Positions 1-64,000 are shown, numbered from the stretch's first letter. The stretch: 64,000 nt of DNA from Auanema rhodensis (GCA_964057225.1 OZ059899.1:7874001-7938000); one strand, 5' to 3'. The notes: a model not told the origin generated them from the letters alone. A program made the numbers and translations.

Positions 1-329
1 CTTTTTCTCCTACACAGAAACATCCTCTATTTGTACAATCACGGCAGGCTTGTTGCTGAAAATACAAGTATTAAGATAATTATTTAAAAGTTCAGAAAAG
101 AAACAAGTTTGAAACATCTATTGATTTAACAATTTTTCAGGCAAAAAAATGATGTCCTCAACACATGATAAGTAATAGGTTTCAATGGCCATAAGGACAG
201 CCAAAACCTGATACGACGAATATTTTTGACAACTGACCAGAAAGCTTTATCTCTTTATCTTAACAGAAACTTAATAGTAGTATAAGTGTTCAAAAAAATT
301 ATCTTGAATTTTTAGTGAATTTTCATATG

Positions 330-535
330 AGTTTGATTACTGTTTGAATTTCAGAAAATTTATCTCTAAACCTTTCAAGAAAAGCTCTAGCATTGAATTT
401 AAGAAATCAATTAAGAAATTGATGAAATGAATATCAATGTAAGGAAGAAAAATAGAATATAATGATTGTATATGCTGATGATATATCATTTTCTAATAGG
501 TTAGAGCTCACAAAAAGATTTCTTGTTGTTCGATA
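330..535 (+). mobile_element. Degenerate non-LTR retrotransposon (LINE, RTE-like) reverse transcriptase fragment
   Basis: Reads ...MIVYADDISF (YADD catalytic motif, ~470-481). It is preceded, across stops and a frameshift, by ENLSLNLSRKALA..LRN and MNINV, resembling the RTE RT segment DTISPKLFTAALE..LDW..GINVDG. Confidence 0.4.
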
Positions 536-1508
536 ACGTCGTTCACTTGTGTCAATTTGAATTTCAAGTATAATCTTTGTATTAGCATTCAATGTCTTTC
601 CCCGAAATGTTAACTGATATTCCGTAGAAAATAGCTTTTTTTCATTTTTTTAATGAAAGAGCGATGTTACAAAATTTAATGTTAGTTGAAAAAACGACGA
701 ATATTCAGGTACAAGGACCTCTTTACGTACTGCACAGTGATAGAAATTCAGAAAAAGAAGATGAGAGAAAAGAAACAACTGTTAGCCATCTTCTGATGAA
801 TAGCTTAAGATGAAGAAATAGTGATTGAATTTTTGGAATAAATTGTGAACGATTCATATTTAACAAGTAAACTATTTATCAAAATATATTAATTATTAAA
901 AGAAAAGATAAATGTTCTTTTAATATTTTTTTGTAATTTTAAGCTTATTTCCTGATAAATTTCTTATCTTTGTCGATAAGACATGATAGTTTAAATAACT
1001 TTATCTCATCAACGTTCCAGAACGAAATTAAAATTTCGTTTTGTTATTTGAAAGTAGTTCTTTTGTATTAAAGTTTTATCCTCTACCTAGTCAAAGTCCG
1101 TTTTATTATACACTACTTTGTAATGAACATAAGCAAGCTATCAATCAGCTAGTTTTTTCAATTCAAAAGCGTTTTCTCATCCATCTACGTCGGCATTTTC
1201 GATGAACCATCGAGCATTAGTGCATTGATAAAAGGATCAAAGAAGGTCGGGATAGACAAAAGAGAGAAAGAAATTGAGAGATATCAAAGCTTTATATATA
1301 GAGAGAAAGAGAAATAAGAGGTACGAATAGAAAGAAAGGGCCAGTTGTAATCTTTCCCCTCACCTCTTCTTCTCTATCTCTGTTAATTACGAGAACAATC
1401 ATCATCTTCGTTTGGGAAATACAAAAAATGTTGTCTTCTTCCCGTTGACCTCTTAATATTTTCTCTCTTTCTCTCTAGTCATCTTCTTGTTCATAACTCT
1501 CTAATATC

Positions 1509-1539
<31 letters not shown>

Positions 1540-1540
1540 T
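1509..1540. repeat. (CT)n microsatellite
   Basis: Direct reading; one interruption. Confidence 0.9.
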
Positions 1541-3725
1541 AATGTCATTTTTGGTTTTAAACCATAGATGCTGTAAGTCGACAGTCTTCAATCGGCTTAT
1601 TTTGATATCTAAATCAGATAATGGGAATATCGAATATTGATAATAAAGAAGAAATATTTACAAGATAGAGCATTAATATCTAAAAATACAAAAATAAAAA
1701 CCTTTAAGTAAGCATTTGATTTCAGTAACGATATGATAATCTCAACAAGGTTTGTTCTATTAACTGTTCAGACATTTTCCTCTTTATCTTAACATGTTTA
1801 AAATGAAAGGCTAATATGCTTCTTAATGTATCATAAGTATAGAAGTTGTCAGTTCGATAATACTTCGCGAGAGTGTCGCAGTATTATGATGGTGACCGAC
1901 GCCAAATGTCGTCTTACACATTGAAATGGTATTGAAAATATTTTGAATTTTTAAAGTTATTATCGATTACTATAGTATAGTTTACTCACATGTATATATA
2001 TATATTTAAATTATTAATATAACTATACGTATTATTAGGTCATTACAGAATGATTGAGAACAGCTTTTCATCTGTTGACACTGTAATACAGTATAGTAGC
2101 AGCTGGCCTATTGCCTGATAGTAAGTATTTCCATCTTCCCTATATCACTCAACAACTATCGTTTTTTAACACAAAAGTTTTCTTTCAATCGACCAAAATG
2201 CAATTTTAGTATCGGTGCTCTAAAATTAGAAAAAAAGTATCTTGTTTTCTCTAACTGATTGAACAGATTTTCCTTTCTTCTCTTATTTTACTGGGAAAAA
2301 AGGAAACCGATCAAAAAGAAATATTCTTTATTATAAAGTTGATGACAAGTTTAAATGTTATACATATGAGCTAATGTCAACTAATATCAACTTAGACGGA
2401 TGAGGGGACATCGTTGGTTAACCGAGCTTCAGGAGGACAAAAACATTAAACTATGAACTCTCTCATTATCCCTTTACATTCTTATTATCTCTTACTTTTT
2501 CTCTTCTTCTCATCTTATCTGTGATAAATCTATTTTAGATAATGACAGAGATGGGATGAAGCATACAACATAACGTATAAAATATTTTAAATAGAAATCT
2601 TAAATGAATTGGCTGATTCATAAAGGAAATTAAATATTAATTATAAACTAATATATTTTAATATTTTGATTGCCAAATACAGTAATTTCAAAACATTTTA
2701 ATTTAATAAACCATTAAGATATGATGATAATTTATCTTCAAATTTGCTTTCAAATTTGAAATTTATCAAATTCTCTCTTTCTCATTTTCAACATTTTTTT
2801 CTTTCACCATATTGAAGCTATTTAGGATAAGTATTAGATATAAAGCTTATGCAGAGCAAGATCGAAAGAAAAAGAAGAAAAGGGAAAAAGGAATAAGACT
2901 AGAGAGAGAAAAGGGAGAGAGAGAGATGATGATGATTGAACATAAACACAACATATTATAAAGCGTAAGATGTTCAGAAATAAACAATGTTATAACAAGT
3001 GCTTTGGAATTACTAAATGTTGATTTGAATGAACTTATGATGTTGTAAATTCACCCCCCCCACCACATCCAAACTCTCTACTTCAAATAGCATAACTACT
3101 ATGAAAGGATAATATATATATTTTTTTAAACATATAGTTAGATAGATATATATATACCTAAAAGCTTTTATAAGTATTAAATGCCAAAACATTGTTTGAA
3201 GTCACAGCTGCAATAAAAATCACATACAGCTGCCATGAATTTAGAAGTTCGAGATCAAAAAAAATTTTAAAAACCAAGAGACTTTGAACTAATCTTCACA
3301 TACGGTTCAAGATTTTGGAAAAGATATCTGAGAATAGCTATTCAAGAAGTTTACGATTTTAATTCCAAAAATATATAAATGAAAATCTGAACATACCGAA
3401 TTGACAACGTTGATAGTCACAAAGAGTACGGATGCTAATAATAGCATTTGCCTAAAAATAGTTTTGTTTAAAAAAAATAAAAAGAATAATTTGTATGAGA
3501 ATATCTCTTTTATGTTTTATAATTGTTTTATAAGTTTGTATACATTTAATGGTACTAATTTAATTAATATACTGTAATTTTAAAGTTTTTAATTTACAAA
3601 CCTTGTACGATATGTCAAACAAAATACAAAATGTGATTATTATGAAAATATTCTCAAAACTTCTTAATGAATTCAAAAAATAAAAATTTAAAAAAAGAAT
3701 AATAGAATCAGGAATGTTTAAAATA

Positions 3726-4769
3726 CCATCCGTCAAAAAATGTGTTTTAACAATTACTAGTAGATAATCTCAATCAAATTTTCTGGTAAATTCTTACCAT
3801 AACGGCAGTTTTAACCGCCTCATGGTCTACTTCCGTGGAATTCACCGAAGTAGCTCCACAGGCGTCCTAGAGCACTGCTGGTCCTTTCTTTAGCTGTTTC
3901 TGCAGCTGCAAAAGGCCCGGCCCGAGATGTCAGTGCGCCTGCTGGAAGGAGAATAGTTGAGCCTTCCAAGACGTCTTAGTTCTCGAATGGGCGGGGCTTG
4001 ACTTCGAAAAGACAGACTGTTACTATCTCTGTCTCTCTCTGAATTTCAGAAGATATTTCCATCACTCTTAGCTTGTATTTCTGGTCACAAATTCAGAACC
4101 TCGACATTGCAAAAGCAAGACATCGCAATCCGTTGCATCCCAACTGTCTGTTGCTCTCCAACTCCTACATGATATCTGCTTTTTCTTCTCTTGTCTTTTA
4201 GATTCCTCCACAGACGGATTGTTATCCAAGACAGTAGGCACAGACAGGAGTGCAGCAGCTGAACAGAGAAGCCAATGCTGCTAGGGGGGAATGAGATATA
4301 AGTGTAAATGATGGAGAGACAGGAGATTCCTACTATTCTCTAGAAATCCAGAAGCCTCTCTTTGCCCTCTTGTTCTTCATATCACAACTCTTTCCTCTCT
4401 TTTCTTTTTCCACAATTTCTTTCCCTATTTCTACAGTTGTTGTAACACATTGCCCAGTAAGAGAAGCTGCAACCTAGTTCTCTTCATAAACCATCTATTT
4501 CAACCCCAGCCACCCCTTTCTCTCACCCTCCTTGTTTCCCTAAGTTTATTTCACCACTTCTACTTACTCTAATATCCTCGTCATCTTCTCTTTCTTCAAG
4601 TCTCCATCTTATTCTCTCGATTCCCCCCCTCTTTTTCTTTAATATATCGGCATGCCTCTGGCCAGCTCCGGCAAATTCTTTTCGACGATTGTCCAGATGC
4701 TCTGCCCCCACGGGCAGGTAGTTCAATTAATCGATCTGGACGCCATTGGTTAACACTTTTGACGTCCGA
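3726..4769 (-). other. ~1-kb GC-rich, extensively self-complementary element (candidate structured ncRNA or non-autonomous mobile element)
   Basis: Many helices (e.g. 3827-3833/3847-3853, 3859-3864/3936-3941, 4126-4133/4214-4221, 4284-4320/4600-4629, 4691-4698/4734-4741), imperfect terminal inverted repeats 3731-3754/4745-4764, no convincing ORF. Confidence 0.55.
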
Positions 4770-5045
4770 TAAGATTCAATGATGAACCACTGAGGGATCA
4801 GGCTAGAAAAGTAAGAGAAGGTGGGGATATAGGTGATCGAAATCAAAAATTAAGGAAACTGACAAAGTTTTCAATGAAGAAACAATATCGATAAGTTAGC
4901 AACAAAAAGTACAAAACGTTTAAGTTTCTGCTAAGATTTTACGATTTAGACCAAGAATAAATTGTGTTATCCTAGTTTTCTGAAAGTATTTATTTCAGAA
5001 TCCCCGAAGAACAGTACATATGATATCTAATCATTTATACATAGC

Positions 5046-5615
5046 TTAACTGGAACTGAAAAAAAACTTATTGTTGAATTAAATATGAATTTATTCAAAT
5101 TAACAAGTTCAACTAAAACTTTTCACCATATCAAACATGTCGTCAGCTGTTACGCTGACCTCTGGTGAGCTTGGCCGAACTGTCTGGCAAAGCATCTGTC
5201 CTCAACAGACAACAAGAATGACGATAAAGACAGATTACAAAAGAATTACAGAGAAAAAATATTTAAAATCCATTTTCCCTTTGAGTTTCAATACAAACAC
5301 TTTACCTTCGGGTCGCTTCAGAGGCTTAGGTGCACATCCTTCTTCCCACAATCGCTTGGTTTCCTCGTCAGCATCTTCTCGATACTTCGGAACTTTATAT
5401 TCGTCTACGTGATCTACTCTAATCAATCGCTTCAGAAGCTGCAAGAAAAAGTTTAAATTAAAAGAAGTAGTTTGCGATCAAACCGTCATCCCATTCATAT
5501 TATCCACAGCTAATACAGTACTTCGTTGATCCTGATAACATAGAAAACAGAATCCTTTTGATTTTCCAGTCTTTCGATCTCTTATTAAATTTATATTCAT
5601 CACTTCACCATATCT
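5046..5615 (-). pseudogene. 570-bp direct duplicate of RBMX2 exons 2-3, introns 2-3 and the start of exon 4 (source 7643-8212)
   Basis: Constant offset of 2597 bp; by eye identical except 5 substitutions (5137, 5164, 5165, 5177, 5184); introns retained. Confidence 0.95.
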
Positions 5616-6649
5616 GTATAAACTAAGCATCTTGGCGATCGAAAGTTGCACTTAATCCGAAACCATCCCGTTCGTTCCATCTAGCACACATTCAAAGTCT
5701 TCATAGACAACTAATTTACCAACGATGCTAAGATATCTCTTCCGAAACATATGTGAATCTCTATTCATAGTTTACAGGCCTAAGAGTCACATACGGAGAA
5801 AAAATAAACAAAAGTGAATAGGGAAGTGAGGGCAGATCATCATCTTAGTACTAAAAGGGCACCATGGTGAAATAAATGCTCAGAAATTCGAAAAGTTTAT
5901 TTAGCTCTGTAGGGAACCACCAGAAAATCTCTTTCAATAAACTTGAAACGCTTAACTATTCCTAACATATACGGTTTTCTATGTGAGATTCCAATAAAAC
6001 GTGATTAGATGATGACTCTAAGAAAACTTTCGGCTCGTCTTATACTGATGTTGCAGTGGAAGCAGCAGCTGTTAACTATGAGTCAGCCTTAGCTCATTGA
6101 AAGCGCTTATATTGTAACATCTAGACGAAAGAAGCACATCTTATTACCCTTTCAGATAATGACCTCACGTACATATGGGAGGGAACTTAACACTTAAATT
6201 AATTATAAAAATAATAATCTAAGAATATATACTTAAGTAACGTTTTTAAAAAAAAATATATATATATATACTACTCGGTATCGGATTGTATAATATTAAT
6301 CTTAATAGAACAAATTCTAATAAACTGAAACTTCAATTCTATACCGTATAGCTGAAAAAAAAATATTTTTCGAACACCTGCCGCAAAAAAAAACAGTGTG
6401 GATGAAAGCGTGAGTTTTTTGTCAACATATCTACGGGCAACTACACTCTAATGATCTGATGAGATATTTTATCTTCGAACAATTTACAATCTTTAAAAGT
6501 TTAGACATCTAATTTTGTTTCAAGAAATATGCTATAAAATTTTTTAAAAAAATATCATATGTACAGGTTGTTTATCTAATTAAACATTATGTCTTGATCA
6601 TTATATTGTTTATTATATTTTTCCAATTGGAATACAGCTTTTTAATGAC

Positions 6650-6955
6650 AATGGACTCAAGAAGAGGATGAGAAGCTAATTGCTCTAGTCAATCTGATGA
6701 AAGTTAATGGCAAAATTCAATGGGATAAAGGTTTACTTTTCTATATATCATAATTATAAAGGAAAAATTGCAGTTACTTATAATATGAGAGGTAGGCATC
6801 GTCAGCAGGTTCGTACAAGATATATGAGAACATTGGATAAAAATGTGAAGCATGGAAGATGGACTGATCCCGAAGATTTGGTATTTATAAATTTTTTTTT
6901 CAAATATGTTGTTTTTATAGCTTCTCATGTGCGCTGTAAGCAGATTTGGAGCTAA
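6650..6955 (+). pseudogene. 306-bp direct duplicate of the SNAPC4 Myb-repeat exons with two introns (source 10169-10474)
   Basis: Constant offset of 3519 bp; ORF 6707-6955 is identical to 10226-10474; in-frame TGA just upstream of the WTQEEDEKL codons. Confidence 0.95.
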
Positions 6956-7053
6956 CTCAAAGAAAGCCATGTATATAGTATTAAGGAAACCAGTTAATGT
7001 ATAAACTTTTTACGAACTTAAATACGGTGATATATACAAAAATAGTGGAATAG

Positions 7054-8534
7054 TTAGCGTGCATGTCTTTTGGAAACATAATTTTCTCCTTCCTGCCATA
7101 CTCCTTTTCCTTTTTGAGCAATTTCTTGATCTCTGATAATTTTCCAAATACCTCTCTCGTGATCAGTGAGCTAAAAATAAAAATGCTGCATATAGATAAA
7201 CAATTAAGCAAATACCTTCGTGAAATCATCAGGACGAGCATTGTAAACTTGTTCTTCTTTTTCGATTTTCCTTCCAAAGTTGAAATGTTCATTGGTGTAT
7301 AAATCGTCTTCCTGAGAAATGAATTTAAAAAATAAGAATGAAATATTGAACCATACATCAACTTTAACGTCTAATAATTTTATTTGTTCCTTCCAGTTGC
7401 CCTCCGGATCATTCTTAGACTTCTCTAGAATCTTCTGGATCTTCTTAGCCTTCTTCTTGGCTTTCTTAGCCTTCTTCTTCTCCTTCTTTGCAATTTTCTT
7501 ATCCAATTTTCTTTGTTTCAACACATCCTTCATAAAGTCATCCTCCTTAAAATATGTATATTAGTATCGCAAAGACAGAAGAAGTCATACCTTGATCGCC
7601 ACAATTATTTCTTTAGGTTTAGGTGGCTCAGCAGGTTCAATTTTAACTGGAACTGAAAAAAAACTTATTGTTGAATTAAATATGAATTTATTCAAATTAA
7701 CAAGTTCAACTAAAACTTTTCACCATATCAAACGTGTCGTCAGCTGTTACGCTGACCTCTACTGAGCTTGGCCAAACTGTTTGGCAAAGCATCTGTCCTC
7801 AACAGACAACAAGAATGACGATAAAGACAGATTACAAAAGAATTACAGAGAAAAAATATTTAAAATCCATTTTCCCTTTGAGTTTCAATACAAACACTTT
7901 ACCTTCGGGTCGCTTCAGAGGCTTAGGTGCACATCCTTCTTCCCACAATCGCTTGGTTTCCTCGTCAGCATCTTCTCGATACTTCGGAACTTTATATTCG
8001 TCTACGTGATCTACTCTAATCAATCGCTTCAGAAGCTGCAAGAAAAAGTTTAAATTAAAAGAAGTAGTTTGCGATCAAACCGTCATCCCATTCATATTAT
8101 CCACAGCTAATACAGTACTTCGTTGATCCTGATAACATAGAAAACAGAATCCTTTTGATTTTCCAGTCTTTCGATCTCTTATTAAATTTATATTCATCAC
8201 TTCACCATATCTAAAATGTTAGAATAGAGCAAGCTCTCTTAGAGAGTAATTTCATAGATTTTTGGAATAACTTTGAAAAATAGAAAACATAAAACAAAAC
8301 AGTGCATTTAATTAAAACTAAAATATTTTTCAAGACACAAAATTTAAAAACTTACTGTGAAAAAACGGTGATTATATCTCCTTCTGATAAATCAAAAGGT
8401 AGTCCTCCTATGTATACCCAAGCAGAATCTTGGTATTTCTGATGCCATGTTTTGCCGCTATCACCAGCTATTCCAAAAGATAACTCTCGTTCATTGAGCC
8501 TATTCTGATTTTTAATATTGGTGATTGGATTCAT
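7054..8534 (-). CDS. RBMX2: RNA-binding motif protein X-linked 2 / Snu17-Ist3 (RES complex RRM protein), 7 exons, ~301 aa
   Basis: [80 protein letters not shown] is the RBMX2 signature. Exons 8534-8356, 8210-8081, 8035-7903, 7652-7591, 7545-7357, 7311-7216 and 7170-7054 join in frame; Lys-rich tail. Confidence 0.95.
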
Positions 8535-8780
8535 CTAAAATTATTAAATATTATTTACAATTCATAAAAATACATAAGGAGAATAAAATGAACATATTAG
8601 CCAATTAAGTAGAACTAAAAAGAGAGCTGTACAAAAATTCGAAAATACGTTAATTGACGTGCCGTACGCAAAATTTCGTTGGTAACTTACCTCTTTTAAG
8701 CTTCACGAAAGAAATTTAAATGAAGGCTACATTCTGAAAATTAATTAAGTCTTTACTGTATAACGCTTTAAAAATTGAAG
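8535..8780. promoter_or_regulatory. Short bidirectional promoter shared by RBMX2 and SNAPC4
   Basis: Divergent ATGs 246 bp apart, each directly preceded by an AG acceptor (ttttag|ATG, ttgaag|ATG); small CG-richer core at 8655-8690 with TGACGT. Confidence 0.75.
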
Positions 8781-11700
8781 ATGGATGTGCTTCTGGATGA
8801 AGAGCTATCCTATCCCACGGATAATCCAATACCATCGACGTCTGGATTAGCTCGTCATCACGCTGATGATGATGATGATGCTTACTTACGAGCTTTGGAA
8901 GGATCCGAACTGGTTATCATAAATGTGCCCGCAAATTTAAATAATTTTAAATTTATAGTCTGTCTTGGAAAATCTGGATAGCCCTTTTCATGCTGTGGAA
9001 ACAGAGGATGGATGGCCAGAATGTGATTCAACAGTTGTATTATTAGCTTTAAACGAGGCTTACATCGAACTTGTTAGTCAGATGATCACTAAAGTTGAGC
9101 GATCTATAGAATTAAATTTACAGAAGCAGGTTGTTTTTTCTAGAGATATCATGATTCACTGTAAAAATTTAGAAAGATGTTCTTAATAAGCAACAGGCTC
9201 TGCGAGAGAGCGAATTAACAACTAGAAAAAAAGTCCCTGTTCTTCAATATTTGCCCCCTTACTTCAAGGATGACAATATGATGGTAAATGTTATGATTTA
9301 TTTGGCAACAGATCAGTCATGGTTATAGTGCCCGCCTCTGAGTGAAGAAGCTAAATCTAAATTGAAGAATGTTGCTTTCGACCCATTAAGCAAGGAGGAA
9401 AAGAAATGTTTTTTTTTTCTTTTTTTTTTCAGTTTTCTTTAAGTTCTTTAGGGACTCCTAACGAATTGAAACTCCTACGAACTGCTGTGAAAGAATCTAT
9501 GTTAGCGAACAAACTTCAACCTTTAAAAGACAGGTTAGATTTTCTTTGAATATGCAAGCATACTAATACTGTAGGAGAGAAATCGTTGCGCAAAAACTTC
9601 AAACTAGTGGACAAGAAACATCCGATATGGAAAAAAATGATTGGAAAGATGAAATTGAAGTTATAGATAGAAAAATTCAATATGAAAAGTTTTGTTTTGA
9701 AATAAGGTTTATGTGTTACTCTATATTCTAGGAGTCTAAACGAGGATGAAATTTTAGTAGGAGACTATAGCAACGTAGATTGGGTTAAAATTGCTAATAG
9801 AGATGTAAGTTGCAATCATATTTTTTTTTCAAGTTAGTCATTAGTTTCATGGCGTGCGGACACCATCTTCGGTCAGATTAAAATGGGTGAATGAACAATG
9901 TCCAGCATATAATAGTGGTCCATGGGATAAGGAAGAGTTACAGAAACTAAAGCAGCTTCGTGAGGTATAAAGGAAATACTTTTCATTCACAAATTGTTTT
10001 CTTCAGAATAACTTTGTATCTTGGGGTGTTGTGGCAGATTTATTAGGAACTAAAAGAACACCTTGGATGTGCTTTGAAAAATATAGAAGTGACTTGTATG
10101 TATCTTCCAGGTAAGTAGTATTCATTTATGAATAATCTAAATTTTATATATTAAAAAACATTAAAGAGAATGGACACAAGAAGAGGATGAGAAGCTAATT
10201 GCTCTAGTCAATCTGATGAAAGTTAATGGCAAAATTCAATGGGATAAAGGTTTACTTTTCTATATATCATAATTATAAAGGAAAAATTGCAGTTACTTAT
10301 AATATGAGAGGTAGGCATCGTCAGCAGGTTCGTACAAGATATATGAGAACATTGGATAAAAATGTGAAGCATGGAAGATGGACTGATCCCGAAGATTTGG
10401 TATTTATAAATTTTTTTTTCAAATATGTTGTTTTTATAGCTTCTCATGTGCGCTGTAAGCAGATTTGGAGCTAAAGATTGGAACAGAGTTGCGAAAAGTG
10501 TACCTGGTCGGACTGATGTACAATGTCGAGATAGGTAAGAAAGTTTCCTATTCCAAATTCATTTTTTTAATTTGTGCAGATGGATTACGGCCTTAGACAA
10601 GAGAAATGCTTGCAAGGAATGGACTCTTGAAGACGATGAAAAACTACTATATGCTGTATCCGTTTTTGGACGTGGTCAGTGGGTGAAATGTGCCCAGATT
10701 CTAGGAAATCGGCTTGCTGACCAGTGTCGCTATCGCTTCCATACCCTACTCAGTACCAAAATAAGAGTATGTTCATAAAAACGTAAGCAGCCTAAAAGAT
10801 GTTTCAGCTTCTTTCTTCTCAAATGGATGAAGCCAACGCTGATAGATCTAAGAGCTTTGTGAAAGTTGGTGCTGCTCGTCTACTAGCAAAACAATACGAA
10901 CTAAACAGAGTTAGTTTTGTTTCTTAAAATAAGGTAGTATAACAATTTTTAGAAATATCGTCGTTTTAATGAAATGATCAATGGTGATGATGAAACAGGA
11001 GATAAATTGTTATCCAGCATTATTGAGAAAACTTCAACTAAGACTCCACGTAATCGTACCGATAAACGAGTAAGATTATTCATTTATATTCGAGTTATAT
11101 TCAATTGGCAAAATACATTTTTAAGTATGATGTTGGACTTACTCCAACTGAACTGGATGAATTGCATGAAACCCTACAACGAATCACAGAGAAATATCAG
11201 AGTGGAGCTGTTCCTGATATCACTCGAATAATCGAAAGCATTCCTCTTACTGATGAGTAAGCAATTTTAATAAACAGAAATATATTTTTATTTTCAGAGA
11301 TGTATTCAGTATGATGAAACAATCAAAGTTGTCAGCTCATTTTAGACGATCTCAATCTATATTTGTTAAATCGAAGCCTAAATCTAATGTCATACACAAA
11401 TCTAAATAGAAAATTTATTTTTGTTTTTTTAGATTCGAAAAATTCGAAAAACACAGTATCTTTTAGCTGATAATGTACCGATAGAAACGAACTTTGAGGA
11501 TCATGTCACTGAGGTTATATTCAGATATAATTTGCAATAAATGCTTATTATTATAGGATGAAAGAGTTATCAGGTTAACAGAAGCTTTATGTCAAGCTGT
11601 TCGCAAATATGATCAACATCAATGGGGTATTGATTTTCATCGAGAATATGCCGAAGTTGGAAAAACTATCGTGAATTCTTTCATTGAACAAGTTAAGTTC

Positions 11701-12828
11701 AGCTAGATTATTGTTTTTTAACTTTTTATTCAAGAATCTGGAAAAAGCACAATTGAAGACTATTGATGCTTTTAAAGAGGATTGTCCACCTCCAGTAGAA
11801 TGTACCTTGCCACCTTCATATGCTTCATCCAATGCCTTCTCTACATTAGATGTTGTGAGATTTGTTTTTCCTTTTTACTTATTTGTCATTTTTACTTTTA
11901 GAAAGTACGACCTCAATTAACAAAATCAGCAAGTTTCTTATTCCGTCCTTCCCATATTGGTGTTGATCACGACTTATTTAGTGAAACTGTTCCTACCTGT
12001 GATGGATTTAATGTATGGTTATTATAATTAATGTTGTGTAAAACAGTTTCTTTTAGATCACTGATAGATTATTCATCAAGCTATCACCAGAAGTTACAGA
12101 AAGTGATGAATACATCCGTACAAAAGCATTACTACGAACTCTATTATTAGAACCCGCTCAGTTTAAGTTGGCAATTGATAGCCAACTAGCCGAAAATAAG
12201 CGTGAAGATGTTTGAGTTATTTGATAAAACTTTTTAAGATTATTTTTGCAGGTTGCTATAAATATGTACGCTCGAGAGGCTGAAGAAAACGGTGTTCGTT
12301 CAGGAAAAATTAAAGTAATATATTGTTTTATGTTAATATGTATTATTTGTTTAGCTATCTCTTTTCCCAAGTGGTGAAATTGACAATACTCCATGTATGC
12401 CTATAGATCTTACAACTACCGTTACTTCATCTGAAGATATTGAATTAACTATCCAAGATGTATGTCTTAAACTTCAAAGTATGTATTTTTAGCATAATTA
12501 TTAGGTTGTAAATGGATTTGGAGGCTCAAATATGAACAAAATTGTGGTCAAGCATGATTGTGATAGTGATCAAACGCCTGAAGCAAGTTGCAGCTCGCAA
12601 CAGCCTACTATACCCACAGAAACAGTGGAGAAAAAAAAAAGAAAACGTAATTCTAAAACCTCAATTGTTCCTAAAAAAGTAAGAAATGCTTAGTGTTCTT
12701 TTTCTAACTATATTTTACAGGAAATTATCATCCCTCCTACTCCGAAGACTATAAAATGTGATGAACCCCCAGCTAAACGATCACGTGTTTCAGCTCCTAA
12801 ATTACGAAGATCTGTAAGAAAATGTTGA
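8781..12828 (+). CDS. SNAPC4: snRNA-activating protein complex subunit 4 (SNAPC4/SNAP190; nematode gei-11/snpc-4), multi-exon
   Basis: Tandem Myb repeats WTPNELKLL, GPWDKEELQKL, WTQEEDEKLIALV..RHRQQVRTRY, GRWTDPEDLLLMCAV..PGRTDVQCRDRW, EWTLEDDEKLLYAV..QCRYRF; N-terminal LALNEAYIELV coiled segment and YLPPYFKD motif. C-terminal exon boundaries are less certain. Confidence 0.9.
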
Positions 12829-13660
12829 TTTTAATTAAGGCATGTTTAAATTTGAAAAATTGTATATTTCTTAATCTGTTATTCAGTTCTAAAATTTTAT
12901 TTCTTGGGAATTTTTTGTGTAGTTATAAGTGAAAGACAATATTTTTAGTTATTGCAATCCTCATTTACTTTGAGTTATGTCCATGTTCTATCACTGAACA
13001 AAGTTTTAAACATGAAATAGTGATAGAACTTGTATTAAAATAATGTTTTCTTTGGAATATATACCTTTGAGCAAGGGCATCTTGCATATATCTTACTGGT
13101 TACTAATGTATTTAGTTATTTTGTCCTTTTATCTTAAGTTTGAACTGTACGGAATATGCGGTGCTAGGCATATGAAAATCTATTTTTCGAAATGTTATAA
13201 GATTTTCTTCATCTTTTAATAAATCTCTTCTTTTATCCTCAGGAAAAAGCTTTTAATATTTTTTATTTCAAGAAAACAAATAATTGACATTTGTTCAATA
13301 AATTTATTCTGACACATTATTAACACAAGCTACCGGATGATGTGATCACCAAATATTGAATAAAGTCACAATAAATTCTGATAAAATTATTGGCTAAAAA
13401 GCCAAAGCAAGGTCAGTATTAAAGTTAATATCGAATTTGTTTGTAAATATATGCATATATTATATATAGAGGTACTCTGTTTAAATCTATTACGAACGAA
13501 TGTATAGACAAGGAAAAACAGTTTTATAGCTGAGATCCGTACAAGGAAAGAGTTTTGGTAAAATCCGGAAAAGGGAAACGAATAAATTCGTAGCAAGATG
13601 GCTATCGTATATTATAATATATACGACTTTTATTACTATATATTCATGAGCTTTAAGTGT

Positions 13661-16600
13661 TTAGCTGAGAAGTTTCATGACTAAACAACGAGTTGCATCG
13701 TTTTCCATGTCGAATTGGAACTGAAATTTAAAACATATATATTCAACTACAGATTATAGTACTAGATTTTTGATCAAATACTTCTCTCAAATATCTCTAA
13801 CAGTCGATTGCAAAACGAAAATAACATAATTATCACTATGTACTTATTCAATGTGAATAAGAAATATTGGTGGTGAAGTATTTCTAACAATTGTTAAAAA
13901 TTTCCCTCCTCTTCTCTTCTCTTTCTCTCTCTCGAATTTCGAAACATTTTGGCATTCCATTTCTACTTTGGTTTATCAAAAAACTTCAATTATACTCACC
14001 CCGCATCCATCACCGAGATTAAAATCATAAACTGATTCAAGTTCAGCATCTAAGCTGCCATCAGCATCTTTTAGCACAATATCCAGATCGAATCCTAATG
14101 AATCGGATCCAATTGATGGAGTATTTGAGTGTGTTTCACTCAGTGGATTTGAATCAGCAGGAGATGTAAGAGCAGGAAGGCGTTCTGAAAATGAAACATT
14201 CTTATAAAATCCAAGCAATAGTTAATGATACTGTCAAAAGTTTTTTTAGAGAACTCTCAAGAAAAGCTTTATAACACTTACGTTGATTAGCCATTTGTTT
14301 GGCTTGTAGAGAATTACGCAATTCCATACGGACTAGCTCAGAACGAGATGGTGGTCGCCCGGATGCAGTCCAGTAAGGGGAGGAAGCAGATGAATATCTG
14401 GAAAAAAAAAAGATAATAAACCATAATTTTTCAAATTTTAAAGTTTTTTCAAGCTCTGCTATATCACTACTGAATACTATACTCAGTTAGTGTATTTTTA
14501 TATTCTTCTATGGTATACTTAATCGCCTATACTAGCAGAGCAATAAAACTGAGGACAAAGTTCTAAGCTAACGCAAATAGTTAGAACAAGCATTTTGCTC
14601 GGTCATTCTCTTATTTGTGAGAAAAATCCATTCAATACAACTACTGTTTTTCCTTTTACCCATCTTGTTTTAGAATACATGTTATAAAAACAATGAGCAA
14701 TAGCAATAGTAGTAGCAATAGTATATCGTTATATCGAAAAATTTTTTGATTGCCTACTTCCTGTCCAATCATCTTCAAACATTCCATTCAATCTCTCGCT
14801 TCTATTTTGTCATCTTCTCATATTTTCTCTCTATCTCCTCTCTCTGTGTGAATATATGTTGATTTCTTTTACTTTTTTCGTCTCCATCTGCTTTTGTGGG
14901 CATTTCATAATAAGTCACGCTACTCATTGCGGATGTGCCAAGTTGAAAACATGCGTAGATAGATAGCAAAAAAAGAATGAGAGGAAGCGAGCAAAAGAAA
15001 ATAAGTGAAAAGAATGTTGTAAAAACAAAAACAGATCTAGTCTGTTGTTCCGACAGATAGATCAGAGTATCCATGCTGTAAACTTGTAAACTGGAAGATA
15101 AAGTCATTAAGCTGGACTTAAAGAAGCTAATGTCGGATTTCGTGTGCACGAATGGAGTGACCAACGTTCCCTTCGTATACAATCACATCGCGATACGACG
15201 CTCGAAAAATTTTGTATTATTTGAATTACGAATCATCCATTTTCAGGAAAAATAGGTTTGTAGTTTGGAACGAAAATGAATTTAGCACCAAACACCGAGA
15301 CTGTGATTTTTTTTGTTAAGTTCAAACTATGAAGAAACAAAAAAAAAAGAATATGAGTATACTTCCGATTACTATAGTTTTTCTGATGAAAAAGTAGTTT
15401 TTGTGTTGCTCTTACTTCTTTGGCATTTCGGAAAAATCTTTTTCTCCTTCAACTAGTTTGTTGTTGTTTATCGTACATTTAACGTACAGCGAATGCTTTG
15501 CTCTGTATGTCCACAACGAGAACGATGGACTCGAGCTAGTAATACAATAATACTACAAGTATACACAGAAAAACAAATTTTCGCTCAGAACGAAATACAT
15601 AAACATGTACTCTGTACAGTACAATTAGTTGTCATACTTTGATTTGACATAAAACCTTTTGGGAATTAAGTTCAATTTGAAATTGCAGAAATTTGTACTA
15701 TTTTCTCGGAATTTCAGAAACAAGATTGTCTTGATAAAACATGTTTATAAAAACTATATGCTCAGATGTTTCATTCATTTAGGTATTCATTTCTTTATTT
15801 TATTTGATATCGAATAATTTAGTGACCAAAATGTTAACAAATTTTCCGTGCCCAGCAGAACAGATGAATATCCAAAATATTTTTTTTTCTATTTTTCCAA
15901 AAAGAGAAAAAAATGGTTTTCACACTCAAATGAGCATATAATCTTAGTATTTTCTCAACTCCAAATATCTACATACTGAAAACAACCAGATGTTTGTCCA
16001 GTACAAAGCGAATGAAGCCCTCGGGACTTTTCTTGAGGTCCAGTATACGGCACAACACGAATAATAATCTGGTTGAGCCTTCTGTGTTCTACCGGCTTTA
16101 TTCACTCAGTATAAAGCCATTTGTGGGTGTATTTTCTTGTTTTTTAGAAGCAAAAGAAATTAAATTACCTGTAGGGAGATAAATGATTATTCATCGAAGA
16201 ATGATGCATATCTTCCATCATATTCATTTCCATAACAGAGCCACCCTGAAAATGAATGTATTGGAAAAAATTAATGTATAATCTGATAAATATATATTGT
16301 AATTATAGAAAATACCAAATTTAATATAAAATTAATTTTTCTTGTGTTCAAAATTGTTAATATAGACTATGATTTTTTCTAATAAATGATGCATTTATTA
16401 AAATTATAATTGAATAATTATAATTATAATTACCTGAGGAAAAGCATTGTATCCGGGTGGATGATGACTGTAATTCATAGGATTCGCTGGTCTTTCTGGT
16501 ATTGCTGGAGCCGAAGCCTTCCTTTTTTGACTCTTAGTCGTCGCAACTGGCTGACTAGGAGCAGCATTTTGAGCAAAATGAACCTGGAAAAGACGAATGT

Positions 16601-19600
16601 CGTATTATTGAAAGTTTTCTTTTTTCGTTCAAAGGCTATTATTTAAACACATGATATATCTATATCTATATATATTATATATAACAGGAACAAAAATATA
16701 TCCCCCACCCCTTACGTTTACACATAATCTTCATTCAACCAATAGCTTAATACTACATATAAACAAGATGTTAACTATGTTTTCTATATAAAAGTTTCTT
16801 AAGCTTTTCTGACGTTTTATCAATATGCTCAGCATTCCAAAAATAACTCGAAAAGAAAGGAGAAAAGAAGCCTATTCAGTATGAATATTTCGTGTTCTTC
16901 TAAACGTTTGTATTTGTAATTTACTATTTCTTTTTTTTTTTAGTTTTTTAATCAAATGCGAAACCAAAAAATAAATACGGGACTCAATGTATTGAACTTT
17001 TGACGTTTAGGCCATTTGAACTAATGTTTCAACGAGAACTAGAATTACGCCCATTCTAGACTGATCATAGAACTCGCCAAATTCTGCTGAAATATTCATT
17101 TCTCAAGCAAATCCTTGGGACCATGATTGAAGTATATCTGCTTCATCAGCTTTGTATTTGTGTGATGTTTACACATAATTTTTGTTAATCAATGATGCTT
17201 GTGCTTAACTACTTCCCTGAGTTTTTAAGAAAAGGGCTCAAGTGTTTTCACGGGTAAGACGAGATACAGAGAGAAGAGCTTTTTCAAAGAGCGGCGTAAA
17301 AGTGCGAGAGCCGCAACGGAAGATGACCGATCTTTGTACAAAAGATATGCTTTAATCTGAATTCATGTTGTGAATCGATTTAAATACAATAAGCTGCAGA
17401 AGGTTTAACATGAAGAGTTACATAGAATCAAGTGCATTGATGCTCATATATCATTAATGATTCAATTAAGACAATAATATATTAAGCAATCTTCGCAACA
17501 CAAGATCTTTGTTGATAGCACTTCTAAGTGAGGGCAACTGCAAAATTTGTGGACAATTACGATAATTAGTTTTACAAGCAAAAACAAAATAAGATTCAAG
17601 AACTATATGTAGCAATGAAAGTGCAAAGTCACAAAAAATTGTGATTCTTAGGCGAATTGCTATAACGAAAATGATTATCATGCATACATCGAAAGATGCA
17701 CATATAAATACATGAACCAAAATTAAAATATTTGAAATGTTTACGTCAAATTTCACGTGAATGCACAAGTTGTTTGGTCTAGTTCTGCCTACATGTTTTG
17801 ACGTACTGTTCAGTGATTTTAGACACACAGGAACCTTTTTGCTCATTTTCAAACAAGAGGGAATAATAAGATAAATATGGAAGAACAGGCAAAAACATAT
17901 TACAGATTATTTTTTCTTTTTTTTTTGGAACTGGCCAAGAACGAATAAAAATATTTTGAAAAAAAAAAACCGTAAATATGGGGAAGAGTGCGAATATTTT
18001 ACGAAAAACAATAGATTGTTGCGATTAGCACGTATGTTAATTATAAATAATTTCACATGAAATGTTAGAAAATTTTTTTCGTGACTATATGGTTATGATT
18101 AAAAATATTACAATAATAATTATGACATATTATTTATCTAATTTATAGAAATTTCTGTTGGGTCTAGAATTTTGAGTTTTGGTTCTTCAAGCTTTAACGA
18201 TATGTCTACTTTTACAAAACTTTGTCTAAGAAACAATTATATAAAAACAAATGTTCGAATTAATATTTTTAACTTAAAATAATCTATTATTTCAAATATT
18301 CTACCGAGTGACGAAATCAGCAGAAAAGTTGTCAATAATAGACAGACAGTTTTTATGAAGCAAAAAACATGATGTCGAAAATCGTACATACACTATTGAC
18401 ATACCTGATGAACAGTCGTAGGTGTTGGAACTTGGGATTGATAATAGTCTGGCCAGTGACCAGGGTGGTGATGAGGCTGGGAAGCTGATGCAGCAGGTAC
18501 ATTGTGGCCGGGACCGAGCTGACTCTGACTGGGCATCATACCGGCAGCGTGATGTGGACCGGGGACCGTTGGAGGAGCAGCGTGAACTTGGCTGGCCATT
18601 GGATAATCAGGGGGACATAAGCTGGGATGAAGATATGAAGAGCTGAAATATATGATATTCTATAATGTGATCTGTGTGTTTTAAAATATTTGTAAATAAT
18701 TTTCGAAACATATATATAATATATAATTTTTGAAGAGGTTTACCAGGATTATCTTATCCTTTATGAATTAAATGGATTAAATAAAAATAGAGAAAATCTT
18801 TGAATATTTTTTGAAATCAATGTAAAAATTAAATCACTGATATTGTATTGATATATAAATCACACTTGCAAGTGAAAAGCTGAAGCGGAAACTTTTACAG
18901 TAAGAAACGGGGGTAAGTAAAATTACAGTACTAATGATTTGAATTAAGGAAGAAAGTAACAAATGTTTTGAATATTAGCTGATATTAAAGAGATATGAAT
19001 ATATGTTCTTAAATATAAATCATATCCTTTTAATCTAAGGAACATTTAGGATGGCAGAACACCATAGGTGCTGGGCATGTGTGGAAAGAAGCTTGACAGA
19101 ACGTATTTGTTATTCGAACGGCTCTAGCCTGCAACTGTTTTGGAAAACATTAATGTTTTTCCTTGCCTTGGAAAAGCTTTTGCAGAGAGGGAGAGATGGA
19201 AAGAAAGTGAAAAGGAGAGTAGAAGGAGACGAAGAGATTCATAGAGAAAAGTGAAATAGTTAGAGATAGAGATAGAAAGAAATAAGATGAACACAGAAGT
19301 ATAAGGAGAGAATGAAAGATAGAAAGACAGAGAGAAATGAAAGAATGAAAGGCGTGGTGGGTGGCTAGTTTCGAGATAGAGGAAGAGTAAAAAGGAAAGA
19401 ACGGCATTATGAAGCCGTATGACTTTAGTGCTGTTATTATAGTTGATTTAGTTATTACAACTGGACCAGTGTTTATTTATCACTCGTCTTGTAACTTATT
19501 AGTTATGGTTAACATTATTCTTTTATTTGAAAAATATTAAATTTAAAAAATATATAAATATATAAATATATATTTATATATGTATATAATGTATAGATGA

Positions 19601-20616
19601 TATATGAAGTATATGTTTCAAACAAACCCGAAATCAGTTAAAAATCAAATAGCTGGGCAAATTTCAAAAAATGTTGTGAACAAGAAGCGAAATATAGCAG
19701 GCTAGACGAGAATGCAACCGCTCGTAAGGATTAGCGAATTTGGTCTGAGCAGATTGATTACGTAAAGCACGTCATTTCGTGAATGACGTGCAATAATTAA
19801 AATATTTACTGGAACAATCATAGGTAAAAGAATAAGACTGGGGATAACGAATTGAGAAATGATAAATTATGATTTGAAATTAAGAACAAAATATATTAAA
19901 TATGAATTGGCTTTTAAAGTATTTACAATACTCATAATATGTTCATACGAGCTAAAACCAACAACTAGTTGACTCATTTGATCTAATCATAAAGCTGCAA
20001 AGACGATAATACCGCCTCTGTTTATCCAAATTCCAATGTAACAAAGACCAGAGGTTAGAGATTCAGAGTTGACTGAGGATCGATGTTTCACTGCGCCAGC
20101 CTGTTATCTCTGTACAAATTGCATAATTCTTTTTTTTTGCAAGGCAAAAACTATTTTTCAACAATGGAGAAAAGTTAAAATAATGTCTACATTGCCAGCT
20201 TATGATACTAATTCACAACACACGAAACCCACTACCCTTTCTATCTCTTCTCTACTCTCTTTGTCTTGCTGTTTCCTATTTCTCTGTTAGATTTCAGTTT
20301 CTGCTCTTAACATCAATGTCCATTCGTCTGTTGTTGTTAGTGTTTGGTCACAACAATGGTTGGCAAAAAACAGAACCTTCAATAGACATACGAATAGCTT
20401 GAAGCTAACTTTCAGCAGAAAAATAAAAGATTTTAAAACAAGTAGGCATTTAGGTGTTCATAGATATATTATTTTGATATAGACAAGTAAGCATAATAAC
20501 TAAAAGAAAATTAATTTGTTTAGTTTAAGAAGTACATTAAATTCAAAAGTAAAAAAAAATGAGAAAAATCAAAAATTTGCTCATGAAACTATTTTGTATA
20601 TTTGATAGATAGTTTT

Positions 20617-20658
<42 letters not shown>

Positions 20659-22007
20659 CTATAATGTATATATGTTCTGTGTATGAATGAATCAACTCTA
20701 ATTCTAGCAAGAGGGTTCCTCTGTTTTGACATTAAGACGAACAGCGTTCAGAATTTGCGTTGAAAGTGCTTGGGTGGCACCGTGGGTGGCTGTTCTATGT
20801 GATAATAGACGTGGTTGTGTGGACATCGATGACGACGATAAAAAATAGAAGTGAATGATGAAAACATGTGTAAAGAGAGTAAGACAGAACAGGAGATTGG
20901 AGAGAAAATGGAGCGGCAACAGCTGGATGCAAACAACAACAACAACAACAACAACAATAACAAATCGCTTAGTAGTAAAGGAAAAGTAGGTGGAAGTGAA
21001 GAGAAATAAACACAGAGGGAGTAAGAGAGTAAGGAAGAGGGAGAGAGAGAGAATAAAAAATAAGAGTTATGAGATGTTCAATGCTGGTGGTTTACAACTA
21101 TAGTATATCTGAACCAACCATCAACAGCTATAGTAAGATCAGCAGACTAGGTTGACTTAAGTTAATGTCCGAAACTGGACAGCAAAACATTGGTATTGGA
21201 ATAAACAATATTGAGAAATATCAGAAAAAAACGAAAAGCCAGTATCATAGTAGTATCAGTATACAGATATTATAGGAAATATAGATCTATATATATATAT
21301 ATATATACATTGATGTAGAAATGTGAATGTCTACATATAAGAATCAAGCGCCATTTCGCAGTTAAAATGTTGAACTGTTTGACCACGTGTTATCTATTTC
21401 TCAATGATATTTCCGCTTTTCATTGTGTTTGATTTTTCGAAAAGGGAGTGGAACTATGAAACGAAAGAACATGAACATCACTTGCATGACATGATATTGG
21501 AAATTTTACAAAAAAAATATAGGTATGAATAAGCTGAATGAAAAAAATAATAGAGGAATGGTATGATATTTGAAATAAGAAAGAAACATTCAGATTTAAT
21601 ATCGGCATAAGCAGAATTTAAAGAAAAAGAAGATAATATTTGTTAAAACAACTTTATGCACTTAGAAAAACTGATTTCAAAGTGTAAAAATTAAAAAAAA
21701 AGAGCAGTTGATAGAACTCACCACTGATTATTTGGGTATCCGTTCATATTGTTAGGCATAGATCCAATATTACTATTATTGTTATTATTGTTATTATTGT
21801 TATTATTATTATTTGTATTATTATTATTATTGTTATTGAGGTACATCGATTGTTGGGCCGACATGCTTGAACCCTGCTGCTGGTACATAACCGGCCTAAA
21901 AACGAAGAATTTAGTGAATCAAACTAGAAAAATACAAGTGAGAAGTATTATGTAAAAGAGACTGGAGGTGCCTATGTGAGAGAGGTACAGGAAAAGAAAG
22001 AAATGAA

Positions 22008-22066
<59 letters not shown>

Positions 22067-25000
22067 CCGAATGTAAACAAGATAGAGAGAAAGATTTTTT
22101 AAAATAGGGATTAGGAATATGCTTTCAAGCAGGAACAATCAGTTCGAACACACATGCTATCAATGTCTATACTCGAAATTATGAGAGAGAGATGTGGCGA
22201 ACTAGACACCCGATCAGCTACACGTTGAAAATATTAACAATTTATGATACTGAATGATGATAAAAAGAGATAAACAGAGAAGTAATAATAGACGGCTGCT
22301 ATGATTCTCAGGATTCAATACCATATTGACCACGAGGGCATTCTTAAGTGTGCCTTGTGGGTGTCCTGATATTCGTTTGACCAAACTAGGAAGAAATAAG
22401 CGATTGTTTTGTGGAACATAGTCAGTTATTGTTGCGTAATCTGACAATAGTTAAGAGAAAATTGTCTTATTTCGTTTTGCTTTTACCATTCCATACGTTT
22501 TTCGTCATCTTTGTCGTCATTCAAAATAGAAAACGACAACGATGGACATAACATCATCGACAACGTCGTTGATGAGGGTGACTAGATAGACGATACTAGA
22601 TACCTTCCTAACTTTGTACGTGATGATGGGAATAAAAGGAAAAAAAAGGAAAAATTGAAATAAAAGATAGACAGAAGTAAGAGAAAGAGAGAAAAAGAAA
22701 AAGAAAGATCGATAGCTAACCAGAGGACGAAATGATCAAAACCGGTACCGGATGAACCTAACGACCTGAGCTGGTCTTTCATCTATGGAAGCAGGAAATT
22801 TTATACAATTTTCTTTTTAGATTTTGCATGAGATGGAAAAGAAAAATTTATCTATGAACTGACACAACAGATGGTTACGATGACAATCGAAGTAAATAAT
22901 TGACTTTCTATGGTTGACAGCGTCAATTATGAAAAATTTTTCTGGTTGAGCTAATAGATTTGATGCATACACCATAACTATTCCGTATAATTCATTTTAA
23001 AACTTAGGAAGTTTAATTATAAAATTAGCCATAATTACAAGAATAGATAGTCTACGATACGACAAATCCAAGATTTGTACTGATTAATCATTCCGAAATA
23101 AACAATAGACACAAAACAAAAATACAAAAGTTTGAAATTCGATAAGAATAATTGAAATCTAGAAGAGAATTTGAAGAGAATTCTTAGAATACTGATAATA
23201 TCATGATCACCATTTTTTGAAAAATGGTCAATAGTTTCGAAAAAGGAAAGTACGAACATAGTTAAACCAAACTAGGCATTGGTTGAATAAGTCAATATAG
23301 ATTCGGAAAAGAAACAAACTCCAAATATTATAAGAAAAATGTCTGAATATCAGATGATTTTCATTCCAGAAAGACAATAGAACGGATGGCAACTCTGATT
23401 GCAACAGCAAGAATATTCAGAGGATGACATTTAGATGAAAGAAGACATGATCGTAAAATCGCTGAAGGTCAAAAAGAATATCGGGAGAATAAGCTACCCG
23501 ATGACTCTCAGATAATACTTGCTTAAGAGATATTCAAACATAATATGAAGTCAACTTGTATTATATTACAAAGTACTCTAAGTTGTTGAGATTGGAGACT
23601 TTTGAAGATGTAGACGGATATGCTGACGACATACGGATTTGCTCGACTGAGCTGTGATCTTTGTGGCAGAAGGAGCAAAGAAGACGATGAAGAAGAATCG
23701 AAGAAGTGGAACGAATTGGCCAGGGTGAATCGACTCTCTTCGATTCTACATGCATCGAGCTCTTCCCTTTCCTCTTGTTCTCACTCTTTCCCCCTTTTCT
23801 TTCTCATGACTACGGGTCTCTACTTCCTTCAACTGTTCCTTCTACTCCTCTTTCTTCTGCTCCTTTAGCGCCATTCTATTCCATGTGTGGTGAGCCAGGG
23901 TCCAGCCAACCCAATAGACTAATCAATCGGCCAACATAGACATACATACATACACACAATCCTTTCCGAAGCTTCCGAAGGAAGGAGAAAGACATGAAAT
24001 GGGGCAGAGAAGAGATGAATATAGAGAAATATTTAGAGAGGAGATGGAGATAGGAAGAGAGACTAAAAGAAAGACACAGGAAAAATAACCCAACAAACAT
24101 GTAAGGGTCAACTAAGATGGCGAAGTAGTAAGCTACATAGAACCCGATGCTCGAGGTGAAAAGCCAAGTTTGAACAAGTCCAAGGGAACATGACGTGAGA
24201 TTAATGGGATCAAAGGCCACGCGACTCGCGGGGGTGTGAGGCTCATTGCAGTTAACGAGTTAGAAGGATACCAAACAACGATTATAAGAAAATAATTTTG
24301 AGAGTACTGCAGGAAGTGATGCTTTATTTTGGATTATTTCGAGGAGAGTGTTAGGGGTGATAGATTCAAGCAGATGAAGCTGAGATTGTGTCCCAAGATT
24401 ACTCATTTGTGACCGCTCTATGATTGTTATCTCGGCAATCTAGAACTGCTTAAATGAGACAAATGGGGTGATAGCTAGTGCCTGTGGTCCAAAAGGGAAA
24501 AAGTCCAGCCACCACAAGATGTACGAAAGGAAGAGATACTCAGTATGTTGATTGACTTGAGATTGAATGCTTCAAACATAACAGAGATATTGATAAAACG
24601 AAGAGAGAGAAGCAGAAAAGGAATCAACCCGGAAAGTGAAAAGAGAACGTCGTGCCAGGAAGAGAAGCTGAATCGTTGGAACGCAATGTTCTATAAGATG
24701 TCAAGATGTTTGGGTCGGCGCAAGACTGATAGCCAATAGCCAATGGTCCAGCATCACGTACATAAAGAAGGAAATAACAGTTCGAAAATAAATTAATAGA
24801 ACATAAGCTCTATAATGATAGATAAACATCATCTACGTCATTTCGTTTCCTTTGAAATAAAACTAATTATCAGAAATCAGAACTTTATAGGTGTGAAGTT
24901 TGTGAATATTATTGGTAAACTATACAATATAGATGAAATCAAGAATTTAAAATCTTAGTTATGACGAGAAGGAAAAGACCTGATAAGCAAAAAATGTCAT

Positions 25001-28000
25001 TGTATAACTTAGTGTAATGTAAGTTGAAGCTTAAGGTCAAAAAAATTTGAATGAAGGAGTTGATGGCGGAGGATGTAAGAGGTCATGTGAATAAAAGCGT
25101 GTTTCATTCAGAGAGATGAAAGTCGCAATGAGAGATGTGAAAAAGGAAGTCAAAAGAGAAGAGAGCGAATAAGAAAAGTGGAAAAGGGTAATAGAGAAAG
25201 GAGTAAAGCGAACGAATACGCAGAAAGCTGGACAACGAAGCAAAGAGCATATCGACAAGTATAGCTTATAAAGAATTTGATTCAAAATTTTGAAGTTCAA
25301 ATTTATAGAAATTAAGAGTAGCGATGGGAACTTTATATGATTCACGATTTCATAATGCTTATAAGGCATGAATGTGGTGTGGAAAAAGTGGACTGAAGAA
25401 TTTTGGTAGTCAATGTGACTCTATGAAATACAATCCACGATGACGAAGTGGCTGGCATTGACCATGTGCTTTCACTCTGGTGCAGTGTCTTCATAGACAT
25501 TGGACTCAGAAAGAGCAACGTAATATCGGAAGCGGAAAACCGAGAAGAGAATAAGTGAGAGACTGAGAGCAATAGAAATATATAGAAACGAAAAAGAAAA
25601 TAGAGAAGTAATATACTGAGAGAAAAGATGCAAAAAAAGGGAGGAAACTAAGAAAAAAGGTATATGAATTTGGAATAAAATTGGGTGAACTAACAGAGTA
25701 CAACAATCGAGCGAAAAAAAAATTAAAAATTGACTCGAACTCTGGATATATGGCCAGTCTTCTCTCTTATCAATAACCAAACGTGTTAGCAATGATAGCT
25801 GATAAATGGTATAAATATGCAATACCAAAACTAACTGATAGCCAGTTCAATCAGTTTGCCAATCAAAAGAGAATCGTTAAAATAAGGAAATTATTGAGAC
25901 TAATTCTGTTGTTGAATGCAGAGATATAGATTGCAATATATGTAATTGGAACAGTCAACTCGAGGTAGTCAATCGTCCTATGAAATACCGGTCGAAAAAG
26001 ATTTGGAATAAACATAGGATGAGAAGAAGGAGGAGGAGGAAGAGGATGAGGAGGAGGAGGAGGCGGTGGCGTAGGAGTAGTAGCAGATGGAGAGAAGTAG
26101 GCATATACGGAAGCATTACAAAGACGATGAAAGTAGTATCGCTTCAATACAGTCTATCTAGAAATGAGATTTAGAGAGAACAAGAACATAGGGGAGATTG
26201 TGAGAAAGAGAGAAAGAAAGAGAGAGAGAGGAAAGAGGGATAAAGAGAGAAAAGTTTAGAGAGTATGTAAAAGAAAAAAAGTAAAAGGAGATTCAGAAGA
26301 AAATGGCAATGGAAAAGATCCCGTCTCGGGATCTGAAGACCGGTTTGACGTGAAAAACAACAATAACAACAACAGATCAAATGTGGTCCGATTTGGTGGT
26401 GGTAGCAGGAGGACTGGACTACATGCATATGTTTTAGTTGATGAGTTGTCGCTAACATAAAAGACATTTTGATGTATGTTTGTATGTTTACAAGTTGATA
26501 TAGAAATATAAGAATAAAATACAACAAATGTTATAAAAGGATATAATGATATTAACAATTGTTAGTTTATTAAAAAAAATGTTGAAATGAATGAATATTA
26601 AATGATTTTCTATAATTATAATTATAATTTTATTTATATTCTGAAATATTAAAATAATTTTCTGAAAAAGTAAAAAAAGATTTTGCCATTTGAAATATAT
26701 TTTGTTCTCTACAGTTAAAATCAGATTCATAAAATCACTATTTCTTGTTTTCAAAAATAATATTTTTCAAAAAAACAAAAAGAAACTATTAGTCAGCAGT
26801 ATGTTTATGATATAAAAAATAAAAAAATAATTAATTAAATTCAGCTGGAAGCTGTTCAAAAATCAGAGAATGAAGTCAAAGATGAGAAGCTAAAAGAAAG
26901 AACATAAACTAGTGGTCAGTGTATGTAAAGGATTGACACGATAAACAACAAAACATCAAGGTGATTTGTCCAGTAAACTTCTCTCTATGTCTCTCTCTCT
27001 CTCTCCCTCTCTCTCATTCAAAAGAAAAAAAAACTTTCGTTCACTTTTCTTGAATATTAACAATATTTGTTTTCGTTTATTTTGTTTAACTTATATAAAC
27101 AATAATTTACTATAGATACGATAATTTGTCTCATTGAAACTAGGATAATGACCACAAAATTACTGAAAAAATATACGAGAATAGTAATAAATGTATAGAA
27201 AAAATAAAACAAAAAGAAGCATTGATACAAAAAAATAAGGAGAAAGATTGAGCTAAAGAAAAAGTAAAATCGTTTTTAAACTAAAATTGAAATTGTTAGT
27301 TTGATATAAGGAAGAACTAGGAGAAAAGAACAGAATACAAGGAAGAAAAGAAAGAAATAGAAGAATATGAAGAAGAAATTGGATTAACTTTTGATTCTCA
27401 AATTGCAGTTTGACGTAAGAGCCATGTAAATTCATTGGGTTCTCATTAAGATACAATGTCAAAATCTTAACGTTATCTGTATACTTTCATGTATGTATGT
27501 TTGTTCAATCGAAAATAGAGGAATGAAGCTGATGATGAAGATTAATGCAAAACGAAAGCGAATGTCGGTGTTGTTAGAGCTTAAAGAAGCAGAGAGAGAG
27601 CAAAATTCATGAGATCATTGAAGTTACAAGTCTATCAGAGACGCAGCGAAAGTCTCTGTGTGACTGCCCCAACATGATGGCATGGAGAGACGTAGCAGGA
27701 AAGCAGCAGTGGCCATGATCAAATGTAAGAGGAAGAATAAGTAGATGAAGATGAAGATGGGAGTATGAACGAAACTCGATTAGAGCCTGAATACGTTGGA
27801 AAGAACATGAGAAAATTCTGATTTGTTAGAATCAGAAATAGCGGATCAGAAACTAACTGTGGATAAGTGCCACTATTATTGAACTAATTTTGTAAAATTA
27901 ATAATAAGAATATAATAAAACAAAATGAAACAAGTTAGTATTTAATAATATATTGTTATGATTTCAATAAGTTACTGACTTCTCTGAAGAGTTTTTAAAG

Positions 28001-31000
28001 AAAACTTCAAATATTATTTAATATATATCAATATATATGTATGTAGATGTAGATAGATAGAAAGATAAATCATTGAGCTCATCTGAAGCTTATAAATTTA
28101 AGAAAGAGCACAGATTATTTGAGGATTTTTGATTATGTAAACTAGAAATTCTTTGATATACGAAGTTTCATCACTGAACGAGTGAGATCAATCTTAACAT
28201 CTGGCCGTACTAAAAGTAAACTTTACCAGTATCTTCGGTTGACTTTTTGAAAATTCGGCAACTTGAAACGAAGCCAAGTTTTAACATTTTTGTTTAATCT
28301 ATAAACGATAAAAAGAAATTATTCAAAATAAGTAATAAATGGTTCATGATCTTCATTCATGTATTATTGAGAAAAAAAGACTTCTAAAACTAAATCACGT
28401 ATGTTTGAGAATAAGATGTATTTCTATATATCTCCAACATTATCTCTGATTTTAAGAACAACTACGTAAAACAGTAGGTGAAACTTCGAAACTAGAAGAT
28501 GTTTACCTCATATATGATAGAAATTAGAAGATAACTTTAGAATTTACGTGCATACTTCACACGTATATCTAGTTATTTTGAATAATAAGAAAAACGTGAA
28601 ACGGTTGAATGCCTATTTTGAACATTAGAAAAGGACAAACTGTATTCTTATTATTATAAACATTTATATATACATATAGTATTTTTTAATAAATGTTGAA
28701 TAATGAAGAGAAATAGAACAGAAAAAACGATTACATGAGGTAACGTTGGTTAATTTTAAAAAAATATGTGTAGCTTGCTAGTTTTTTCTTTCTAAAATAA
28801 ACAAACATCAAAATATGATAATAAATAGGTTCAAATATGATATCAAGAGGAAACATTACTATAATTCTTACTGGTGGGCTCTCATTATTATTATAACAAT
28901 AGTTATACATGATAACGACTATTGAGAAAAAAAAGAAAACAGAAAAAAAAAGAACATTATTTGTCACAGTCAGTAGTTGTCATTGACGAAAATAATAAAC
29001 AACCTTTTTGCCTCTAGATATAGACATCAACCACACATATACAGAAAAGAAATGGAAAACAGTAGTAGATAATGTATATAATAACATAAGAGATCCACAA
29101 ATTTGTTAACTATATATATATATATATATATTGTTTTTTAAATATATATTAATAGAGAGGGAATACCAGATATAAAAGAAATATTGAAATATATATATTA
29201 TATAATATATAATATATAATGTAAATATTAACTAAAATAACAATCTGGAAAAAGTGAGGTGTAAAAATCTTTGAATACAAAAATAAAAGATTTTCTGTGC
29301 AGAAGAATACGATTGAAAATGAAGAAGATAAATTCAATACTACAGTTTAACCTTGAAGAAATTGGCAAACGAATACTCAACACTCAAATAAAACGTAATA
29401 TTCGATGATTTATAAAGAGGAATATGATGAAAAAAAAAAAGAAGTTTCTCTTGAAAAAGAATATTGTCAGTCCAAATGATTAATTATTCATTATGATAAT
29501 TATTTATTCATTATTTAATTGATTGAGTCATTGATTAAAGTATTATATCATTAATTCCAAAATTGAACAAAAAAAAGAAATCATGAGATTTGAATAGACA
29601 GTAAGCGATCGTGCGTTTGATGACCTGCTTGAGTCAAATGGAATTGCTTGCTGGAAATTTCAACAAAACTTCGAAACTGTCCAAACGGACAGGCTTTGGC
29701 GCTAGATCGTCAGATCGTTTTTTGTCGACCGAAAATAGCAACAAAGACTTTGCAAACAACACGCGCACACACGTGCTTCTTAGTCATTAGACTAGCGATT
29801 CAGGTCCAGGTCAATCAGACTAGTCAGTAGCTTCTGAAGAATAAAGAAGAAAAGACAACGCAGATGAATCGAAGTCCTGACCCTACGATATACTGTTGTA
29901 GTGGCTTACAACTGGATTAGAAAGAACCACTGATTCGTGCATGTATGTATGTGTGTGTCAACTACTTTACGATTGCTTGTAACACACAGCAGCTTTCTAT
30001 GAAACATGACTCGAAATTTTTGTTGTATAAAGTGAGCATGGTATATGGTATAATGAAGAAAATTGAAAATTCAAAGATATTATGCAAACTTTCTCGCATA
30101 TTCAATAGCATAACAGAGAAAAACTAAGAAAATAGTACCAAAAAAAAACTGATCAAGTAGAATACAATATGAACAATGTTAGTGAGGAAAGGAGAAACGA
30201 AAACATATCGCCGTGTTGAAATTTTTGATTCAGTTAGTTGTGACACTATACATATAGTATTCAACTAAGAAAACTGTATACAAATATATGTAAAAACAGT
30301 TCATTCATATAGTATATAACTATATTTATATATATTTATTAATAGATGTGTGATAAATAGAATCCAATGATCTGTAAGAAATTCAATCTTTATCTGTTAG
30401 ATATAGAACAACATTGAAAAAAAAACGTCAATTGAGAAGCTTAAATTGAAGATGGTATGTGATAATCTCGATGACGCTATACGGAATCAAAAATTGAACA
30501 AAAGAATCAAGGTATAAATAAGATTCTTGATTCTTAGACTGTTTGGGTCAAGTTGTTTAGATGTCAAACTTTATCCTCTCTCTATACAGCCAGTCTCTCT
30601 CTATAATTCTCAACACAACATGTTGTTCAGGGAATACTATTTTACTTGACCACTTAATAACTCTCTCCCTCTTTCTTTCCTTCTCTCTCTCTCTCTTCCT
30701 TTTCACCTAAAAAAATATCAAATGGCCGAGCTATGAGGGGATGGTTTCAGAACGAGAGAAGTCGTCAACAAAAACAAGCGATTATACAAGTGATTGGTGG
30801 ACAATAGATGTGGTAGGTATTGAATTAAATTAATCCTTCTTTTTCTAATAAATAATACTAAATGTATAGCTATAAAACAATTAAACTCATTTCAATATAA
30901 TAGTAAAATATAGTTACAAAGGATGATGTTTTATATTAGTTTAAATGCCTTGTTAGGCAAATATTTTGAGAATTTTAGAAATAATTAATTATATTTCTGC

Positions 31001-34000
31001 ATTAAATAAGCTATTAAAATTAAAATTTTGTTGAGTTATTAAGATTTCCAACACAAAAATGTAACAGAGAAATATATTAAAACCATATTAGCATGTCAAA
31101 TCAGATTAAAAAAATTCTATAAGAGATACTTTGATTAAACAAGAAATTCTTTTTTTCCTCTTTCTTATTATGGAATAAACCTGCTTATATCGTGACAGAA
31201 ACGATTAAATGGTCATATTGTTATACAATTAATATCTGACCACATTATTTAAAACAAAACAAAAAGGTTAAATGTAAAATATAATTCCAATATAACTATT
31301 ATTTCTGAAACTTTACTAACAGCTTCCTAGTTCAGAAAAAAAGAAAAGTCGATTTTTGATTTGAACATGAAATACAAAAATAATATGACCCATTGATATT
31401 TTAACAATATGTTTAAAAAAACAGAATAATCATCAGTTAAAGAAGAAAATATTATGAAAGTAACGTTATTTCATGTTGAGATAAAAAAAAGCAAAATTTT
31501 GAGCTGAATTCAATATAATATCAAAAAACAAGAAATTTTGCATACAATTTGATAATTATGCATCTTTTCTTAAGATTCTTCATAATCATAGTTTTTTTTT
31601 TGTTTTTTTTGCTTAATAATTGCAAAAATAGAATAAAAAACATTACACGAATTCATTTGCAGAAATTATAATAAACATAACCTTATTGAATGTATATATG
31701 TGTGTATATACATTATAATATATACTTTAATCTGATTTAAAATTTATCATTTAACTATAAATAATTCTTTTCCCACCTTTTCGAATATAATAATAATTTG
31801 AATATGATCTTATATTGATCCCCAATTTAAATATTATTTTAATAATGTTCATAATAGATGCTTTTAAAATGACAAGAATTCTTAGAGAGCAATCGTTCGT
31901 ATACAAAAATACGTGAGAAGTTATAAGCGTATGCGAATACCGTAACTACAGTAATAATTAAAAACTTTTTTTTTGTAATTTTTAAAAAATATTTTTATAG
32001 AAAACTTAGCTTTCTTTCACGTAATACTCAATTTTCATAACCTTTAAAAGCTGTTCAATTGATTTATCATAATCAGTGGCTCAGCATTACCAAGTACCCA
32101 TGGCAACCTCAATCCCTTATTTTCAGCATGCATTATCTCATTGCCAGCTGCAGTTCTCAGTCTTTCTCAGCAGTAATATATCTACATGGATATCTTGTTC
32201 TTTCTCTCTTTTTACCTCTACCTCTCTTTCATGTTATCTTTCCCAGCTTTCTAATACCCACTATGCCTTTATTTTCAAGCTGCAGCTGATAGAAAGCGGT
32301 TGTTCCTGCTTCCTCCCGGATTTTCTACTTACCCTTCATTATCATCAAATTTCCGTTTCAAAATAGAAAAATATTAGACGTTCAAAATGAGGTTTCATCA
32401 TATTTATTAAGTTTTTGACTTCCGAATTCATATATTCTGAATAAAATGGCTATGTCATTAATGATTCGTCTCTCTGAATGATTCAAATTGATATCAACTT
32501 GTAGATCATTGTTTTTCTTTATTTAGAATATTTTTAAAATCTTATTTGTAGGTCCAAATATGGAGGCTTTAAAATCGCAAACAGAACAACTCCGTCAAGA
32601 AGCTCAACTGGGGCGCAAAAAAGTTTCTGAAGTTTCGAAAGAGTAAGTTTTACAGATTTAAAAAATAGAAATAGGAAAAGCTGAATGAACTGAGATATTT
32701 TGGAATGCCTAATTCAATATGTATGCTTTGCAATACTTAACTAAGTTGAAGTTTTGTTTTAATATTTTGGGTTGATTTAAATACAATCGTAATCATCGAA
32801 ATTGAGCTAAGCAGGTTGTCATGGTAATAGCTACAAAATTTCTTACAAACGCTCTTTGTGCTCTTTCTACATATTGCAATGCATTATTTAATTCGTAAAA
32901 TTAATATTATAAATATTTTAGCTCATTATAAATTTATAAGAAAGTGAAAAAGAAAGAGGAAGAATTATTTGATTCAAAAATACAATTTATTTTAATTAGT
33001 TCTCCAATTGAAAATTAAATATTTTATAAAGAACATGAAAACTTTTTAGTTTGATGGAATACTGTGAAAAGAATAAAGCTACAGATATGTTAGTCAGTGG
33101 ACCAATCGACAATCACAACCCCTTCCAAGAAAAGAAAAGCTGTGCAGTTCTATAGGTGATGAAAGGATGTATAATCATAATCTCTCTTTTCCCTTCATTT
33201 TTCAAAAGAATGTATAAAATTTTCTGATTTTGATGTAATTTTTATGTTAAATATGATGTTCAATAAAGAATGAAAATTGACGTACTCTGAGAACTCTGTT
33301 TCATTCGATGCTGCGCTCGTAGAACAAGCTGGTGTTGCCGGAGTAGTATTGGATTCACCGATTGGTCGATTTGTTCCGAGAAGTTGCTAAAATAGTGTTA
33401 TAGTATTCAATATTCAATCTGAATATTATATATTAAAAAAAAACTAACCTTTAGTAGAGCATCCTTAATGGGTTCCTTTATTGGTTTAGCTTTCTTCGCC
33501 CTCGGCTTCCGCGGTTTTTTCGGTTTTGCAGCTGCCTTCTGATTACCAGACCGCTAAATAAAAATGTTATAAGAACAGCTTGAATATTTCATTAAATTAA
33601 AATGCATATAAAACTAATTTAAAACTATAGTTTTTATTTTTTCCGCAAATATTATCAGACAAGAACTGGCAAATAAGGAAGTATCGCAAAACTTTCTTGA
33701 ATGATTTATCAAAATAGTTTTTGAACTTGCCTGTGTTGTTTCTGGAAAATTGGGCTGACTAACTGGGGTTTCAGGTAAACTTGAAGGGGTATTAATGGAA
33801 GAATTGATAGAAGATATCCTAAAAAAGTCAAATTTTATAAGAAAATAAAGATAAAATACCTAGTAACAGTACATAAAAGAGATAGAGAACTTTCTACATT
33901 ATCATTTAAATTATTATTATTTCCTTTAACTAATCGGATCAAGCAATATGTTTCAACGTCACCAAACAATAATGGCAATTGACATCGACTCTCATATCCT

Positions 34001-35858
34001 GAAAACATACAAATTAGGTTTCATAGATTAAGGTTGTATATTTCTACATACCTGACTGAAAAAGGTTTTCTAACATGGCTAAGTGGTCTGGTGGACAAAT
34101 TTCACTTATTCGTCGGCCAATCAAATCTGATGTAGGCAGCCAAGTATCACATCTAAAACAGTCACTACTGTTTTATATAGTTTTAAAACAAAAGTCTTAC
34201 TTATTATTTACATTAATGATATTAGCTGATGGATCAAGCTGGATTAAAACCTGGCCATGATTTCCCAGATGCGATCGTGCAACACACAGTGTTGCTGATC
34301 GTTCTAAAATATTATTTTTTTAAATAATTAACTAACTTTCTCTATTTTATTAAATTGAATTATAAAAAAATTATTCTAAATGAAGTTTTTCAAAATTACG
34401 AAAATATAAAGCTACCTGATTCAATATCACTAATCAGTTGACGAGTTGAAATTTTAGCAAAAGTTACCTAAAATAATTTCCCTTGTAAAGAAAACAATTC
34501 AAATTATTTCAAAATAACAAATAAACATACATCAAAGGGAATTTCTTCACTATTAACTGTTTGAAAATGCATTCGACAACTCATACTTGTCGATGGACCC
34601 GAATTAAGAATTGGAAGGACAATATGGTGGTCTCTTAAGGAGACCAATGTATATGCAGATAAAGAAGTGAGATCTCTCTGAAAAACAAAAGCATGAGATA
34701 AATTATCTTTTATACTTATTTTATATTTAAAAATTATTGAAATTTTAATAGAAAAGTTAACATAGATATCATTCTATTTAAATACAAATCAATCATAACA
34801 CACCTCATCGCTCTTCTATTTAACTTCCTCCCCCCGTCATCATCCTACTTCCTATCTATCTCTATTATTCATTTGTTGAATAGAACTTGAACCTTAGCTT
34901 TCTTTCAACTAACTGATATAGAATTTCTTCAGCAATGAAACAGAAAAAACAAAACCAATCATGATTGGAAACCGGAGACAAATAGAATAAGAATTAGAAA
35001 TCACCGGGAACAATCATGGTACATCACGTTTTAATATCGAATGAGAAAAAACGGTTTAATCTTTCATCTTAAATCATAATTCGGCCAAAAAGCAGCTAGA
35101 TTCCGGATAAATTTAAGGAATAGCGAGATTGGAACAGCAGTAGGACAAGGTCATCTTCACCCTATCTCTTGTTTCCTTCTTGATTGTTAACGTCTTTGTC
35201 GCCTCTACTAAACATAGCTGATGTTCTGTATGGCTTACTGGCGAGAACGACTTCGGTAATGTTTGGTATGTGTCCAATTATGGTCACAAAAGGACAAACA
35301 CACTTGGTTCAAACGATGTAGAATGATTGTGAAATTACTATTTGGACAAAGAAAATTCCAAGCTATCACAATTATTTCTGTATAAACAAATGAAAATTTC
35401 TGAATTCTATTCTTTTTCGCTTGAAAAATACAAGGCTATAAAATAAGTTGGATAAAAAGTAAAGAGGAATACACACCGGTTTAAATCCGAGTAAGTCAGA
35501 CACAGTTGGACTTATATAGTCTATGTTTCCGGAAGCTGAAAGCAGAAACCAAAAATAAAGCCTAGAATCAGAAGGTAGAGCTCCGGCCAGATTAGTTATA
35601 TCTGAATTTTTGTATCCCGGAGAAGACGATGATATCCAGTCTTCTTGTATAGGATTTAACCCTAAAACATTATGATATACACAACGGTTTTGTTTAAAAA
35701 ATTGAAAGACCTCGAGTTAAAGCATTACGAACTATTGATAGAACAGATGTTAACTGGATTTGTGTCATACGAGGTGAGGATCCACTCTCGAAGACGGATC
35801 GCACAACATCTTCTGCTGTTGGTATCATCAGATGTGCTGTCTCACCTCCGCCCTCCAT
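13661..35858 (-). CDS. p160/SRC (NCOA)/Taiman-like PAS-domain nuclear receptor coactivator, 17 exons, ~722 aa as assembled
   Basis: Exons 35858-35711, 35661-35477, 34677-34531, 34467-34416, 34303-34201, 34152-34052, 33998-33860, 33818-33731, 33553-33449, 33386-33286, 21895-21722, 18642-18405, 16583-16434, 16245-16169, 14397-14282, 14184-14000 and 13720-13661 all join in phase (2169 nt). PAS-A FWFLLSASGNIDYISPTVSDLLGF..SAYTLVSLRDH, MSCRM, TLCVAR; KDALLKQLL; SELVRMELRNSLQAK; terminal LVMKLLS*. Confidence 0.8.
19758..19791. promoter_or_regulatory. Intronic bZIP-site cluster: TTACGTAA plus inverted pair GCACGTCATT-N5-AATGACGTGC
   Basis: Perfect 10-bp inverted repeat 19767-19791 next to the palindrome TTACGTAA at 19758-19765. 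Confidence 0.4.
20618..20653. repeat. (AT)n microsatellite
   Basis: Direct reading. Confidence 0.9.
20929..20963. repeat. (CAA)n trinucleotide repeat, intronic
   Basis: Direct reading. Confidence 0.9.
22011..22061. repeat. (GA)n microsatellite, ~25 units
   Basis: Direct reading. Confidence 0.95.
23400..23760 (+). mobile_element. Degenerate non-LTR retrotransposon RT fragment inside the large coactivator intron
   Basis: Frame reads LLRLETFEDVDGYADDIRICSTEL*SLWQKEQRRR*RRIEEVERIG, matching the YADD + helix + (K/R)IGL layout of LINE RT domains 5-6, with in-frame stops. Boundaries approximate. Confidence 0.4.
32094..32107 (+). promoter_or_regulatory. X-box (RFX/DAF-19 site) GTACCCATGGCAAC upstream of the G-gamma gene
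   Basis: Exact fit to GTHNYY-AT-RRNAAC; a second near-match GTTGTCATGGTAAT lies at 32815-32828 in the gene's intron. Confidence 0.7.
32560..33155 (+). CDS. gpc-1: Heterotrimeric G-protein gamma subunit (GPC-1-like), 2 coding exons, nested antisense in the coactivator intron
   Basis: Exons 32560-32642 and 33050-33155: MEALKSQTEQLRQEAQLGRKKVSEVSKDLMEYCEKNKATDMLVSGPIDNHNPFQEKKSCAVL*; GGL domain, NPF motif and CaaL prenylation box; AATAAA at 33262-33267. Confidence 0.93.
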
Positions 35859-36726
35859 ATTGAGGCTTCTGAAGAGAGTAAGAATATGAATATAGAAGTT
35901 GAAGATCGATTTAATACAAAAAGAAAACGCATAATGTTTCATCATAAACGAGGATAGTACAATAATCAGTATGGAAATAATGATGAAACAGCATGACAAA
36001 TCATCTGTTCATCATGCTTTAGCAATGATGATGGTTGAAATTAGCCATTCTAGATGAATCATATAACATATACATCCAAATATATACCCTTTTTTAAATT
36101 TTTTATACTATATTGTATCATATAAATGGATTGTTTTATTATGCGTATATTTTTGAAAAATTGCTGGAGGGTTTTTCGATAACAATACTGACAAGCTGAT
36201 GATGAATAATTGATTCCGGCATATCGTGTACGTTCTTGTATTGAATGTCCAGGAGATGGCTAAAAAGGCAAGATAACAGGTAAACAGCTTATTAGAGAAA
36301 AAAAGGGAGCGAGAGGCGAAAGGGGGAGCGGCGATTTCTGATCTCAATCATCGATCGCCACCTTTTTTAGTTATCGTCATGTCAGATTGAAGGAATGTAG
36401 ACGTAGCAGAAACAAAAGTAGTAGCAGCTGGTACTTCACGGCACCAACTGATGATGTGAGTGATCCAGCGTAAATCAGCTGATTAGGTAGTATGTTGAAG
36501 ATGAACATCATTTTATACTACCTAAAGTCATATTGTTGGCTTTGTTCATGATTTCTCTTAGAGCTTTTTTCGAGTGTGTAACCGAGATCCCCTGCTAGTG
36601 ATGAGAAACAGCAAGACAAGAAAAAGAGAGATGGTGGTAAGAGGAAAGGAGATGAAAGACGAGTTGGACAAGGAAAAGTTAATGAGCGATCTGGTCAGAT
36701 CAACAACGGTTTCACGAAGATAAATG

Positions 36727-36760
36727 ACACACACACATACACACACACACACACATACAC
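36727..36760. repeat. (CA)n microsatellite
   Basis: Direct reading, two interruptions. Confidence 0.85.
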
Positions 36761-39700
36761 AAGGATTCAAGTTGCGGATAAAAAACTGTAGTAGTAGCAG
36801 TAGCAGTAACAGTAGTTGTAGTATTAATAGTAATAACTAGTCTCAAGATTTCAAATTTGAAAACTGACTCATTGTTTCTTTTTCTAGAAGAATAGTAAAA
36901 ATATAAGCAAATAATGGATGCATAGATTGAATAAAACAACCGTATAATTAGCTATCATATTAGAAAATGAATCAAATGTGCACGTGTACGTGAACTTGAG
37001 CCTTGACCACATTCAGCACGTTATGTAAGGCTAATAGAAAAAATCAAAACGATCAAGAGTAGACAGAGTAATGCAACAAACGAACAAAGAAAAATTCGGA
37101 TGTTGGTTCGTATCGTGACGAATAAACGATGATGGACAACAATTTCTCTCGACTTTATGGTGTGGGTGGAAGATGATTACAGAAGAAGACGTCGTCGACG
37201 ACGACGATAACGAAAGAAAAGATAATGCACCCCAACCCTGTAACAGCTTAAGACCTTTTTCGCTTTGTATTTGGTGAACCTTATATTTTCGGTGAAGGGA
37301 ATATGTTTTGATTAATCAAGACGAATTGACAAAGATTTATAGAGACATAATAAGAAAGAATAATAGAAATATGGGAAAATAATAGTAGACATAAAGGAAT
37401 AAACATGAGAGATGTATTCGAAAAGGGGGGGGGGGAGAGGGACTGCATGGTCATTCCTCAGAAGTGTGCTCTCTTCAGATGAAGGACAACGCAGGTAAAA
37501 TGCTAAAATCATGACATTTATTTTGCATTTAGGACATATTGGCAATTAGACGAGAAAATTAACAAGAAGCCAGCTAAGTAGGGAATAAGCTTAGTTCGAG
37601 ACTGTTTACCAAATTGTTTTAGACAATAAAAGTGAGGAACTCGAACAACAAATATTTGTTCGTACCTGATCGGACAACTTCCTTTGGTTCTTGGCACGAA
37701 TCCTGTGTGTATGTAGTATGTAAGTATGTGTGTAAGACAGAGAGCGAAAGAAATAGGAAAAGAGAATGGCCGAGGAGGAGACAAAACGCGAAAGACGAGA
37801 TGATTACGAAGAGAAGAAAGCAATTTGTGAGAGGGTGAATGAAAAATTACTGCAAAATAGATCAGATGCTTTGTTGGTAAACAATCTGAACAACAAGAGA
37901 TCGATGATGATGATGTTATCTGATGATGAAAAATAAACGGTTCGTCTCTCGTTCTCTATATCTCTATCCCCTTTTTCTCTTCAGAATTAACGAAGACAGA
38001 AGCAGGAAAATGATAGATAGATGAAGACAGTATGAAATAAAGAGTAAGATATTGAAATTCGTATACTTCATCTTATTCAACACAGTAAGTAGTTAAACAA
38101 CTTTACTGGTAAGCTGACACGAGAACAATTTGATCAATGAATACCATGAATCTATATAAGATGCTGGTCAAATTTTTATAAGCAATTGGCTATATATTGC
38201 TTGTTTACTCCTATTTTAAATCGTTTCGAGTTTTTCCAGGTTGGAATAGTTATAGTTAAGATTTTGAAAAGAATGGCAAGAATGCAAACCATAACTAACA
38301 TTTATATTATTCTTTCTCATAATTCATATAATACGAAACGAAAATAGTTGGTAAAGAACAAGGAATCATAACATACGAAATGTTCTGGTTATTGAGGACA
38401 AACATTGATCTCTAAGATGTGAATGATCCATGTCAGCTTTATGAGGGTTCCCTTCTATTCCTCTCTTTCTCTCTCACTCTTTTTCTTTCTGTTTCCTTTT
38501 CCCACTTATTATTCCGCCACTTTTAGCATTAATATCCACTCTTATTGTGTTCAAATTTGTTGTCAATTTTCCCTCAAATTATATGAGAAAAATTAATTTT
38601 GTTTTCCCACAAAAATATCAGAGAAGCTTAATGTTGACCAACAACGAATAAAAGATGAACGTTCAAGCAACGAATTGGAACATACATGAACCTTCCAAGC
38701 TTTTGGGGAGAGGGGGGGGGGGGTCACGACCTTGGATGACAGGTTATTATAGGCTGAAATAGACAAATGGCATTTAAGAAAAGATTAAGTGAATAAAAAA
38801 TAGTGAATGGAAATAAAAAGGTGTGAATAATTAGAAAACAAGAAGCAAATGATATATAGGATCAAGAAAAAAAGAAATTAATACAAAATTATAACACAGT
38901 AAATAGCAATAATGTAACGTATATGATAAATTACATAATAGTATTAATACTTATAAAAATAATTATAAAGGATAAATACTTAGCACTTTTAATCTCAAGC
39001 ATGTATAAAGAATGAAGTGGTCCATATATGTGCATCTTCGTGAAAAATGGACAAATAATACAAGAATAAATTGAATGAAACAGTTTAAAAGGACATATAT
39101 CAGAGTAATAACATTTCGAAACTTCCTCTTTCCCATGTATTCAATAGTTAAGGAGCCATATAAGAAGAGACTAGATGTTTGACGGACGACAATCAAATGT
39201 GCATGGTATACTTTTTCTCATACTTTTTCTATTTTCTCTATCATTTTACAAATCTTTTTTTTAATGTTCTTGTTCTTTTGTTAATCTTATGTATAGGACT
39301 GACATAACATTACATAATAAAACTATTTGAAACCGAATGTCTCAAAACGAAAGAATGTTTTCCAGGAAAGGGTAAAGGTTATTGACCTCTCGGGGGTCTC
39401 CCTGTGAAAGAACCTCGAGGCAAGGTCTTTTAAACGGGATGGGATGAACCGTTTGTACTCTTGGGGCTACGTTCTCGCTAGTTTCTCTCCCACCCATGTG
39501 TGCATTCGCTTCGTCTCTCAATTTGAGTTAAATTGAATCCGAATCTATTATTAGTAATGGTTCAAACAAATAGTTACTATTGGTTTATGTTAGATTCTTA
39601 GAATTTGCAGATAGAAAGACGAATTAATGGCTTTGCCATGCTCAAATTGAGTTTAAGAATAGAATAAGAAGTGATTTTTAGAAGAAAAAAACAAGGAAAG

Positions 39701-42700
39701 GTACTACCTAGGAGTACTGACTTCAACTTGACAAAAAGGGCATCAAAAATTGTTCATAACCACGTTTAAAAACGATTGGAAAATATGAAAAATATTGAGA
39801 GGAGAAAAAGATGAAAAGAGTTAGCATACGGCAATGTATAGACGAGTCAATGAAGACCTATTTTTTCGGTCAGGACCGCACACAATGTGGCCGATAATCG
39901 AGATGAGGATTAGCTTGTACAGTTCGAAAAAGACTATTAAAACGACAGAGTCAGTTATCTCGGTGCCAGCCGCCGGCGACCACACGAAAGATAGTTTGCC
40001 AGAATAAGATAGACAAGGCGACAAATGAAGCTTCCACCGAGAAAGAAAATGCTAGGAAGAGAGCGATATCTCGAACGGAGAGAGCCAAGCGCATGCTCCT
40101 TGTGCATGCTTCGTGTGCATACAAATATACAAATACATAAATACACTATATTAAGATTTGCAAGTAGTTTATAAAATGCATACTTTTAGTTTGATTATGC
40201 TCAAGTTTACAACTATCAAATGGACCACCGGAAGATCAACGAGAAACAGGTCGATTTCTCCGAAGTTTCCGATAATGAGTTGTGCTATATTGCGCGAAAG
40301 CTTCAGAAATAGAAGAAATAATCAAGCCATAATAGAATCAGCCTTAGTTTTCGAATGAAGAAAGAGTCAGAAAGAGAGAGAAACAGAGCTAAATATAGAT
40401 AATTATTGTTGCGGGAAGAGCCATTAATCCAAAGGCATGCACAGTTGTTTATCTATACACACAGTTAATTTATTTATGATTGTTATCAAACTAAAGAGAA
40501 TATATAACATCGTTGAAGGTCAACTGACCCACTAACCAGCCGGCACCACACTGGCAGTTAGTGCTGTCAGTGGCGAGAAATACATGATGATGACCTTTCT
40601 ATGTGTTCTGATGAAAATGATGATGTTGATGCGTATATATAATCTATATGTATGTGTATGTGTGTATTCCAGCTTAAATGGTTTAGTAAACTTCCGTTTG
40701 AATTTAAATTAAATCTCGAATAGTTTCTTAAAGTGCTCTTTGATTACGCTGTCTTTATGAATTCATTAGTTTAAAGATTCAAACTTAATATTAGAAAGGA
40801 TTGAGGCAATAATACGAGGTAAAATGAGAAGATCGTAGAGAGCAAATCATACTTTAAAAAGAAAAATGAATGTAATTATCAATATAGTTTAAATAAAAGT
40901 TGAGTATAGTAGATGAATGCAAATATACAGCCAGTGGTCATCGATAATGAATCATGAAGCAATTGCACAAATGATTTTATGAGTAAGAATTCGATCGAAT
41001 TATAAGAGCATTGCGAAATTCAGCTTGCAACAGTCCGTTTCTAGTGTTTGAAAGTAGCAAAACTGGCTTCGATGAATGACAGCGAAATAATTTTTCTCTC
41101 AAACGTACTTATACAAATAGATTGAAAATACCATGTGGATGAGAAAAAAAGAAACAGCGAAGTTCAAGAAAAGCTTATTCAATGACCAGCTTAGTGCTCC
41201 AGAAGCCTAACGAGCTTAATCCGAAAAAAATTCACAAATCAATAAATGGAATTGGATTCCGCAAAGCTGCGGTAAAATAAAAAGTACGGAGAAACGGAAA
41301 GTAATAATGCTCATTGCTTCTCAACAAGCAGAGTAGCATGACTCGAACAAACAGCATGAACGGCTCGCTTGTTATGTGAAGCGGAAGAGGTCATCCGGAA
41401 TTCCGGAAACGCCATGAACTGAACGAACGAAGCTCAGCAAATGAGATTATAAGAGGATATATTTATATGAAATGTATGTTATTTTTCGAAATTGATATTT
41501 TCAGCTGCAAAATGAAGGGTAAGGAAGCGGACAAAAAAAAGAGGGGAGCGTGGGGGATCTCGAGACAACTGAAATATGGGCGGCGCTAGACCTTGAACTA
41601 TCCCTGCGGGTGCCTGTCTGTACAACCATTTTCACATCTCAGTTTTCCATGTAGTCCCTCTCTCTTCTTCAGTATCGTCGTGGTCGTCTTGGCTAGCACC
41701 AGCACCACCAGCAATATCATCCGAAACTCTCGCCTGAACTGTCTGTTCAAAATTTTATTCTATCGAATGAACAGTGACAGCGACAAACTCGTACAGAAGA
41801 AGTCACACAGAAATCTTTCGTCATCATCGTCACTGTTCATCTGAAGATTTCGAAAGGGAGCAAAATACTAGTGTTTGGGAGATGGAACAGAGGATGGATG
41901 GCTGTTGGAAGGGATCGATCTACTATGAGTGCGATCTGTTAATAAACAAGAAAGACAACAATCTATTAGTTTAGATATTCTGATAGTCATCAGATAACCA
42001 TCACATAATCTAAGGACAGATTAAAAATATATTATAAAAGCTAAGATATACCTTATTTTGACAATGTGTTACTTATTTTGAAAAAAAGGCTTATGATATT
42101 GCTTTGAATTTTTTTGTGAAAACGCCTGACTAGCTAATGTCTTTGCAGTCCGGCTGACGAACCATAACAAAACAAACAAAGCCATTAATTAAAAAATTTG
42201 AACACGAAAGAACCTCGGGTGGCTATTTATGACAAATTTTAATCAATGTGGAACATGAAAATAGAAGCTATTGTTCGAAACTATAAAAGTTCAGCTTCAG
42301 ATTAGTGAACAGTTTGAAAATTTATACTTCAAAAGCAAGAACGGATGGACCTTTAGCTCGCTGTCCTTTAGTAGTCAGAAAAGCGACATAGTGCCCTTGT
42401 GATTGCCGGCTAGGCTGACGTCGTACACACACATGCATATACATATAGATTGAACATCTGAATCATACGACAAGCAAACAGAGAAGTGTTAAATGCATGA
42501 AGAATTCAATTGTATAGATGGATTTAGTTTGAAAATCCAATTCGCAAACCTCTTAATTCATCAAGTGAAAACGCCTAAGAGCTTAAGTTCTTTGACCAGG
42601 AATGAGTAAATTTAAAAGTTTATTTTGCAGAATGTTTTCTAAAATATATCAAAAGACATTCACGTGGGATTGATATTTCTTTTGGAAAACGTTTGATTCC

Positions 42701-44630
42701 AAAATAAGTTTCTACTACGACTATAATTTACACAAGAAAATCGGATCTTGTCCGGTAAATAACGCGAGCCTGAAACTGGAACGCAATATTTCTGAAGTTA
42801 GTCAATAACAACAGTATAAGGAAGCACGAGACATCAGCTGCAAAACAGTCTTCTTGAGCTGATAAATCTTATTAGTATATAGTATCAAGAATGTCCGAAC
42901 AAATCTTCGTCAGAATGATATCGAATTGAGGGGAATTATAGAAGAGTGTCATGAGTAGATACTTTGAGTAGAATACGTCAAGGAGAGAACATAAGAACTG
43001 CCTCGTAAGACTGCTTTAGTTGAGAAATTGAAGCAGACGTTCGATAAGCAATACTCAGCACATCAACGCTGTCTTCAACATCGTGCTAAGCAATCAGTTT
43101 GATTACCACGAACAATAATTAATGGACACAAGGACATATTTTTATAACAGAATAACACATCATTCAATTAAGAAAAGAATGCTTACATAAATAACACTAA
43201 ATAAGTTGAATATGATACCAAATTCAGACAAAAAATGAATATATATATATTTATCGTTTTCTATTTTAGATGAGCGACAACAGAATTTCGCTTCCAGTCA
43301 ACTTATTCAAGCGCAAGACGTATGCGAGAATGTTGTCCATGCAATTATACACAAATCAATAAGAACTATAAAATAATTATGCAGGACGTTTGCATAAGCA
43401 AACGTTCGGAAATTCAATGATGATTTGCATACCAAGTTAGCTTTTATGCTAATTTTTATCAATTTGAATGATTGCGTAACAAATGCTTACGAATCTCGCC
43501 ATTCTGGTCATATCTCTAAGTTGGCAGGCTTTCTCTCAGAGCGAAAGCTGGTCGTCTTGCTTTATAGGATTTAGGCGCAAAGAGAGAAATTGGATTGAAG
43601 TAAATGAAGACAATTTTCTTTGATAGCGCGTGGATCATTACTGCTGGAAAAGCAATTACTGTCCCTTAATAGTATACTAGCTATTATATTAATCGCAAGT
43701 AGTCCCATGGGAAGGAGAAATTTCAACAAAGAGACAAGGAAGATGAGCTGGCGCCAAAGAGAGAAAGGCATATGAAGGTAGTGAGAAAGAGAAATGTTAC
43801 CAAATGAAAAATATGTGGCAGTTACTCATCTGGTGCTTTTCAAAAGAAATAGTTGAATTAAGCATAGTTTAAGAAGTGTCAGTTTAAGTAATGGGCACAT
43901 CTTTCTCATTTTTATCTCTAATTACCGGATTAGCTTAAATGTGTTTACACCATAAGCTTAATGAATCTTGTGAACATTTGGAATTAGAAGAATATTAACT
44001 AAGTCGTGTGAAATATAGCCAATAAATGGAAATTAATGTCACAAAACTAAGAAATAAACAAATATTTGCTTAATCGAAATATTCCTTTTCGGTTTGCTTA
44101 GAAAAACTCGGATTGTTTTAATAGGAATAATCAGAGTGTTAAAAACTTCGAAAATTTGAAATTCATAAAAGCTAGTTTAAATTTTTATCCAGAATTGAAG
44201 CATCGAAACTAACACCGAAAAAAAAGAAAAATGACAGAGAATACAACCAAATCCACACAATTGAATTTTTCCAAAATCAAATATCAACTTAAACTACAAA
44301 CAAACTACTGTATTAAAAAATAGTTCATAAAGCTGAGAACTCTTCGGAAGAAGAAGACCTCATCTGTAGTAAACATTAAGTTGAACAACCGGGAGCAAAT
44401 GATCCCGTCACGACAGACTTTTTTTATTTTGGCGCCAATCTAATTGATCTCCTTGATCTTTATTCTATATATACTTGGGGCTATTCTAGAGAGTTAGAAA
44501 AGGGAATTATTATATCGTAAAATTATATAATTATATCTCGTATAATTGGTTTGATGGTTTATACGAATTAATATGTTATTAATTTATTAAAATATTTTTA
44601 ATTGTTATGTAAAAAGAATTATCTTCAGTT

Positions 44631-45545
44631 ATGTCGCACTACGAAGATACATATGCTATTCCTAGCGCTCCAGGAGATAACCGCCCCTTAATTATGAACG
44701 GGTAAGTAAAGATAGGCTTGTCTGTTTGAAATTGTATTCACAGTGTTGGCAGCACTGTGATTGTTATGGAGGATGAAGAATATAAAAGAACTTGCTGCTG
44801 TAGCACAAAGGTTATTTCATTTCAAATGCATTTAAAAGTTTATGCTTTTTAGTTCGTTGCAAGCTTATTTTTGTTAGCAACAACAGTTGGAGTTGCATCT
44901 AAGTATATTGTTTTTGGATATGATAGGGAGTTGTCAGCTAGTGCGACTATTCTTAATTTAGATGGATTTTTTGAAGGGTATTACGTCAAGGTATACTAGC
45001 TTTTTTGTGAAGATTTTGTATTATTTCTGTTTTTCTATAGACATATTTCATGATTTTCCATGTTTTATGTCAAGCTGGTTTGTTTATGACTGTGATTAGT
45101 CAAAAAAGACAATTTTTGATTCCATTCATTTTGAACCAGGTAGCTTTATAAAATTCAGTTTATGTTTTATTGGTTTAATTCAGGTTTTTTTAATAACACT
45201 TGAATTAATTGTTGTTATAACTTGCATAGTTTTTGCCGCTTCTAATAGTATTACAAGAATAACTGATGGTTGTGAGATTGTACTTCAGGAATTTATTCCA
45301 GGCCATTTTGTTAATATAATCATCAACCACGGTAAGTATATATTTTTTTAATAGTTAACCTTTTTTTCTAGGTGATCTCATGATTGTTGTTTCTGCCGCT
45401 TTCCTCTGTACATTAATGATTTTAATTAATACATGTATGCTATCTATACTTAACCGGTAAAACATTTCAATAGTTTTTGAGAATAATAATAATTTAATTC
45501 AGATTATACCGTTACTATCGATTCGTGTCATTCTATCGTCTATAA
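44631..45545 (+). CDS. Small four-transmembrane protein (LAPTM-like layout), 7 exons
   Basis: MSHYEDTYAIPSAPG..YKRTCCCSTK then four hydrophobic segments, including VISQKRQFLIPFILNQ, and ending LYRYYRFVSFYRL*; ttcag acceptor before the ATG; exons join in frame. Confidence 0.75.
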
Positions 45546-48500
45546 ACTTTTATATTTTGCATGTTCTATCGATATTACTGTGTCGTTATTAATTTGTTTT
45601 AATGCTGAAAAGGCAGTCAAATTACTGCATGCTTATCATTTTGTTATAATATTAATCATTGCTTTAAGCTTCAATTTTTATCGCATTTGTCAATCTTTAT
45701 ACGGTAAATATGTATGTGAATAAATCTTCTGTGATTATAAAGTGTTTAATGTGTTAAGAAAAGATTCACTTTAAATCTGAATTTGAAGCTGAACATTAAT
45801 AGATTTCACTACTCTGGATGCCAGATTGGAATATAGATGCTACGGTTCAGGTTTATGGACGAAATAATTTCTCTGCTTTGTTTCCGGTACACCTTTCAAT
45901 CATGTAGATAGAGGAGCGTGAGAGGATTTTCTTCCATCTGCGGTGTTTTTGATTTCGGTTTTTATTTTTTGTTTAATGTCAATGGCGTACGATATAGATT
46001 GATATCGTGGTTGTCTGATATTATAGGACACTGCATGTCGTTTACAGTAATTCTTATGTATCTTCTGCGAGTTTGCCTGCGGTCTCTCTGCGAAAGTCGT
46101 AAGATAAAGCTTTTTGTCTTGAATGTAATTAATTCAAGGGCAGATTTTGTACTAAAAACTCTTCTCGTTTATCCGCCTCAGTGAAATCGAGCTTTTCTTC
46201 TCTTGTTCCGCCGATAAGCAATTTGGATGAAACACGATGTTCCATCATGTGGAATTACGAACATTGCATGTAGATATTTTTTTATAAACAGTTAATAGAC
46301 TTAGTTGATTCATGGAATAATCGAATCAACCCTGCGGGATATCTTATTCTCCAGCAGAGCACTCTTAATTCATTTTTTTACAATTTAAGATATGAAGAGA
46401 GAAGTATATGCTTAGAAATTTTATAGTTGCCCAACTTATGAACTTATTAGAAACATTCGAGTAATTAGTTTCAAAAGTATCTGATGTTTTGATCTTAAGC
46501 GCGAATGCGTAGATAATGTTTTGTAATTGTTTAGTTTTTTATAGTATTCGATAGAAAGTAAAATGTTATCTGATGGTAAAGGAATGTAGAGATCGGTAGT
46601 TTTACTTTTTCATTGTAACGAAAACTTTGTTTCATATGCCACAATTTTGCTATTAGACTGCTCTATAAGTAGTTAATATGGGTGGCCATCGTCAGTAAAT
46701 CTAACATGCTTTCTATCTCTTTAAAGGTTCTTTGTTAGTTTTTTTTGTCATCTTATTCGATCATTTTACTATATTCAATCAGGGATTGTTCAACATCGTT
46801 TTTGTAACAACGTCATTTAACGTTTGGCCTTGCTTTATTTTTTCTAGTTTGTTTATGGATTATCTAATAAGGAAATTATATCAAATAGCAGGTTTATTCT
46901 TGGGAATCAGAAGGAAAGAGGAAGGTGTATTTGACTGTCTTGCTATGAAGGCTTCTCATTCATAGAACTTGAAGAAAACCTATTTCTTCTCTACAACTGA
47001 TGTTTAAAACTATTGCATTATATTGATAGTGGAACGTGTCCATTATACTGAGGTCCAGTGGAACTATGAGGGAAAAAAGTTTCTGTTCATTCAAAGATAT
47101 GACCTGTGATAATTATTTGAAGTATCAAAATACGGTTATAAGCACAAAATAGTCGACCAAAAATGAAAGAAAAAGTGTAAAGCCCATACTTATAACAACA
47201 GATGGAAGTCCCCTACTTGGTATCTAGAATGTAACCATTAGATTGTGTAAAGCTTGCTGATATGACCTTTTGCCAGTTAAGGTTGGATCATTTGGGGAAT
47301 TCTGATATATGTCTAGAAAGGAAATGAAAGTAGAATAATGAATGAGGAATTAGAAATTGTCTATTGGAGCGAAGGCGGAGGATGTCAGCAAGACGAACAA
47401 CAAGAGTTGATGCCCATAACAGGCCGTGGCTTTCTCTTATTACAACATCTCTACATCTGTCGTGCTGACTAACTTTTCCTTGCTAGATCTAAAACAGAAG
47501 AAAAAGACATAGAAAACGTAAGAAAACTCTGAAGAAGTTCAACAGTAAAAAACGAAAGTTGTCACCGATGGAAGAAAGTGGAAACCTTCTTTAGATTAGG
47601 CGAGACTGACTGGCTGAGCGGCATGCGCTTCTTTCAGATCATTCATGTTACCCAGATAGTATTATGGTGTTAAGCTATTTCTACAATTTTGTGTGAATCT
47701 CATTTATATCTCTGTATTCAACATAAAATATTTCAAATCACTGTCCTCTATCACCATACTTAACAACATTTCTCGGAGTATCGTTTCCAATTTTATATTT
47801 TGCTGTCACAACCATTAAATCTATATATTATATAGATTTAAAATTTGACTCATCTTTATCTTAATCTCCAATTCATAAAGTACTCAATAGTCAAAACTAT
47901 TTCAATAATGCGCTGGGGGCTACCTCTTATATCGACTCACTTCATGTAGGTTATCTAGTTTCCTCTATTTGTCGGACTGTTCTTAAGACACGTTTTAAAT
48001 TTTTTTTAAGGTCCACAACGCTTGATTTTAGCCAGTTCGAGAAATAGAAAAATTGCTCTTACATCATTAAGCTTCAATCATAGCTTAGTGGATATTCTCG
48101 ATTATCCGGTCATTTTCCAAATGTTTCTAGTTCATGTTTCATAGTTACATTTAATTTTATTTTTATTCTGATTATTATAAACGATTCTCAGTTCCTGTTT
48201 CATTTTAATTATATTACTTTTAATAAGCTTTAACAAAGCATTCTCTTATTTCTCTATCTACTCGTAACCATTTTAAACTTTTCTTACATAAAAGGACACA
48301 GTTCAAATTGGCCAACCTTTTGAAGAAAATTGAGCGTTCCTTTTACTAACTGGCTTACCTATCATCGTGCTGAAAATCAAAGCATAAAAAATGGACACAC
48401 AGATCGTTTAAGAAGAGTAAATGGTCGCTAAAGGGAAAGTACGTTGTTAATTATACTGAATAGTCATAAAGTAAAGCAGTTGCATATATTAAATGTTTAA

Positions 48501-49478
48501 TTTAACCAATTGTAGTCGTCGAAAAGTTTACTATACGTATAATCCAAGAAATATATGTATGTATAGAATGCTTCAATGCTTTATTGCTATAACTATAATT
48601 CGATTATCAATACTTAATTATATCATCAGTTTAATACCCAGTATTGAACTTTCTTACAATTTCTATACAAATGTATTTTTAATCATAAAACATCAAAATA
48701 GTTTTGTAGCTCTTACTAGTTATGTCGTCCTACTATTAGTACCACCGGCAACATTAAGACATCTATTTTTCTGATCATTCATGATTTTATAAAAAGTCAA
48801 ATGTACTTGATTCTTAAGCTCTATTTCTGTTAACATTTGTCTGCTGAGAATCTCGAAATTTAAGAGATCAACGTTCGTATCAACTTATCCAACCTTCCGT
48901 TCAAATTATTGACCAATATTATGTTACACAACAAATTTCTTTGTTTGATTTTCATGTTACAAAATACCTGGAGGACATCGAAGGTCAACTCATTAAAGCG
49001 CTATTGATAGTCTTATTTGAGATTTTACATGAGCATGTCAAATAACAATTCAATTTAGCGTTCCTCAGGCTTTTCATTTTAACATTTCTCGTACTTTTTT
49101 TGTTCAATTGAGGTGACATCACCTTGGATGTATACCTCTATACATACATGTATTTGATGTACATGTTTAATATTCCTTCTATATATGAGGCTAATTCAAA
49201 TCAAAAGATATGTGAGAAAATGATTTAAATGGCGTTGACCTTAACAAACGTTTCTGATACATTTTCTTCCTTGTTCCAGTGTTTTTTGTTTCGAACAAAA
49301 TGCCCTTCAAGCTTTGTCTTCATATTACAATGTTATTTTTATTTCCTACTTATTTATTAATATCGATATATATATATATATATATATATATTTATTTATT
49401 TATTTATGTGTTTATTTAGATTTAGATAAATTAGGAAATTCGACTAGTTCAATTTATTGCGTAATTCCTCGTAATGCA

Positions 49479-52400
49479 ATGAAGACAATTTCAACATTGA
49501 GGATAATTTCAATTTTTCTTTTAATTCAGGTAATTATGCTTTAAACTATAACTATATACATATATATATATATATATATATTTAAATTATTTTCTATCTA
49601 AACAAGGAATAAAATGATTTCTGCTTTACCTTGGAAAAATAAATCACCTGATGTATTACCGTTGGACTAGTAAAAACGATGAACGCTTACTTGCCTTTCA
49701 TTTACAATCAAGGAAACTGTTTTTGCAAAGTCTTATTAGAAAATTAGACTTTTCTACGATATTTATCAACTAGTTCATATTGAGAAAACAGAGAGAATAC
49801 AATGCTAGTAATTTTCTAGAAAATGTTTGAGAACTATTCAAAGTTTAAAAGATCTGTTAAAATTCAAATAGAAACAACCGTTCAAACAAAAGATAATAAT
49901 AATAAAACGTTTTATTTTCACGTAAAATTAGTAAAATAAGAAAAGGTGAGTTGTTCAGAAGAAAATTAAAAAAAACTTTTTTAAATAAAAAGAATCAATA
50001 CAGCTAATTAGGAAAATACATAAACTTTCATTAAATTCAAACATTTTAAAATTTTAGATATCGCTTTGTGTCCATCATGACATGGACAATTTAATGTTGC
50101 ATCACATTTTCGGCACTCGGAGTCCGAGTAAAGGTAATAATGATTAATTTTTCAATTTAATTTGTAAAAAAAATATATTTTCTAGTTCCTGAATATTGGC
50201 TTGATTCTCCAAAGCAATCATTTTCTGGAAAAGGTTTTTTCTATGATGTGACAATCGATGGCAAAATAGAACGTTTTTGGCTCGAACCAAAAAATGAAAT
50301 TTTAGCATCACGTATGTATAATTCCCATATGGAAAAGAAATCTAAAATTTTTAAATTGAAATAAAATTATTTTTTAGATTTTCACATGGTTATCGATAAT
50401 GAGGAAAACTCAACCATATCGGACTATTCTAGTCGTGAACATCATTGCTTGTATCAAGGCTATTCTTTAACACATAATGGTTCCACAATTGCTTTGTCAG
50501 GTTGTGGAGAAAAATTGGTTTGTTGCTTGAGCTTCAAAGAAAATACTTTCCTGTTTTTTATTCAGCATGGTCTTATGATCTCAGAATGGGGTGAATATTA
50601 TTTGATTCAACCAGAACGGGTTAAAATTCCCAAACATGGCAATAATTCGAAACATATTATTCAAAAACGATCCGCAGGTCGTATTCATGATCAGCATACG
50701 TGCTTGTTTGGTAAGAAACTTTGTGACATGACTGTTTTTTCATATTATTGTTTGAGATGCTTCACAAGATCCTTATCCAAATGATATATTTGAATCTAGA
50801 ATACATAATTTAATGGAAACAAAAATGGCAGTTTTGAAGTATGATTCAGATTTGCTTAATTAAGTTCTAATTAATTATATAAATATTTAGATCGGGTGAT
50901 ATGACAATTGAATTAGCTGTATTTGCTGATGATGCATTATGGAGACATTTTCTTCAGCTTCATCACCAAAATGCGGATGCAGAGTTGCATAAATTCATAT
51001 TGGCAGCTGTTAATAATGTAAATTCTAAATTCAAAGAAAATAAAAAAAACCATTTTAACAGATTGATATTCTTTTTACCCAGCGATCAATTGAACCTCGT
51101 ATTGATATTCGTGTAGTTCGATATCATGTTATGAAATCTCCACCAGTAAGCTTCGTTACTGATTATGAATAATCAAAATTATTAAAATTAAGAAATCAAT
51201 GGCGTATAATATGCACTCATCTGGAGATGTTGATAAACTATTGGATGCGTTTTGTGAATTCCAACATAGTATCAATCCTCCAGGTGATGATGACCCTAGG
51301 CATTGGGATCATGCTCTATTATTCTCGGGGTAATCTATACGAATCCAAAATATGAGATTTTGATGAATTTTTGTGAATCTTCAGATATGATTTATATCGT
51401 GATGGCTTGAAAACAGTTGCTGGATATGCTCCTGTAAAAGGAATGTGTAGCGGACAGCGTTCATGCACCATCAATGAAGGATTAGATTTCGGAAGTGTTT
51501 TCGTTGTTACACATGAGATGGGCCACAGGTATGATTGTTTTCATGGTTTAACTTCACATAAAATGAAACTTGTTTCAGCCTTGGAATGTATCATGATGGT
51601 GACAATGAATGTGATCTTCGTTGTTGTATTATGAGTCCATCAGTCGGTTCAGGAAAAACGCGATGGAGTCACTGTTCAGTGAATGAAATGTCTTCCTTTT
51701 TGGGGGTATACCAAGAGAATATTATATTTATAATTATATTTATAATTATTAAAATATCATTCAAAAGAATTATTTCAATTATTTTCAGCGATTAGGCTCC
51801 GATTTTCGTTCACCAAATTGCTTACTTGATTATCCTGTTGAAGAACAAGATATGATATTTACTGATAAGGTGTGTACAGAAGTAATTAGAAAAATATATT
51901 TATATTCATAGGATAATCCTGGGCAAATCTTCACATTAGACGAGCAATGTGAAATTTTTCATGGTGAATGTTGGGGTCATGAATTAAAAGATGGACAACG
52001 TTTGGAGGTTTATCTAAAGTTCAATTTAACAACAGTTTTTAATGTTTAAATTATAGGATGTATGTTCAATCATTTGGTGTGGAAATGGTGAAGGTATTAT
52101 CAGAACTGCACATCCAGCTTTAGAAGGAAGTTACTGTGGGTCCGGAAAAGTAGTTGATCTTAGAAGAATATTTGAACTTTATTATTCTTTACAGCAATGC
52201 CGTTCTGGAATGTGCATTGAGAGCCATCGAACATTACCAGTAGTCCATGGTGGTTGGTCAGATTGGAACGACAGTCCTGGCTCATCTTGTGGTGGCCAAT
52301 GCCTCCCGTGTGAAATTCAGGGTCAAATTCGAGTTCGACGTAGTATTCGTCAGTGTAATCGTCCAAGGTATTCAAAAAATCACGTTTTTAATATATCGTT

Positions 52401-54882
52401 CTTTCGATTAAGTCCAAATAATGGAGGTCAAACGTGTCCTGGAGATGAGGCAAGAGGATTACGATGCGAGCGTGAGGTAGGCCAGCTTATTTTTTTCAAT
52501 AAAAGACTTAAATATTAATCTGTTTTCTTTTTTTTGAGATATGTAAAGGGCTTACTCAAGATGAATATGCAACTAAAATTTGTACGAAAATTCGTGATGA
52601 CCCAGCGTTACCTAATCCACAATTAACCGGGCAAGGAACTCAATTTGAACAAGCTCTATGCAAAGTTTGGTATAGATATACATACAAAGAATAAAATATA
52701 ACAAAGTTTATTATACAGGTGCATGCTAACGCTTTCTAATAATATACGAACTGTTGCTAACTACCCAGATGGTACTCCATGTGGTTATCAGAAATTCTGT
52801 ATCAAAGGAGAATGTCGAGTTAGTAAACAATCCATATTCTTCATGTTTTTTTGTAAATATTTTTATTATAAGTTTTCTTTTAGCCCATTCTTTGCTCTGG
52901 AAGTGTTATATCAACAAGTGAAGATAATTGTCCGCCTTCTGTTCGTCCATCAACACCTATACCAACTACTCTTGTTCCTATACAGAGTAATTCGATTACA
53001 GAGGCTCCCGAAAAACGTTGGAATTCCAAAATTCCGTACACCGAAAGACAAATAATTTTTTTTCAGAGCAAGCATATTGGAATCAATGGTCTGGATGGTC
53101 GTTGTGGTCGCAATGTATTTCATATAATTGTGGTATGAAACTCTACTGTATTCATTTTTTCTAATAGATAATATTCAGAATCTCTTGGATATCGTGTACG
53201 CGCTCGGCGATGTTTAGCTGGTCGATGTGAAGGCGCAGCTCGTGAAAGAGAGCACTGTACACCAACCTGCATTAGTATGTTATCGTATGATCATTTAAAA
53301 TATATCAAATAATTCAGCTTCAACTACAGTTAGCCCTCCAACAACACAACAAGCTTTCAAATACAGTACAAGAGGTTTGTTTAATGCTCCAAACCACAAA
53401 CTATTGTAAAGTTATGTTTAGTCTGGTCTATGCCTACTACAACCCATGCAACAATAACTACTACTGTTAGACCATTAGTCAGTTCAACAAGAAGCACTTG
53501 GAGATGGTCAACCACAACTGTGAACTCTTGGAAACCTTTTTCAAACTCCACATTCAAACCATCTACGATTCGGCCAGCCTGGATCCCTTTCACAACAACG
53601 TTAGCCTGGAAGCCTGCGTTCACTTCTTGGAGGCCCATGTCAACTACAACATGGAGAATAATCACTACTACTTCAGCACCTCTTACAACAACCTCTCGAA
53701 AACCATCACAGTTTAAAAAATCTCAAATAACAACAACTTGGAGATTACCATTCACATCTACAAGGAGACCTACAGCATCTACATGGAGGCCTACAACAAC
53801 TACAACATGGAGACCTCCAACAACTACAACATGGAAGCCTACAACATCAACATGGAGACCTCCAACAACTACAACATGGAGGCCTACAACAACAAGTGTA
53901 TGGAAACCAACTACAACGACAGTATGGGTACCATCTACTACAACAACTATGAGACCTATCACAAGGTCAACTTGGAGACCTTCCGTGACCAGATCGACAT
54001 GGAGACCAACTACGACTGATTGGAGAACCACAACCGTTGTTCCTAGAGTTACAACAACTGTTCGTCCTGTTAACGAGTAAGAATATCAAAATGCATTAAT
54101 GGTTTACATAACGTAAAACTAATTTTTTTACAGGATTACTTGGACTCAGTGGTCTGGTTGTTCTGTAAGTTGTGGCAAAGGAATGCGATTGCGGAGACAG
54201 AAAAATTGCAAGAAAAGTAAAATATTTTCTAATTTATACTACAACATACAACAACTTAGAAAATATCTTTCTTGTACCATTTTTCAGATTGCGTTCAATA
54301 TGAACCTTGTGAAATGCCTGCTTGTGTTACAACTCGATCAGCAACCTGGACCAGTTGGTCCGAATGGTCCACGTGTAGCGTAAGCTGTGGCCAAGGTGTT
54401 CAATTGAGGAAACGTGATTGCCAAGGAAAAATGTGCAAAGGTTCAGATAGTCAAGGAAAGAAATGCATGAAACCAGTACGAATATTTTGAATATTCGAAA
54501 AGCAACTCGTGTTTTCAGGTTTGTTCAGATGCTTGGACCGAATGGAGTGATTGGTCAACATGTACTGTTACATGTGGGCCAGGAAAACGTTATCGTAAAC
54601 GACACTGTTATTCACCCCCATGTACAGGTATTATTGATAATTCCCCAAATTCTATCGAATTAAAAGCTTTCAGGTGATGACTCAATGACTGAAGCTTGCG
54701 AACAAAAGGCTTGTTGGACATGGAGACGACCACGTAGTAATCTAGGACCATATGAGTCAACCCTTCTCCGATTAGGAGGTCAAGGGTTTACCGGTATATC
54801 AAGGGCTGTAAGTTGAGAATTATGAAGCATGTTGATGATAGAAAACAAATTTCAGATTGAATATGACAACGGTGAAACTTAA
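49479..54882 (+). CDS. adt-1: ADAMTS metalloprotease, ADT-1-like (signal peptide, prodomain, M12B, Cys-rich, TSP1 repeats, Thr-rich linker)
   Basis: IQKRS processing site, TIELAVFADD, HWDHALLFSGYD, VTHEMGHSLGMYHD zinc motif, CIMSP Met-turn, several WxxWxxCSxxCG TSP1 repeats. The catalytic-domain wording matches my recollection of C. elegans ADT-1. Confidence 0.88.
53725..54035 (+). repeat. Coding ~24-bp tandem repeat encoding (P/T)TTTTW(R/K)P
   Basis: Recurrent acaactacaacatgga(g/a)..cct units within ORF 53430-54080. Confidence 0.9.
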
Positions 54883-55235
54883 TGTTTCAAATGTTTTTAG
54901 GCCAATAAGCTTTTTTTCTTAAAAAGGAAATTTTTTAAATCTGAGTTAGTTACATTATGCTTTAGATATTGTGTATAACACAAAATTGTTGTATATCTAA
55001 GATTTTCGTATATATTATCATTATATGCTCTTCATGAATTACACGGGTTCATTTTCTCTATATTCAAAAAAAAGTAAATTTTAATAAAAACAACATTTAT
55101 TTAAATAAATTTTTAATTTGGTCTAGATGTAATACAAATGAAACCCGAATCTCAAATCATAGATATATGTATTCACATATCTACATATACAGCAAAAAAA
55201 AAACAAATAAGATCGAGTTATTGAATAATAGTCTA

Positions 55236-57083
55236 TCAATTTATTTTTAAAACATAACTAGTTGGAAATAATCCAGTCTGTAATATTTAAAATATAAAAT
55301 ATGTAAATTAAATTCTTATTTCAATTATAATTTATTAATATTATCTCCATTTTACTATAGTAATATTATATTATTTTGGTGCAAAAAAGTACATTCAGTG
55401 CATTGAAAGTGATTGTATTTTATAAAAATTCCCAAAATATGAAATATGAAATTAGATCTTACCTTATCTTCGCCGTTGCATGACATCTTACCGAACCACC
55501 ATCCAAAGTTTTCCATGGATTTATCTAATACTTCTATTATATCTCCCTTATTCAAATCTAAATAATTTTTTTTTGCTGGCAAATATTTCTTTATTACTTT
55601 ATAAAGCTGAAAGCAAATACGAAATATATTAAAATATATTCATAGATAAACGATTACCTTGCATTCCTTATATGGTATACCAAGGGCAATGTTTAAATGA
55701 GAAAAACATTCTTTTAATGTTTTTATTCTATAGGTATTGATTAATTCCTAGAATTAAATTATTCATATGATTAAGAATAGGTTCGTACTTCAATGCTTCT
55801 AAATTGAAACATAATATCAAGAAATACTGAACCATCAGGTGCTTCTTCTATTAGTAAATGATATACATGTCCTTTATAACTACAATTATTATTATGTGAA
55901 TGTTATAAACAATGATAAAATACCTTAAACTTATAGCAAACCTCATTTGATTAACACTGTATCTTACTAAAAATGTTCCGTTTGGAGTGTTTTGTAGTTT
56001 TTCCTTTGCTTCTTCTCCTGTCAGTATTCCTTCATAAGTCTTTTCTAATTCAGCTGTTTTTTCCTATAAAAAATTAATTATAATCAACAATGAGAGAGTT
56101 AAACCTTTCGTTTTATCGAATTGATATGATTGTTATTGGACGTTTTAGCTGTTTCTTGTCTTTAATTACATTTTATTTTGTTTATTATTGTTTTAAGTAA
56201 GCATACGTTCGAAGAAAAACGTTGCCCCATTTTTCAGCTTCTTGTTGTCTTTTAAAGTAAAGAGTTATATATTTAACTGGATTATAAATTCCATTTTCTG
56301 GTGGATCTTGAGCTTGAACAATCAGGAATAATGCGTGTTCGGAATTCTTATTCCAATCATCATTTAATCTTAAATAAATATATTTATTTTAAAACTTTTC
56401 TGTATACTTACTTCATATAGTAATTAGTCATTAATGCATTATTTAATATTAGGTCATTTACTGGATATGCTTTTTCATAAATCATTCTTATTCCCTAAAA
56501 ATGTTTCAACAGAATTAAGGTTAATGGCTTAAAAACAACAAACATACTCCTTGAAATTGACAGATTACTAAAGCTTCGTCAAATAGAAATATATGACGAT
56601 GGCGAGATTTTCCAATAGTCAAATCAGCAGATTCTATTATTTTAACTCGACTATCCATAATTAACTTTCCATATCCTTTTAAACCTGATACATGCAACTA
56701 TAAAACTATATAAAAATATAAAATATATAATTGACATACATGACCACTGTCGACAATTTGTTTCTCTAATTCTTTTATCATTGAAATAGCTTCAAAAGTA
56801 TTGTGAACTTTACTCATCGATGACTCCATGCTTTGAATAGATTGTCGAATTTCTTGGGCAGACTGCCCAACTTTAACATCAACAGAAGCTTCATGCACAT
56901 CTTCCTATGATTATGACTGAATTATATATGATATAAAACAACTACTACCTCTAGAAATATGAATGAGTCACTTGTACGTGATGGTGACGAGTATATAGTT
57001 GTTTCAGAAATGTGTGACTGACTTGTAGACTCACGAGAAATTCTCTCACTATTAGATAGTTTCAGAGTTAGTTTAGCTGCCAT
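55236..57083 (-). CDS. Vav-like PH-SH2-SH3 protein without CH, DH or C1 domains
   Basis: LKGYGKLIMD..RHIFLFDEALVIC (Vav PH), EEAKEKLQNTPNGTFLVR..FAISL..VYHLLIE..ELINTYRIKTLKECFSHLNIALGIPYKE (Vav SH2), YLDLNKGDIIEVLDK..GWWFG..GLFPTSYV (SH3); ~10 short introns; tttaag acceptor before the ATG. Confidence 0.8.
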
Positions 57084-57939
57084 TCTTAAAAATATATAAA
57101 TATAGCTTAAATTTAGAGTACAATAGAATAAACTAAAAGAATAAAATGTTTTGCTTTAGCTATGAAAACGAGTAAGACAACGAAATATTGATGACTACTC
57201 CTGTTAGACAACACGTTATCGCATTCCCCCCCCCCCTTTGAAAAGATTTTCAATCGGAAGTAATCATAATCATAAGCATTCATTTAATTTTAATGATTCA
57301 TCAACAAACTATGTGCCAAAAAGATTTGACAGTTTTAGCTTTTTGAGAAGAATCGTATTGATTATTCATTTCATTACTTCCTTTGGCTCTGGTGAACAAA
57401 GAAAATTCGATGCTAGACTCGAATCGGCACATATCAGACGTCTTATCTACGAAATATTATGAACTATAATCATATTGAGCGCAATTTTCTTTGGAGAATT
57501 AATTTTATACCAATTTGTTGTATTCATAGCATCATCTATGACATAGAAATCAGTTGTAATTCGCGGTGTTTGATAATATCTCTGAATATAATATTCGCTG
57601 ATATCATTTCGAGTATTACTCATAACTCAATCTCATACTACATACTAAATTAAGAATGGAATATGATGATAAATACGTATAATATGAACATAGTTTGGAC
57701 ATATAAACAATTAAACATTTTTTTTCTTGAATATAAATATGAAATATTATATATTTACAATAAATGTATGTTGTTACATTAAAATGTTTTTTTTTTAATT
57801 AGTACTTTCATTAAAAAATATTTGCGTTCTTGTATACTTTATAATCTCCAATTTAACTCCAACGGAATGAAAACTGAAATTAGAAAGTTTATGAGTTTTC
57901 TTTACAACGAGATCGTTGCCACTTTAATCATTCAGACTG

Positions 57940-58025
57940 TAATCGAGATGATAAGTGAGTAGCTTGAGGGCGCTTGGGAGTAATCAGAGATGGCGTTGTC
58001 GCAAGGCATCAAGAGTAGATAAGGA
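57940..58025 (+). promoter_or_regulatory. GATA sites (TGATAAG, AGATAAG) just upstream of the intermediate filament gene; probable intestinal ELT-2-type promoter
   Basis: Two WGATAAG motifs within ~125 bp of the ATG at 58070. Confidence 0.45.
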
Positions 58026-58069
58026 GAAGGTATTCTTGATTGTAGCTCATTTGCCATAGTTGCTCAGCA

Positions 58070-61000
58070 ATGGCCAGCGTAGAAGACCGTTATGTACCCA
58101 TCCTTGAACGTTCATCCTTGAACGACGGGCGTTATGTCTCCAGAGGTAAGGATTTAGTTTCTGGTGTTTCATTAAAATTGAGGTATTCATATTCCCTTCT
58201 GTTCACTATAGCATTTTACATCTAAATCCTTATAATTTTCCAAAAGAATATATATTTTATTTCATTATTATGTGTTAGTTAAGATCATTTTGATAATATT
58301 CTATCATAAAACAGTATTCTACATGCACTTGCTCATACAATCTATATACATTTCGTTATACTTCCTAGAACTGTTTGAACCATATTATACAACAAATAAA
58401 ATAATGTTTTTTGAATTGTTAAGTTGCCATCATCTGTTTACAGATTCTACAAAATAATTATATATACTACATGTACATTCATTGATATCTTTTGGAATTC
58501 ATTTGAACATTTTCTATATTCGAAATTCATAAATTATTTTGACGAAACTATTTGAAAATGTTTTTCAAATTATTTTATCTCAACTCTTTGCTTATCTAAG
58601 TTTTGCTCTATTCTTATCAGCTATTCTTCATAAGACCAATGGAAACTACAGAAACAACTACTCATATGATATTCGAAAATAAAATATATAATATTCTTAA
58701 ATTTCAAAGTATAGACATTAGTTAATATTAATTAATTATATTATATATATTTATCAAATAATTATGGTTTCCTTAAGAGAGTTTTAATTTAAATCATCAT
58801 GTTATATAATTTTGTATTTCAGTGACTCATACTACCGAAAGCCACTCTTATTCTACCGGTGACGGATTTGTTCTAGATGGAGCTAAGTCTTTCGCTGCTA
58901 CAACTGAGAGCGAAAAGAAGCAATTACAAGTTTGAAATTCTGAGCTTCATGTTGATGTTAACCATTCTTAGGATTTGAATGAACGTCTTGGAAATTACAT
59001 TGCTCGTGTGCGTCTTCTCGAGAAACAAAATCGCGGAATTGTGTCTGAACTTGAGAACTTGAAAAAGAATTGGGGAACTAAGTATCATGAGCATCGAGTC
59101 AGTTCATCTAATTAATCTTTATCTGCAAATATAAATTTTGCTTTGTATTCATCGCTTTAACTTTCAAAATCTGTTATCTTTTAAACAGTCAAATGCGAGG
59201 GATTTCCTAACGTCAAAAAAGTAATTACATCCTAAGCTGACAAGCAGAGCAAGCGATAAGATGAATCCCAAAAAAACTAAAAAAATATTTTTATAACAAT
59301 TGATTTATATGCATGTATTCATTTTTAGATTGAGTTTGCTTCATATCAAACTAAATACCGTGGTGACATCAACTCAGCTACCTTAGGAAAATGCAGAGCA
59401 GAGATCTATGCTACCAGATACCGTGATCAAATTGCTGAGTATAGAGCAAGGTAATATAACATTTCTAAACAAGAGGGTTACCAATTGAATTATTGGTTAT
59501 CAACTTATCAAGTTTTCTTGTTTTATTTGAGCTTCAGGCATATTTCTACTATCTAAAATTGATAATGCATTGTAGAGAAACATAAAAATATATTGAAAGC
59601 AGTTTTAAATCAGTATCTGTCATTTTCTTTATCAAAGTGATTGAAAATCAAATCGGCTTTTAACATATTAAGCAACAACTTTCTCTCATTAGTATATAAG
59701 CTTAAAACACTCACTTTTTGTAGGATTAAATGAATTAAGCCCTGAAAATCCTAAATGATAAGGAAATATTATATGTTGAAAGTGTCTTAATAGATCAGAA
59801 AACGATCGAAATTATCTTTTCCTTCCCTTCAGTTCATAATGAGTGCACAACTAAGAGGGAAATGATAATGCGTGTACTTTTTGAAGTGAAATAATCTACG
59901 GGTAATACTGTCTCAGCTTATTTTAAAATAAAATAATGCTTATTAATGAATTATTAGATACATAAATAATTTGCTTTAGTAGTATAATTACTTAATTTTA
60001 GAATTGATGAATATGGTCGTCTCAGAGAAATTGATATTAACACTAGTAACCAAAACAGAACTGCTATTAAGGAGGCTGAAGCCGAGCTTCATCAGCTATT
60101 GGATAAGTTAGACTTCATGAATCTTGTGATTGCAAACGTTTGTTAGTTTAGGTTGAGAATTGTTCAAGGAGAAGAAAAAGCTGCTTTAGCTGAAAATGCT
60201 TATATTCGTAATGAACTCTTAGAGACCAGAGAGGCTAGTTTAACTTAAGAATCATACATATAATATTGCTTTTTGTTTTAGAGACGTGATGAACTTGCTA
60301 TATACAGAATTGACTACCAAAGTCAAGCTGTGAGAATCGAGAATGAAATTGAATTCTTGAAGAAGTAATTCATTTTTTTCATATTTTTTAAAAAATATTC
60401 ATTATGATTACAGGCTTCATGCTACTGAAATTTCGGAACTTAACCGCATGGTCGTGACTGCTCCTACCGACACTAAAGAATTCTTCAAGAACGAAATAGC
60501 TCAAGCTATTTTGTAAGTATTTTGTACTTAGAATGCGTAGCATTTGATAATATTTCAGGGATATCCGTAAAGAATTTGACAGAGTTCAGCAAATCAGTGT
60601 TGTCAAGATTGAACAACTTTATACCCGCAAGGCATAAATGAAATATATGCTTTTATCTTAATAATGATTTAATTTTAGCTTAGCGAGCAACCAGTACGTA
60701 AGGTTAACCACTACTACACTGAAAGTGTAAGTTTGCTCGTTGATTCATGAGCCTTTTTTCTTATTTTAAACATTTATATTCAGGCCCGTACCATCAGCAC
60801 CAAGATTGAAGGCATTCAAAGCAAATTCACTGATATCGAGAAGTACAACCAGAAACTTGTGGCCGAATATGAGAGCCTTACTAAGCAGGTGTGAATTAGA
60901 TTACAAATTCAGTTATAAAGCATACTGCTTAAGAGAGAAGACGACCAACATACTTTCGAAAGAGCTATTCAAGCGCAAGAGGAACAACTTATTAGCATCA

Positions 61001-61793
61001 AGTCCGAGTACGGAAGATTAGTAAGCATAGTTACATAGTATATTTAAAATAATAGTTGTTCGATTATAGTTCACCGAGCTTCAAAGTCTTCTTGAAACTA
61101 AAGTGTTCCTTGATACTGAGATCGCCATCTACAGAGCCATGGTTGAAGGAGAAGAACGAAGGTTTTATTACTGTATAAAACCTTTTTATTTTATAAAATC
61201 TTTACAGAGTTGGTGTATCCCGTGTTGCTTCTCGTGTAACTAATGTTATAAAGCATATTGACGAACATGACATGAGCGGAGATGCTACTACAACCACAAA
61301 ATTCCAAACACATGCTCTTGTAACTTATCTTCTAAAATAACTTTTGTTACTAAAATAGTTATTTTAGGGAAATATCACAATCAGTAAATGTGACCCAATC
61401 GGAAGATTCATTGTTTTCGAGAATACTTCCAAATCTCAAGTAATATTATATTTTATAAAATAGAAACAATTATCGTATTTTAGAATGAATACCTTGATGG
61501 ATGGAAAATAGTCCGTCATATTGACAATATTACTACAATTGAATACATTTTCCCCACCGGCACTCTAATTAAGGCTAACAGAAAACTGATAGTTTGTTTT
61601 ATATTTTATCGAAAGAAACACTCAATTATTTTAGATTTATGCTCAAGGCCAAGGTAAGGCTAGTAACGAAGCATTGGTAAATGTTGATAAGTACAGTTGG
61701 GGTATGGGAACACAAGTAATAACATATCTATATAATGCTCATGGTGAAGAAAAGGCTAAATACATCCAATCCGCTACTGCTGATGCTATCTAA
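58070..61793 (+). CDS. Cytoplasmic intermediate filament protein with lamin-tail domain (IFC/IFD-like)
   Basis: EKKQLQDLNERLGNYIARVRLLEKQN (coil 1A), EFFKNEIAQAI.DIRKEFD, LLETKVFLDTEIAIYRAMVEGEE (coil 2 end), GNITISKCDPIGRFIVFENTS..LDGWKIVRHID..SWGMG (LTD); no CaaX, so not lamin. Confidence 0.92.
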
Positions 61794-63062
61794 AGAGTAG
61801 TTTTCATATTTGTTGTAGTAAAACAGTGCAGAAAAGAGATAAGAATAGATTAGTTTCGATCTCGAAACGATTCGATTGGCTAGCCAACTTGTTAAATATA
61901 TTGTAATAAGATTTGGTTCAGGTTTTATCTTTTTTTTTGTATAGAACATGTATTTTCAATGTATTCTAATAAAACTATTATGATAATACTGTTTGTTAAT
62001 GAAATACATACTATGATAAGATGAAAACAAATGATAATAGTAAAACATTCATATTTCAAATTCAAATTAAAATAAATGACGTCACAACATGTGAAGTCTA
62101 ATATTGCTTTAGAATTGTCCAAAGAAGAAATTCGTTTTCATTTCGGCTTCAGGGCTACTATCCGCACGGTTCAACTCTTATTTACTTTAGTCCTCATCAG
62201 ATTATATTAATCTATCTCTTTATGTATCTATTTTCATCCCACACCCAAGTTAATTAATGATCAAAACAACTTGAGAAAATTTGATTTAAAAAAGAAAAAA
62301 TACTTCAGTTAATTAAAAGAAAAAAAGAATAATATGATATTATCATTAATGATATTTCTACACAATTTTTCGATAGCATATACAATTAAAATAATTTTTT
62401 TTTATTGAGAGCAATTGACAAGAAAAAACTCATATATACGTAAAATATCTGTTCAGTAACGAACGGAGAAAAATCAGGAAGAAATTGTCTGATTGAAAAT
62501 AAGTATCATCAGATGCACTTCATTGACTCTTCATCTATTCCACTTAAAACTGAATAAATATGTAAACGACGACCAAATAAGGGTATAAGTGTAAAGAAAG
62601 AGGGATGATGATGAAAGAAAAGATGGAAAGGTAAGAAGAGAAGCAAACGAAATTGTCTACACATGATGTGCAGAAGAAGAGTAAGAAGAAGAGGTGGGTA
62701 ATCATTTTCTCACTTCATCTTTCATTCTCTCGTTCCTCGCAATCAGATTAATCCCATACTTCTCATTCAATTCATCAACATCCACTGTCTGCTTCATTTC
62801 CTTTCTCAACTGTCTATTCAGATTCCGATACTTGTGTTCTGAAGAGTCATGACTCTTTCCGATCGCTTTACTGTCCTTTTCCGTTACGTGATTCAAACTG
62901 TCTCTTAAACTTTAAGAAATATATTGTTATTAATGTTTTGACTTTACATTATGATACATAATATTTTTTTATAATTAAAATGGTTTACTTTCAGTCATCT
63001 TGTATTTCAAATATTGAATTTTAAAGCTACATATTAAACAAAACATTAGGAATAACATAATA

Positions 63063-64000
63063 ATGAAATTATTAGTGTTTATTAGTTTTATATCAATTGC
63101 ACATAGCAGATTTTTTGATGCTTGTCCCGGACGAAGAATTTCGATTGGAGGTATGTTGGTAAACAATTCATTATATTTTGTAATTACTTGTAGCTTGCCT
63201 TGCTGGACTATGTCCTGCTGGTTCAGAATGTGTTAACGGATATTGCTGTTAGTTGTTATTGGATTTACAAAGTTTTTAACGTTTTCTTAAACTACAGGTA
63301 AACTAAAAGTTTTGCCTGAAGTGACGACAGAGCTACCGGAATCTTCCAATGAAGTAGAGAAATATGAAAAGTATTTTTGAACTTTCTTACACCATCTATT
63401 TTCTTTTCCTTTAAGATGTAAAAATGGCAAGCACGCTATAGGAGAATGTATTTCAGATAATTGCCCAAGTGGCTACAAATGCGAAAATGGTTTATGTTGC
63501 AGTTAGTTTTTATTATTTTTAACATCAATACATATTAATTTAAGGAGTAGGGTTACCTCCAGTTCGTGTAACGATGATTCCTGTAGAACTCACAACAAAG
63601 AAATCTATTGGTTTTGAAAACTTATGATTGTATAGAGTTTGCTTTTGTTTTAGAATCTACAGTATCGTCAAGTACAGTGGCAAAAAAAGTTCAGCCAAAG
63701 ATAAGAGTAATACCGGAAGCTGAAGAAGAGGAAGAAGTGAACGAAAACGAAAAGATGATTAAAAAAAAGGAAAAGAAAAAAGTTCAAAAAAAGAAAGAAG
63801 AAGACATATCTCAAGAAGAATTGACTGAAATAGAAAAAATAAAATTGAAATTTAAAAAAGAAAAAGAAATTGAAGAGGTGAAGCTAAACTAGTTATTCAA
63901 ATAATTGTTTTATTATTTTTTGCAGACTTCAACGAATGAAGAAGATTATGGAAATGAACTTATAATCGAAGATCGAGAAGAAATTGATGATATAGTCACA
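63063..64000 (+). CDS. Secreted nematode CC-domain (Cys-rich) protein with E/K-rich region; runs off the window end
   Basis: Signal peptide MKLLVFISFISIAHS; CPGRRISIGACLAGLCPAGSECVNGYCC and CKNGKHAIGECISDNCPSGYKCENGLCC repeats. Confidence 0.8.

Follow-up and report, generated by a model that had tools for sequence, protein, structure and literature searches.

Gene organization

The window, that is, the whole 64-kb stretch of Auanema rhodensis DNA analysed here, carries a genuine many-exon nematode gene on its minus strand. A single open frame, followed both by hand and by script, runs from the ATG at 35858 to the TAA at 13663-13661, and a polyA signal (AATAAA, 13634-13629) is located 27 nt past the stop codon. 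The frame is held at all 17 junctions, with T-rich YAG acceptors in 16 of the 17 and GT donors likewise in 16 of the 17. The coding sequence was assembled either as model Y (18 exons, 752 aa) or as model X (19 exons, 759 aa). A preliminary description had given 17 exons joined in phase into about 722 aa; the phase was maintained, and the counts now stand at 18-19 exons and 752-759 aa. The exons and intron 11 are as follows:

35711..35858, minus: exon 1, with the start ATG at 35858; predicted helix-loop-helix hairpin without basic region
35477..35661, minus: exon 2, linker with IQEDWISSSSPG, then the putative initial PAS-A strands (..YFWFLLSASGNIDYISPTVSDLLGF)
35161..35250, minus: exon 3 in model Y (SFSPVSHTEH..ETRDR), in phase, with the weak acceptor ccgaag
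35302-35239 and 35207-35161, minus: alternative to exon 3 in model X, in phase, separated by a 31-nt intron
34531..34677, minus: exon 4, putative central PAS-A with MSCRM; strong splice sites, phase 0/0
34416..34467, minus: exon 5, VTFAKISTRQLISDIES
34201..34303, minus: exon 6, putative PAS-A end (TLCVAR) and PAS-B beginning
34052..34152, minus: exon 7, putative central helices of PAS-B, LPTSDLIGRRISEICPPDHLAMLENLFQ
33860..33998, minus: exon 8, putative PAS-B end
33731..33818, minus: exon 9, Ser/Pro/Thr-rich linker; GC donor CAG/GCAAGT
33449..33553, minus: exon 10, basic stretch KPKKPRKPRAKK, last residues ..KDALLK
33286..33386, minus: exon 11, starting QLL..; the 11.4-kb intron begins with its donor at 33285
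21896..33285, minus: intron 11, 11,390 nt, sense strand T- and C-rich
21722..21895, minus: exon 12, Q-rich stretch and poly-Asn tract
18405..18642, minus: exon 13, Pro/His/Gln-rich
16434..16583, minus: exon 14 of the gene model
16169..16245, minus: exon 15 of the gene model
14282..14397, minus: exon 16, SELVRMELRNSLQAKQMANQ
14000..14184, minus: exon 17, acidic and hydrophobic conserved block DSLGFDLDIVLKDADGSL.DAEL..VYDFNLG.GCG
13661..13720, minus: exon 18, ..RCLVMKLLS and stop codon

Between exon 2 and the exon bearing MSCRM the gene model was weak, requiring either the poor acceptor ccgaag/T (model Y) or the 31-nt intron of model X, the next-shortest intron of the gene being of 41 nt. Intron 9 requires a GC donor or, alternatively, a GT donor 33 nt upstream, which would put the end of exon 9 at 33764. 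Phase is the sole support for the 5' end of the gene model. Exact look-ups of six ORFs from the window, as well as Rfam and tRNA scans of it, gave no match.

The six motifs quoted in the preliminary description were all recovered on the minus strand where it had placed them:

35653-35618, minus: PIQEDWISSSSP
34584-34570, minus: MSCRM, in exon 4
34292-34275, minus: TLCVAR, in exon 6
33466-33449, minus: KDALLK, at the end of exon 10
14342-14298, minus: SELVRMELRNSLQAK, in exon 16
13684-13664, minus: LVMKLLS followed by the stop, in exon 18

The N-terminal half: predicted hairpin and PAS-like domains

Exon 1 is confidently predicted to form a helix-loop-helix hairpin lacking a basic region. When modelled alone with AlphaFold (pLDDT 83) it gave a helix at residues 15-24, a GSSP loop and a second helix at residues 29-48. 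Its sequence matches in the PDB were designed helical-hairpin repeat proteins, a Foldseek search with the model returned no informative match, and neither the Pfam HLH family nor the word-indexed protein search gave any hit for this exon. An acceptor at 35870/35869, 10 nt upstream of exon 1, could receive an exon located farther upstream or, by trans-splicing, a leader. The following candidate for such an exon was found:

36522..36594, minus: candidate upstream exon (..EKSSKRNHEQSQQYDF), in phase with the acceptor before exon 1 and without in-frame ATG

This segment may be 5' UTR. Its reading as an SRC-like basic region (36594-36522) was ruled out, the score being of only 1.7 bits with a SRC bHLH profile made from the three SRC-family sequences printed in the supplements of Simionato (2007). 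Searching this profile against the spliced models and the window translated in all six frames gave no hit to the SRC-signature bHLH (..EKRRREQEN.YIEELAELI...KPDKCAIL..) in any exon of the gene. No canonical AHR/HIF/CLOCK/ARNT bHLH was identified in or near the gene by phmmer with bHLH sequences of these four types (six frames of the 64-kb window plus the models). Scanning of the 36-47 kb region did not reveal any convincing further exon, and no convincing ATG exon was identified upstream of exon 1.

A tandem PAS-like organization of the N-terminal half is suggested by sequence comparison. In nine PDB searches with single exons, those of exons 2 and 7 gave exclusively bHLH-PAS proteins at homologous positions, and the remaining seven were empty or gave unrelated proteins. 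The sole match of exon 2 was to residues 92-127 of the AHRR PAS-A domain, with 16 of 36 residues identical (44%), including ..LGF, at an E value of 1.6. The five matches of exon 7 all corresponded to ARNT PAS-B at the corresponding position (E 1.1-1.6); this exon also gave a weak PAS_9 match (E 0.17), the only one in Pfam among the 18 exon pieces. The putative PAS-B region bears the canonical ..IGxxIxExCxPxD.. motif, as in ARNT. All these PAS matches were individually non-significant (E about 1), yet they were positionally correct. No PDB match was obtained for exons 3, 6 and 8, those of exon 4 were to unrelated proteins and the word-indexed protein search found no relative of exon 4. When exon 2 was compared exhaustively by HMMER with 1.84 billion cluster representatives, nothing significant emerged, the only sequences returned being four bacterial repeat proteins.

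NR-box-like motif and basic stretch

The preliminary description placed an NR box across an intron (KDALLK/QLL), and this arrangement was confirmed, since the intron is of phase 0 with strong sites. The resulting ALLKQLL (aa 383-389), built across the exon 10/11 splice junction, contains the only LxxLL (LKQLL, aa 385) of the 752-aa model. Its core, LLKQLL, is the same as in an engineered SRC1-1 peptide which had acquired binding to DAF-12, and the motif is similar to box 3 of hSRC2 (ENALLRYLL), the best Brugia DAF-12 binder (PMC13568512); both the NR-box and the LLQQLL peptides used in this comparison are printed in that work. ALLKQLL departs from the DAF-12 consensus [F/H]x[LITM]Lxx[AIL][IL]. 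The terminal LVMKLLS had been likened to LLQQLL, and indeed its position agrees, the motif being LxxxLL rather than LxxLL. For the Taiman motif SEYVRQELRAVVGAR, with which the protein had also been compared, a literature search located no source. The basic stretch KPKKPRKPRAKK of exon 10 is likely a nuclear localisation signal.

Low-complexity region and C-terminal acidic block

As had been proposed, a Q/P/N-rich region precedes the C-terminus. In residues 421-640, a stretch rich in N, P, S, Q and H, N accounts for 15%, P for 14%, S for 12%, A for 9%, Q for 8% and H for 7%, and a poly-Asn tract is included. The block encoded by exon 17 is about 90% identical in an 86-aa protein of Heterorhabditis bacteriophora (E 3e-12, word-indexed protein search), which also crosses the exon 16/17 junction (..NQHRL..). 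This uncharacterised fragment was the sole database relative found, and its gene model spans the C-terminal block only. The near identity of the acidic block in Heterorhabditis indicates that it is under selection. Modelled alone with AlphaFold, exon 17 gave a pLDDT of 58 without secondary structure. Neither Pfam nor the PDB gave a match for the acidic block, exon 16 had none in Pfam and scanning metagenomes for the conserved block was equally negative.

One product or two

The PAS and Q-rich halves are linked solely by the phase of the 33286->21895 junction, for which the chance is 1 in 3, and scanning of the 11.4-kb intron did not reveal any convincing further exon inside. If exon 11 is left unspliced, its frame stays open for some 31 codons before a TGA. 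In exon 12, an in-frame ATG lies 8 nt past a strong acceptor, which makes a separate start possible. The locus could encode two proteins, one restricted to the PAS part (exons 1-11) and terminated by read-through or in a 3' exon that escaped notice, the other Q-rich and acidic, with the ATG of exon 12 as its start. Both would then have a promoter or spliced-leader site of their own and the joined long form would be optional, following the precedent of the a, b and c isoforms of C. elegans lin-42 (PMC11153552). Exons 1 and 12 both have an ATG 8-10 nt past a strong acceptor, an arrangement typical of trans-spliced mRNAs in nematodes; the large intron without bridging exon between the halves and the restriction of the Heterorhabditis gene model to the C-terminal block also fit this arrangement. 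However, the junction is in phase (phase 2), its donor is good and its acceptor strong, the T/C bias of the sense strand continues through the intron into the C-terminal half, and about 200 nt separate the read-through stop from the next AATAAA. We consider two separate products unlikely, without dismissing them.

Proposed function and family assignment

The reading that we prefer, albeit tentatively and at somewhat below even chances, is that this is a single gene whose product, of about 750 aa, is a nuclear coregulator of transcription that would work like a p160/Taiman coactivator, its descent from p160 being a separate question. The HLH-PAS half would mediate pairing, with a second copy of the protein or with another PAS or HLH factor, and the basic stretch would carry it into the nucleus. 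There, ALLKQLL might dock in the AF-2 groove of a liganded receptor (DAF-12, EcR or another NHR) and the conserved acidic block, disordered by itself, might recruit CBP-1 or Mediator.

True orthology is a stronger claim, in which the gene would be a strongly diverged p160/SRC/Taiman orthologue kept where EcR and ligand-regulated DAF-12 persist, acting as a general coactivator through ALLKQLL and recruiting CBP-1. The lack of a p160 in C. elegans, stated in the preliminary description, agrees with the literature, in which the SRC family was scored absent from that species (Simionato, 2007) and most vertebrate NR coregulators are also reported missing from it (PMC3517510). Given this absence, a retained or replacement protein would be expected outside C. 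elegans. Of the compact p160 proposed in the preliminary description, the order of modules stood, and what failed at exon level were the SRC bHLH, the p160 Pfam domains, an NCOA1-type PAS-B, the CBP domain and multiple NR boxes. The comparison with PAS, PAS_11 and DUF4927 that it had suggested gave at exon level only PAS_9 (E 0.17) and no p160 domain. Among the 18 short exon pieces, Pfam did not return PAS_11, SRC-1, Nuc_rec_co-act, DUF1518, DUF4927 or NCOA_u2, the C-terminal pieces having been searched at E up to 10; with pieces this short, a distant homology may have escaped. No NCOA1 chain was obtained from the PDB for exons 6, 7 and 8 (E up to 10), nor was the p160 CBP-interaction domain (AD1) matched there by the acidic block. 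On balance, true orthology is doubtful.

Other families were also considered. The top matches of PAS-A (AHRR, 44% over 36 residues) and PAS-B (ARNT) would agree with a divergent bHLH-PAS protein of another class that had lost its basic region, an AHR/AHRR-like partner or decoy of AHA-1/ARNT in which the LxxLL would be incidental, and AHR, CLOCK and SIM often have a Q-rich C-terminus. This assignment is improbable, as no bHLH of AHR, HIF, CLOCK or ARNT type appeared in any frame of the 64-kb window and genuine ahr-1, aha-1 and hif-1 orthologues are far better conserved. The negative outcome of every p160-specific test, together with a sole database relative that is an uncharacterised nematode fragment, could instead indicate a nematode-specific PAS protein without any tie to nuclear receptors, whose resemblance to p160 would be merely a shared order of common modules; the succession of ALLKQLL directly after PAS-B and the basic stretch, followed by a conserved acidic tail, is an unlikely coincidence and leaves this explanation quite improbable. 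An orthologue of lin-42/PERIOD, with PAS-A and PAS-B, no bHLH and a C-terminal half binding casein kinase 1, would account for the missing bHLH (profile and phmmer searches), for a PAS-A more degenerate than PAS-B and for the two-part locus. Nevertheless, the SYQ motif and the helical LT motif, reported as highly conserved across animals, were found in none of the exons (there was no SYQ or [ST]Y[QE], and the sole LT lies within a Pro-rich stretch), and neither LIN-42 (8GCI) nor PER chains were matched in the PDB by the PAS exons at E up to 10, so that this orthology is very unlikely.

Under the preferred coregulator reading, a conserved protein that combines an HLH-PAS half, an NR box and a tail of the activation type would constitute a concrete nematode coactivator candidate. 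According to the 2026 study of the Brugia and Haemonchus DAF-12 structures, no nematode transcriptional coactivator has been described besides Strongyloides DIP-1, and in-silico candidates bearing LxxLL-type motifs are called for (PMC13568512). Were it a true p160 orthologue, it would be the missing general coactivator of liganded nematode nuclear receptors; if it is not, it would still be a PAS-domain regulator that had not been described before and is conserved in two or more genera of nematodes.

Comparison with known systems

AHRR and ARNT provide the best, albeit weak, matches to PAS-A and PAS-B, but a canonical bHLH is nowhere in the window and the similarity is far below that of true orthologues. 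With LIN-42/PERIOD the protein would share PAS-A and PAS-B without bHLH and a locus in two parts, possibly started internally as well, differing in its LxxLL and acidic tail and in the absence of SYQ/LT motifs. The likeness to Strongyloides DIP-1 concerns the proposed role only, that of a short-motif docking partner of DAF-12; DIP-1, reported in Strongyloididae only, uses FxxLL whereas LxxLL is present here, both having been compared by description and not by sequence (PMC13568512). In comparison with p160/SRC/NCOA1-3/Taiman, the Auanema protein is about half as long, lacks the basic region and the SRC bHLH signature, has one LxxLL instead of three or more and carries an ARNT-like PAS-B motif with no NCOA1 PAS-B match in the PDB. 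Nevertheless, its putative modules follow the order of that family, namely HLH, PAS-A, PAS-B, basic/Ser-Thr linker, LxxLL, Q-rich low-complexity region and acidic C-terminus, with an NR box similar to box 3 of hSRC2.

Gene structure and splicing

A minus-strand gene of 18 exons was reconstructed from the raw sequence of the AT-rich window (G+C of about 31%), and then again by script. It gives a single open frame of 752 amino acids from the ATG at 35858 to the TAA at 13663–13661, with an AATAAA 27 nt downstream of this stop codon. The preliminary description also had a single frame over many exons, with slightly different counts (17 exons and about 722 amino acids); the six motifs that it quoted were all found where it had placed them on the minus strand. 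In this 18-exon model 16 of the 17 introns end in a T-rich YAG acceptor and 16 start with a GT donor; intron lengths fall into two classes (41–63 nt, and 97 nt to 11.4 kb).

Three junctions of the model are soft. Exon 2 can be joined to exon 4, which encodes the MSCRM motif in the middle of PAS-A, by two in-phase solutions: model Y (18 exons, 752 amino acids) inserts a single 90-nt exon whose acceptor is poor, and model X (19 exons, 759 amino acids) uses two small exons and a 31-nt intron, below every other intron length in the gene. Intron 9 needs a GC donor (CAG/GCAAGT) or else a GT donor located 33 nt upstream. With the former, at position 33730 of the minus strand, it is likely a GC-AG intron (CAG/GCAAGT ... 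tatttag), the remaining donors of the gene being all GT. Finally, the proposed junction 33286→21895 keeps the phase across 11,390 nt, although being in phase is by itself a 1-in-3 event.

The plus strand is G/A-rich at 18000–30000 and 36000–44000, so that the minus (sense) strand is C/T-rich and carries long stretches of CT-type low complexity, for example (CT)n near 22000. As this bias extends through the large intron and also beyond exon 1 on its 5′ side, the start of the transcription unit may lie a good way upstream. Two short segments were identified in front of exon 1:

36594–36522, minus strand: candidate upstream exon of 73 nt with good splice sites, in phase into an acceptor just before exon 1
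36193–36259, minus strand: second short upstream segment with good acceptor and donor sites

The 73-nt segment encodes ..KRNHEQSQQY.. and contains two out-of-frame ATGs and none in frame; no convincing ATG exon was found upstream of it. By eye it resembles an SRC basic region, yet the SRC bHLH profile scores just 1.7 bits and this assignment was rejected. It was treated as possible 5′ UTR, and both segments may be exons of the 5′ UTR or encode an alternative N-terminus.

The HLH and PAS-like half

Domain tests were applied to the exons individually. AlphaFold folded exon 1 alone as a helix-loop-helix hairpin (pLDDT 83; helices 15–24 and 29–48) without a basic region, and its PDB matches were designed helical hairpins. 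In the PDB, exon 2 matched only AHR-repressor PAS-A, at the homologous strands and with 16 identities over 36 residues (E = 1.6). Exon 7 matched only ARNT PAS-B (five chains, homologous helices, E = 1.1–1.6), as well as Pfam PAS_9 (E = 0.17). The remaining exons, of the nine queried against the PDB, gave no match or unrelated proteins. Since it is improbable by chance that two of nine queries match only bHLH-PAS proteins and at the right place, the N-terminal half was accepted, with modest certainty, as tandem PAS-like. No relative of exon 2 was found among 1.84 billion cluster representatives, nor of exons 1 and 4 in a word-indexed protein search; these blanks say little, as full-length orthologues would lie outside the length window of the latter search.

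The absence of any AHR, HIF, CLOCK or ARNT-type bHLH within the window rules out the canonical bHLH-PAS classes as orthologues. A possible reading is an AHRR-like decoy protein devoid of a basic region. The gene is unlikely to be an orthologue of lin-42/PER, which likewise lacks a bHLH and whose locus also has two parts and a possible internal start: the SYQ and LT kinase-binding motifs were not found in the gene, and none of its exons resembles LIN-42 (8GCI) or PER. The two parts, exons 1–11 and exons 12–18, may also be separate products: exons 1 and 12 each have an ATG 8–10 nt past a strong acceptor, and the large intron between the parts yielded no exon. An ATG shortly past a strong acceptor is the usual layout of trans-spliced messages.

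The region following PAS-B

PAS-B is followed by a Ser/Pro linker, a basic run (KPKKPRKPRAKK), an LxxLL motif, a low-complexity stretch and an acidic C-terminal region. The NR-box-like ALLKQLL, within the stretch ..PIKDALLKQLLGTN.., spans the exon 10/11 junction as previously proposed and is the sole LxxLL in the model; the terminal LVMKLL does not fit this consensus. The low-complexity stretch is 220 residues long, is enriched in N, P, S, A, Q and H and includes a poly-Asn tract. This tract (21740–21830, minus strand) encodes 7 + 13 Asn with one interruption in AAT/AAC repeats, and its length is probably variable.

The sole database relative found was an uncharacterised Heterorhabditis bacteriophora protein of 86 amino acids (E = 3e-12). 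The block DSLGFDLDIVLKDADGSL.DAEL..VYDFNLG.GCG is nearly identical in both species and the alignment continues over the exon 16/17 junction, which argues that, here at least, the model is protein-coding, has the right splicing and is under selection.

14000–14110, minus strand: acidic/hydrophobic block of 36 residues, near-identical in Heterorhabditis bacteriophora, with diverged flanks

Neither a Pfam family nor a PDB relative was found for this block, and AlphaFold left it unstructured on its own, which would fit a short motif folding upon partner binding. Its features suggest a short, hitherto undescribed binding motif.

Neighbouring features

52723–53052, plus strand: exon of an ADAMTS/Adt-1-like protease gene (Pfam Adt-1, E = 3e-11)
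50386–50784, plus strand: ORF resembling a metalloprotease propeptide, near the ADAMTS-like exon, no Pfam match
53430–54080, plus strand: 216-aa ORF of Thr/Trp/Arg/Pro-rich repeats (..TTTTWRPTTT..), no Pfam match

The 216-aa ORF could be a mucin-like exon or a piece of the ADAMTS-like gene.

Comparison with p160 coactivators

We consider this a real, conserved and undescribed HLH-PAS gene with coactivator-like features. The preliminary description regarded it as a p160/SRC/Taiman-type coactivator in a phylum where C. elegans is generally regarded as lacking a p160 orthologue; the latter statement is borne out, as the Simionato 2007 supplement gives the SRC bHLH family a score of 0 for C. elegans and of 1 for other protostomes. 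The assignment itself stands in module order and NR-box likeness but not in the family-specific features tested. The SRC-family bHLH profile matched neither the spliced models nor any translation frame across the window, and the suggested profile search against p160 domains, run on exon pieces, gave no p160 Pfam match. In addition, NCOA1 PAS-B and the CBP-interaction domain were absent from the exon PDB matches, p160 proteins have three LxxLL motifs versus one here, and no source was found in the literature for the other proposed motif likenesses. As judged from sequence, all p160-specific features tested came out negative and the gene was therefore filed not as a family member but as one whose product may work like p160; p160 orthology is possible, though less likely than not.

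The order of the modules is the same as in p160/Taiman. As of 2026, DIP-1 is the only nematode coactivator described, and box 3 of hSRC2 (ENALLRYLL), to which ALLKQLL is a fair match, is the best binder of Brugia DAF-12 (PMC13568512). Finally, the LLKQLL core encoded here is identical to that of an SRC1-1 peptide in which engineering produced DAF-12 binding (PMC13568512).
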